Assembly: GCF_964213995.1 (NCBI RefSeq)
Contig: NW_027590151.1
Span: 744,001 to 808,000, forward strand
DNA: 64,000 bases
Direction: 5' to 3'
Origin: Mustelus asterias
Taxonomy: Eukaryota
Shown: positions 1 to 64,000 of the stretch, one piece after another
How the letters are laid out: the number at the start of each line of letters is the position of its first letter
How positions within the stretch are numbered: the stretch's first letter is position 1
Translations under genes and position numbers: made by a program
The notes under the pieces: model-generated
The model's database searches: none
The model's input: only the letters and a program-made list of their open reading frames with translations
What the model was told of the DNA's origin: nothing

Positions 1-1297
1 CACTGATATTGTGATCATGTTGTATAATATTGAGGAGTCAAAAAACAAGAAATACGCCTTGCTTTGATCCATCAAATATACTAATTCCTTTCTAAGCCAT
101 CGAGTTGTGACTGAAGTCAAAGTTAAACCATATTTGTGAAAGAAAACTTCATTGTGTCAGATGAGTGAGTCCTTACTTGCTGTGAATGATGAGGGAAAGT
201 TTTCTCTATGGTGCCAACCCTTTTTACCCACAGTCATCTTAGGTCAGTGTCCTGACAAGTTTTTAAATGACATTTAACTGGAGTCTGTCGTACCAGTCCC
301 AACGATTGTGTTTTGGGTGGATCCCATGGAATCTCCTCGAGAGCAGCTTTCCTGGTGAGTCAGTCTGCTTGGTTATTACCGTCACTCCCTTCACTAACTC
401 CTGCTGCTGATCCACCTTCACCTGGCAAATAGCAATTTGTCCTGGACATCCAGTAACATTCCCAATCATTCAGAGTTTGGAGTGGTGAGCAGTGGTTTCC
501 TTTCTGCTGTGGAGAAGTTGTGTTTCCTCCCCCAGAGGGGTAGGTTTTCTGAGGGAATTACAACCAACGTAGCTTTCAGAATATTTGATGATTATGTCGG
601 TAACAGTTTGAACGGCTGTGACCGCAATAACCTCAGAGTTCTGGGCTAACTGTTGCGATTATGGTGGATATTTAGTAAGGATACTACAATTGTTGTGGAG
701 AATCAAACACACAGCTCCACTCTGATACAAACCTTGTTCATAAAACCAACACATGATCACATAAACCCCAGTGCAATGTAATAGTTATTTGTCTTTAACA
801 GGTCCATCGGACATGACCCCTTTTGCCTGACTGAGACGTAGGATTCTTTCATACTGAAACATCCCAGCCAAGTAATAATTATGAAGATTCAGGACGTGAA
901 CGCTTTTTCTTTGTAATTCCATAATTCAACCATTGGCCCTTTAGGATAATGTCACTGCCGTATTTGGGGTCTGCAGAAATATACAATTAAACTCTGCCAG
1001 GCACTTTATGTGCTTAATGGGCACTTTATATCTTCTCAATGAATTAGGCAATCAATCTTTCCACAGGACTGATTTTGTCTGAGAACTATCCGACTGGAAA
1101 ACCTTTTCCATTAAGGCCTCAGAATACTACAGCAGATATACATTGTTCTGGCTGTGGAATTAATTGGATAGATCTTCCAGAGAGCCAGTACAGAGATAAT
1201 GAGCCTAATGGTTTCTATTTGTGCTGTATCATTCTGTAAAAGAGTGAATAATCAGCATCAGGGACAGAGAGAGGAACCAGTGACTGTGCGATTGAAC

Positions 1298-1889
1298 CCA
1301 GTAAGAAGTCTGACAACACCAGGTTAAAGTCCTACAGGTTTATTTGGTAGCACAAGATTTCGGAGTGTTCCTTCTTCTTCAGGTGAGTGAAGAGTTCTGT
1401 TCACAAACAAGGCATACATCGAGACAGACTCAATTTACAAGATGATGGTTGGAATGCGAGTCTTTACAGGTAATCAAGTCTTTACAGGTATAGACAATGT
1501 GAGTGGAGAGAGGGTTAAGCACAGGTTAAAGAGATGTGTATTGTCTCCAGCCAGGACAGTTACTGAGATTTTGCAAGTCCAGGCAAGTCGTGGGGGTTAC
1601 AGATAGTGTGACATGAACCCAAGATCCCGGTTTAGGCCGTCCTCATGTGTGCGGAACTTGGCTATCAGTTTTTGCGCAGCGATTCTGCGTTATCGTGTAT
1701 TGTGAAGGCCGCCTTGGAGAACGCTTTCCCGAAGATCAGAGGCTGAGTGCCCGTGACTGCTGAAGTGTTTCCCGACAGGAAGAGAACACTCCTGCCTGGT
1801 GATTGTCGAGCGGTGTTCATTCACCCGTTGTCGTAACATCTGCATTGTCTCCCCAATGTACCATGCCTCGGGACATCCTTTCCTGCAGC
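1298..1889 (-). mobile_element. Penelope-like element 3' part (GIY-YIG endonuclease remnant + pseudo-LTR with degenerate hammerhead)
   Basis: ORF 1690..1935 contains CRKGCPEAWYIGETMQMLRQRVNEHRS...LPVGKHFSSHGH (PLE GIY-YIG). The terminus GTAAGAAGTCTGACAACACCAGGTTAAAGTCC is shared with copies at 19182 and 35431. Interrupted at ~1890 by a CR1. Confidence 0.85.
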
Positions 1890-1891
1890 TT

Positions 1892-3379
1892 ATAAGAACA
1901 TAAGAACATAAGAAATAGGAGCAGGAGTAGGCCATCTAGCCCCTCGAGCCTGCCCCGCCATTCAATACGATCATGGCTGATCTGAAGTGGATCAGTTCCA
2001 CTTACCCGCCTGGTCCCTATAACCCCTAATTCCCTTACCGATCAGGAATCCATCTCTCCGTGATTTAAACATATTCAACGAGATAGCCTCCACCACTTCA
2101 GTGGGCAGAGAATTCCAGAGATTCACCACCTCTGAGAGAAGAAGTTCCTCCTCAACTCTGTCCTAAACTGACCCCCCTTTATTTTGAGGCTGTGCCCTCT
2201 AGTTCCAGCTTCCTTTCTAAGTGGAAAGAATCTCTCCACTTCTACCCTATCCAGCCCCTTCATTATTTTATATGCCTCTGTACGATCACCCCTCAACCTT
2301 CTAAACTCCAACGAATACAAACCCAATCTGCTCAATCTCTCCTCATAATTTACACCCCTCAACTCCGGTATCAACCTGGTGAACCTTCTCTGCACTCCCT
2401 CCAAGGCCAATATATCCTTTCGCAAGTAAGGGGACCAAAACTGCACACAGTATTCCAGCTGCGGCCTCACCAATGCCTTGTACAGATGCAGCAAGACTTC
2501 TCTGCTTTTATATTCTATCCCCCTGGTGATAAATACCAACATCCCATTTGCCTTCTTGATCACCTGTTGTACTTGCAGACTGAGTTTTTGCGACTCATGC
2601 ACAAGGACCCCCAGGTCCCTCTGCACAGTAGCATGTTGTAATTTTTTTCCATTTAAATAATAAACCAATTTACTATTATTTCTTCCAAAGTGGATAACCT
2701 CGCATTTGCTAACGTTATACTCCATCTGCCAGATCCTCGCCCACTCACTCAGCCTATTCAAATCTCTCTGCAGACCCTCCACTTCCTCCACGCAATTCAC
2801 TTTCCCACTCATCTTCGTGTCATCAGCAAACTTTGTTACCCTACACTCAGACCCCTCCTCCAGATCATCTATGTAAATAGTAAACAGTTGAGGCCCCAGT
2901 ACCGATCCCTGCGGCACGCCACTAGTCACCATCTGCCAACCAGAAAAGCACCCATTTATTCCAACTCTCTGCTTCCTGTTAGATAGCCAATCCCCAATCC
3001 ACGCTAACACCCTACCCCCAACTCCGTGTGCCCCAATCTTCTGCAGCAACCTTTTGTGAGGCACCTTATCGAATGCCCTTTGGAAATCCAAAAACACCAC
3101 ATCTACTGGTTCCACTCCGTCAACCGCACTAGTCACATCTTCATAAAAATCCAGTAAGTTCGTCAAACACGACTTTCCTCTCATGAATCCATGCTGCGTC
3201 TGCTTGATCGAACCATTCTTATCCAGATGGCCTGCTATTCCTTCTTTAATGATGGATTCCAGCATTTTCCCAACTACAGACGTTAAGCTAACCGGCCTGT
3301 AGTTACCCGCCTTTTGTCTACTTCCTTTTTTAAACAGCGGCGTAACAGTAGCCGTTTTCCAATCAGCTGGAACTACCCT
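1892..3379 (-). mobile_element. CR1-type LINE, 5'-truncated, fairly young
   Basis: ORF 2123..3265 has QHGF..GKSCLTNL, DFQRAFDKVPH, SGVPQGSVLGP and KFADDTK motifs. (ATAAGAAC)n tail at 1892-1915 on the + strand. Confidence 0.95.
2123..3265 (-). pseudogene. CR1 ORF2 reverse transcriptase C-terminal portion; 1-nt frameshift near the C-terminus
   Basis: RT motifs are intact. The ORF ends FFSQRW* where the expected continuation VVNLWNSLP lies in the adjacent frame. No endonuclease domain. Confidence 0.85.
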
Positions 3380-3439
3380 CTGACTGGACCAAAAATGTCT
3401 GAAATATACAGACTGGGCTCACTTCCTTTCCCTTCAGTG

Positions 3440-4881
3440 GCTAAGGGTGGACAAGTCACCAGGATCCAATGAACTGCACGCTAGGCTTTTAATGGAGGTT
3501 GCTGAAGAGATTGTGGAGAATTTTGTTGAAATTTTTCGTAACTCCCTAGATTCCGGGAGAGTATCAGAAGATTGGCAATCAGCCAATGTGATGACCTTGG
3601 TCAAAAAGGGAGAAGGCAGAAGGCAGGGAACTATAGGTCAGTTAATTTAACATCTATTATTGGCAAGACGCTGGAGTCAATAACCAAAGAGCAAATAGCT
3701 AATCATTTAGGAAAGCTGAATATAATCAAACCTCGTCAACATTGTTCTATGAAAGGTAAATCATGTTTGACAAATTTCCTTGAATTGTTTGAGGATGTGA
3801 GAAGGAGGGTAGATCAAGAGAAATCTGTACTTGTAGTTTATTTAAAAAGGGCGCCACGGCAGCACAGTGGTTAGCACTGCTGCTTCACAGTGCCAGGGAC
3901 CCAGGTTCAATCCCGGCCTTGGGTGACAGTCTGTGTGGAGTATGCACATTCTCTCCATGTCTGTGTGGATTTCTGAGTGCTCCAGATTCTTCCCACAGTC
4001 CAAAGATGTGTGGGTTAGATTGATTGGCCATGCTAAATTGCCCCTTTGTGTCCCTATAGATGTAGATTAGGTGGATTAGTGGGGTGAAAATGTGGGGCTA
4101 CAGGGATAGGGCCTGGGAAAGATGAGTCAAGAGTTGGGGAAGATGCAATAAAGTCACCCCTCTGTCTCCAAAACATGGCAAATGGAGTTTAAAGTGTGAG
4201 GTCATGTATTTCAGTCAGAGGAATCAACAGGATGATGATCTAAATGGAAAGGGGCTGCCGGTGAGTGAAGTACAGCGGGATCTTGGTGTTCTTGTGCATG
4301 AATCACAAAAAGCTGGCAGGCAGGTCCCACATGAGGTAAGAAGGAAAATGGCATTTTGGCTTTTATTGCAAAGGGGTTGGAGTTTAAAAACAGGGAGGTT
4401 TTGTTGCAACTGTACAGTGTGTTGGTGATGCCTCACCTGGAATCGTGCATACAGTTTTCATCCCCTTCCATAAACAAGGATACAGTAATATTCAACATAG
4501 TCCAAAAGGAAATTCACCAGGCTAATTCCTGGATGGGAGGGTTGTCCTATCAAGAGGGAGGAAATTGTCACGGTCTGTGTTCCTTGAAGTTTTGAAGACA
4601 AAGGGGTGATTGAAACATATAAGATCCTGAGGGGGCTTGACAAGGTAGATGGTGAGATATTTTCACGAGTGGGAGAGTCTCAAACAAAATAAATACCTCA
4701 TTGAATGTTTTTAAGGCAAAGATAGATAAATTTTTGAACAGTAAAGGAATTAAGGGTTATGGTAAGCAAGCAGGTAAGTGGAGCTCAGTCCACGAAAAGA
4801 TCAGCCGTGATCTTATTGAATGGCAGAGCAGGCTCGAGGGGCCAGATGGCCTACTCTTGCTCCTAGTTCTTATGTTCTTAT
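3440..4881 (+). mobile_element. Degenerate CR1 LINE fragments, split by a SINE, ending in a CR1 3' UTR/tail
   Basis: Translated pieces DKSPG, NYRSVNLTSIIGK, KGKSCLTNFLELFE, VQRDLGVLVHESQK. TTCTTATGTTCTTAT tail at ~4867-4881. Confidence 0.85.
3848..4140 (+). mobile_element. HE1/V-SINE-like tRNA-derived SINE
   Basis: A-box-like CACAGTGGTTAG, B-box-like GGTTCAATCCC and conserved TGTGTGGAG...CCCACAGTCCAAAGATGTG body; many copies in the window. Confidence 0.85.
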
Positions 4882-5003
4882 AAGCACTGATTCCAGATTG
4901 TTCAATACTTCTACATTGAATCCCTCTCCTTTCCTTCTCCATATGTACTCTATGATGTACCGATCATGGTGCCCGAACTAAACTAAAACAAAAACCTTCT
5001 GAC

Positions 5004-5346
5004 TCATAGAAACCATAGAAACATAGAAACCCTACAGCACAGAAGGAGGCCATTCGGCCCATCGAGTCTGCACTGACCACAATCCCACCCAGGCCCTATC
5101 CCCATACCCATGCATATTTTACCCACTAATCCCTCTAACCTACGCATCTCAGGACACTAAGGGCAATTTTAGCATGGCCAATCAACCTAACCCGCACATC
5201 TTTGGACTGTGGGAGGAAACCGGAGTACCCGGAGGAAACCCACGCAGACACGAGGAGAATGTGCAAACTCCACACAGACGGTGACCCAAGCCGGGAATCG
5301 AACCCAGGTCCCTGGAGCAGTGCTAACCACTGTGCTACCGTGCCGC
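5004..5346 (-). mobile_element. HE1/V-SINE-like SINE with CR1-type (TTCTATG)n tail
   Basis: Near full-length reverse copy; CATAGAAAC repeats at 5005-5030. Confidence 0.9.
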
Positions 5347-5447
5347 AACTAGGGATGGGTAATAAATGCTGGCCAGCCAGCGACGCCCATGTCCCACGAA
5401 TGAGTAAAAGAAATCACAGAATTATTTTGATTCAAAGTTGAGACCTT

Positions 5448-5967
5448 ATCCACACACAGAACACGAGTAGAGTCTCTCCCGCTGTGAATGCTGTAATATT
5501 TTTTCAGGCTGTGTAACTAGTTAAAGCTCTTTCCACAGTCAGTGCACTGGAACACTCTCATTCGAGTATGTGTGTGTCTCGGTGATTTGCCACTCCCATT
5601 GATGTTTAAAACTTTCTGAAGCAGACGGTACAGAGAAGCATTTCTTCTTCTGGATTCAAAGGCCAATGATAATCAGATCCTGATGAATTGAGTGAGGACG
5701 GGACGTTTGCTTTGAGATTTCTGTCACCTGATATCCTGTAAAAGGAGTTTACAAAAGTAATCACTCAGTACAAGATAGAAATTCAGAACAGATAATTCTA
5801 GTTTCTAAGGAACATTCTTTCCCCTCTCATTCCACAAAGGCTGTAAATCTCCATCCCACACACTCTCCCTCCATTCTCACTCTGCTGTATCTAATATTCA
5901 CCCTCCCAATTCTCCTGAAGGTGCTGATTGAGGCTGATTGACAGATCCATGCTCACTGCTTCCTGTC
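5448..5967 (-). pseudogene. Truncated ZNF gene remnant (acceptor block + fossil-finger leader only)
   Basis: Reverse-complement homolog of 7930-8560 and 55215-55950. Reads ..VFQCTDCGKSFN*LHSLKK..; the finger array is missing. Confidence 0.75.
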
Positions 5968-6399
5968 AATCTTTTCGGTAAAACAATTAAACTAAATCAA
6001 ATCAACTGAGGACAAATAAACATTCTGTTGAATCTTTTTGGCAAAACAATTAAACTTGAAAGAAATCACTAACTATTCTGTTAATCTTTTTGGCAAAACA
6101 AGTGGACCAAATTAAATTAAATGTGGGACAGATCAAAATGGGCAGACCTCAAAAAGAAGGGAATCGCCTGCCCTGGACACAGAGAGCTGGAAATCTCCAT
6201 GCAGGCGGCCAGACAGATATATGTCTATATGACTGGAGTAACAATGTGTGGAATGTACAGACTGGATTCACTTCCTTTACCTTCAGTTGCTGCAAGTTCC
6301 CAATTTCCCCCAGAATGAGAAAAGAAATGGAAAGGGGGAAAACATTGATTTCCTCCCAGATGGTGCAGAGGAGGGAGTTTCACTCTGAAGCTCATTGGA

Positions 6400-6905
6400 C
6401 AACATCCGCACGGTGACGTCACAACGGAGCCCTGCCTGAATCAACCAATAGACATCAGCCTGCTCCGCGATGACGTCCTGGGGTTCCAGTGCGCAGGCTC
6501 GGCGAGCGGACGCGGGAACCCCGCCCCCACCCATGTTCCCCTCCCCCAGCACCTCCTCGAGCCAAGGTTTCCAGGCAACCGGCTGGCGGCTCCGGCCAGA
6601 GCGAGAAGCCGCTCGGTGATCTCCCCCCCACTACCAGGGACTGCGCATGTCCAAGGGAGAGGGGCAATTGCGCATGTGCGGAGATCGGCCCACTCCCCCC
6701 CGACGTCAATGCTGAGGTATTGACCAATGGGAAGACTTGGAGGACCGGAAGTAAGTTTCTCCTGCCGCCAACCAGACCTTCCCCATTGTCTGAACGCGGA
6801 AACAGGACAGTGAGCTTGTTCACCCGGAAAGCTGCTGCTCTCTCTGTGAATGAAGATTGAGTACAGACAGACTCAAACTTCCTCCTGTCTTCAGCATCTG
6901 TGAGT
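6400..6905. promoter_or_regulatory. CpG-rich bidirectional promoter with first exon
   Basis: CRE-like TGACGTC (6413, 6471), NRF1-like TGCGCATG (6642, 6670), CCAAT, ETS-like CCGGAAGT (~6745), donor ATCT|GTGAGT at ~6900. Flanked by inverted homologous arms. Confidence 0.7.
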
Positions 6906-7481
6906 AAAACACTTTCTTTTCTCCCCCTTTCCATTTCTTTTCTCATTCTGGGGGGAAATTGGGGAGTTGCAGCAACTGAAGGGAAACGAAGTGAATCCAG
7001 GGACGCTGCAGACTCTGGAAAGGTTGGCCCAGGTCTCTCTCTTTCAAAGACATTGACATCCTTTGCTCCCGCAGCTTGACACATTTATTTGTCTGGCTCA
7101 AAGCATGGTCTCTTTCCGAATTAAAGCGCTGGTTTCCCCAGGAGATGACTGACATTTAAGGGGACAATAAATTAATATAGGACAGAGATATGTCTAGTGT
7201 TGTTTATGGGACAGATTAGATGTATTATTTATGGTTCTGTAATGAAATACATTTATTATTATGTCTGGTTTTGTAATATAATACTGTAGATATGTTATAC
7301 ATTTCCAGTCTTGGTCATTACAGCACAGAAGGAGTTCATTCAGTAATACAAGTCCATGCCGAATCTCGTTTCAGCTTCATCTCAACTTCGGCTGCATTTG
7401 AGATGCTGACCTCCCTCTGGGAGAAAAGGTTTTTCCTCTTGCCCCCTGTAAACCATCTACCAGTCACTTTAAATCTATGCA

Positions 7482-7620
7482 AAAAAGCAAAATAGTGCGG
7501 ATGCTGCAATCTGAAAAAAACACACAGAAAATGCTGAAAAATCTCAGCAGGTCTGACAGCATCAGTGGCGAGAGAATGGAGCCAACATTTAAAGTCTGGT
7601 TGACCCTTCATCAGACTCTT
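7482..7620 (-). mobile_element. Short Penelope-derived element with degenerate hammerhead core
   Basis: Reverse strand CTGATGAAGGGTCAACCAGACTTTAAATGTTGGCTC followed by the shared CAGACCTGCTGAGATTTTTCAGCATTTTCTG tail; related copies at 10590, 11850, 14510 and 19890. Confidence 0.6.
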
Positions 7621-8588
7621 GACCTCTGACATTTTCAGTGTTATGCCTATGTTCCCTGTTAATCGCTCCTCGACTGTGGGAAACATGTCAGTCCTTTTTA
7701 CCCTTTCTCGGCCTCTCATAATTTTCAAGTCCTGGTTACATTCAGTCAGTCCCGTTACCCCTCCATATCCCCATTGCAAGTAAATTTGCCAGTTTATTAC
7801 CTTCTGGTGCCATCTACCTCCACTTCCACATGCTGCTGAAATCAAGTTCTTCCACTCATCCCCCATATATCCAGTAACACAATACTGTGTATTACATGGG
7901 TTTTTTAGTCCAGTTAACACATAAAATCGGTGAGCATGGATCTGTTGGTCAGCAAGAATTGGTCCCTTCAGGAGAATTGGGAGGGTGAATATTAGATACA
8001 GCAGAGTGAGAATTGAGGGAGAGTGTGTGGGATGGAGATTTACAGCTTTTGGGGAATGAGAAAGGAAAGAATATTCAATAGAAACTAGAATTGTCTGTTC
8101 TGAATTTCTATCCTGTACTGACTCTGATTTCTTTTGTAAACTCCTTTTACAGGATATCAGAAGGTGAGGATTTACAGACAAAAGTCAACATTTGACAGAG
8201 TCTCCCAATTCATCGGGACCTTAACATCGGCCTTTGAATCTAGGAGGAGGATATTACAGGATATTGAAAGAGGAATCACAGGCCATAATCTCAAACGTCA
8301 TGTCCAGATCTGACAGAGTCAAATTCCTTTGGACCTGAATATCATCGGCCTTGAGTCTAGAAGGAGGAATGGTTATCCAGTCTGCCGATTTGAAAAGATT
8401 TCAAACACCAGTAAGTCTGGAAAAGCACCAACACACTGCCACACTCAAGTGAGAGTATTCCAGTGCACTGAATAAAGAGGTTTAACCAGTTACACAGCCT
8501 GAATAAATATCACACCATTCCCAAAGGGAAGAGACTCTACCCGTGTTCTGTGTGTGGATGGAGCTTTAACTGATTGTCCATCTGAGCC

Positions 8589-9179
8589 ATGGAGAAACCA
8601 TGGAAATGTGCAGACTGTGGGAAGAGATACAGAGCCCCATCAGAGCTGGAAGCTCATCGGCGCAGCCACACTGGGGAGAGACCATTCATCTGCTCTCAGT
8701 GTGGGAAGGGATTCACTGAGTCAGGCCACCTGCAGCAACACCAGCGAGTTCACACTGGGGAGAAACCATTCACCTGCTCTCAGTGCGGGAAGGGATTCAC
8801 TCGGTTATCCAGCCTGCAGACACACCAGCGAGTTCACACTGGGGAGAGGCCGTTCACCTGCTCTCAGTGTGGGAAGAATTACAGTCAATCATCCCACCTG
8901 CATTCACACCAGCGAGTTCACACTGGGGAGAGGCCGTATATCTGCATTCAGTGTGGAAAGGAATTCGCTTTGTATTCTGAATGGCGGAGACACCAGCGAG
9001 TTCATACTGGGGAGAGGCCGTTCACCTGCTCTCAGTGTGGGAAGGGATTCATTCAGTCTTCAGACTTGCAGAGACACCAGCGAGTTCACACTGGGGAGAG
9101 GCCGTTCACTTGCTCTCAGTGTGGGAAGCGATTCATAGTTTCATCTCAGCTGCTGAAACATCAACAAGTTCACGAGTGA
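8589..9179 (+). CDS. C2H2 zinc-finger protein, 7 tandem fingers, no effector domain
   Basis: GCCATGG start, [10 protein letters not shown], 7 CxxC-x12-HxxxH units with TGE(R/K)P linkers; acceptor TTTTACAG at ~8152. Confidence 0.9.
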
Positions 9180-9419
9180 TTCCAGGGGTTGGATTCTGCT
9201 GTGATTGTTTCTGCTCTCAATTACATCCAGGACTGCATTTTGTTCATTCTCACAGTTGATCAATGGGGAGGGTCAGAGGGTTTCTTTCTGCTGGACTGGC
9301 CGGTCTCATGACTTTTCGTCCAGGGGGCCGATGCTCTTTGAGCCTTTTGTGAATACCTGGATTCAGATTTCACAAGGATCACAGAGTGACAGGTTATTTG
9401 GAGGTTAAGAGATAATTAG

Positions 9420-9730
9420 TCAGCATTTCTGTTTGAAACCCCACAAATGTCCATCCAATTTCCTTTGTAATTGTTTATTGTCTCCACTTCCTCCTCCCTC
9501 GTAGGCAGCGAGTTCCAGGTCATTACCATTCGCTGCATCAAAATATTCTTCCTCACATCCCCCCTGCATCTCTGATCCAGAACCTTAAATCTGTGTCCTC
9601 CTCGTCCTTGTCCCATCAGCTAATGGGAACAGCTTTTCTTTGTCCACCTTATCTAAACCTGTCAGAATCTTGTCCACCTCGATCAAATCTCCCCTCAACC
9701 TCCTTTGCTCCAAGGGGAACAACCCCAGCC
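9420..9730 (-). mobile_element. CR1 LINE 3' fragment
   Basis: Translation GHRFKVL..RGDVRKN..QRMVMTWNSLP, typical CR1 ORF2 C-terminus. Confidence 0.75.
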
Positions 9731-10589
9731 TGACATTGACAATAAAGAACAAACTAACAGAATATGTTAATACCTGAAATCAAATGGGAATGTTTAATTT
9801 CTGTTTTAAAGATATTGTGAATATATTATCCTGGACAATAAAGAAATTGCAATAACTCACCTTGGGTGTGGTTGAATGGAATATATCAATCTGGAATCCA
9901 CCTACAGTCTCGTGAAAGTCTGGAATGTGTAGCTGGAAATCGCTCCCTAACAGCACTGTGGGTGTACTTACACCTCAGGCATTATAACAGTTCAAGAAGG
10001 CAGTGTTGGGGTTGACCATGGCCGAGGCAGCTACAGACAGCCACATATTCTGTTATAATTGAAGGACTGCAGATTGAATGTGAGGCATTATGGGACTGGA
10101 CTATCTTGACCACATTCCTGTGACTGCTCAGTTACTGCAATCACGGACCATTAAAGCTGCTTAGCAGGGCCCCGACAGAGGAGCTGGTGAGAATATTTAC
10201 TCAGAATGAGTTAGAATTAAACTTGTTCCAGGACCGGCTGGTGTTCAGCGGCTGAGATACCCGAATCTGTGAAGAGGAGGTCTGACCAATCAACAAACAG
10301 TGGCAGATAGTTGGTTAAGAAGTTAATAAGCGTTCTCAGGCATTATTTAAATTATTTTATCCCAAATTTGTGATAAGAACTTTGAGGGACTTGTGACCCG
10401 TTAGTCGGTGAAGTAACGGTATACTCCAAATAGCACTGGACTGAAAAGCAGACCTCAGAGTAGATTCTAATGGTTATAAACTGACCCAAGCATGGCCAGT
10501 GAAAAATCAGAACTTGAGTGGGGACTGGACAGATCTCTTACCTGCTATTTGGAAACTAAGAACAAGAAACTTATCGATAAAATTATTAG

Positions 10590-10760
10590 AGAATAGAGCC
10601 AACGTTTCGAGTCTGGAAGACACTTCATAACAGCTCTTGTAAAGGGTCATCCATATCTGAAACATTGGCTCTATTCTCTCTCCACAGACGCTGTCAGACC
10701 TGCTGACATTTTCCAGCATTTTCTGTTTTTGTTTCAGATTCCAGAATCTGCAGTATTTAA
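10590..10760 (+). mobile_element. Penelope-derived element with inverted (fold-back) hammerhead region
   Basis: AGAGCCAACGTTTCGAG...CTGAAACATTGGCTCT imperfect palindrome followed by the shared PLE tail. Confidence 0.6.
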
Positions 10761-12049
10761 CTTTTATGATAAAATGATTAGTTCTGATTGGAATCCCCAC
10801 GACCCTCCCGCAAAACAGAGGGAGTGGTGGCAAAGGGAGAAAAAGGATAAGGATGATAAAGTCTGGGTTCTGATTCTCCGAGTTCATGGAGAATCAACAA
10901 AATGAGTGAACCAGTTTATAAAGAACAGAAGTTACCCATCCCTAACAAAAACTGATCAAATAAAAATAATTAGGTTGTGGAATATAACAAAAAAATTAAG
11001 AGCTGAAGTTTACAATCGAGTTTGTTTTGATTTTTATACTTGTGTAAAGTGGGATTATTGTGTGCCAATTTTTTTCTGCTCACTCCCCATCCCTTTAGGT
11101 TCTGTAGAAAAGTTAACCCTTTCAGCAGACAGTTCATTTCTTTTCAAATCATCTGAAAACTCGTGTCTATTTTAGTTTATAATTGAAGATTTATGGGAAT
11201 TGGCTAAGATGGGCTTTTGACATTTTTAAAGTATAAAAAAGTGGTCTTGAGAAGGCAATTTGGTAGAGAGAGGTGGAGGGAGAGATGTTTACAGAGAGGT
11301 GTGGAGAGCTGTTGGTTTTACAAGTTATCCACGTTTTCAGAGCCATCACTTCATGTCCTGGTCTGAGAGGGATGGAGAGAAGTCTGTTCAATTGTTAATG
11401 TTAAGCTTTCTCTATTAACTGTTAATCGATACTTTGCCTTTTATCATTCTGACTTGTTACATTTTTAATGGTTAATTAACTTTCTGAATTCACCATTTAA
11501 ATTGTTCTGTCTAGCCACATGGTTGAGACACTGGAACCTGGTGTGATTTACGATTAGGGAGATTATTGTAAACAAGAGAACCCCCATAAATCTTAGTTCA
11601 AATAAATCAAAGTTCTTACAAATGGAATGCAATCTTTTATTACGAGAGAAATTGAACAGAGAAGTAAAGATGTTCTGCTTCAGTTATACAGGGCGTTGCT
11701 GAAACTGCATCTTGAATAGGGGCTGCAGTTTTGTCTCCTATTTAAGAAATGATACAAATGCATTGAGAGTGGTTCAGAGGAGGTTTAATAGATTGCTTCC
11801 CAATTCTTGACCCTCACAGGATAAATTTTGTCCAATTTTCCTTGTCTTCACCTCTGACAAAAAGTCATCCTGACTCAAAATGTTGTGTCTATTCTCTCTT
11901 TACAGATGATATCAGACTTGCTGAGATTGTCCAGCATTTTCTGTTTTTGTTTCAGATTCCAACAACAGCAGAATTTTGCCTTTATACCAACTGTTGTTGG
12001 ATAAGGGCATCAAAAATATCGGGTGTGGAACGAGAATGTGGAACGCAAC

Positions 12050-12643
12050 TGTTATGGTGAAATTAAAATGATGGACACAAAATGGTTACCTGGCACACAA
12101 AATGGACTCTGGGAAGGGACATTAAAAGGCACTGGCTTTGGGCACAGACAGTTACACAAAGAGTTAAAACCTGCAGTATCTGAATTGCTGCAGGAAGCTG
12201 GTCAGACCTGGGGCACTTTAAGACTTGAGATAAGAGCAGACCCAGAACAATGAGCTTGATAAAATCCGCCACTGATGGAGACATGAATACATAAATGTAT
12301 ATATCGAAACCAGTCATTGATAGAGGACATAACTGCATAAATGTATCCATTCTATGTATAATGATGTGTTAACTGTCCATGTCCGTACCTGTCTGCTTGG
12401 AACGATGTGTTAATTGTCGATGTCCGTATCTGCCTACTCAACTTGTAACGATGTGTTAACGGCTAATGTCTGTACTATCTATTGTCTAAAAGGTATAAAG
12501 ATGCTCAACTACCATTGTGTAGTTGAGAAGGTCGCTGCCAAGTACTGCGGAGTACCAATGCTTTCTCCCAAAGCTTTGTCCGAAATAAAACTGTTTTGTT
12601 GAACCTCCAAGTCTGACTCCGAAGTGGTAAATTTCCCACAACG
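12050..12643 (+). mobile_element. Solo LTR (~595 bp) inserted in a CR1 3' UTR
   Basis: Starts TGTTATGGTGAAATT and ends AATTTCCCACAACG (imperfect terminal IR). CAAC is duplicated on both sides. TATAAA at ~12494, AATAAA at ~12584, three internal GATGTGTTAA repeats. CR1 3' UTR resumes at 12648. Confidence 0.75.
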
Positions 12644-13994
12644 CAACACAAACAGATCAGCCATGATGTAAATAAACGGTGGAGCAGACTCAAAGGGCCA
12701 AATGGCCAACTTCTGCTCCAATGTCGAATGTTGGTCACAAATTTCTGAGAATTGTGAAACAAGGCTGGAAGATTCACCTTGCTTGTGTTCGTGGGAAAAT
12801 GTCCAGGAGAACCATCACTGTGAAGGACAGTTCTGGGATTAAAAGGTTGCCAGATTGGAAAAGGAAAACAATGGAAATAAACTCTTGGGGAGTAAAGAAT
12901 CACTTTGGGCTCATTCTTGGAGAATTGAGTGTGAACATTCCAAGATGGAATAAAATATACCCATTGAGTGCGACATTTGATGGTGTTAAGAGTAAAAGGG
13001 CAAAGTTCAATTTTACAGTTTAAGGGTTATGTTCCCGACAAAAAAGTGTTTAGTCATTGTTGCTTCCAGTTTGTTGGAGGAGAAGTCATAAAACTTGAAG
13101 TTTTGTCATGTGATTCTTTGATTTACTCATTGAGTTTAGAATTCATTTCTCTAAATTATTGATCATTACAGAGATCCTAATAATTCATTCAAAGCCCTGT
13201 GTTTTGACTTCCCATTTGAGCCTGGGGCACCTTTCTGTCTCTCTATTGCTCTTGTCAATGACAGCCAGGCGACGGAGCTGAGGGCTGAATTTAGCTGAGA
13301 ATAATGAGGCCTGCGGCCCAGTTGGAAAACTGCAATGTATGTTGCAGTAATCGAGAGACAGGAAGGTGCTGGAGGACTGAGTGAGAAATGGGCCTCCAAC
13401 CAATTGTTATATCGGTCACTCAGAGCTAAAGAGAAACTCGTCTCTTTAAATACATATACAGGGAAGAGGCTGCAATGAAATCTGCCCCTTTTAACACGCA
13501 CAAAAGCTGGAGGATGAGATTGACAGGCTACAGGAGGACTCCATTCAGCCCATCGTCCTCCTGTTATCTCTTTGAAAGAACTCTCTGATTCATCCAACTG
13601 CACTGTTTTTTCCCCAAATTCTTCCCACTCAAGTCTTTACCCTTTGGAGGTAAACTATTGAATCTGCTTTCAGGCAGATCAGAACAACTCAGTGTCAAAA
13701 AATAAAATCTCATCTCCCCCTCTGGCTCCTTTGCCAATTCCTTAGAGGGATGACTTTCTGTTAAAGAGCCTGCCAACCCCTCTCACCCACTTTCCCTAAA
13801 GTGCATCAATCTCATCAGGAAAAGTCCAGAAAAATCAAATATTTTTACTGATAAAAGTTTATTAATGAAACAGAACATGGTTAAAACAAACAGAAAATGA
13901 CTTGAGGATCAAAGACAACCAGAGTAAAAGGATGTTCACAATGTTCTGGACACAAATGGTTTCTCTTTAATTCATCTGTAGCCTGTTCCCTGCC

Positions 13995-14620
13995 CTCTTT
14001 GTGGAACACCTCCGCTCAGCCCACAAGCATCACCCTGACCTTCCGCTTGCCATTAGAATTCACCACCTTGCTCTCACACTCACATTTCTGTCCTCGGCCT
14101 GCTGCAATGTTCCGGAGAAGCCCAACACAAGCTGGACAAACAGCCCCTCATCTTCCGATGAGGCACTTTACAGCCTTCTGGATTCAACATTTAGGTCAAC
14201 AACTTCACACCCTGAACTCTCTCCTACATTTCGATTTGTTTTGTTTTGCCGAGTGCCAGTCTACACCTTGTTTTCATGTTTTTTGCTTCCAGACAGAGCT
14301 GTCCTTTATTCTGCCATTAACACTTACTGTGGACCAATGCTTTGTTTCTTTACCACAAACATTACCCCTCCCTTTGCCTTGGGTTCCGGGATATTTTTGT
14401 CATTTAATCTCACCCACCCCCTAACCAATTCCTGACTTTCCCTTTTGTTCTCCCTGCCCCTCCCCCCTTTCTCAGCAGCATCAAACCCATCACATTTCTC
14501 CCTCTCTTTAGTTCTGAAGTAGAGTTTCATTGGACGTGAAACATTATCTCTGTTTCTCTCTCCACAGATGCTGCCAGACCTGCTGTGTTTTTTCAGTTCT
14601 TTCTGTATTTATTTTTGATC
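13995..14620 (+). mobile_element. Penelope-like element 3' remnant
   Basis: Frameshifted GIY-YIG C-terminus (EHLRSAHKHHPDLP / NSPPCSHTHISVLGLLQC..LIFR*GTLQPSGFNI), degenerate hammerhead at ~14513 and PLE tail. Confidence 0.7.
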
Positions 14621-14881
14621 TACCTGTAGTGGTAGGAAAAACACTATTTACTATCCAGGATAAAATAAATGTCCTCCATCAGCTTTTGTGGATCATTTCA
14701 GTGGAAATGTGCTCTCCCAGGCTCAAAGAGCATCAGCCCATTGGAAGCAAAGTTGTGAGACCGGCCAGTCCAGCAGAAAGAAACCCTCCGACCCTCCCAC
14801 TTCACCAAGTGTCAGAATGAACATGGTTCAGTCCTGGATGTGGTTAACAGCAACAATAACAGCAGAATCCAACTCCTGTCA

Positions 14882-15724
14882 TCACTTGTGAACTCGCTGG
14901 TGTCTCTGCAGGGATGTTGACTGAGTGAATCCCTTTCCACATACAGAACAGGTGAATGGTCTCTCCCCAGTGTGAACTCGAACGTGTACCTGCAGTCTGG
15001 ATAACTGAGTGAATCCCTTCCCACAGTGAGAGCAGGTAAACAGCCCCTCCCCAGTGTGAACCCGCTGCTGTGTCAGCAGGCTGGATGCCCGGGTGAATCC
15101 CTTTCCACACACACAGCAGATAAATGGCCTCTCCCCAATGTGAGTTCGCTGGTGTTCCCGCAGGTTGAATGAATCAGTGAATCCCTTCCCACACACAGAG
15201 CAGGTGAATGGTTTCTCCCCAGTGTGAATTCGCTGGTGTCTCTGCAGGTGGGATGATGTTCTAAACCTCTTTGTGCAGTGAGAGCAGCTGAACGGCCTCT
15301 CCTCGGTGTGAATGTGCTGGTGGTCCCTCAGATCCTGAGACCTTTTGAATTCACTCCCACAGTCGGAGCATTTAAAGGGTCTCTCACTGGTGTGAACTCG
15401 CTGGTGTTCCTGCAGGTTGGATGTTGATCTAAATCTCTTTGAGCATTGAGAGCAGCTGAACGGTTTCTCCTCAGTGTGAATTCGCTCGTGTCTCAGCAGT
15501 TCCTGCGACCTTTTGAAGCTGCTCCCACAGTCGGAGCATTTAAAGGGTCTCTCATTGGTGAGAGTGACTTTGTGGTTCAACAACTTGGAGAAATAAGTGA
15601 ATCCCATGCCACACACAGAGCAGGTGAATGGCCACTCCTCAGTGTGAATACGTCGATGAATTTCCAGCCGAGATGGGAATCTGAATCCCTTCCCACAGTC
15701 CCCACATTTCCACGGTTTCTCCAT
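14882..15724 (-). CDS. C2H2 zinc-finger protein, 10 finger units (2 lack a His ligand)
   Basis: ACCATGG start at 15724 (the ORF track starts at an upstream TTG). TNERP/TEE(K/R)P/TSERP linkers make it a paralog of the 55995 gene. Acceptor at ~16080. Confidence 0.88.
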
Positions 15725-16539
15725 GGTGCGGGTGTCCTTGTGACTCTCCAGGTTAAACAATCAGTTAAACCTCACACAGAACACAGGTACAGTCTCTGCC
15801 CACTGTGAATGCTGTGATGTATTTTCAGGCTATATAACTGGTTAAAGCTCTTTCCACAGTCAGTGCACTGGAACACTCTCACTCGGGTGTGTGTGCGTTG
15901 GTGCATTTCCAGTCACACTGACGTTTAACGCCTTCTGAAGCAGACAGAACAGAGAAACATTTCTCCTTCTAGATGCAAAGGCCGATGGTATTCAGGTCCA
16001 GATGAATTGAGCGACTGTCAAATCTTGATGTGGCATATGGTTTGGGATTCTGTCAATGGATCCTAACCTTCTGATATCCTATAAAAGGAGTTTGCAGCAG
16101 ACATCAGAGTCACTACGGGATCAAAATTCAGAACAGATAATTCTAGTTTCGATAGAACATTCTTTCCCCACTCATTCCCCTAAATCTGTAAGTTGGTTAA
16201 GATATGGGGGTAGTGATTAGTCATGCTCCTGAACTTGCTGCCTGTGAGGGTAGTCAAGCAGAGATGATCAGTAATTTCTCAATGAGATTGGATGGGTGCT
16301 GCAGGAGTACAGAATGGGACCCTCTCCAGACTGACAGAATTGCTCGACAGAGAGTCAGCAGGGCCTCGAATTGTCCAATGGACTCCTCCTCTGCTGTAAT
16401 GACTCTGACTAGAAATATATAACGTAGCTACAGTACTACATTACAAGACAAGAAATAATAATAAATGTACTTTATTATAGATCCATCCAATATTTATCAC
16501 ATAACCACACTGTCATAATTCTGTCCTCAGAGTTTTAAA

Positions 16540-17770
16540 GCACAGCAAGAGGCCCTTTGACCCATCGTATTTGTGCTAGCTCTCAAGCACCAATCTGTTC
16601 TAATCCCACCTTTCACCACTTGGTCAGTAGCAGCCTTATATGTTATGGCACTTCAAGTACTTATCTAAATGCTTCTTAATGTTGAGCGTTCCCACCTCTC
16701 TCACCCTTTCAGGCAGTGAGTTCCAGATTCCCACCACCCTCTGGGTGAAAATCTTTTCCCTCAAATCCCCTCTAAATTTCCTGCCCCTCACTTAAATCTA
16801 TGTCCCTGGATATTGACCCAGCTACTAAAGGTCAGTGGACTGAGGGATCATATTTTTGTACATCTCAATCAGGCCCCCCCCTCAGCCTTCTCTGCTTTAG
16901 GGAGACCAATTCGAGCCTAACCAGCCTCTCTTCATGACTGACACGTTCCAGCCCAGGCAACATCCTGGTGAATCTCCTCTGCACCTTCTCCAGTGCAATC
17001 ACATCCTTCCTAAAGTGTGGCGACCCGAACTGCAAACAGTACTCCAGCATTTTATACACTCAATCATAACCTGCCTGCTGAAATATTTGATGCCTTGGCT
17101 AAAAAAGACAAGTATCCCATATCCCTTCTTAACCAGTTCATCAATCTGTCCTGCTGTCTTCGGGGTCCAATGGACATGCACCCCAAGGTCCCTCTGGTCT
17201 TCTGTACTTCCTGGCGTCCTATTGTTCATTATCTGTTCCTTTTTTTTAATACTTTTCCAATTCAATCAAATCAAATCCAATTCAGAGTCCCAACAAGTTG
17301 AGACACCCCAGATCCAGGCCGACAAGACAGGGCGAGCGACCAAACCACCCTGTCCCGGGCCCGATCCACATGAGCCAAGCTGATTGGAGAAGGGGGAGGC
17401 TCCTCCTCCAAGACTTGAACCCATCTGCACCTCAGCCAAAAGGCCGAGATGACGCTTTAAAAAATTGCTTCATATGAAACACATGAAGCCCCAGCGCAAC
17501 CCAATGACCCCGACCAAGTGCGGCCGACCATGGGCTGCCGACCACACTACACCCGATCTCAGCCAAAAGGCCGAGTTCCTTTGCCTTGTTAGTCCTTCCA
17601 AAATGCATCACCTCAGACATTTCAGGGTTAAATCACATTTGCCACTGTTCTGCCCACCTAACCAGCTCGTCCACATCATCCTGTAATCTAAGGTTTTCCT
17701 CCTCGCTATTTACCACATCACCAATTTTTGGACCATCAGCAAACTCACTGATCGAACCCCCACATTCATA
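16540..17770 (-). mobile_element. Degenerate CR1 LINE interrupted by the U2-headed element
   Basis: LEYCLQFGSPHFRKDVIALEKVQRRFTRMLPGL and QRDLGVHVH; SEVMHFGRTNK resumes after 17576. Confidence 0.85.
17243..17575 (-). mobile_element. U2 snRNA-headed short retroposon (SINEU-like), dimeric U2 head
   Basis: Reverse strand begins CTCGGCCTTTTGGCTGAGATCGGGTGTAGT (U2 5' end is CTCGGCCTTTTGGCTAAGATCAAGTGTAGT). Second CTCGGCCTTTTGGCTGAG at 17431-17448. A-rich 3' tail. TTCCTTT duplicated at 17236-17242 and 17576-17582. Confidence 0.8.
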
Positions 17771-17779
17771 TCCACAGGA

Positions 17780-19000
17780 AACTCCGCGCGGCCATTGACA
17801 CAGGGCCCGGACTCTGATTGGCTGGAGGACCAGCGTTCATCCGGTCCTCCAGGCGTTGCCATTGGTCAATCTGCCGCATGTGGACAATGAGGGGGCGGAA
17901 CCCGAGCCCACGTGGGGGTGGGCGGGGCTCAGCCAGCACACGGGGACTCATCCAGCCCACCCCTCCGCCATCGAGCACGTCCCCAATTCAGGTCACCCCG
18001 GCGTCCACAGCCCTCCTCTCCGCCAGCCACCTGAAGTCATACGGCTGGAGGAGCGGATTCCTGAGCAGCGGCTCTCGCACGAGAGCTGCTACTCCTGACG
18101 GGGGAGAGCTGCGTCGCAAGGCGACCTTGTTCCAGACAGTGAGGAGGTCCTGGTAAAAGACGGTGGCTGAGCCAGGATGGGGCCGTTAACCTGGGCCTGT
18201 TCCCGGGAGGGAGGGAGGGAGGGAGGGAGAAGCCCCGCAGCTGCAAACCAGGGAGCTGACAATGATTCTGAAGGGTTTGCGGATCCACAAAGTGTTTCCA
18301 AATCCTCCCAGCCACCGCCTAACGCTGACTCCGCTTCTCCGGGACAAACAAGCGCCAAGGACAGCAATGACACTGCGCATGCTCCACATCACAATGCCCC
18401 GGGGACAGATTGACGGCTGCTTCGGACCAATAGGAAGAGGGGGCGGGGCTGGAGGATCAAGCAAGAGAGGCTGGTCCTCCATCCAATCGGAGTGAATGAG
18501 GGGCGGGTCTGGAGGACCCAACAGGAGCGGCTGGTCCTCCAGCCAATCGGAGTGAATGAGGGGCGGGGCTGAGGCGTCCCCATACAACGCACGGGAAGTA
18601 GTTCGCATGCGCAGTAATGTTACAGTCTGGAGCATGCGCATTAAGCAACGGCGTTTGCAGCACGCGCAATGTGGGTGATAGCAATCGGAGCGAAGTTCCT
18701 CTGTCTCATCAGCAGCCGGTAAGGATGCGGAAACATAGAGGGAGTAATGGAACCGGCGGATGGACGTAGAGGGTTCCTAAATACCTGGTCAAGGCCTCAA
18801 ATCTCGAAAATGAGCCCGTCGGTCTGTGTTTGCAGCTTCCGGTCTTTTTCCCGAGCCGAGGCTCAGGTTAACGGCCGCCATCTTGATTCAGCAGGGAGGA
18901 GAGCGCATGCGCGGTGTCTTGGTGACGCAACAGCGAGTGGGCGGGGCTTCACGTTTCTGCTTCCCCTCCAGGTCCTAGCTCCCGGTTTTATAGCACAATG
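17780..19000. promoter_or_regulatory. CpG island, bidirectional promoter between the 15724(-) and 21715(+) ZNF genes
   Basis: Multiple GCGCATGCGC/NRF1-like sites, YY1-like GCCGCCATCTTG (~18874), tandem CCAATCGGAGTGAATGAGGGGCGGG modules, GGAGGACC/GGTCCTCC palindromes. Confidence 0.75.
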
Positions 19001-19181
19001 AGCAATAGGTTTCTCAACAGCTTCACCCACCCAGGCTGCAGCTGCTGTTTGCAGCCTCGATGAGTCCATGGGCCATGTCCATATTCAGTGTGAGAGGTTG
19101 CAATCCCTGTATAGTTACCTAAAGCGGTTACACAGCTTTTGGTTACACTTCAGCCCCAGGCTCCTCATGTTTACATAGAAA

Positions 19182-19304
19182 CATGATGTGGAGATGCCGG
19201 CGTTGGACTCGGGTGAACACAGTAAGAAGTCTCACAGCACCAGGTTAAAGTCCAACAGGTTTATTTTGTATTTGCTACCAAGTAAACCTGGTGAGACTTC
19301 TTAC
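19182..19304. mobile_element. Mini Penelope terminus with inverted ends
   Basis: CATGATGTGGAGATGCCGGCGTTGGAC start; GTAAGAAGTCTCAC...GTGAGACTTCTTAC inverted; TTACATAGAAACAT occurs at both junctions. Confidence 0.7.
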
Positions 19305-19594
19305 ATAGAAACATACACAGAAAATAGAAGCTGGGAGTCGGCCGTTCGGCCCTTCGAGCATGCGCCGCCATTCATTATTGTCATGGCTGATTATCAAATT
19401 CAATACCCTGATCCCTGTCGCCCCAAGAGATTTATCTAATTGAAATCAGACTCTACTTCCACTTTTGAAGAACGTGAATTCAAAGATTCATGACCCTCTG
19501 AGAGAAAAACTTCTCATCTCTGTTTTCAATGGGCAATGCTGTTTTTTAAAACAGCGACTCCCTCGATTCTCCCCTGAGAGTAAACATCCTCTCC

Positions 19595-20025
19595 AGATCC
19601 AAAAGAGAAAATGCTGGAAAGTCTCAGCAGGTCAGGCAGCACCTTTTCTCCCCCTTTGCTTCCCCTTTCCCCCTTTTTCTCAATTTTGCCTCCCTCCAAT
19701 CCACCCCCCCCCCCCCCCCCCCATCTTCATCCATCACAACTTCTTCAGCTTCTCTGCTGTTTGGCCATTCACGCTTTCTATTCTCTCTATGGACTGCCAT
19801 TAGCATCCTTTCCCCTGGTTCCTGTGGCTTGGACCCATCTTTCATTCCCTCACAGTGTAAACATCTCCCACTTTCTATGCCTTTTTTATGCTTTGACAAA
19901 AGGTCATCTGGACTCGAAGCTTCAGCTCTTTTCTCTCCCCCACAGATGCTACCAGACCTGCTGAGATTTTCCAGCATTTTCTCTTTTGGTTTCAGACTCC
20001 AGCATCCGCAGTAATTTGCTTTTAC
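19595..20025 (+). mobile_element. Penelope-derived element with inverted 5' copy of its tail, inserted in CR1
   Basis: 19595-19641 is the reverse complement of ~19945-19995; degenerate hammerhead at ~19892-19920; long C run at 19703-19722. Confidence 0.6.
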
Positions 20026-20824
20026 CCTTCTCTCCATATCCACCCTGTCAAGAGTTTTCAGAATCTTGAAGGTTTAAATTAAGTTGCCTCTTACTCTTTT
20101 GAAGTCGAGCAGAAGCTAAACTCGAGCAGAGACTGTCTCACTGCTCCTCATCAGACAATCCACCTATTCCAGGTGTTAGTCTACTAAACCTACTATGAAC
20201 TGCTTCTCATAAAGCAGTTAAAGAATAATATGCACTCATATTTTTCCTTAAATAAGGAAACCGATAATGTACACACTGCTCCAGATATGTCTAACCAATG
20301 CCCTGTGCAACTGAAACATAACTTCACTGCTTTTACTCAATTCCCCTCATAATAAATAATAGCTTTCTGAATTACTTGTACCTGAGATAATATTGCGATT
20401 TTCTATCGTGATGGATTTTGGACACTTTTTCTTAAACAGGGGGTTAGAAAGGGAGGATTTACACACAAGCTCAAACCAAGAGTTGTCTCTTCTGATATGG
20501 GCTTTCTGAATGGGATAAGTCGGAGGATGTGAATGGAATGTTTCCACTTGTTGGTGTTTCCAATACTGGGAACCATGAACAGACAACAGAGATGAATAAA
20601 TCAAACAGGAGGAGATATTTATTTCTTGTTAGAATATGGAACTCACTGCGACTGGAAGTGGTTGAGACAAATACTTTAGATGCTTTAAAAAGGAAACCAG
20701 ATGAGAACATGAGAGAAAAGGGATTAAAAAGTTGAGTTGAGGTGAGCAGAATGAGAGGAGATTTGTGTGGATTAGAAATTCCAGTACAGATCAGGGCAGG
20801 GGTGGGGGGGTGAGGGGTGGCGGC

Positions 20825-21170
20825 GGAGGCAGTGGCACAGTGGAACTATCACTGGACTAGCAATCCAGAGACCCAGGATAATGTTCTGGGGACCTAGGTT
20901 CGAATCACCACAGCAGATGGTGAAATTTAAATTCAATTAAAAGTCTGATGATGACCATGAAACCATTGTTGATTGTCGTAAAAGCCCATCTGGTTCACTG
21001 ATGTCCTTTAAGGATGGAAATCTGCTGGCCTTAACTGGTCTGGCCTACATGTAACCCACAGCAATGTGGTTGACTCTCAAATGCCCTGTGAAATGGAGGG
21101 CAGTTGGGGATGGGCAATAAATGCTGTCCCAGTCGGCGACGCCCACACCCCGTTAAAAATGAATTTAAAA
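20825..21170 (+). mobile_element. Second tRNA-derived SINE family with GGGCAATAAATGCTG...GACGCCCAC tail
   Basis: GGCACAGTGG..GGACTAG..AATCCAGAG..GGTTCGAATC head. Homologous copies at 23740-24092 (+), 52880-53320 (+), 54305-54680 (-) and 59900-60280 (-). Confidence 0.75.
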
Positions 21171-21210
21171 ATTAGACTGGCCTGTTTGTGTTTTGTGTAT
21201 CTCATGTATT

Positions 21211-21500
21211 CATAGAATCTCTACAGTGCAGAAGGAGGCCTTTCAGACCATCCCACCCAGGCATATTCCGTAACCCCACATATTTACCCTGCTTATCTCC
21301 CTAACCTACACATCTTGGGACAGAAAGGGGCAACCACCTAACCCACACATCTTTGGAGAGTGGGAGGAAACTGGAGCACCCGGAGGAAACCCACACAGAC
21401 ACGAGGAGAATGCGCAAACTCCAGACAGACAGGTAACCAAGGCCACAATCGAACCCAGGTCCCTGGTGCTGTGAGGCAGGAGTACGAACCACTCTGCCAT
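21211..21500 (-). mobile_element. HE1/V-SINE-like SINE just upstream of a ZNF acceptor
   Basis: Reverse copy of the SINE consensus seen elsewhere in the window. Confidence 0.85.
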
Positions 21501-21714
21501 CCATGTAATTCTTTGTAAACTTATTTTGCAGGAAATTGAAGAGAAGGATCTGCAGTCTGGATGATCGAATCTCACGTCAGACAGAGTCAATCGGTTCATC
21601 GGGATCTGAAGATTTGTACATCTGAAGGGATTTAATTGACCATCTCAGTTGGAAACTGGTGAGAATCTGTTTCCTTGCTCCTCCTGTGGGAAGGGATTGA
21701 TACAGCTGGGAAAC

Positions 21715-23676
21715 ATGCTGACACAACAGCGAGCTCGCAATAGTGAGAGTTCATTCACCTGCTCCGTGTGTGGGAAGAAATTCATGTGTTCGTCCAACCT
21801 GCTGGCTCACCAACTCGATCACATTGATGAGAAGCCTCTTCAAAGCTCTGACTCTGAGGACAGCGTTGAGACGCCTGAGGAACAGGCCCAACACCAGCTC
21901 CTTCACACTGACGAGAGACCGTTCAGCTGCTCCCACTGCGGGAAGAGGTTCAGCCAGTCCTCCCGCCTTGCAGAGCACCAGCTCCTTCACACACACGAGA
22001 GACCGTTCAGCTGCTCTCACTGTGGGGAGTCGTTCGGCGACTCAGTGCATCTCACTGAGCATCAACCAGTTCATACCAAGGACAGGCCATTCAGCTGCTC
22101 CCAGTGTGGGAAGAGATTCACTCAGTCCTCCCACTGCACCGTTCACCAACTGGTTCATTCTCAGAAGAGACATTTTAAATGTTTTAAATGTGAGAAGACC
22201 TTCAAAAGAAGGATTAGTCTGCTGAGACACCAGGACACTCACACTGGGGAGAAGCCGTACCCCTGTTCTGTTTGTGGGAAGAGATTCGCTCATTCATCTC
22301 ATCTTCTGACACACAAGCGAGTTCACACTGGGGAGAGGCCTTTCCTCTGCTCCCTGCGTGGGAAGGGATTCACTCGATTTTCACACCTTTTGACACACAA
22401 GAGTATTCACACTGGAGGGAAACCATTCACCTCCTCAATGTGTAGAAAGGAAGAAGTTCAATCATCTGACCAGCTGACACACCAGCGAGTTCACACTGGG
22501 GAGAAGCTGTTCACCTGCTCGGTGTGTGGGAAGGAATTCACTCGGTCTTACTATCTTCTGAGGCACCAGCGAGTTCACACTGGGGAGAGGCCATTCCTCT
22601 GCTCCGTGTGTGGGAAGATGTTTCATTGTTCATCCCATCTTGTGATACACGAGCGTGTTCACACAGGGGAGAGGCCTTACGTTTGCCCTGTGTGCGGGAA
22701 AGCATTTGCTTCTTTACAACACCTGCTGAAACATCGGCCTGTTCACACCGGGGAGAGGGCGTTCATCTGCTCCGAGTGTGGGAAGGCTTTCACCGAGTCA
22801 TCCAGCCTCCGGACACACCGCCGCACTCACACAGGGGAGAAGCCGTTCTCTTGCTCCATTTGTGGCAAGAGATTCACCCAGTCATCTGACCTGCTGAGAC
22901 ACCAATACATTCACACAGGGGACAGGCCGTTCACCTGCTCTGTGTGTGGGAAGGGATTCATTGGTTCATCCCGCCTGCAGACACACCAGCGAGTTCACAC
23001 CGGGGAGAAGCCGTTCACCTGCTCTGTGTGTGGGAAGGGATTCACTCAGGTATCCAGCCTGCAGAGACACCAGCGAGTTCACACTGCGACAGAACCGTTC
23101 ACCTGCTCTCAGTGTGGGAAGGGATTCACTGATCCATCCCACCTGCAGAGACACCAGCGAGTTCACACTGGGGAGAAGCCGTTCACCTGCTCTGTGTGTG
23201 GGAAGGGATACACTCAGGTATCCAACCTGCAGAGACACCAGCGAGTTCACACTGGAGAGAGGCCGTTCCTGTGCTCTGTGTGTGGAAAGGGATTCGCTCA
23301 GTCGTCTAGCCTGCTGAGACACCAACGCATTCACACCGGGGAGAAGCCGTTCACCTGCTCTGTGTGTGGGAAGGGATTCACTGATTCATCCTATATGCTG
23401 AAACACCAGCGAGCTCACACTGCGACAGAACCGTTCACCTGCTCCCTGTGTGGGAAGGGATTCACTGATCCATCCCGTCTGCAGAGACACCAGCGAGTTC
23501 ACACTGGGGCAAAACCTTTCAACTGCTCCATGTGTGGGAAGGGATTCACTGATCCATCCCGCCTGCAGAGACACCAGCGAGTTCACACTGGGGCAAAACC
23601 GTTCAACTGCTCCATGTGTGGGAAGGGATTTACTCAGTATTACAGCCTGCTGAAACATAGACGACTTCATGTGTGA
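21715..23676 (+). CDS. C2H2 zinc-finger protein; the open frame from 21649 holds ~24 finger units (~20 intact)
   Basis: Open frame 21649..23676 (track start is TTG; first ATG at 21715). Acceptor TTATTTTGCAG at 21531. Degenerate units near the N-terminus and at CSLR/SSMC. Confidence 0.88.
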   Translation: MLTQQRARNSESSFTCSVCGKKFMCSSNLLAHQLDHIDEKPLQSSDSEDSVETPEEQAQHQLLHTDERPFSCSHCGKRFSQSSRLAEHQLLHTHERPFSCSHCGESFGDSVHLTEHQPVHTKDRPFSCSQCGKRFTQSSHCTVHQLVHSQKRHFKCFKCEKTFKRRISLLRHQDTHTGEKPYPCSVCGKRFAHSSHLLTHKRVHTGERPFLCSLRGKGFTRFSHLLTHKSIHTGGKPFTSSMCRKEEVQSSDQLTHQRVHTGEKLFTCSVCGKEFTRSYYLLRHQRVHTGERPFLCSVCGKMFHCSSHLVIHERVHTGERPYVCPVCGKAFASLQHLLKHRPVHTGERAFICSECGKAFTESSSLRTHRRTHTGEKPFSCSICGKRFTQSSDLLRHQYIHTGDRPFTCSVCGKGFIGSSRLQTHQRVHTGEKPFTCSVCGKGFTQVSSLQRHQRVHTATEPFTCSQCGKGFTDPSHLQRHQRVHTGEKPFTCSVCGKGYTQVSNLQRHQRVHTGERPFLCSVCGKGFAQSSSLLRHQRIHTGEKPFTCSVCGKGFTDSSYMLKHQRAHTATEPFTCSLCGKGFTDPSRLQRHQRVHTGAKPFNCSMCGKGFTDPSRLQRHQRVHTGAKPFNCSMCGKGFTQYYSLLKHRRLHV

Positions 23677-25679
23677 CCGGCAACGTTGGATTCTGTTGTT
23701 TCTGCGCCCTGAGATAAACAATAACAATTGGATCAATAGAGGAGGCAGTGGCACAGTGGGATTATCACTGGACTCAGGGTAATGCTCTGGGGACCCAGGT
23801 TCGAATCCCACCACAGGCAATGGTGAAATTTGAATTCAATTAAAATCTCGAATTAAAAGTCTAATGACAAACCTTAACCATTGTTGATCGTTGTCAAAAC
23901 CACTCTGGTTCAGTCATGTCCTTTCGGGAAGGAAACCTGCCATCCTTACTTGGTCTGGCCTACATGTGACTCCAGACCCACAGCAATGTGGTTGACTCTC
24001 AAATGCCCTCTGAAATGGAGGGCAGTTAGAGATGGGCAAGAAATGCTGGCCCAGCCAGTGACGCCTATATCCAGTAAAAATTAATTTAAAAAAGTTCCTC
24101 AGTATCTCAGTAACCTCCTCCAGCCCCACAACACTCTGTGTAAATACAAGTTGTTGCTGATTATGCCCTGAGATAGAAAATGTGAACCCGATTCCCCTCG
24201 TCCACCAACACAGCAACTTCTTCATAAAAATTGAAGCACATGGGATTGGGGCGAATGTATTGAGATTGAAAACTTGTTGGCAGACAGGAAATAGAGTAAG
24301 ATTAAACAGGTCTTTTTCCAACTGGCAGGCAGTGATTATTGGGGTAATGCAGGATCAGTGCTGAGACCCCAGCTAGTCACCTGCCATGGGTCTGCTGTTT
24401 TATTCCCCCTGTTTATTATGCATCATTTCTAAATTGCTGCTTCTTAATATTCTGATTTAAAACCATGGATAAGCTCAAACCACTTTTGGATAACCTGTGA
24501 CTCCCTGATCAAGAATCTTACCGACCACTGCATGCCATTCTGGTCACCGTATTATAAAAAAGATATCTCTGCACTGGAGAAGGGTACAGAGATGATTTTG
24601 AATGATGATACCAGAAATGTAGAAAGCAGCTCACCACCACCTTCTCAAGGTCAATCAGAGGTTAGCAATAAATGCTGGCCAAGCCAGCGATGTCCACATC
24701 CCATAAATGATTTTGAAACTGTGTGTTTGGTTATCCATCAGGAAAGGATTGACACGCTCACGCTTTCTTGAAAAATTAAGGCTGAGGAGTAACCTAATAG
24801 AGGGCTTCAAAATTATAAAAGGTTTTGAAATAATGTTTCTTCTTTTGGAGAAAGGCAAAACTGGAGACCATCAATACAAGACAGTCGCCAAGAAACCCAA
24901 TAGGAAATCCAAGATAAATTTCTCCACCCAAAGAGTGGTGAGAATATGGAAATCATGACCACAGGGAGTGAAATGAACAGCATCGATGTCTTTCAGGGAA
25001 TGCTCAACAAGTATTTGTGTGTGATTTTATAATTCATTCAGGATTTATTTCAAAAAATCTAAGAACAATAAAGTAACAGGAGATATTTTGAGGCATCTGA
25101 GAGTCTGTGTGTGTGAGGGTGTCTGTGAGTGTCTGTGTTACTTCTCATTGGTTTCACACCAACCTTCCTCTTTCTGAGCAGACATTCTGGCCCCTGATAA
25201 ACCCATTGAGTGATTTGAATGGTACAATTCAGAGATTCTTCGTCCAGGGTGAAACCACAGGCTGACTGTGTGCTGTGTAAAACCAGACATCTACACAACC
25301 TAATCCCACTTCTCCTGGAACAACGTGAAGTGACTACAATTTTCCAGATTGATTTTTTTGCTCTCAATATTCTTTCAGATAATTCATAAATTCCATGAGT
25401 ACGTTATCCTTTAACACACCTGTGGTGTCCAGTTTAAATACTTCCCTCAGTCTGACCAACACATAGCAATGGGATTGCCACTATTACAGGAATCCATTCT
25501 GTAAATCTGATTCCAAGGTTCTCTGGAGTAATGCAGTGATCCAGACTTTCCCACTTAACACCAATCCATATCCCTATCTGAGTTCCAGATTTTAACATGA
25601 TTTTTCAAAACACAGGCAGCAGGGTGGCACAGTGATCAGCAACGCCAGGGACCTGAGTTCAATTCTGGGCTCAGGTATT

Positions 25680-26155
25680 ACAAGTAAGCTTACATTAACA
25701 CTGCAATGAAGTTACTATGAAAATCCCCTAGTCGCCACACTCGGCGCCTGTTTGGGTACACTGAAGGAGAATTTAGCACAGCCAATGCACCTAACCAGCA
25801 TGTCTTTCAGACTGTGGGAGGAAACCTGAGCACCCGGAGGAAACCCATGCAGATACGGAGAGAACATGCGAACTTCACACAGACAGTCACCCAAGACCGG
25901 AATTGAACCGGATCCCTGGCACTCTGAGGTAGCAGTGCTAACCACTGTGCCACAGCTCTCTGTGTGGAGTTTGCACGTTCTCTCTGTGTCTGCATAGGTT
26001 TGCTCAGAGTGCTCCAGTTTCCTCCCACACTCCCAAGATGTGCAGGTTAGGTGGATTGGCCATGGCAAATTGCCTCTTAGTGTATGGGTTAGGGGTAAGC
26101 CGAGGAAGAGTCGGTGAGACTCGATGGGCTGACTGGCCTCTTTCTCCACTGTAGT
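25680..26155. mobile_element. Two HE1-like SINEs back to back (reverse copy 25680-25953, forward fragment 25950-26155)
   Basis: SINE consensus in both orientations meeting at ~25952. Confidence 0.75.
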
Positions 26156-26554
26156 GATTCAAGAAGAAACATTGTTTAAGATCTTTGAACCTGATTCAGC
26201 ATACCTCTCCCTCACAGCACATGAATTTTTCTCTCAGATCAGTTGTTCCTTTATAGTCTGTGTTGTTCTGAATGATGACAGTATTAACCTTATCCAAACC
26301 TGCCCTAACCCTCTTGTCGGTTCATTTACTGAAACAAGGGTCTGTTGTTTTAATGGTGACAATCCCTGTCTGCTCAGTTATTCCTTTAACTCAGCCCTAC
26401 AATTGTTGTGAATTGCTCTCTCATGCTCCCACATTTCAGTGACAAATGTTGATCTGTTTGCTCCGAACCCACTGGGCTCCATCTGTTTAAAGCCACAAAC
26501 AGAAAGGTCCAGTTTTCTCCTGGAGTTTGACACAGAGCAACTTTTAAAATGAAG

Positions 26555-26805
26555 GCAGCACTGCTGCCTCACAGCGCCAAAGACCCGGGTTCGATTCCCG
26601 GCTTGGGTCACTGTCTGTGTGGAGTTTGCACATTCTCCCTGTGTCTGCGTGAGTTTCCTCCGGTTTCCTCCCACAGTCTGAAAGACGTGTTGGTTAGGTG
26701 CATTGACCCGAATAGGTGCCGGAGTGTGGCGACTAGGGAAATTTTACAGTAACTTCATTGCGGTGTTAATGTAAGCCTACTTGTGACTGATAAATAAACT
26801 TTACT
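26555..26805 (+). mobile_element. HE1-like SINE subfamily with GTAAGCCTACTTGTGAC..AATAAA tail
   Basis: SINE body plus the alternative tail, also seen at 32543-32835. Confidence 0.8.
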
Positions 26806-26819
26806 TCGATGCAGAGTTT

Positions 26820-27050
26820 CAGCCAATGAGGGAGCTCCAGGCTCCCCCCCGCCATTCACTCCCATTGGTTGGAGGACCAGCCGCTCCCGCTCGGTCCTCC
26901 AGCCCCGCCCCATCTTCCTATTGGTCCGGAGCTGCCGTCAATCAATCCCCGGGCATTGTGAACGGGAGCATGCGCAGTGCCGATACTGGAGCGATGTTGT
27001 TGGAGGGAAATTGACAGCGATTCAGATTCAGAAACTGGAGGTGAGCGGGA
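26820..27050 (+). promoter_or_regulatory. Copy of the ZNF promoter/first-exon module
   Basis: ATTGG, GGAGGACC-N14-GGTCCTCC, GC box, GAGCATGCGCAGT and donor GAG|GTGAGC at ~27041; homologous to 32030-32200 and 46255-46390. Confidence 0.7.
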
Positions 27051-27519
27051 GGAATGGGGCCGGGATTTGGGTTTGAGAGGGTAAATAAACACCCTGTGGA
27101 GGCTGGGAATCCAGAACTGGCAGCTACAGACCCCCTGTTCGCATTGTTCAACCGCAGTTGCATTTCTACAGCAACTTTCAGGACCACAGGATCTCCGAAA
27201 GCATTTTACAGCCAATGAAGTAGATTTGAAGTGTAATCTAATAGATCATTATATTGTCATGGTTGGATCAGATAACATCTTACATTTACAGACTTGCATT
27301 TACATAGCATCTTACACATCCACAGTAAGTCCCAGAACATTTTACAGCCATTCTGAAGTGTAGTCACTGTTGTAATTTAGGAAATGTGGCAGCCAATTTA
27401 CACACAGCAAGAGCCCACAAACAATGTCTGTTGATGTGTTTTTAGTGATGTTGATTGATAGATATTGGCCTGGACTCGGGATAATTCCCCTGCTCTTCCT
27501 CAAAATAGTGGGCATGGGA

Positions 27520-28530
27520 TACTCAATAATTTGATAAAGTGGATTCAACATTGGCTCAGTTGTAGGAGACAGAGGGTGATGACAGAAGGCTGCTTTAGTA
27601 ACTGGAGGCCAGGGTCCAGTGGCGTACCCCTATTATCATTTATATAAATGACATAGTTGATTATGTGGGGGATAGGATTGGTAAGTTTGCGGATGACACA
27701 AAGATTGGCCAGGTGATCTGCCCAAGACCGCAAAGAACTACAAAAGATCGTGAATGGAGCCCAATACATCACGCGAACCAGCCTCCCATCCATTGACTCT
27801 GCGACACTTTCCGCTGCCTCGGCAATGCAGCCAGCATAATTAAGGACCCCACGCACCCTGGACATTCTCTCTTCCACCTTCTTCGTTCGGGAAAAAGATA
27901 CAAAAGTCTGAGGTCATGTACCAACTGACTCAAGAACAGCTTCTTCCCTGCTACTGTCTGACTTTTGAATGGACTTACCTTGCATTAAGTTGATCTTTCT
28001 CTACACCCCAGCTATGACTGTAACACTATATTCTGCACTCTCTCGTTTCCTTCTCTATGAATGGTATGTTTTGTCTTATAGCGTGCAAGAAACATGTGAC
28101 AATAACAAATCAAATCAAATCAAAATCAGTGAGGGTGAGTGTCTTGGGCTACAGGAAGATATGGACAGAATGGTCAAATGGGCAGATAAGTGGTAGGCTG
28201 AGTGTGAGGCGATACACTTTTTGGAAGGAGTAATTTGACAAGGAAAAATTCAGTGAACGGCATGACACTAGTAAGCTCTGTGGAACAAAGAGACCTGGGT
28301 GTGATTGTCCATAGATCTCTGAGGAGAGAAGTGTATGTTAGTAGGCTGGTGAAAAAGGCATGTAGGACACTTGCCTTTATCAATTGAGGTATAGATTACA
28401 AAAGCAAGGAAGTCATGTTGGAGTTGCATAGAACTGTGGTGAGGTCACTGCTAGAATACTGTGTCCAGTTCTGGTCGCCACATTATAAGAAGGATGTGAT
28501 TGCGTTGGAGGGGGTGCAGAGGAGATTCAC
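27520..28530 (+). mobile_element. CR1 fragment with a nested Rex1/Babar-type 3' fragment (27715-28125)
   Basis: WIQHWLSCRRQRV, KFADDTKI, LEYCVQFWSPHYKKD; the nested piece ends in (CAAAT)n. Confidence 0.8.
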
Positions 28531-29069
28531 CAGTGAAGGTGAGTTACAGATGAAAGGGACAGTATCAAAAGAGAGAACCATTGACAATATTAGATAATGT
28601 GGGGAAGTTGGGTTATCAGTGGTTTAGAGGGTAAAGGGAGATGAAGGGAGGTCTCATGGACAAGATGAGCAGTGAGAGGGTTTGATGGGAGGTAGCAGAA
28701 GAATTGGAGAAAGATGTGAGTTCAGTACTTGGAAAAAGGGAAATTTCAGAGAGAGTTTTGTCTGGTGGTCCAGTGGAAGGGAGGGAAGCAGCAGAGGCAG
28801 CTGATCAGATTGTCTCAATCTTAGAGACAAAGAAGCTCCACGAGCTCCTCACACTTGTTGTTGAAGATGAGGATGGAGGAGACGGGAGAGCGGCCCTTCA
28901 AAAGGAGAACCATTCACACATTTTTTAAAAAGACAACAGCGAATACATTAACACAAAGACGGTGTATTTGAATTTTGTCCAGAATATTCGCCTCTATAAC
29001 TGGCCTGAAGTTTATTAACATCAGCAGGTGCAGACCATAATGTGACTGACAACAACATCCAATCTCCAG

Positions 29070-29939
29070 TTATTTATGAACTTGCTGGTGTCTCAGCAAT
29101 GCGGATGACTGAGTGAATCTCTTCCCACACTTGGCGCAGGTGAATGGTCTCTCCCCGGTGTGAACCCGCTGATGTACAGTGAGATGAGATGATCGCCTGA
29201 ACCCAGTCCCACAGTGAGAGCATCTGAATGGTTTCTCGTCAGTGTGAACTTGTTGATGGGACACCAGTTCCTGCGAGGTTTTAAAACATTTCCCACACTT
29301 CAGACACTTAAACGGTCTCTCATCAGTGTGGCCTCTTTGGTGTGTAATTAGGATGGATGAATTAACAAATCCCTTCCCACACTGGGAGCAGGTGAATGGT
29401 CTCTGCCTCGTGTGAACTTGTTGGTGTGTCAGCAGGGTGGATTTGTGAGTGAATCCCTTTCCACACTCAGAGCAGGTGAATCGCTTCTCCCCGGTGTGAA
29501 CTCGCTGGTGTGTCAGCAGCGTGGATGACTGAGTGAATCCCATCCCACACACAGAGCAGGTGAATGGTCTCTCCCCAGTGTGAATTAGTTTGTGTTTAAT
29601 CAGGGTGGATGACTGAGTGAATCCCTTCCCACACAAAGAGCAGGTGAATGGCCTCTGCCCAGTGTGTGTGCGCTGGTGATTTTGCAGGGTGGATAACTTA
29701 GTGAATCCCTTCCCGCAGTCCGAGCAGGTGAACGGCCTCTCCCCGGTGTGACCACGCCGATGGGTTTCCAGCTGGGATGGGTAATTGAATCCCTTCCCAC
29801 AGACCCCACATTTCCACGGCTTCTCCCCATCATGACTGCATTTATGTTTGAACAGGCCAGATGATTGGTTGAAGTCTTGTCCACAAACGGAACACGAGTA
29901 AGGTTTCTCCCCACTGTGAACGGTGCTTTTTCCTTCCAT
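29070..29939 (-). CDS. C2H2 zinc-finger protein, 10 fingers ([13 protein letters not shown] subfamily)
   Basis: AACATGG start at 29939, 10 CxxC/HxxxH units, acceptor TCAATTTCACAG at ~30049. Confidence 0.9.
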
Positions 29940-30329
29940 GTTCAAAATCCGATGATATTCCGGTCACAAAAAATTAGGCGACTCTGTGAGATCCTGATGT
30001 GGAATTTGGTTTCAGTTTCCCAACTGCAAATCCTAATCTTCTAAGACACTGTGAAATTGATTTAAAACAGAAAAAAAGGGAGTGAGAGAGAACGCACAAA
30101 AACAGGCTGTGAAATTGAGCTGAATGAATGGGGTCATTTGTGGGGCCGGCATTAAGAAGAAGTGACCATGAAAGCTGCTGGATCGTCATAAAAACCCAAC
30201 TGATTCATTTATGCTTCAGGGAAGGAAACCTGCCGCCTGGTCTGGACTGACACATGAACCAATATCTATCGAAGGGGTGAGAGAGAGGTGGAAGAAGCAG
30301 AGGGTTAAGGAGAGGGTTTCTCTACATCT

Positions 30330-31480
30330 ACATCCTGACCAGAATCTCCTAATCTCTCAACCTCCACCATTTAGCTGGACCAGGGTAGTAGGTGCATGTG
30401 AAGATCATTACCTCCTAGTTCCCCTCCAACTCATACAACATCCTGACTTGTCTGACATCAACTACTGCATGAGCAGAAGTTTCCAGCATTTGAATATCGG
30501 GAAGACTGGAGTCACTGTCTTCAGTCCCCACTACAAACTTCACCACCCTCACAACTGACTCCGCCCTCTCAATGTTAAATATCTGAAGCTGAACTAAGTT
30601 GTTCACGACCATGGTGTCTTACTTGAGAAGAGTTTTAGACCACATATCCACATCATCACCAAAATCATCTGTTTCCACCTCAGTAACATCCCCCAACTCT
30701 GCCTTCGCCTCAGTTAATCATAGAATCTCTACGGTGCAGAAGGAGGCCATTCGGCCCATAAAGTCCACACCGACAACAATCCCACTTCAGCCCTATCCCC
30801 ATCGCCCCATGTATTTACCCTGCTAAACCCTGACACTAAGGGGCAACTTAGCATGGCCAATCAACCTAATCCACACATCTCTGGAGTATGGGAGGAAACC
30901 CACGCAGACACAGGAAGAATGTGAAAACTCCACACAGACAGTGACCCAAGCTGGGAATCGAACCTGGGTCCCTAGCACTGTGAGGCAGCAGTGCTAACCA
31001 CTGTGCCATCATGTCGCTGCAGAATCCATCATCCATTCCTTTCTTACCTCTCGACTGAACAATTCCAATACAGTTCCAACCGGCCTCCAACATTAAGCAA
31101 CCCCCTCCAAACTATCCTAAACTGCCCATGTGCTTACTCACACCAAATCATGTTCATCCATCGCCCCTATGCTTGCTGATCTACAAATGCTTCCTTTTAA
31201 GAAGCATCAGATTTTTAAAATTCTCATCTTTGTTTTCCTCCATGGTTACAATCATTCCTGTGTCTGTAATCTTCTCCAGCCACACACTCCTCTGAGATCT
31301 CAACGATAATCTAATTCCTCTTGAGCATTCTCAGTTTTAATCATTATACCATTACAAATCATCCTTTCAGTTGCACAGGCCACAAGCTCTGCAATCTCTT
31401 CTTTAAATCTCTCTGCCTGTCCATCACCTCTGCTTTCTTTAAAACCCACCTCTTTGACCAAACCTTTGGTCACCTGTCCT
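30330..31480 (+). mobile_element. Old L2-type LINE fragment split by a SINE (30718-31008, -)
   Basis: LSDINYCMSRSFQHLNIGKT resembles the L2 RT LSDI..WM..NFL.LN..KT motif. Confidence 0.65.
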
Positions 31481-31689
31481 AATATGGCTCAGTATCAAAT
31501 ATCACAGTATAATATTTGTGAGAAAATGTCTGAGGCTGTTTTATTATGTTAAAGACACAATATGAATATAAATGATTGCAACTGCCCTGATATCGTTGTT
31601 CTCGTCAGTAAGAAATTGGAATTGAAAGGGTGAAGCAGTTTGATGGTCAAGTTATTCACATTCTGTCAGTGGTCATTCCAAAACAGTGC

Positions 31690-32280
31690 CCCAAACAAAG
31701 ATGGCGACCGCGCATGCGCTGTGTTGCTGGTGCGCCGACTGAAGACGGCGACTGCGCATGCGCTGTGTTGCTCTTGCCCCGATGACGATGGCCCTGATGA
31801 ACCCGGGTCTGTAACTGGGAGAATGCTGAGGCCCTGCTCTGCGCTGAGGGCCGGGACCATCCTCTGATATCGCTGGGTTCTTTTCAAGAGTTCTCAGTTT
31901 ACGTAACATGTTTACGACGCCTCTCCAAACCCCCGCCTGGTCTATCGCGTCCTCCGCCCCGCCATTCCCACCTTTATTGATTGTGGATCCGAGAAAGAAT
32001 GTCTCCGCCGCCATTAACCACACTGCGCATGCTTCACTCAGCCCCGCCCCTCATTCACTCCGATTGGTCGGAGGACCAGCTGTTCCCTCACGACCGTCCA
32101 GCATCCTCTCCCTCTATTGGCCCGGAGCTGCCGTCAATCAGTCCCTGGGCATTGTGAGGTGTCGGGTGAGAGGTCAGTGCCGAGGGGCGGGGTTTACAAT
32201 GAACATCCTCCACTCTCCCTGTTCACCGCTTCCGGCTTCTCCCCTCAAACCATCTCCAACAAAGAGAGAAGGGGACACAC
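31690..32280. promoter_or_regulatory. CpG-rich bidirectional promoter between the 29939(-) and 33575(+) ZNF units
   Basis: YY1-like AAGATGGCG (31698), GCGCATGCGC at ~31710 and ~31754, CCAAT/GC module at 32030-32200. Confidence 0.72.
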
Positions 32281-33574
32281 TGACCGAGTGACAATGTCAC
32301 TGCATTAGTAATCCAGAGAGACAGCACAATGTTCTAGGGACAGGGCTTCAAATCCATTCAATGAATACAATTTACAATTTAAAGTTAGTCTCAGTGAGGG
32401 TGACTGAGGCTTCTCTGAGAAAATCTCCACACATTCCATTCTGGGCACAAGATTCAGATTCCTGTTTTGTCACAAGGTATGAATGAAATTATGTTCAGTT
32501 TGTTATTTTTGTTAAAATTGGGTTTTTTTGTTAAATTTGACAAATGGTACAGTGGTTAGCACTGCTGCTTTTCAGCGCCAGGGACCTGGGTTCGTTTCCC
32601 GGATTGGGTCTGTGTGGAGTTTGCATGTCCTCCCCGTGTCTGCGTGGGTTTCCTCCGGGTGCTCCGGTTTCCTCCCACAATCTGAAAAATGTGCTGGTTA
32701 GGTGCATTGGCCATGCTAAATTCGCTCTCAGTGTACCCGAACAGGCGCTGGAGTGTGGCGACTAGGGGATTTTCATGGTAACTTCATTGCGGTGTTAATG
32801 TAAGCCTACTTGTGACTAATAAATGGAGTTTACTTTAAAAGGATCTGGAAAAAATTATCTAATACTTAATTTGGATATCCAGAGAGTGTGTGGGATGGGA
32901 ATTTACAGATTTGGGGGAACAAGAGAGGATAAAATATTCCAGAGAAACTAGAATTGTCTGTTCAGAGTTTCTGTCCTGGACTGACATTTGGTTACATTTG
33001 TAAACCCCATTGACAGCATATTAGAAGCGGAGGATTTGTGGAGAAAATATTTAATTAAGGATCAATTCAGGGTCAAAGTCATTTGGGGAATGAAAGTGAA
33101 AAATATTCCACCAAATGAGAACTGTCTGTTCTGAATTTCTATCTTGTACTGACAGTGATGACTTTTTAAACAGTCCAAAGATGTGCGGGTTAGGTTGATT
33201 GGCCAAGCTAAAAATTGCCCTTAGTGTCCTGGGATGCGTAGTGGGTAAAATATATGGGGGTAGGGCCTGGGTGGGATTGTGGTCGGTGCAGACTCGATGG
33301 GCCGAATGGCCTCTTTCTGTGCTGTAGGGATTCTAGGATCCTAAGATTTCTAAGATAAACTCCTTTATCAGGTTATTAGAAGCAGAGGATTTGGAGATAG
33401 GAAATGCAAACCAAACATCACATCAACATCTGATGCTCAATGAATCAGAGTGTGAGTATCATTGGCCTTTGAATGTGGAGGGAAGATTGTTTTAACAAGT
33501 TGCATAGCCTTTAAAATATTTCAACATTTGAAGCAGATAGAATCCACGTGTACTGTGTACGAGGCTTGAACTGA

Positions 33575-34201
33575 TCAACCAACCTGGAGAGAAACAAGGA
33601 TACCAGCACCACAGGGAAACCGTGTAAATGTGGGGATTGTGGAAAGGGATTCAAGTATCCATCCCTGCTGGAAATTCATCGACGCAGTCACACTGGAGAG
33701 AAACCATTCACCTGCTCTGTATGTGGGAAGGGATTCACTCAGTCAACCACTCTGCTGAGACACCAGCGATTTCACACAGGGGAGAGACCGTTCCCCTGTT
33801 GTGTGTGTGGGAAGGGATTCACTCAGTCATCTGAGCTTCTGATACACTGGAGAGTTCATACTGGAGAGAAGCCATTCACCTGCTCTGTTTGTGGGAGGGG
33901 ATTCACTCAGTTATCCCAGCTGCTGACACACCAGCGAGTTCACACTAGGGAGAGGCCATTCACCTGCTCTGTGTGTGAGAAGAGATTCACTAATTCATCA
34001 AACCGGCTTACACATCAGCGAGTTCACACTGGCGAGAGACCATACGTTTGTTCCATGTGTGAGAAAGGATTCACAACTTCATCCAACCTTTTGACACACC
34101 AGCGAATTCACACCCGAGAGAGGCCATTCACCTGTTCGGTGTGTGAGAGGGGATTCAGTCAGCTAGCCCACCTGCTGACACACCAGCAAGTTCACAAGTG
34201 A
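33575..34201 (+). CDS. 7-finger C2H2 ZNF frame lacking the family ATG (ACCATGG became ACCACAG); pseudogene or non-AUG start
   Basis: Frame is open from the TGA at 33572 to 34201: [24 protein letters not shown]... All 7 fingers intact; the first Met is in finger 6. Confidence 0.6.
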   Translation, partial: STNLERNKDTSTTGKPCKCGDCGKGFKYPSLLEIHRRSHTGEKPFTCSVCGKGFTQSTTLLRHQRFHTGERPFPCCVCGKGFTQSSELLIHWRVHTGEKPFTCSVCGRGFTQLSQLLTHQRVHTRERPFTCSVCEKRFTNSSNRLTHQRVHTGERPYVCSMCEKGFTTSSNLLTHQRIHTRERPFTCSVCERGFSQLAHLLTHQQVHK

Positions 34202-34954
34202 CTGAAGGGTTTGGATTCCACTGATGTTGCTGGCGTTCATCATACCCAGGACTGAACCATGTTCATTCTGACAATTCAGGTTTGTCTCTCTGATGTGACC
34301 AACCATAGTTCTGGCTGGAGTTTAAGATTCTAGTTAGTTAACTGATTGTGTTCTTGGGCCTGCAGCCTCCCTTTAAGAATATGTGTCTGTGATCATTCCC
34401 CTGAATTCAGAGAATTCCACCAGCAATCAGTTTGCCACAAATATTGAACTTTTACTTCAATCCTAAATTGATCTTTGGTTCAAACTCGACAATTCACTGT
34501 CTGAGAGGTTCTACTGATGAACATCTTCAATTAGAAAGTGCTGATTAATCCTTGCTGACAATTCTTACTGACCTGCACATTACACACAGTGAGAGCTCCG
34601 TTATCCCCCAGAAAGAAGGGGAATGGGAATTGGTGGAGAATCAAGCATTCCCAAATGTTACCCCTCCCGTCTGGTACAGAAATCCCCTTGGCCCGGGAAT
34701 GAAGACAGGTCCAATTGAAATAACAAACTGGTGTATATCTTTTATGAAAAAGGGGCTACAAAATCATCAGATAGGAGAGATTGGTGTCAATCATATTGAG
34801 TAAACAAGTAAACTAAATCAAATTAACTGAGGGGAGGGGATTGGTGTCAGTGACTGTGGAGTTTACATCAGTCAGCAGGAGATTGGTGTCAGTGACTGTG
34901 GGGTTTACATCAGACGGGGGAAGATTGATGTCAGTGACTGTGGGGTTTTATATC

Positions 34955-35216
34955 ATGATGTGGAGATGCCGGCGTTGGACTGGGGTAAGCACAGTAAGAA
35001 GTCTCACAACACCAGATTGTCTGTACCTTTAAGACCTGGCTGGCTGTAGAGATTTGCATTCTAATCAGTATTCTGTAACTTGATTTTGTGTCTCTGTGCA
35101 CTGTTGGAGACAGATATCCACTCCATCTGACGAAGGAGCAGCACTCCGAAAGCTTATGGTATTTGCTACCAAATAAACCTGTTGGACTTTAACCTGGTGT
35201 TGTGAGACTTCTTACC
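34955..35216 (+). mobile_element. Short Penelope insertion with inverted termini and 12-bp TSD
   Basis: GTAAGAAGTCTCACAACACCAG / CTGGTGTTGTGAGACTTCTTAC inverted; GGGTTTTATATC at 34943-34954 and 35217-35228. Confidence 0.8.
35123..35159 (+). ncRNA. Minimal type I hammerhead ribozyme (PLE-type)
   Basis: CCAU-CUGACGA-A-GGAG(cagca)CUCC-GAAA-GCUU^AUGG: core boxes, stem II, palindromic AGCU stem III, stem I CCAU/AUGG. Confidence 0.8.
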
Positions 35217-35430
35217 GGGTTTTATATCGGACAGAAGGAGATTGGTGTCAGTGACTGTGGGGTTTATATCAGACACGAGGAGATTGGTGTCAGTGTGGGG
35301 TTTATATCAGACAGGAGGAGATTGGTGTCAGTGTGGGGTTTATATCAGACAGGAGGAGATTGGTGTCAGTGACTGTGGGGTTTATATCAGACAGGAGGAG
35401 ATTGGTGTCAGTCACTGTGGGGGTTTATGT

Positions 35431-35850
35431 CATGATGTGGATATGCCGGCGTTGGACTGGGGTGAACACAGTAAGAGTTTTAACAACACCAGGTTAAAGT
35501 CCAACAGGTTTATTTGGTAGCAAATACCATTAGCTTTCGGAGCGCTGCTCCTTCGTCAGATGGAGTGGAAATGTGCTCTCAAACAGGGCACAGAGACACA
35601 AAATCAAGTTACAGAATACTGATTAGAATGCGAATCCCTACAGCCAGCCAGGTCTTAAAGGTACAGACATGTGGGTGGAGGGAGCATTAAGCACAGGTTA
35701 AAGAGATGTGTATTGTCTCCAGACAGGCCAGCCCGCAAGTCCAGGAGGCAAGCTGTGGGGGTTACTGATAATGTGACATAAATCCAACATCCCGGTTTAG
35801 GCCGTCCTCATGTGTGCGGAACTTGGCTATCAGTTTCTGCTCAGCGACTC
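35431..35850 (-). mobile_element. Penelope-like element 3' end
   Basis: Homologous to 1298-1690, including TTTAGGCCGTCCTCATGTGTGCGGAACTTGGCTATCAG (GIY-YIG C-terminus). Confidence 0.85.
35527..35563 (-). ncRNA. Minimal type I hammerhead ribozyme (PLE-type)
   Basis: Reverse strand CCAU-CUGACGA-A-GGAGC(agc)GCUCC-GAAA-GCUA^AUGG. Confidence 0.82.
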
Positions 35851-37115
35851 AGGGAGAGTTCACCAGCTGCATGAGGAAAAGGATTAACTGGCTCGTCCCA
35901 TTCAGTGACACAGTCGGACAATCACACTGAGAAAGGGTTCAGACACTTCCTGTCTCTGAAGGGATTTACTCAGCTTTCCCGCCTGTTAACATCCCAGTTT
36001 AAAAACCAAATGATTTCTTGCACAATCAGTTGTGGGATGGAGGAGAGTCAGTGTGTGGATGAGGAAGATTCACAACACTCCCCTCAGGCTGCAAATCCCA
36101 AATCCACATTTTCCCCATTTGCGTTGGCAGCTCTGGGCATTGCCCAGGTGATGGGCCCAGGTTAACAGCTGCCATCCTCATAGGGGGCCATGAGCAGCTG
36201 GTCATGTGTGCACATATTAATCTGACTTTTCACTGCACCCTTGCTCTGACTGAAACACTATGATCTGCACCCTTTCCTTCTCCCTTATGTACTCTATGAA
36301 CGGTATGTTTTGTCTGCACAGCACGCAAGAAACAATACTTTTCACGTGACAATAAATCAAATCAATGTGTCATCATCCTGGGCTCGGAACTGGGAGGAGA
36401 GAACATAGAACAGTACAACACAGAACAGGCCCTTCGGCCCACGATGTTGTGCCGAGCTTAATCTGAAACCAAGAATGTTGTGAATTTCCCAGAATTGTTA
36501 CAGCGCAGAAAGAGGCCATTTGGCCCATGTGTCTGTGCTGACTCTTGGAATGAGCAATTCATGGAGAGCTATTCCCCTGTCTCCTCCCTGCAACTCAGTT
36601 CATTTGTCCCCTTCAGATAACCAAATTCAGAGTTTGTATCCTGGACGGACAGTGATGGATTTTGGAAACTCCTTTTACAGAGGGCTAGAAGGGGAGGATT
36701 TACATATAGCAAACGCAAAGCAAGAGAAATATTTGTTCGGAATGTTCTCCTGTCCTTACATTGACAGCTATTTTACACACCTTTTTCGACAGGAAGTTGC
36801 AGTCGGAAAACACGTCAATATCTGACAAATTCACTCGATTCATCAGGATCTGAATATCTTTGACCTTTGAATGTGGAAGGAGAAACGTTTGTTCTGTCTG
36901 TGGGAAAAGATTTCAAACATCAGTGTGACTGGAAAAATACACACACCCGAGTGAGAGTGTTCCAGTGAACTGAGTGTGGAAAGAGTTTTAACCAGTTACA
37001 CAGCCTGAAAAACCATCGCACCATTCACAGTGGGGAGAGATTGTACATGTGTTCTGTAGGTAAACAAGAATCAAAGTGATCATCCACCTTGAAGAGACAC
37101 AAAGACATCTTAACC

Positions 37116-37790
37116 GTGGATAAACCATGGGAATGTAGGGACTGTGGGGAGGGATTCTGTTACCCATCCACACTGCAAATTCATCAACGCAGTCACACTG
37201 GGGAGAGACCATTCACTTGTTCTCGGTGTGGGAAGGGATTCACAAATTCATCTGACTTTCTGGCACACCAGCGAATTCACACAGGGGAGAGACCATTTAT
37301 CTGCTCTGAGTGTGGAAAGGGATACACTCGGTCATCCCACCTGCTGATACACAAGCGAGTTCACACAGGGGAGAGACCATTCACCTGCTCTGTTTGTGGG
37401 AAATGTTTTACAAATTCATCTGATCTTCTGACACACCAGCAAGCTCACACTGGGGCGAGACCATTCACCTGCTCCATCTGTCGTAAGAGATTCACTCGGT
37501 CAACACTCCTCACTGCACACCAACTTGTTCACACTAACAATAGACCTTTTAAATGTTCTGATTGTGAGAAGAGCTTTAAAAGCAGGCGTGAAGTGCTGTC
37601 ACACCAACGTACACACACTGGGGAGAGGCCATTCACCTGCTCCGAATGTGGGAAGAGATTCACCAATTCATCCAACTTTCTGAGACACCAGCGAGTTCAC
37701 ACTGGGGAGAGGGTGTTTACCTGCTGTGTCTGTAGGAAGGGATTTGCTCAGTCAAACAACCTGGTTCGACACCAGCGTGTTCACAAGTGA
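37116..37790 (+). CDS. 8-finger C2H2 ZNF frame with no ATG; family start replaced by ACCGTGG
   Basis: 8 intact fingers with no Met codon; in-frame TGA at 37077; acceptor CTCCTTTTACAG at 36680. Confidence 0.62.
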   Translation: MDKPWECRDCGEGFCYPSTLQIHQRSHTGERPFTCSRCGKGFTNSSDFLAHQRIHTGERPFICSECGKGYTRSSHLLIHKRVHTGERPFTCSVCGKCFTNSSDLLTHQQAHTGARPFTCSICRKRFTRSTLLTAHQLVHTNNRPFKCSDCEKSFKSRREVLSHQRTHTGERPFTCSECGKRFTNSSNFLRHQRVHTGERVFTCCVCRKGFAQSNNLVRHQRVHK

Positions 37791-38409
37791 CTGTAGGAGT
37801 TGGATTCTGTCGTTATTGCTGCTGTTAATCACATTTGGGACTAAACCATGTCCATTCTGACTGTTATGTTTTTTCTGCTGATAATAATTGAACTGAAGTT
37901 TAATATTCTGGATATATCTCACATTAATTAACTTTGGTTTAAACACATTGTTGTAGATTTTGTTTTTCCCACCTAAGTGTTTAACATCACCTGTCTGGAC
38001 CTCAAGGACAATCCAGGGGAAGATCATACAGCAGGAACAGAACTTCAGCCTGGACACAGTCCAGGAGTATAATGACCATCAACATCTTGTCCCTGTTGAA
38101 TAAAATCAAACATAGCGTTTATCTTCCTTCGAGTTATCTGACTTTTTCATTTTGTACATTTCACACTGATCCCCGTGGTAACATAGATATTATGTTCCTT
38201 CTTCATTTCAACCCAGAACATCATATGGACCTTTACAATTAACTTCTCAGTCCCACTTCTTTCATCAATGCTTTCAACTTTAAATGTTCAATAGGTGATG
38301 AAGTAATGTAATGTTCTTGGTGGTTCATGGGCAGTACCGATCTTCTCTGCTGCCTGTCGCAGGAAGGTGCTATGGTTTGTTGGGGTTTTTGTCGAAACTG
38401 GTCATGAGT

Positions 38410-38660
38410 CTATTGTGTAGCAATGGGGAGTGGGACCCTGGTGGAAAGCACAATCTGGATTGGCCGACCAATCATGAACTGAAATGGGCTGTGAACAGGG
38501 TTTTGAAAAGGAGGGATATGAATGGTCATTTCGACACCAGACGAGGCAGTGATCCAGTCATTGACCCTGAACAGATCATCAGCTCCCTTCTTGACAGCTT
38601 TTTTCAGTGTTGTTTCTCGAGAGTCATCTAGGATGTGCAGAATTATTGCATTCAGCACTA
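38410..38660 (-). mobile_element. Possible LTR-retroelement/ERV integrase remnant
   Basis: TLKKAVKK..DWITASSGVEMTI..HSPFQFMIGRPI resembles the integrase core C-terminal segment (NRTLK..W..LP.VL..IR.TP..SPFELM.GRP); motif match by eye only. Confidence 0.4.
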
Positions 38661-38713
38661 AATGATACTCTGTGTGCTTAAGTAACCAAATGAACCCTTA
38701 ATATCTGGACAAT

Positions 38714-39298
38714 TGATTTTGATTTGATTTGATTTATTATTGTCACATGTATCAACATACAGTGAAAAGTATTGTTTCTTGCGCACTGTACAGACAAACC
38801 ATACCGTTCATAGAGAAGGAAATTAGAGAGTGCAAAACGTAGTGTTACAGTCATAGCGAGGGTGGAGAGAAAGATCAACTGAATGCAAGTAAGTCCATTC
38901 AAAAGTCTGACAGCAGCAGGGAAGAAGCTGTTCTTGAGTCAGTTGGTACGTGACCTCAGACTTTTGTATCTTTTTCCTGATGGAAGAAGGTGGAAGAGAG
39001 AATGTCCAGGGTGCATGGGGTCCTTAATTATGCTGGCTGCTTTGCCGAGGCAGCGGGAAGTATATAGATGGAGTCAATGGATGGGAAGCTGGTTTGCGTG
39101 ATGTATTGGGCTACAGTCACGACCTTTTGTTGTTCCGTGCAGTCTTGGGCAGAGCAGGAGCCATACCAAGCTGTGATACAACCGGGAAGAATGCTTTCTA
39201 TGGTGCATCTGTAAAAGTTGGTAAGAGTCATAGCTGACATGCCAAATTCCCTTAGTCTTCTGAGAAAGTAGAGGCGTTGATCGGCTTTCTTAACTATA
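38714..39298 (-). mobile_element. Rex1/Babar-type LINE 3' fragment
   Basis: LTNFYRCTIESILPGCITAWYGSC; (ATTTG)n tail at 38714-38735; another copy at 46785-47135. Confidence 0.8.
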
Positions 39299-39589
39299 GG
39301 AGCAAGTGTGTTTGAGAACTATCAACTGGAAAACTCATGTACTCTGGCACGAGAAAGAAACTGTTGATTCTGGAATCGAAGCCAGTCAGGGTATGGTCAG
39401 GGGCGGAGTGGTGAGTGGAGGGACGTTAATGTGCAGTTGGAAAAGTTTAGAAACCTCTACTTAGTTGCAGAGGAGAGTAGGGGTTTAAATCCCTTTGAGA
39501 AATGAAACATAGAGCATCTATTCAAAAGAATTAATGTATCTCAATTGGGGAGCAAAATTATTTCATATTCCCTGTTTCACTGTGCAATG

Positions 39590-39745
39590 GCGCTGTAGGT
39601 ACCCAGCATTCGCTGCGGGTGTGAAAGTGCCCAATTCAGTCCACAGGAGGCCAGTGCGCAGTCGTGGTGCTGTATCTGGAGCATGCGCACTGTCACTTTG
39701 CTCGGAGCATTGCGAGTGCGGGAGACGCTTCTTTCAACGGGTGAG
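39590..39745 (+). promoter_or_regulatory. Promoter/first-exon module, paralog of 50660-50820
   Basis: TACCCAGCATTCG.TGCGG.TGTGA..GTGCCC..., GAGCATGCGCA and donor CGG|GTGAGA at ~39741. Confidence 0.65.
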
Positions 39746-39751
39746 AGTCAG

Positions 39752-41277
39752 TGGGGCGGAGGGAGGAATGGAGCCGGGGGTCGGGGTGGGGAGGGGGGAA
39801 TGGAGCCGGGAGTCGGGGTGGGGAGGGAGGAATGGAGTCGGGGTGGGGAGGGAGGAATGGAGTCGGGGTGGGGGGGGAGGAATGGAGCCGGGAGTCGGGG
39901 TGGGGAGGGAGGAATGGAGTCGGGAGTCGGGGTGGGGAGGGGGGAATGGAGCCGAGAGTCGGGGTGGGGAGGGAGGAATGGAGTCGGGGTGGGGGGAGGA
40001 ATGGAGCCGGGAGTCGGGGTGGGGAGGGAGGAATGGAGCCGGGAGTTGGGGTGGGGAGGGGGGAATGGAGTCGGGGTGGGGAGGGAGGAATGGAGTCGGG
40101 AGTCGGGGTGGGGAGGGAGGAATGGAGTCGGGAGTCGGGGTGGGGAGGGAGGAATGGAGCCGGGAGTCGGGGTGGGGAGGGAGGAATGGAGTCGGGAGTC
40201 GGGGTGGGGAGGGAGGAATGGAGCCGGGAGTCGGGGTGGGGAGGGAGGAATGGAGTCGGGAGTCGGGGTGGGGAGGGAGGAATGGAGTCGGGAGTCGGGG
40301 TGGGGAGGGGGGAATGGAGTCGGGAGTCGGGGTGGGGAGGGAGGAATGGAGTCGGGGTGGGGAGGGAGGGAGGAATGGAGCAGGGAGTCGGAGTGGGGAG
40401 GGGGGAATGGAGCCGGGAGTCGGGGTGGGGAGGGAGGAATGGAGTCGGGGTGGGGAGGGAGGGAGGAATGGAGCAGGGAGTCGGAGTGGGGAGGGGGGAA
40501 TGGAGCCGGGAGTCGGGGTGGGGAGGGGGGAATGGAGCCGAGAGTCGGGGTGGGGAGGGGGGAATGGAGCCGGGAGTCGGGATGGGGAGGGAGGAATGGA
40601 GTCGGGGTGGGGAGGGAGGAATGGAGTCGGGGTGGGGAGGGAGGGAGGAATGGAGCAGGGAGTCGGAGTGGGGAGGGGGGAATGGAGCCGGGAGTCGGGG
40701 TGGGGAGGGGGGAATGGAGCCGAGAGTCGGGGTGGGAGGCGGAATGGAGCCGGGAGTCGGGGTGGGGAGGGAGGTATGGAGTTGGGAGCCGAGAGTCGGG
40801 GTGGGGAGGGAGGAATGGAGTCGGGGTGGGGAGGGAGGAATGGAGTCGGGGTGGGAGGCGGAATGGAGCCGGGAGTCGGGGTGGGGAGGGAGGAATGGAG
40901 TCGGGGTGGGAGGCGGAATGGAGCCGGGAGTCGGGGTGGGGAGGGAGGAATGGAGTCGGGGTGGGAGGCGGAATGGAGCCGGGAGTCGGGGTGGGGAGGG
41001 AGGAATGGAGCCGGGAGTCGGGGTGGGAGGCGGAATGGAGCCGGGAGTCGGGGTGGGGAGGGAGGAATGGAGTCGGGGTGGGAGGCGGAATGGAGCCGGG
41101 AGTCGGGGTGGGGAGGGAGGAATGGAGTCGGGGTGGGAGGCGGAATGGAGCCGGGAGTCGGGGTGGGGAGGGAGGAATGGAGTTGGGAGCCGAGAGTCGG
41201 GGTGGGGAGGGGGGAATGGAGCCGGGAGTCGGGATGGGGAGGGAGGAATGGAGCTGGGAGTCAGGGTGGGGAGGGAG
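39752..41277 (+). repeat. G-rich minisatellite (32-bp GGAATGGAGCCGGGAGTCGGGGTGGGGAGGGA with 25-bp and other variants), G4-prone
   Basis: About 1.5 kb of tandem units with GGG/GGGG runs; extreme purine and G skew. Confidence 0.97.
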
Positions 41278-41409
41278 CGGAAGATTTACAAACACGCACT
41301 GGAGGTCGCAAGGCCCCATAATGACTCCGGGGGCCCGTAATGTCAGCACTGCGGCTTTTTCCCGGGAACAGGCCCAGAATATCAGCCGCCATCTTGTTCC
41401 AGCAGTGCA

Positions 41410-42180
41410 GAAAGTGTTATAGAAGTATCAAGCGACAAAAGGAGATATTTGAGCAGGTGACCTAAAGCTTGATCAAAGAGGGAGGTTTTAAGAAGTGTTT
41501 TAAAGGAGGAAAGTGGGGTCGAGAGATGGAGAGCTTAAAAGGTGAAAATTCCAGAGCTTGGAGTGGAGGCAAGAAAGAATGGTCAGCTTTGGTGGAGTGA
41601 TTAAAATCAGGGGTGCTGAAGATGCCGGAATTAGATGAACACAGAGATCTTGGAGCGTTATGTGGCTGAAGGAGATTACAGAGATAGCAGTGATCGCAAC
41701 TGTGAATAGATTTGGAAACAATGACGAAAATTTGAAAACTTTGGTATTTCTTAAACAGAAACCAAACTTTGTCAGTAAGTGAGCACAGCGGGTGGTAGGT
41801 GAACAAGATTTGATGTGAGTCGGGACATGGGCAGCAGAGTGTACAATCACCTGGAGAATATGGGGAACAGGAATGCGGAGGGTCGGCTTGGAGTGCATTC
41901 GGATAATAAAGTCTGGAGGCAACAAAGGAATGGAGAGAGTTTCAGGAGCAGATGAGCTGGGATTGGGATGGAATTGGGTGGAAATGAATAGGTGGTCTGG
42001 GTGATGACATGGTTGTGTGGTTGGAAGCTCAGCTTGGGGTGAAACGTGACACTGAGGGTGTGAACAGCCTGGTTCAGTTTTAGAGAGTTGTTTGGGAGAG
42101 GATTGGAGTCAGTGGCTGGAGAGTGAAGTTTTTTAGACTCATCTTCTGTTCATCCAGTATTGGGTATCAGACAAGTCAGG
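41410..42180 (-). mobile_element. Old L2-type LINE fragment
   Basis: Reverse homolog of the 31200-31480 segment (..LCNLLQPHNAPRSLCSSNSG..LKHFLKP). Confidence 0.6.
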
Positions 42181-42576
42181 ATGGTGTGTGACTTGGAGGG
42201 GAACCTGGTGTTGATGATGTTCACATACACTTGCTACTCTGGTCCTTCCAGATGGTGGAGGTTGAGGGCTTGGGATACTCTGTTAAAGTTCTGGTTGTGA
42301 TATAGATGTGTAAAGTCACTCCCCTTTGCAGCTACTTCTCTCTCTCCTCCCATAGAGGCCATAATTTTGTTTAGACCCAGACCGGGTCACAGGTTCCCTT
42401 CCCTGAAGGACATGAGTGAACCAGTTGAGTTTTTATGACAATCTAGTAGTTTTCATGGTCACTTTTTCCTCGTGCCAGCCCAACAAATACCAGATTCATT
42501 CTGCTCAATTTCACAACCTGCCTTTTTTTCTGGGTTCTCTCTCACTCCCTTTTTCTGTTTTACATCAATTTCACAG

Positions 42577-43965
42577 GGTGTTCGAAGAGGAGGATTTGCA
42601 GTTGAGAAATACAAGGCAAACATCACAGCAGGATCTGATGGAGCTGCCCAGTTAATGGTAACCTGGTTATCATTCGGATTTTAAACATTGAAGGAAAAAG
42701 CATTGTTCACAGTGGATGAAACCATTCTCTGTGTGGACGAGGCTTCAGTTGATCATTTGGCCTCAGGAGCTCCAAATGTAAATATACTGGGGAGAAACCA
42801 TGGAATAGTGAGGACTCTGAGGAGGGATTTGGTTCTCCATGTGAACTGGAAACTCATAACACAGTCACACCAGGGAGCGGCCATTCACCTGCTCTGTGTG
42901 TTGGACTGGTTTCACTCCATTATCCAACCTGTTGGCTCACTGACATATTCATACTGGGGGCAGATGGTGCAAATTCTCCAGATGGTGCAAAGGGATTCAC
43001 TCAGTCATCCCACCTTAAGACACACAAATGAGTTCACACTCGGGAGTGATTTTTTAAATGCCCAGACTATGAGAAGAACTATAAAAATTCCCAGGAAGTG
43101 ATATTCAGCAATGAGTTCACACTGAGGAGAGACTGTTCAGGTGCTCTCACTGTGAGACTAGGATCAGGCAATCATCTGACCACACTGCACACCAGCGAGT
43201 TCACACCAGGGAGAAGTTGTTCCTCTGCTCTGAGTGGGGAAGAGATTCACTCAGACATCCCACCTCATGGAACACAAGCGAGTTCACATTGGGCAGAGGA
43301 CATTCGCCTGCTCCGAGTGTGGGAAAAGATTCACTCAGTTATCTAAATTGCTGACACACCACCGAGTTCACACTGGGGAGAGACCTTTTAAATGTCCCGA
43401 CTGCACAAAATGTTATAGAAGTTCCTGGGAACTGAGGCGCCATCAACGTGTTCACACTGATAAGAGACCATTCAGGTGCTCTCACTGTGAGACTAGGTTC
43501 AAACAATTATCTTGTCTCACTGTACATCAGCGAGTTCACGCTGGGGAGAGGCCTTTCATCTGCTCTGTGTGTGGGAAGAGATTCACTCGGTCATCAGCAT
43601 TCAAGGCACACAAGGTAGTTCACACTGGGGAGAGGCCATTCACCTGTTTCCAGTGTGGAAAAGGATTCGCTCGGTCATCCAACCTGCTTTCGCACCAGTT
43701 AGTTCACACTGATGAGAAACCTTACAAATGCCCAGACTGCGGGAGGTGCTATAAAAGTACAAGGGAACTGATGCGCCATCAACGTGTTCACACTGATGAG
43801 AAACCGTTCTGATGCTCTTATTGTGGGACTGGGTTCAGGCGACCATCTTATCTCACTGCACATCAACGCACTCACACTGGGGAGAGACCGTTCACCTGCT
43901 CCCAGTGTGGGAAGGGATTCTCTCAATCATCCAGCCGACTGAAACACCAGCGAGTTCATCAGTGA
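42577..43965 (+). pseudogene. Decayed ZNF paralog of the 29939 gene; residual 6-finger ORF 43267..43812
   Basis: Same acceptor (CAATTTCACAG), ATG changed to ATT, frameshifts/stops in the 5' fingers, premature TGA at 43810 followed by two intact fingers to 43965. Confidence 0.8.
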
Positions 43966-45824
43966 TTGCAGGAGTTGGATTTGTTGTTAATCACATCCAG
44001 GACTGAATGATGTTCATTGATGTAAATAAACCCCAGCCCAGTTATAGGTTTTAATATTTTGTATAAAAGTCAAGTAAACAAGCTTTGTGTTAAACACACA
44101 GTGTACTGTGTCTTTTTAATACACAAGATCATCCTTTTGTTTGCCAATTCTCCATCCTCCCCTCCAATGACAAGTGTGAGGAGCTCAGGAAACTTCTTTG
44201 TCACTAAGATGAGCCTCATCCATACCCCCCACCTGTTATACATATTCCAGCTCAACTCACTGGAACCCCAGGCCATTCTTGCCATTCTATCAGGTCACAG
44301 GTACTGAGGCCAAAAGTAGTGCCCTAAAGTTAAGTTTCTTATTCAAACCCAAGATGTTTCAGTGCCACATCAGGGCAGGGAAAAGGGAAGCCATTGGCTT
44401 CAGATGGACAATGCTAAAAGTTAATATCCCAATTTCTCCACCTTATTCTTTCAAGTTGAAAAAGTGAAAATTCAGCTGTTTATAGAAGTGGCGAAATAAG
44501 CAATGACCCACCACATGGCAAGTAGTTCAGAATTTATCCCGTCACTGGCTCATTGGTTGCTTATGTGGCATCTGGAGCTGTTTTCTTGGCAGGTTTTGTC
44601 AGTAATCAAATCTCTGACAGAACATCTTACCCAGGCCCTATACCCACATCTCCACATATTTACCTTGCTAATCCCCCTAACTTACACATCTTGGGACACT
44701 AAGGGGAAATTTACCATGACCAATCCAACTAATGTGCACATCTTTGGAGTGTGGGAGGAAATCGGAGCATCCAGAGGAAATCCGAGCAGCGAAAGGAAGT
44801 CCACGCAGAAATGGGGGGAATGTGCATTCTCCACACAGACAGTCACCCAAGTCTCGAATTGAACCCGGGTCCCTGACACTGTGAGACAGCAGTGATAACC
44901 ATTGTGCCACTCAGCATTACCTCCCACTCTCGGGCAGCTCCTGTGTCTACCTCAGCTGGAATGAGAATTGAACCCAAACCTTTTGTGTTATACTGACCGT
45001 ACATTAGTCCAGCTCCCCTAGTTCAGAATTATGGAGCATTATTAAGATACAAGTATTAATCCTGTGACTTGTTGTGGAAAAAAAAACAATGTTCCCAAAG
45101 GCTTCAACAGTAAATGTGCCAACATGGTGGTAGGAATCCCAGGAAAGACTGAATTTGACACGACAGGTAGACATCAACACGCATGCTATAATTAACCTCA
45201 GAATCCTCAGGTGGCACAGTGGTTAGCACGGCTGCCTCAGCGCCAGGGACCCGGATTCAATTCCCAGCTTGGGTCACTGTCTGTGTGTCATTTGCACATT
45301 CTCTCTGTGTGGGTTTCCTCCGGGTGCTCCAGTTTTCTCCCACACTCCAAAGATGTGCGGGTTAGGTGGATTGGCCATGCTAAATTGCCCCTTAGTATCA
45401 GGGGGGCTACTAGGGTAAATGCATGGGGTTATGGGGATAGGGCCTAGGTGGGATTGTGGTCGGTGCAGACTCGATGGGCTTCCTTTTGCGCTGTAGGATT
45501 CCATGATTAAGATAAAAAGAAATAGGAACAGGAGAAGGCAGATCGGCCCCTCAAGCCTGCTCCAGCATTCAATAGGATCATGGCTGACCCAACATTCTTC
45601 ACATCCACTTTCCTGCCCTTTCCCCATAACCCCTGATTCCCTTATTGATCAAAAATCTAACTCAGCCTTAAATATACCACAAGGATTTTGCTCCCATAGC
45701 TCTCTCTGGCAAGGAATTCCAAAGACTCACAACGCTCTGAGAGAAGAAATTCCTCTTCATCTCAGACTTGAATTGGCTTCAGGAGGTTAAAATCCTGTTT
45801 TGTTTCCCCGATTTATCTCCAGTG

Positions 45825-46590
45825 ACCAGACAATCGGAGTGAATGAGGGGCGGGGCTGGAGGACCGAGCGGGACAGCCTGGTCCTCCAGCCAATCGGAGT
45901 GAATGAGGGGAGTGAAAAAGGGGCGCCCCCCCCCCGCCCCCCCCACCATTGTGATCTGGAGCATGCGTAGTGCCGCTCACAGCTAGATTGAGGCGGTTGT
46001 GGGAATTATCAGCCCGGGAGATACCGCCGGATAAATCAAGAATGAGAGACGGAGCCGGTGGGTGCGTTGGTTTGGAGGCTTCATAAGACATGCTGTATAG
46101 GCCCCAGGTGCCTAATACAAAGCTCGGATTCGGTATTAAAGTCCGATGACAGCTGCTCGGGCTTTTCTCTCAGACAGGCCCAGATGAATAGCCGCCATCT
46201 TGAGACGGCACAGCGTGCGGCCGAGCGCGTGCGCAGACAGAGGGAGTTCCAGGCTCAGCCCGGCCCCTCATTCACTCCGATTGGTTGGAGGACCAGCCGC
46301 TTCCACTCGGTCCTCCAGCCCCGCCCCGTCTTCGGAGCTGCCGTCCATCACTCCCCGGGGCATTGTGATGTGGAGCATGCGCAGTGTCATTGCTGTCCTT
46401 GGCGCTTGTTTGTCCCGGAGAAGCGGAGTCAGCGTTAGGCGGTGGCTGGGAGGATTTGGAAACACTTTGTGGATCCGCAAACCCTTCAGAATCATTGTCA
46501 GCTCCCTGGTTTGCAGCTGCGGGGCTTCTCCCTCCCTCCCTCCCGGGAACAGGCCCAGGTTAACGGCCCCATCCTGGCTCAGCCACTGGA
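45825..46590. promoter_or_regulatory. CpG-rich promoter upstream of the 48671 ZNF, with oppositely oriented CCAAT/GC modules
   Basis: CAATCGGAGTGAATGAGGGG x2 (45831-45910), YY1-like GCCGCCATCTTG (~46190), reverse module at 46255-46330; 46352-46587 is nearly identical to 18163-18405 (inverted). Confidence 0.72.
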
Positions 46591-48670
46591 GGATAGTTCA
46601 CAGAGGATGGAGGAGGAAGACAATAAATCATAGAATCCCGACAGTGCAGAAGGAGGCCATTCGGCCCATCGAGTCTGCACCGACCACAACCCCATCCCTC
46701 ACTGTTTGTATGTTTCCACAACTCTGGGAGATGCCAGCCTTACACAGCCTGACCTCAGTTCTGGCAAGACCCATTCACCATTCTTTGATTTGATTTATTA
46801 TTGTCACATATTAACATACAGTGAAAAGTACTGTTTTGTGTGCACGATACAGACTAAACATACCGTTCATAGAGAAGGAAATGAGAGCGTGCAGAATGTA
46901 GTGTTACAGTTACAGCTCGAGTGTAGAGAAAAATCAACTTAATGCAAGGTAAGCCCATTCAAAAGTCTGACAACAGCAGGGAAGAAGTTGTTCTTGAGTC
47001 AGTTGGTACGTGACCTCAGACTTTTGTATCTTTTTCCCGACCGATAAAGATGGAAGAGAGAATGTCCGGAATGCATGAGGTCCTTAATTATGCTGGCTGC
47101 TTTGCCGAGGCAGCAGGAAGTGTAGACAGAGTCAATGGATTGGAGGCACAGCTTTGGACTGTGGGAGGAAACTGGAGCACCCGGAGGAAACCCACGCAGA
47201 TACGGGGAGAACGTGCAGACTCCATACAGAGAGTGACCCAAGCCAGGAATCAAACCCGGGTCCCTGGCTCTGTGAGGCAGCAATCTAAACACTGTGCCAC
47301 TGTGCTGCCCTGTGCCACAATGCTGCCCCTAAATAAGAGGGTACACTTTGGCATCAAATCAATGAGGACTCTGATCTCTGGGAAGGAAGGAAACCCTGAG
47401 AAGTGGGCAGCGAGGATTAACAAACACCCACTGGAGGCCCCAACACCCCCAATAAAAAGCTGCAGCTCCCGAGTTTGGCAAAGAAACAGAGTGGGAGGGG
47501 TTTCATGGTCTCAGTGTCCAGGAGAGAAAATTATTGATAATTGATTCATTTTATTTTCACTCTGCACAGGACTTGAGAACTGAAACCAGCCCTATTAGAA
47601 TCATAGAACACCTGCAGTGTAGAAGGAGGCCATTCAGCCCATCGAGCATGCACCAACAACATCCCATCTAGTCCCCATCCCCGTAACCCCAGGTATTTAC
47701 CCTGCTTGTCCCCCTGATGCTCAGGGGCAATTTAACATAGCCAATCAACCTAACCTGCACATCTTTGGACTGTGGGAGGAAACTGGAGCAGCCAGAGGAA
47801 ACCCACACAGACACGGAGAGAACATGCAGACTCCACACAGACAATCGCCTGAGGCCGGAATCAAACTCGGGGCCCTGGCGCTGTGAGGCAGCAGTGCTAA
47901 ACACTGTGCCACCCCAGAGGGAGGGGGTGGAATCTGCAAGTAAGGAAAGGAATTGTGAAGATGGTGTGATGGATTTAGCAGGCTGATCAACTCTCATGGT
48001 GAAAATTATGGTACAGCCTGCCCTGGAGTCCAAATGAATGGTGGATGGGTCTTGCCAGAACTGAGGTCAGGCTGTGTGGAAGTGGCGTCTGCCAGAGTTG
48101 TGGGAACATGGAAACAGTGAGGGATGGGGTTGTATGCAATGAGAAAGCCTGGGACAGTGGACTCAAATACAGATCAATCCTGTTAAATATGGGACAGATA
48201 GTTAGCCTGGGGAGAGTGTGTGGGATGAGTAGTCACTGTTTTCAAGGCACAAATAAAGACAGATGTATCATGAAAAATGTAATTCTGTTCAGAATTTCTC
48301 TATTTATAAATTTTGTAAACTCCTTTTTCCAGGAAATTAGAGTGTGTGGATTTATAGACAGTAAGCTCAAACTGAACATCACAGAATGATCTGACAGAAT
48401 CACTCAGTTCACCACAGCCAACATCATCAGTGTTTGAATTTGGAAGGAGCAATGTTTGTCTGTGAGACCATTTCAAACATCAGTGTGACGGGAAAAGCAT
48501 CAAAACACATCCTGGAATGAGAGTGCTGCAGAGCACTAACCGTGAAAGATCTTTAACTCGTTAAACAGCCTGTAAAAACATCAGACCGCTCGCAGCGGGG
48601 AGTAACTACACGTACTCTGTGTGTGTTCAACTGATTCTGCAACCTGGAGAGTGACAAGGAAACTGGCACC

Positions 48671-49261
48671 ATGGAGAAATCGTGGAAATGTGAGGACTGT
48701 GGTAAAGGATACAATTCTTCATCCCGGCTGGAAATCCATCGACGCGTTCACACTGGGGAGAAGCCAGTCAGCTGTTCCGTGTGTGAGAGGAGATTCACTC
48801 AGTCAGCTGCCCTTCGGTTACACCAGCGGGTTCACGCTGTGAAGAAGCCATTCAGCTGCACAACCTGTGGAGAGAAATTCCAGACTTCATCCCTTCTCAC
48901 TGAACACCAGCGGATTCACACGGGTGCCAAACCATTCATTTGCTTTGTGTGTGGGATGGGATTCACTCAGATATTCGCTATCCAGTCACACCACCGAATG
49001 CACACGAAGGAGGATCCATTCAGGTGCACCACCTGTGGAGAAAGTTTCAGGCAGTCAACCGACCTCAATAAACACCAACACACTCACACTGGGGAGAAGC
49101 CGTTCACCTGCTCCGTGTGTGGGAAGGGATTCCCTTGGTCATCCCAACTGCTGTCACATCGGCGAGTTCACACCGGGGGGAGACCGTTCACCTGCTCCGT
49201 GTGTGGGGAGGGGTTCACTCAGTCACAACGTCTGTTGAGACACCAGCAAATTCACAAGTGA
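48671..49261 (+). CDS. C2H2 zinc-finger protein, 7 fingers
   Basis: ACCATGG start, MEKSWKCEDC, 7 intact fingers, acceptor at ~48332. Confidence 0.9.
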   Translation: MEKSWKCEDCGKGYNSSSRLEIHRRVHTGEKPVSCSVCERRFTQSAALRLHQRVHAVKKPFSCTTCGEKFQTSSLLTEHQRIHTGAKPFICFVCGMGFTQIFAIQSHHRMHTKEDPFRCTTCGESFRQSTDLNKHQHTHTGEKPFTCSVCGKGFPWSSQLLSHRRVHTGGRPFTCSVCGEGFTQSQRLLRHQQIHK

Positions 49262-49476
49262 CTGTTTGCTGCTGTTAAAAACATTCAGGATCGATAGTCT
49301 GACAATATCTGGTTTGATTCTGCTGATGTTAACAATCCGATAACTCGCTAGAATCTGGAGATGTCACGATTTTTGGGCTGTTTTGTCCCTTTTTAAAATC
49401 GCCATCTGTGATCTTTCTCCTCAATTCAAGAACCCTCAGCAGAAGTTTAGTTGCAAGAAAAGTTATGAAGTTTTCA

Positions 49477-49829
49477 GAATCTTAGAAGAATCTTAGAAAT
49501 CCTACAGCACAGAAAGAGGCCATTCGGCCCATCGAGTCTGCACCGACCACAATCCCACCCAGGCCCTACCCCCATATCCCTACATATTTACCCACTAATC
49601 TCTCTAACCTACGCATCCCAGGACACTAAGGGCAATTTTTAGCATAGCCAATCAACCTAACCCACACATCTTTGGACTGTGGGAGGAAACCGGAGCACCC
49701 GGAGGAAACCCACGCAGACACAAGGAGAATGTGCAAACTCCACACAGACAGTGACCCGAGCCGGGAATCGAACCCAGGTCCCTGGAGCTGTGAAGCAGCA
49801 GTGCTAACCACTGTGCTACCGTGCCGCCC
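49477..49829 (-). mobile_element. Young full-length HE1-like SINE
   Basis: Nearly identical to 53443-53772 (-) and 62884-63233 (+); absent from the paralogous 3' flank at ~34455. Confidence 0.9.
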
Positions 49830-50659
49830 AAATTCAGTCCTAAATTGATCTTTGATACAAAATGTACAATTCAGTGTCTGAAATGTTCCACTGATTAACA
49901 TCTCCAATTAAAAAGTGCTGATTAATCCTTGCTGACAATTCTTACTGACTTCTTCGCAGTGCCGTGTCCATTATGAAATTAAATGATGAAAGGAAGCGAA
50001 ACAAAGAAGTGAAATATTGCACAGTCACATCAGTCTTCTGTGGCAAAGAGTTCCAACAGATTCACCACTCTCTGGCTGAAGAAATTCCTCCTAATCTCTG
50101 TTTTAAAGGATCGTCCCTTTAGCCTGAGGTTGTGCCCTGTAGTATTCCGGTTAACACACTGGAATACTCCCTTGGCCCTTTAGGATAATGTCACTGCAGT
50201 ATATGGGATCTGCAGAAACATTTAATTACATTCTACCAGCCACCTGGTATGCTTAACTGTGGAAACCCTTTTCCATTAAGGTCTCAGATTACTACAGCAG
50301 ATATGCATTGTTCTGACTCGACGAGCTGGGCTGTGGAATTAATTGGATAGATCTTCCAGAGAGCCAGCAGAGACATAATGGGCCAAATGGTTTCTATTTA
50401 TGCTGTATCATTCTCTAAAACAGTGAATATTCAGTATCAGGGAGAGAGAGAAGAACCAGTGACTGTGCGATTGAACCCAGCCAGAATCAGCACCATAAAA
50501 GGAGGAGTGAGAGGGGAAACGGTATAAAAGCTTTGAAACCATTGCATGGTCCTGCAGCAGAACTTTGAGAAATGGAGCACAGCAATGTACCAATTCTCAA
50601 TATTTCATTAATTTACCTCAAATGCTTACAACGTTATTATGAATTAATTGCATGAGGTT

Positions 50660-51030
50660 TCAATGGCGGTTATTACCCAGCATTCGTTGCGGCTGTGACA
50701 GTGCCCTATTCACTGCACAGGAGCCCGGTGCGCAAGCGCAGTGCTGTATCTGGCGCATGCGCAGTGTCACTTTGCTCGGAGCCCTGCGAGTGCTGGAGAC
50801 GCTTATTTCAAGGGGTGGGAATCGGTGGGGCGGAGGGAGGAATGGAGCCGGGAGTCGGGGTGGGGAGGAAACAGAGGCTTCACAAACATCTGCTGTAGGC
50901 CGCAAGGTCTGAATAAGAGCCTTCCGGTCCCGGGTTTGCAGCTCCGTGGATTTTATCCGGGACCAGGCCCAGTGCCGCGGCCGCCATCTTTGTTTAGCGG
51001 GGACCAGAGCGCATGCGCGGTCAGTGGGCA
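50660..51030 (+). promoter_or_regulatory. CpG-rich promoter/first exon upstream of the 55995 ZNF
   Basis: GGCGCATGCGCAGT (~50752), GCGCATGCGC (~51009), YY1-like GCCGCCATCTT (~50980). Confidence 0.68.
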
Positions 51031-53442
51031 GAGCTTCAGGATTTGGGTGACCAGGAGAGACAATGTTTGAGTCATTGACTGACAGGCCGGGTTAATGGAT
51101 GCTGCCTTTCACCTTCTCAATTTGCAGCGGCGGCTCGCCGTCTTTTATACACTTTGATCATACAGACATTAGCGGTTACTTCGTCATTAGCTTTGGGTGG
51201 TTACCTGTACTTAGCCAATTGGGCTCCCCTCGCAATAATTGACCTCCAATCACATTCCTTCAAAAACAACTGTTAACAAAAACCCACAACTTTTTGTTTC
51301 GGTTCCCCTTTATCTTAAGCTAAGCTGACCATCAGGACCTCGCGGTCTGGTTTTTTTTGTCTGTTCCGTATTTTTTATACAATAACAGGATGTAGCTCAA
51401 AGGTTAGTTCGTTATTTAGTCAGCAACAGAATGATCTTTGTTAACCACAGGATAACTGCTGGGCACAGCCCTGTAGTCATGTACGCATTAACTTTCAAAG
51501 GTCACAGTCTTAATTTCACTCCAAAAATCACATCTCATTTATCTAAAATCCAATGAGCACAGATGCACCCCTCCTAAACTTTCCTCATAAAACAGACCCC
51601 TTCATGCCCGAAATCAGCGAGTGAACCTCGTCTGAATTGCTTCCAATGCAAGTATTTTCCATCTTAAGTAATCTTATGCCAGAAAACAGGAGGGGAGAAT
51701 GTTATGTGGATTCAGGATTGACAAAGAATTGTTGGAGGTGACACAGTGGTTAGCACTTCTGTCTCATAGCGCCAGAGACCCGGTTCAATTCCAGCCTCGG
51801 GTAATTGTCTGTATGGAGTTTGCACATTCTCCCTCTGTCTGTGTGGGTTTCCTCTGGGTGCTCTCGTTTCCTCCCACACTCCAAAGAGTGGGTTGGTCGA
51901 CCATGCTAAATTGTCCCTTTGTGTCCCAAGATGAGCGGGAAGGAAAAGATTAGTGATGTATGTACATCAGGTTACAGGGATAGGGCCTGAGTAAAGGAGC
52001 TCTGTTAGAAACTTGGTGCAGACTCGATGGGCTAAAAGGTCTCCTTCTGCACTGCAGAGATTCTGTGATTTTGGAATCTCCTTTTACAGATGGTTAGAAG
52101 AAGAGGATTTTTACAGCAATCTCAAACCCCCCAAAAAATGTGTGTTTCTTAATTTCAAGCCACAATTGACACATGACTCTTGTAATCTCCTTTTGCAGGG
52201 AGTTGGAACATTTGAAGATTGCAATTTTTCTCTGATTCCAGTGCTTCTGACATCTTTCCAGCCGCAGGTTTTAAATGAGAAAATAGTGAAATTGTTTCAG
52301 AGGTGAGTATTATTGAACATTTACCTATAATTTTGAATTTTCGTCCTGTGCTCTGTTATCTGTACTCTCGTTCCACGTCTCTGGGGCTGGTGTGACTCCG
52401 TTACTGTGGATCTGAATCCATGTCCATCCATTGCTTTGTTTCACCTCTGCCCTCCCTGATCACCTCTCTGTCATTGTCAGTTCAGAGAAGGATCTGCAGG
52501 CTGATAGCTGGGATGAAGGGATTGTTTTGTGAGGAAAGTTTGGGCCTGTATTGACTGGAGTTTAGAGGTGATCATAGTATTGACATCAGATTGTGAGGTA
52601 GTGATTAGTATAGATGAAGAGAGGATGTTTCCAATGTTGGGGATTCCAGAATTAGTCGGCAGATTGTCAAAATAAAGGGTCCCCCATTTCTGATGGCGAG
52701 GAGGAGAAATGTCTTCCCTCAGAGGGCCGTTAGTCTTTGCAATTCTCTTCCCCAGAGAGCAGTGGAGGCTGCATCATTAAATATACTCAAAATACAGAGA
52801 ATTCTGATCGAAAAGGGAGTCAAGGGTGACAGGAAGAAAAGTGGAGTTAAGATCACAATCAGATCAGCCATGATCTTGATGGGGAGACGATGGCCTTGTG
52901 GTATTATTGCTGGACTATTAATTCAGAAACTCAGCTAATGTTCTGGGGACCCGGGTTTGAATCCTGCCATAGAATCATAGAAATCCTACAGTACAGAAGG
53001 AGGCCATTCAGCCCATCGAGTCTGCACCGACAACAATCCCACCCCACAGCAGCTGGTGGAATTTGAATTCAATTAAAAATATCTGGAATTAAGAAATTCC
53101 TGATGACCATGAAACCCTTTCGATTGTCGGAAAAACCTATCTGGTTCACGAATGTCCTTCAGGGAATGAAATCTGCCATCCTTAACTGGTCTGGCCTTCA
53201 TGTGACTCCAAAGCCACAACAATGTGGTTGACTCTCAACTGCCCTCCAAGGGCTACTGGGGATGGGTAATAAATGCTGGCCAGCCAGCAACATCCATGTC
53301 CCATGAATGAATAAAAAAAATTCAATTGAACAGCTTGGTGGGCTGAATTTCTAACTATTTCTTATGATCTGTCAGGAACATGAAATGGTGAGTGTCGATC
53401 AGCATTAATTAGCACCTTCAGGAGAATTGGGTAGTTTATATT

Positions 53443-53772
53443 ATAGAACTCATAGAAACCCTACAGTGCAGAAGGAGGCCATTCGGCCCATCGAGTCTGC
53501 ACCGACCACAATCCCACCCAGGCCCTACCCCCACATATTTACCCGCTAATCCACGCATCTCAGAACTCTAAGGGGCAATTTTTAACCTGGCCAATCAACC
53601 TAACCCGCACATCTTTGGACTGTGGGAGGAAACCGGAGCACCCGGAGGAAACCCACGCAGACACGAGGAGAATGTGCAAACTCCACACAGACAGTGACCC
53701 GAGCCGGGAATCGAACCCGGGACCCTGGAGCTGTGAAGCAGCAGTGCTAACCACTGTGCTACCGTGCCGCCC
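53443..53772 (-). mobile_element. Young HE1-like SINE
   Basis: Full reverse copy ending GTGCCGCCC. Confidence 0.9.
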
Positions 53773-55994
53773 CTAAAGTTTAAAGTTTATTTATTAGTCT
53801 CAAGTAAGGCTTATATTAACACTGCAATTTCTCTTAAAGACATTGAGATCCTTTGCTCCCTCAGCTTGACACATTGATTTGTCTGGCTAAAAAGTCCCTT
53901 TCCTAATGTTCACAATTAAAGGTCTGGTTTCCTGAGGAGATGGCTGACATTTAAAAGAACAATAAATTAATATAGGACAGAGATATGCCTAGTGTTGTTA
54001 TATTGTAGATTTGGTATATTATTTATGGTTCTGTAACAAAGTACATTTATTATTATTTCTCATCTTGTAATGTAACACTGAAGCTATGTTATATATTTCC
54101 ACTCATCGAGTCATTACAGCGCAGAAGGAGTCCATTCAGTAACTCGAATCCATGCCGACTCTCTGTAGAACAATCCAGTCAGTCCCATTCCCTTTCTATA
54201 TTCCCTTTCCCCTGCGAGTTTATTTCCTTCATGTGCCCATCTAATTTCTGAAATATATTAAAGGGGACAGTAAACTAATATCGGACAGAGACGTGTCTGA
54301 TGTTGTTTTTAATTCATCCTTGGGACACGGGCATTGCCGGCTGGGCCAGCATTTATTGCCCATCCCTAATTGCCCCTTGAACTGAATGGCTCGCTGGGCC
54401 ATTTCGGAGGATGGTTGAGAGTCAACCACATTACTGTGGCTCTGGAGTCACATGTAGGCCAGACTGGGTAAGGACGGCAGATTTCCTTCCCTAAAGCACA
54501 TTAATGAACCAAATGGGTTTTTCTGGTCAATCAACAATGATTTCATGGTCATCAGTAGATTCTTAGTTCTAGATTTTGTTTTTAAATTCAAATTCCACCA
54601 TCTGCCGTGGCAGGATTCAAACCTGGGTCCCCAGAACATCAGCTAAATTTCTGGATTAATAGTCTAGCGATAATACCACGAGGCTTTCCGCTTCCCTGTT
54701 ATATGGTACAGATTAGATATATTATTTATAGCTCTGTAATAAAATACACTTATTATATCTGGCTGTGTAATTTTGGACTGCAGCTATATTATATATTTCC
54801 AACAATCTCTTCCCTCAGAGAATTGTTAGTATCAAGATTTCTCTTCCATAGGGACCAGTGGAGGGATTGAATGTATTCAAGGATGAGTTAGACAGTTTTT
54901 GAATGATAAGGGAGTCAATAATTATTGGGAACAGGCTGGAAAATGGAGAGAAAGCTCAGATGAGGAAGGATTTCTTCACTCAAGGATGTGGTGATGTTTT
55001 GGATTCTCTACCCCAGAGGACTATAGAGCCTCAGTCATCAAGAATTTTCAAGAGAGGGATTGATAGGTTTCTAGATATTGAAGATATCGATGGATATGGG
55101 GGACAGTGTGGGGAAAATAATGCAGAGGTAGATCAACCAATAATCTGAATGAATGGTTGAGCAGACTCGATGGGCCGAATGCTGACTGCAGCTCCTATTT
55201 GTTCTGATTTCTGTGCTGGACAGGAAGCAGTGAGCATGGATCTGTCAATCAGCCTCAATCAGCACCTTCAGGAGAATTGGGAGGGTGAATATTAGATACA
55301 GCAGAGTGAGAATGGAGGGAGAGTGTGTGGGATGGAGATTTACAGCTTTTGGGGAATGGGAGAGGAAAGAACGTTCATTAGAATCATAGAATTGCTGCAT
55401 CTTATCAACCGTCCCTGAGCTTTCACAATGAATCCCACTTCTGAGGACACCCTTATCTCTGACTTGTCCGTACTGCCGGCAGTCTCACAAAGCAGCTGCC
55501 TGTGTGCTGATACGGGAGGCCCTGCTCGGCAAGTTTAATGCTCCATGACTGTGTCTTTAATGAATGCTCCATAAACTAGAAATGTAGATTTGAATTTCGA
55601 TCATATTCTGAATTGCGATTTCTTTTTTTCTAAATTGACTTACAGGATATTAGACAAGGAGAAATCAGACAGAAATCTCCAACATCACATCGAGATCTGA
55701 CAGAGTGACTTGATTTCTTGGGACCTGAATATCATCGGCTTTTGAAGCTAGCAAGAGAAATGTTTGTTTGGCCTCTTGGCTTCAAAAGATTGTAAACATC
55801 GCTGTGACTAGGAATGCACTGAGATACACACACCCGAGTGAGAGTGTTCCAGTGCACTGAGTGTGGAAAGAGCTTTAACCAGTTACACAGCCTGAAAATA
55901 CATCGCAGCATTCACAGCGGGAGAGACTGTACCTGTGTTCTGTGTGAGATTTAACTGATTGTTTAACCTGGAGAGTCACAAGGACACCCGAACC

Positions 55995-57620
55995 ATGGAG
56001 AAACCGTGGAAATGTGGGAAATGTGGGAAGGGATTCAGGTTCCCATCTCTACTGGAAATTCATCAACGCAGTCACACTGGGGAGAGGCCGTTCACCTGCT
56101 CTGTGTGTGGGAAGGGATTCACTGACTTACCTAATCTGCAGAGACACCAACGAGTTCACACTGGGGAGAGGCCATTCACCTGCTGTGTGTGTGGGAAGGG
56201 ATTCAGTCAGTTATCCAGCCTGCAGAAACACAATCTCACTCACACCAATGAGAGACCATTTAAATGCTCTGACTGTGGGAGCGGTTTCAAAAGCTCTGGG
56301 GAACTGCTGTCCCACCAGCGCGCTCACATTGAGGAGAGACCGTTCAGCTGCTCTCACTGCACAAAGAGATTTAGAACTTCATCCAACCTGAAGATACACC
56401 AGCGAGTTCACACTGGGGAGAGACCATTCACCTGCTCTGTGTGCGGGAAGGGATTCACTCAGTCATCCCATTTACAAACACACCAGGGAGTTCACACTGG
56501 GGAGAGGCCGTTCACCTGCTCTGTGTGTGGGAAGGGATTCGCTCAGTTATCCAGCCTGCAGAAACACAATCTCTCTCACACCAATGAGAGACCATTTAAA
56601 TGCTCTGACTGTGGGAGTGGTTTCAAAAGTTCTCGGGAACTGATGATTCACCAGCGCATTCACACTGAGGAGAGACCGTTCAGCTGCTCTCACTGCACAA
56701 AGAAGTTTAGAACTTCATCCGACCTGCGGAGACACCAACGAGTTCACACCGGGGAGAGACCATTCACCTGCTCGGTGTGTGGGAAGGGATTCACTCATTC
56801 ATCAAACCTGTGCAGACACAATCTCACTCACACCAATGAGAGACCGTTTAAATGCTCTGACTGTGGGAGCGGATTCAAAAGCTCTCAGGATCTGGTGTCC
56901 CACCAGCGCATTCACACTGAGGAGAGACCGTTCAGCTGCTCTCACTGCTCAATGAGATTTAGAACTTCATCCAATCTGCAGATTCACCAGCGAGTTCACA
57001 CCGGGGAGAGGCCATTCACCTGCTCTGTGTGTGAGAAGGGATTCACTCAGTCATGCAGCTTGCAGAAACACAAAGCCACTCACACCAGTGAGCGACCATT
57101 TAAATGCTCTGACTGTGGGAATGGCTTCAAAAGCTCTCAGGATCTGATGTCCCACCAGCGCATTCACACTGAGGAGAGATCGTTCAGCTGCTCTCTCTGC
57201 ACAAAGATATTTAGAACATCATACAACCTGCTGAAACACCATCGAGTTCACACCGGGGAGAGACCATTCACCTGCTCGGTGTGTGGGAAGGGATTCACTA
57301 CTTCATCCCACCTGCGCAGACACAAAGTCACTCACACTAATGAGAGACCGTTTAAATGCTCTGACTGTGGGAGCGGATTCAAAAGCTCTCAGGACCTGGT
57401 GTCCCACCAGCGCATTCACACTGAGGAGAGACCGTTCAGCTGCTCTCACTGCACAAAGAGGTTTAAAAGGTCATCCAGCCTGTGGGAACATCAGCGAGTT
57501 CACACTGGGGAGAGACCATTCCCCTGCTCTGTGTGTGGGAAGGGATTCACTCAGTCATCCAGCCTGCAGAAACACAAAGCCACTCACCCCAAGGAGAGCC
57601 CCTTTAAATGCTCTGCCTGA
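55995..57620 (+). CDS. C2H2 zinc-finger protein, 19 fingers, built largely of a 3-finger module
   Basis: ACCATGG at 55995; repeating TGERP-CSVC / TNERP-CSDC / TEERP-CSHC; the stop replaces the second Cys of finger 20; acceptor at ~55645. Confidence 0.9.
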   Translation: MEKPWKCGKCGKGFRFPSLLEIHQRSHTGERPFTCSVCGKGFTDLPNLQRHQRVHTGERPFTCCVCGKGFSQLSSLQKHNLTHTNERPFKCSDCGSGFKSSGELLSHQRAHIEERPFSCSHCTKRFRTSSNLKIHQRVHTGERPFTCSVCGKGFTQSSHLQTHQGVHTGERPFTCSVCGKGFAQLSSLQKHNLSHTNERPFKCSDCGSGFKSSRELMIHQRIHTEERPFSCSHCTKKFRTSSDLRRHQRVHTGERPFTCSVCGKGFTHSSNLCRHNLTHTNERPFKCSDCGSGFKSSQDLVSHQRIHTEERPFSCSHCSMRFRTSSNLQIHQRVHTGERPFTCSVCEKGFTQSCSLQKHKATHTSERPFKCSDCGNGFKSSQDLMSHQRIHTEERSFSCSLCTKIFRTSYNLLKHHRVHTGERPFTCSVCGKGFTTSSHLRRHKVTHTNERPFKCSDCGSGFKSSQDLVSHQRIHTEERPFSCSHCTKRFKRSSSLWEHQRVHTGERPFPCSVCGKGFTQSSSLQKHKATHPKESPFKCSA

Positions 57621-58001
57621 GAGGCCGGCTTCAAAAGCTCTCAGGAACTGATGATCCCCGAGCACATTCACACCGGGGAGAGGCCGTTCAGCTGCTCTCA
57701 CTGTTCAGGGAGGTTTAGAATATCATCAACACTGCTGAAACACCAGTGAGTTCACACCGGGGAGAAACCATTCACCTGCTCGGTGTGTGCGAAAGGATTT
57801 ACTCGGTTATCCAGCCTGCCCAAACACAACATCATCACACCCAGGAGAGACCCTTTAAATGTGGGCGTGGCTTCAAAAGCTCTCGGGAACTAATGTCCCA
57901 CCAGTGAGTTCACACCAGGCAGAGGCTGGTCACCTGCTCTGACTGGGAAGGGATTCACTCAGTCAGCAAACTTGGTGAAACACCAGTGAGTTCACAAGTG
58001 A
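57621..58001 (+). pseudogene. About 5 decayed fingers downstream of the stop codon (former C-terminus)
   Basis: Finger-coding sequence continues with CGA-to-TGA stops and indels, ending in the family terminus GTTCACAAGTGA. Confidence 0.8.
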
Positions 58002-58084
58002 TTACAGTTCTGGGATTATTCTTGTGAATCTTTCTTGCCCCTTCTCCAGTGCCTCTATTTCCTTTTTCTAAATGGAGATCACAA

Positions 58085-59270
58085 ATAGAATGTAGAACAG
58101 CACAGCACAGGAACAGACCCTTCAGCCCACCATGTTGTGTCGAACATGATGCCAAATTAAACTATTCCTTTCTGCCTGCCCTTGGTCCATATTCCTCTAT
58201 TCCTTGCATATTCATGTGCTTATTTAAAACCCCCTTAAATGCCCCTATCGTATCTGCCTCCACCACCACTCCTAGCAGCGCATTCCAGACACCTACCACT
58301 CTCTGTGTAAAAACACTTACCTCTCGCATCTCCTTTGAACTTTCCCCGTCTCACCTTAAGTGCATGCTCCCTGGTATTCGACATATCAACTCTGGGGAAA
58401 AGATTCTATGTCTCTTATTTTATAGACTGCTATCAGGTCTCCCCTCACCCTCCACCGCTATCGAGAAAACAACCCCCGTTTGTCAGTCGCTCACAACCTC
58501 CAATCCAGGCAGCATCCTGGGAAACCTCTTCTGCACCCTCATCAAAGCCTCTGCATCCTTTCTGTAATGTGGCGACCAGAACTGAACGCAATATTTTAAG
58601 TGCAGCCCAAACAAACTTTTATAAAGCTGCAACATGGCATGCTGACTCTTGTACTCAATAAAGGCAAGCATGCCATATGCCTTCTTTAGTGACTAAATAT
58701 TTGTGTGGCTAATTTCAGGGAGCTCTGGACTTGAACCCCAAGATCCCTCTGTACATTAACTGTATACTTATCCTTAATATTTGATCTCCCAAAGTGCAGC
58801 AACTCACACTTGCCCGGATTAAAATCCATCTGCCATTTCTCCGCTCATATCTGCAGCTGATCTACATCCCACTGTATCCTTTGACAACCTTCTACACTAT
58901 CTACAACTCCATCTAGTTTTGTGACGTTTGCAAGCTTCCCAACCCACCCATCCACGTTTTCATCCAAGTCATTTATATATATTACAAATAGCGCAGGTCC
59001 CAGTACGGATCCCTGCAGAACACCACTAGTCACAGACCTCCAGTCAGAAAAACACCCTCCACCGCTATTCTCTGACTTCTATGGGCAAGTCAATTCTGAA
59101 TCCAAGTGGCCAAGTCACCGTGAATCCCATGCATCTTAATCTTCTGGATGAGCCGACCATGAGGGACCTTGTCGAAAGCCTCACTAAAATCCATGTACAC
59201 AACATCCACTGCTCTACCCTCATCGATCACCTTCGTCACCTCCTCGATAAAATCAATCAAGTCAGTAAGA
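58085..59270 (-). mobile_element. Degenerate CR1 LINE
   Basis: TSGVLQGSVLGPALFVIYINDLDE, LKYCVQFWSPHYRKD. Confidence 0.88.
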
Positions 59271-62200
59271 TGTTGACGGTGCTCCCACTGCAGTCCTGTG
59301 ATGAAAATATAGACTGGTTGGTGAAATGTAGATAACAGGTAGAATTGATATCTAATGAGGACTTTATACTTTAGAATTGAATACAGGGCTCATTGTTACT
59401 AACGGGTAAAGAAGGGTTAAAACCCTGACCCAGAACCCTTTTCACACACACGTGGACATCTCTGAATCTGACGCACACCAAATGGAACGTTACACAAGGG
59501 GCTGGAATTCACTGGAATTTCTTAACAACCTTTCAATAGAAATGTCCTGGTACCGACTGTGACAAAGGACACAACAGACAGCAAGAACCAGGAGGAACCT
59601 TTAACCCAGAGAATGTTAATCACCTTGTTCAGGACACCAGTGCCAGGCACAGGAGGATCCCAGGAAAAACGGAACATTTAATTTCTGTCTGTTTCACAAT
59701 TCTAAATGACTGATTCTTTAACATAGGAATGTTTAAAAACAGCATTGTGATATTCCAAGGTCAGTGTGTCTGGGAAAGGGGCACACTGATGTGTTTTTAT
59801 TTTAAACAGGATCCATTGAAAAGCAGCTCTGGACGATACGAGCACCTCCTGACCGACTTTCAATTCATTTCAAATCACCCATCACTTTCCGTGGAATATT
59901 CTTTATTCTTTCCTGGGATGTGGACACTGCTGGCAAAGCCCCAGCACACGTTGCTCAGCTCCTAATTGCCCCTGAACGGAGTGACTTGCTCGGCCATTTC
60001 AGAGGGACAGTTAAGAATCACCCACATCGCTGTGTGGGTCTGGATTCACATGTAGGCCAGACCGGGTAAGGATGGTAGATTTCCCTCCCTAATAGGAGCA
60101 TTAATAGGGTGAACTGGATGGGTTTTTACAACAGTCGATAGTTTCATGGTCACCGTTACTGAGACTAACTTTATATAATTCCAGATTGATTCACTGAATT
60201 CAAATCCCACCAGCTGCCTGTCCCCAGATCCTTTCCTGGATCTCTGCATTACTCGACCAGTGACATTCCCACCACCTCCCCCTGAATGGAATATTCCACA
60301 ACCCCTTAGTTAAACGGGAAGGAGAAAAGAGAAAGGCTTTGACCTTTGGCTGACCTCATCACCAACTACAGAAACCTTAAAGCTGACCATTCTGTAAAAG
60401 TTTATAAACTTTATTTTTATAAAACAGAGTGAGAAACAGGTGAAAAGTAACGATGGACATTCCGACTGACATCAGAAACATTGATTGACCGGATAAACAC
60501 TCACTGCATCACAGAGCGATCCTCAACCATTAAAGAATTGACCCACAATAAGGAATGAGAGAGCCTTATAAAAAGGGGCAGGAGTTTACACAGAGAGGTG
60601 ACACCCACAGCTGCTCAGGATAATGGAATTCAGTTCAGGAAGGGGATAAAGTGAGAAGCTTTTGTGATTCAAGGTAGAAGTATTGAACAATCTGGAATCA
60701 GTGCTTCTCGAGTTTGCTGACTGGCCGAACACTTCAATTAATCTCATCATAAAAACTCCCAATGTAAATAACATGGATTTGACTGACAAATGTTGAAGTG
60801 TTGATTTAGACCCACAAGTTTCAACTTCCCATTTGAGCCTGGGGTACCTTTCTGTCTCTGTTGCTCGTGTCAATGACAGCCAGGCGATGGAGCTGAGGGC
60901 AGCATTTAGCTGAGAATAGCGGGGCCTGCACCCCAGTTGGGAAACTGCCCTGGGGGTCGCACTAATACAGAGACAGGAAGGTACTGGAGAACTGACTGGG
61001 AAATGGGCCTCCAACCAATCAAGGCACCAGAGGAGGTGACCAGGGCTGATGGTGACCCCCCAGGGTTCAGTGTCCCTGTGTCCAAAGCGGGGAGTCACAG
61101 GAACAGGGGACAGAGCAGCTGAAGAGAAACCATTTGTGTCCAGAACATTGTGAACATCCTTTTACTCTGGTTGTCTTTGATCCTCAAGTCATTTTCTGTT
61201 TGTTTTAACCATGTTCTGTTTCATTAATAAACTTTTATCAGTAAAAATATTTGATTGTACTGGACTTTTCCTGATGAGATTGATGCACTTTAGGGAAAGT
61301 GGGTGAGAGGGGTTGGCAGGCTCTTTAACAGAAAGTGAGTCCCTCTAAGGTAATTGGCAAAGGAGCCAGAGAGGGAGATGAGACTTTATTATTTGAAACA
61401 GCGATGTTAGAAAATGGGGTTCAGGGAGTCAATTAATCCTTTCTCCCCTTTTCCCAAACTCTGAAATGATTGCCAGTGATAACCCTTATTGGTGACAGTG
61501 GTTAGATTTTATTCAGTATCAATAAGAGCTGACACAGGCTAATGTCTGAGCAGTCGTATCAAAGTGCAGCAGCATTACCATTACACTTTGGGTAGAAGCA
61601 GCATCTCCACGGAAACGCTCCCTGCTCTGCCCCAGATGCCATGGCACCAGTCAATGCAATATGTAAAACCTCGACTAATCTCTGTGCTCGGGGAATCCCT
61701 TCTCATACTTTTTTACATCACAATGTCTATGGAGACTGATTTAACCCAATCATTGCCCAGCTAACATTTGAACGGACCAATTACAAAACCTGTCATTGAA
61801 CCATCTGTACCCGCACAAGCCACGTCAAACTCTCAAACAATTGTCTTCCCACGCTCCGTCCCTGGTACAGGGAGTCAGCATTCCCATGCCAAACAGTGAA
61901 AACATGATGGCCTTGACACCCTGGTGTCATCCAGGATTCAAGGCACTCTTGTTTTCTCTGTCCTCCGGGAGCTGTTTATCTCCCTGCTCCCACACAGCAA
62001 GTTGTCTGTTCTCAGCTCTGCTGGATTTCTGCTGAAGTTTGGCCCCTTTTACACCTTTCAGATCAATAAAACATTTGGTCAATGAAGATCCAAACCACAA
62101 TTTCCCATCCTGTCACCTGTCAACCATCCTTACCTAGAGTGTAATCACAACAGGAATAAAAACAGGAGAAGTGTAACAATCAAATTCAAAATCAATACAC

Positions 62201-62883
62201 AGCCAGTCAGAGAATTTAATGTTCACTAATTAGCAAGAAAACCCAAAGTAGGGGGTCCCCCAGGATTCTTACAGTCCACACCTTGAGGGGGAGGAGAACT
62301 CTCTCTCTGACCCCTCACTCAACTTCACTCCGTTATTTTCCAGTTCTGTTTTGGCCCCGCCTGGGGTAACATCTACTCGATCTTTCCTACTCCTGAAGGA
62401 GCATCGTGAGTTCTAGGTTACTCGTACATAAGGACAGATGCTTCAAGCAACAGATCAAGCATGGATGTAAAAGATTCTCCAGCTCTCTCTTTACCCCTAT
62501 CCAAGTTGTGGACAGTTCTTACTCTGTATTATTTCTCCCAATCCCTTAATTGTCTCAATCTATAATATTACGCATTTTATTTTAATTTTCCTCACTTTGT
62601 GTCCCTGTGCAGTGTGTTTAATTGGATCCTGATTGTTTTGAACTCAGTTTCTCTCTGGAGTGTGTGTCAATGCGTTGATGATGTCACAATGTTGTCTCAA
62701 TCCCCTGGCCACATGAACCATTTCATCTCCTGCTGTGTCTCAAGTAGCTGTGTGTGTTTGGGACCCGCTCTTCACTCCATCTCACCATGAATTTAGGCTT
62801 GCTATTTTTCACATGTAACAAATCACATCTGTACACTCACTCCAGTATCCCAAAATCATGTCACACATTCTTAACTCTCAGAT

Positions 62884-63233
62884 GTGGCACGGTAGCACAG
62901 TGGTTAGCACTGCTGCTTCACAGCTCCAGGGTCCCGGGTTTGATTCCCGGCTCGGGTCATTGTCTGTGTGGAGTTTGCACATTCTCCTCGTGTCTGCGTG
63001 GGTTTCCTCCGGGTGCTCCGGTTTCCTCCCACAGTCCAAAGATGTGCGGGTTAGGTTGATTGGCCAGGTGAAAAAAAATTGCCCCTTAGAGTCCTGGGAT
63101 GCGTAGGTTAGAGGGATTAGTGGGTAAAATATGTGGGGGTAGGGCCTGGGTGGGGTTGTGGTCGGTGCAGACTCGATGGGCCGAATGGCCTCCTTCTGCA
63201 CTGTAGAGTTTCTATGATTTCTATGATTTCTAA
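62884..63233 (+). mobile_element. Young full-length HE1-like SINE with (TTTCTATGA)n tail
   Basis: GGCACGGTAGCACAGTGGTTAG head through the CR1-like tail. Confidence 0.92.
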
Positions 63234-64000
63234 GATGTGCTCATGAAATGACCAAAGTGAGTGTCTGTCTTTCTTATCTCCCCCTGTTATGGTGCTGATA
63301 TTTCATGGAGTGGCCGGGCTTTCAAATGTGGATTTCCTTAAAACAAAGTTCATGAACAAAGATGTAAATATCACCAAGAGAAAGTGATCAACTTATTCAT
63401 CCCATCTACACATTCCAGACTTTTACTAGAGTGTGGGTGGATACCAGATTGATATATTCCATTCAACCACATCCAAGGTGAGTTATTCCAATTCCCTTAT
63501 TGTCCTGTTGTGATGTACTTCTTCCAACTAACCACAGGAGACCCAGGAACATGTTACAATAGTTTATTCATGCTTCAAGCCTGGAGGGAACTACCCCAGA
63601 GAAAGCTCTGGAAGATCACCCTCCTGTGATACAGCTCTCACAGCTCAAAGTCACAGCTCTGACACAGCTCTCGAACAGAGTAATCACAGAGACATCATTC
63701 TAATACAACTCTCAGCTCCAAGTCACAGATACAGACAGCTTACACAGTTATTCAATACACAGAACATTTAAAATTCCAATCTTGCCGACGTAGGCAGTTC
63801 TTAAACCTTCACTCAAACGTTTGTGAGAAAGTGGTCTGTTTTTCTAGAAAGTAAACAACCTTGCTGGCAAGTCTGCTGATGTCAGCACCTTGAGGTATTA
63901 GCAATTGATCAGCCTGTGATTTTACTCTAATGAGTGAGGGGTGAGAGAGTTAAATCTACCCACCCCCCACCCCCCACCAAATCCATTAATTCACTCTTAC

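What the first reader, a model, noticed from the sequence alone, without database searches (positions are those of the whole stretch)
17243..17575. U2-snRNA-headed retroposon (SINEU-like) in a shark-type genome, with a duplicated U2 head
Seen: on the minus strand the element starts with ~30 nt matching the U2 snRNA 5' end and carries a second U2 stem-loop I copy ~125 nt downstream, after a T6 stretch. It ends in ATTTG repeats plus an A-rich tail and is flanked by a TTCCTTT duplication inside a CR1. Known: U1/U2-headed SINEs (SINEU) were described from crocodilians, and the Keno (Tx1) and Utopia LINEs target U2 genes. Inference: this is a distinct snRNA-derived SINE family, or a non-autonomous Keno/Utopia derivative, mobilised by target-primed reverse transcription. 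I do not know of one described in elasmobranchs but cannot search.
Basis: partly seen in the sequence, partly recalled or inferred. Interest (0 to 1): 0.8.

Follow-up and report, generated by a model that had tools for sequence, protein, structure and literature searches.

The report
U2-headed shark SINE, hyper-edited copy
This is one copy of an abundant short jumping element, in what appears to be a shark or ray genome, that begins with a piece of the U2 splicing RNA (a design described before in crocodilians), and this copy seems to carry many A-to-G changes of the kind RNA editing makes, written back into DNA.

Summary
Confirmed and extended. The 333-nt insert (17243-17575, minus strand) splits a CR1 LINE. 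Paralogous CR1 contigs skip 340 nt, which is the insert plus a 7-nt target-site duplication. It has a U2 head (nt 8-37), a second U2 stem-loop I 127 nt on, an internal T6, a chain of hairpins (z -6.0) and an A tail. Its body is a very abundant dispersed repeat in 4 of 4 runs laid (four organisms); in two runs over 100 contigs end in poly(A) on unrelated flanks. A one-off pseudogene is therefore refuted, and it works like crocodilian SINEU. New: this copy differs from the family almost only by sense-strand A>G (11 of 13 near-fixed differences; background 11%), and 3 of 3 differences from U2 in the head are A>G. That points to an ADAR-hyper-edited RNA that was retrotransposed. Against: G is not depleted 5' of these sites, and the source genome was unavailable, so the Gs may belong to a subfamily. 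The partner LINE (probably L1/Tx1) and promoter are inferred. No shark SINEU was found in six literature searches; Repbase/Dfam were not searchable.

The parts
17576..17582 (-). 5' copy of the target-site duplication (AAAGGAA in element sense)
   Evidence: empty-site joints skipping 340 nt
17546..17575 (-). Head 1: U2 snRNA nt 8-37 (stem-loop I and branch-point-pairing region); 3 A>G differences at 17560, 17554, 17553. 17545 (U2 nt 38, G for A) is an ambiguous boundary base
   Evidence: Rfam U2 alignment
17490..17545 (-). Unit 1 body, with a hairpin at 17548-17516; A-poor (8% A over the first 97 nt).
   Evidence: fold z -3.8; composition; depth table
17459..17489 (-). Hairpin (17489-17467) followed by T6 (17464-17459); well covered from about 17478 down in all four organisms. 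T6 would stop Pol III; weak alignment to the U2 Sm-site region
   Evidence: (z -5.2)
17413..17453 (-). Head 2: U2 stem-loop I (U2 nt 8-27 at 17448-17429), a 7-nt insert (17428-17422), then a U2 nt 24-32-like piece (17421-17413). With the family's majority letters the junction reads ATGCAAAT (octamer; motif identity recalled)
   Evidence: (table 3)
17366..17426 (-). Long hairpin A (overlaps the end of head 2)
   Evidence: z -2.1 (6 of 200 shuffles as stable)
17308..17368 (-). Long hairpin B; stem shared by four organisms, loop (about 17348-17333) differs between them
   Evidence: z -3.9; depth dip and loose ends
17284..17306 (-). Short 3' hairpin; pair 17301/17290 varies together at the population level in organisms C and D (unphased)
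17243..17283 (-). 3' tail: two ATTTG units, an A-rich end and a 5-nt A run. In organisms C and D the family ends in AATAAA plus poly(A) at 17255/17256
   Evidence: loose ends (132, 116 and 63 contigs)
17236..17242 (-). 3' copy of the target-site duplication
17290..17491 (-). Near-fixed sense A>G differences from the family: 17491, 17433, 17430, 17425, 17421, 17367, 17362, 17356, 17320, 17307, 17290
   Evidence: table 3; tallies
16603..17782 (-). Host: decayed CR1 LINE 3' part, split in register by the insert
   Evidence: tblastn with 8 held RT proteins; P0001; flank translations

Best explanation
A copy of a high-copy, non-coding, U2-headed retroposon (SINEU-type) of elasmobranchs. Shown: two U2-derived heads, an internal T6, a hairpin chain, an A tail, a 7-nt TSD, and dispersal with shared 3' ends in four organisms. 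Inferred: the RNA is made by Pol II, not Pol III (internal T6; AATAAA plus poly(A) in relatives). It is inserted by target-primed reverse transcription by an L1/Tx1-clade LINE that nicks T-rich DNA (here 5'-TTCCTTT/G) and primes on the A tail. The family grew by adding a U2 5' piece plus spacer onto an older U2-headed unit, as SINEU-1 did. Also inferred: the RNA that gave this copy, or its immediate source copy, was hyper-edited by ADAR on its self-folding hairpins (about a quarter of its As). Reverse transcription read inosine as G and fixed the edits in the genome. Odds: family is a SINEU-type retroposon about 0.9; L1/Tx1 partner about 0.75; ADAR origin of the A>G cluster about 0.7.
For: Family: 3663, 2527, 2944 and 3358 contigs laid (CR1 flanks included) in X1, X5, X6, X8. 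Summed depth peaks over the 3' part at 1.41M, 1.59M, 0.22M and 0.25M, while single contigs are mostly 5-30 deep; that is 8-30 times the adjoining CR1 peak (not a copy number). 132 (X6) and 116+63 (X8) contigs leave at 17255/17256 into A-rich tails with low agreement. Records 19, 20, 21, 26 and 27 continue 200-2600 nt into other flanks. Structure: z -5.97, 0 of 100 shuffles; CR1 flank control z -0.5. A>G: 13 of 17 majority differences from X1, and 11 of 13 near-fixed ones. Worst case, counting the non-A>G X1 places that were not shown against the reading, is 13 of 21. A>G outnumbers T>C 13 to 1 (sign test p 0.0009; worst case 0.011). In-window control SINE (16 copies, 357 substitutions): A>G 10.9%, T>C 7.3%; p 5e-10 for 13/17 and 3e-8 for 13/21. 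Direction is set by the outgroup: U2 has A at 17560, 17554, 17553, 17433 and 17430. 3' G is enriched (9 of 15 vs 12 of 44, p 0.03) and 5' U trends up (4 of 15 vs 3 of 44, p 0.06). Hyper-editing occurs in elephant shark and on self-folding repeats in frog (PMC5625713, passages). SINEU traits (internal oligo-T, poly(A), recurrent U2 additions, Tx1 mobilisation) are from PMC4494074.
Against: G is not depleted 5' of the A>G sites: 5 of 15 vs 14 of 44, whereas strong upstream-G depletion is the shared ADAR motif (PMC5625713). Four of the five are GAG, which ultra-editing tolerates relatively better (PMC3197674 passage), but the mismatch remains. Changed As are no more often paired than unchanged As (14 of 17 vs 32 of 44, p 0.52). 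Two of the 13 majority sites (17400, 17308) have G in other organisms too and were dropped from the strict set. One control copy reached 9 A>G of 38. 13 variant rows were not shown. The comparison set may not be the source species: the best run holds only 52% of words and no listed contig spans this insertion's junctions (32 of 12,760 pieces shown). No partner LINE, master copy or RNA was seen. No listed contig spans the whole element, so the two-headed form as one repeated unit rests on overlapping coverage in X1.
Confidence: 0.68

Rival explanations
1. Same family, but the Gs are the consensus of a subfamily of the source lineage, reached by ordinary mutation in a master copy (favouring G-U/G-C pairs, with transcription-linked A>G bias). 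No RNA editing is involved.
For: Organism A may not be the source species (52% of words). 5' G is not depleted. X1 record 8 matches 17386-17478 with 1 other letter at depth 49.7, so near-identical G-bearing sequence exists in a few copies. G at 17400 and 17308 is shared with other organisms.
Against: The strand asymmetry is 13:1 against a background of 11% vs 7%. Four organisms share A at most strict sites. The 52% word share needs no G subfamily, since 48-58% of 31-mers carry at most one difference and a very large family would hold such words. GC-biased conversion would raise T>C equally.
Confidence: 0.2
2. A non-autonomous Keno (Tx1) passenger. A source copy sits in a U2 gene at the Keno site and is co-transcribed from the U2 promoter, so head 1 is simply U2 nt 1-38; these chimeric RNAs then insert elsewhere. 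This is compatible with the best explanation and would supply the missing promoter.
For: Head 1 ends at U2 nt 37-38. Keno and Utopia insertions are followed by U2 from nt 39 (PMC4640811 section 6; PMC6136364 passage). SINEU movers (Tx1-Mar) cluster with Keno (PMC4494074).
Against: This copy's 3' flank is CR1, not U2. Head 2 ends near U2 nt 32, not 38. Template switching onto U2 RNA explains such heads in SINEU-2. No Keno sequence was available to compare. None of the loose ends shown (24 of 798) led into U2 nt 39 onward.
Confidence: 0.3
3. The shared part is the 3' end or an internally deleted form of an autonomous Tx1/L1 LINE (HAL1/Bov-A-like), with U2 pieces belonging to that LINE's 5' end.
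For: The last 80-90 nt are 6-7 times deeper than head 2 in C and D, and 2-2.5 times in A and B. Some crocodilian Tx1 families have U1/U2 heads.
Against: 5' truncation and divergence also give that gradient. Coverage runs from the hairpin+T6 through head 2 to the tail in all four runs, although the loop of hairpin B is barely covered in B-D. No ORF remnant of a LINE lies inside the insert.
Confidence: 0.2
4. A single chimeric U2 pseudogene with no siblings.
For: Only one copy in the 64-kb window.
Against: Thousands of contigs in four organisms, with shared 3' ends on unrelated flanks.
Confidence: 0.02

Closest known systems
SINEU-1 / SINEU-3 of crocodilians (Kojima 2015, PMC4494074)
   Same: U2-derived 5' piece of about 30 nt, repeated U2 pieces through 5' addition or partial duplication, under 500 nt, internal oligo-T, poly(A) tail, short TSD, tandem insertions (one joint in X1).
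   Different: Reported only from crocodilians. This family is in elasmobranch-type DNA, has an octamer-like insert in head 2 and a strongly folded body, and this copy sits in CR1, not Mariner-N4. Sequence homology to SINEU-1/2/3 could not be tested.
Keno (Tx1) and Utopia (RLE) U2-targeting LINEs (PMC4640811, PMC6136364)
   Same: Head 1 stops at the U2 position where these insert (nt 37-38/39).
   Different: No ORF; not flanked by U2 at the 3' side; the 7-nt TSD matches neither the 0-bp nor the 20-bp TSD reported for Utopia.
snRNA/LINE chimeric and tailless snRNA retropseudogenes (PMC4476161)
   Same: 3'-truncated snRNA piece at the 5' end, TSD, T-rich nick site.
   Different: Those are independent one-off events; here a shared composite body with a shared insert is amplified in four organisms.
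Known shark SINEs SacSINE1 and CmiSINEs (PMC5499810)
   Same: Short non-autonomous retroposons of cartilaginous fishes.
   Different: tRNA heads, Deu/CORE domains and L2 tails; that paper has 0 occurrences of 'snRNA'.
ADAR hyper-edited repeat RNAs (PMC5625713, PMC3197674); APOBEC-edited LTR elements fixed in genomes (PMC4866542)
   Same: Strand-specific clustered transitions on a self-folding repeat; editing of a retroelement intermediate inherited as DNA.
   Different: Here the change is A>G in genomic DNA of a non-LTR element. A>G-hypermutated avian proviruses are known (recalled, no call).

Membership tests
SINEU (Kojima 2015) | Head derived from U1 or U2 snRNA | tested here: met
   27 of 30 nt to Rfam U2 nt 8-37; second stem-loop I
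SINEU (Kojima 2015) | Short (<500 nt), non-coding, 3' poly(A) | tested here: met
   333 nt; A tail; AATAAA plus poly(A) in C and D
SINEU (Kojima 2015) | Dispersed family from master copies, not a sum of independent chimeras | tested here: met
   shared body, shared insert in head 2 and shared 3' end on unrelated flanks in 4 of 4 runs; met for the body, weaker for head 1 (one organism)
SINEU (Kojima 2015) | Internal oligo-T and no Pol III promoter | tested here: inconclusive
   T6 present; no tRNA gene. A B-box-like word at 17422-17412 includes two positions (17421, 17419) where this copy departs from the family; promoter activity not tested
SINEU (Kojima 2015) | Sequence homology to SINEU-1/2/3 bodies | not testable with these tools
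   consensus sequences not held; supplement unavailable
SINEU (Kojima 2015) | Mobilised by a Tx1 family with shared target preference | not testable with these tools
   no genome; this copy is in CR1; TSD and A tail fit L1/Tx1 only in general
Non-autonomous Keno/Utopia | Inserted in a U2 gene with U2 nt 39+ as 3' flank | tested here: not met
   3' flank is CR1
Non-autonomous Keno/Utopia | 5' U2 piece ends at nt 37-38 | tested here: met
   head 1; head 2 does not
Non-autonomous Keno/Utopia | Termini shared with the autonomous element | not testable with these tools
   no Keno/Utopia DNA available
tRNA/5S/7SL-headed SINE | Pol III gene-derived head | tested here: not met
   no tRNA; no such Rfam match at E up to 10 in 17230-17590
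ADAR hyper-edited sequence | Clustered strand-specific A>G, polarised | tested here: met
   11 of 13 near-fixed; 3 of 3 in head 1; 13:1 against T>C
ADAR hyper-edited sequence | Double-stranded substrate | tested here: met
   z -5.97; but changed As are not more often paired than others
ADAR hyper-edited sequence | G depleted 5' of edited A | tested here: not met
   5 of 15 vs 14 of 44
ADAR hyper-edited sequence | G enriched 3' of edited A | tested here: met
   9 of 15 vs 12 of 44, p 0.03; small n

The most novel reading that the evidence does not exclude
Elasmobranchs carry an independently evolved, very abundant U2-headed SINE whose source copies sit at the Keno site of U2 genes and borrow the U2 promoter. 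Its hairpin RNA is hyper-edited by ADAR in the germline and still retrotransposes, so A-to-I editing is repeatedly written into the genome and seeds new subfamilies: heritable RNA editing through a SINE.
Probability: 0.25. Interest if true: 0.88.

Novelty: new variant of a known kind. Interest (0 to 1): 0.66.

Why it matters
SINEU was reported only from crocodilians, where copy numbers are in the hundreds to thousands and transcription is an open question (PMC4494074). A far more abundant family in cartilaginous fishes would show that snRNA-headed SINEs arose twice or are ancient. It would give many young copies with which to find the promoter (U2-gene co-transcription versus an internal octamer) and the partner LINE, plus presence/absence markers for shark phylogeny. 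A genomic copy bearing ADAR-type hypermutation would be a direct fossil of germline A-to-I editing of a SINE RNA. It makes testable whether ADAR edits retroposon RNAs before insertion, whether editing restricts them, and whether it drives their evolution.

Tried and rejected
No whole genome is held, so copies could not be counted in the source. Other copies in the window: none (blastn; motif). A 26-nt motif gave 0 hits in metagenome contigs and 0 in viral contigs. A 20-nt motif gave 3 metagenome and 3 prokaryote loci, all matching only 20-28 nt and treated as chance. No RNA holder was listed, which says nothing on expression. Rfam: nothing at gathering score in the window; the other hits near the element (E about 2-6) are taken as chance. 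Pfam on 18 ORFs or frames found one RT (the CR1 at 2126-3418) and two zinc-finger ORFs, and no L1/Tx1 endonuclease; this covered 17 of the 78 frames plus the flank. No octamer-like word (up to 1 mismatch) in 17243-18100 of this copy. CpG decay was rejected as the source of the G/A differences: only 4 of 17 Gs follow C, and the A is near-fixed and shared with U2. GC-biased conversion was rejected by strand asymmetry. An L2/CR1-type microsatellite tail was rejected because the ATTTG units are internal. My first idea that organism A must hold the orthologous insertion is not needed. Absence of unit 1 in C and D is a lack of cover at 80% likeness, not shown absence: a B loose end suggests a diverged homologue upstream of 17479. 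Literature on a shark or ray SINEU: 30 of 542 listed; 12 of 12; 13 of 13; 13 of 13; 21 of 23; 30 of 1,420; none found in the listings. Literature on genomic A>G-hyper-edited SINE copies: 30 of 46; 1 of 1; 22 of 23; 30 of 200; none found in the listings. Subscription papers, Repbase Reports and Dfam were not searchable.

Full report
1. Observation. On the minus strand, 17575-17243 is a 333-nt insert. Its first 30 nt match positions 8-37 of the Rfam U2 consensus at 27 of 30, and all three differences are G for A. The covariance score is low (18 bits, gathering 46) because the rest of U2 is absent. The first 18 nt recur exactly 127 nt on; no third match exists at up to 3 mismatches, with 0.05 expected by chance. 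A hairpin plus T6 precedes the second copy. A 7-nt duplication (8 with one ambiguous base) brackets the insert. The flanks are one CR1: held RT proteins align collinearly up to and from the insert, and the flanks translate in register. The ATTTG units are two and internal. The window is a C2H2 zinc-finger cluster. Named elasmobranch proteins are the most identical named homologues of its open CR1 ORF (59-69% against 57% or less; 120 of 7431 hits listed).

2. Is it a family? No genome was held. A run search listed 14 runs; 13 hold part of the stretch, from 5 studies. I laid 4 of the 14, one per labelled organism, on 17173-17645 at 80% likeness (contigs only). Paralogous CR1 contigs skip 340 nt, which is 333 plus 7 and gives the empty site. 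Summed depth over the element's 3' part is 1.41M, 1.59M, 0.22M and 0.25M, while single contigs are mostly 5-30 deep. That is 8-30 times the adjacent CR1 peak; the tool warns that this is no copy number, but it indicates a very abundant repeat. In organisms C and D, 132 and 116+63 contigs leave the reference at 17255/17256 into A-rich tails, with AATAAA at the junction, and several continue for hundreds of bases into unrelated DNA. The segment from about 17478 to the tail (hairpin+T6, head 2, hairpins) is covered in all four, except that the loop of hairpin B is barely covered in B-D: stems are shared and that loop differs. The first head and unit (17493-17556) are covered at 32,000-99,000 in A, 6-930 in B, and 0 over 17493-17540 in C and D. 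This is lack of cover, not shown absence. No listed contig spans the whole element. One X1 joint leads from a 5' end through 11 letters into another copy's tail, a tandem insertion as in SINEU-3.

3. Anatomy. The RNA folds far better than shuffles (z -5.97, 0 of 100) as five to six local hairpins; the CR1 flank does not (z -0.5). Head 2 is U2 nt 8-27, a 7-nt insert and a U2 nt 24-32-like piece. With the family's majority letters the junction spells ATGCAAAT, the octamer of snRNA distal elements (motif identity recalled; its function here is untested, and this copy has lost it). Head 1 ends at U2 nt 37-38, and Keno and Utopia insertions are followed by U2 from nt 39 (PMC4640811 section 6).

4. 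Against the X1 majority, this copy differs at 17 shown places inside the element; 13 are family A to window G in sense, 1 is T to C. Keeping only near-fixed places (89% or more) leaves 11 A>G of 13. I dropped 17400 and 17308 because other organisms carry G there. X1 has 32 variant places in all and 5 were not shown; counting the four non-A>G ones against the reading gives 13 of 21. A different SINE with 16 copies in the window shows A>G in 10.9% and T>C in 7.3% of 357 substitutions (one copy reached 9 of 38), so 13 of 17 has p 5e-10 and 13 of 21 p 3e-8. U2 fixes the direction at five sites. About a quarter of the As are affected (15 of 59). Context is mixed: 3' G enriched (9 of 15 vs 12 of 44, p 0.03), 5' U trending (p 0.06), but 5' G not depleted (5 of 15 vs 14 of 44), contrary to the ADAR motif (PMC5625713 passages). 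Four of those five sites are GAG, relatively commoner in ultra-edited RNA (PMC3197674 passage). Changed As are not more often paired than the rest. The counts with n=15 include three head sites and one ambiguous boundary site taken from the U2 comparison. The 52% word share of X1 is what a very large family would give when 48-58% of 31-mers carry at most one difference. X1 may therefore not be the source species, and I cannot tell whether the Gs are private to this copy or mark a subfamily. One X1 contig (record 8, depth 49.7) matches 17386-17478 with one other letter, so close sisters or the orthologue exist there.

5. Mechanism. Shown: TSD, A tail, dispersal, fold, A>G skew. From established knowledge: a short TSD at a T-rich nick with a poly(A) tail is L1/Tx1-type TPRT; an internal T6 stops Pol III; inosine is copied as G. 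Inferred: a Pol II transcript, from a U2 gene carrying the element at the Keno site, from a flanking promoter, or helped by the octamer, folds into hairpins. It is edited by ADAR and inserted by a Tx1/L1 enzyme, here into an old CR1 that probably lies in an intron of a zinc-finger gene. Rivals and odds are in their sections.

6. Comparison. It works like SINEU and meets the structural features tested. Homology to crocodilian SINEU-1/2/3 and a Tx1 partner could not be tested, so I file it as SINEU-type, not as a member of those three families. It fails the U2-gene-flank test for a Keno/Utopia insertion. It fails one of four ADAR features (5' G depletion), which lowers but does not remove the editing reading.

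7. Novelty. Kojima found no SINEU outside crocodilians (PMC4494074; I read parts 1-4 of 5 of the text; figures and supplement not seen, and these hold the SINEU sequences). Six searches found no shark or ray SINEU in their listings, and four found no report of a genomic A>G-hyper-edited SINE copy. Seen as passages only: PMC4640811 (plus section 6), PMC6136364, PMC5625713, PMC3197674, PMC4866542, PMC5499810, PMC7186786, PMC4476161, PMC7245038, PMC12946260. A repeat this abundant is likely to sit unnamed, or as U2, in automatic repeat libraries and may be in Repbase or Dfam, which I could not search.

8. Verdict. A real, abundant U2-headed SINE-type family, apparently undescribed in the searched literature for cartilaginous fishes, with a copy that looks like a fossil of a hyper-edited RNA. 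New variant of a known kind; interest 0.66.

Noticed in passing
window 8586-9179, 14882-15760, 21640-23676, 29070-29963, 33575-34201, 37080-37790, 43234-43812, 55959-57620: Tandem cluster of C2H2 zinc-finger ORFs on both strands (84-nt repeat). The element lies between a minus-strand and a plus-strand gene, just past a GC-rich stretch (about 17800-18400) and a donor-like site at 17748, so it may be intronic and in sense. Pfam was run on two of these ORFs.
   Followed up: partly
window 2123-3418 (-): CR1-type ORF open for 431 aa with an RVT_1 domain; 77-78% identical to unnamed database proteins, 59-69% to named elasmobranch proteins.
   Followed up: partly
window 5017-5346, 49480-49860, 53445-53772, 62886-63219 and others: A second abundant SINE of about 350 nt, 16 copies of 150 nt or more; resembles shark HE1 (recalled, not tested). 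Used as the substitution control. Copy 47597-47913 has 9 A>G of 38 differences.
   Followed up: partly
window 39500-41400: G-rich tandem repeat with 32- and 55-nt units and extreme GC skew; open in several frames.
   Followed up: no
window 17301 and 17290: Paired positions of the short 3' hairpin change together at population level in organisms C (15%/28%) and D (42%/52%) but hardly in A and B: a possible compensatory U-A to C-G change, unphased.
   Followed up: no
X1 record 1 (17240-17384): A single-depth contig with 14 other letters whose depth (19.2) equals the residual at 17307 and 17320, where all other laid contigs carry the family letter; possibly another, independently hyper-edited copy. 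Its letters were not shown.
   Followed up: no
X5 loose end behind 17479: Organism B continues upstream with a diverged homologue of the hairpin base, having A at several places where the window has G.
   Followed up: no
window 34816-35454: Tandem repeat of 38-42-nt units.
   Followed up: no
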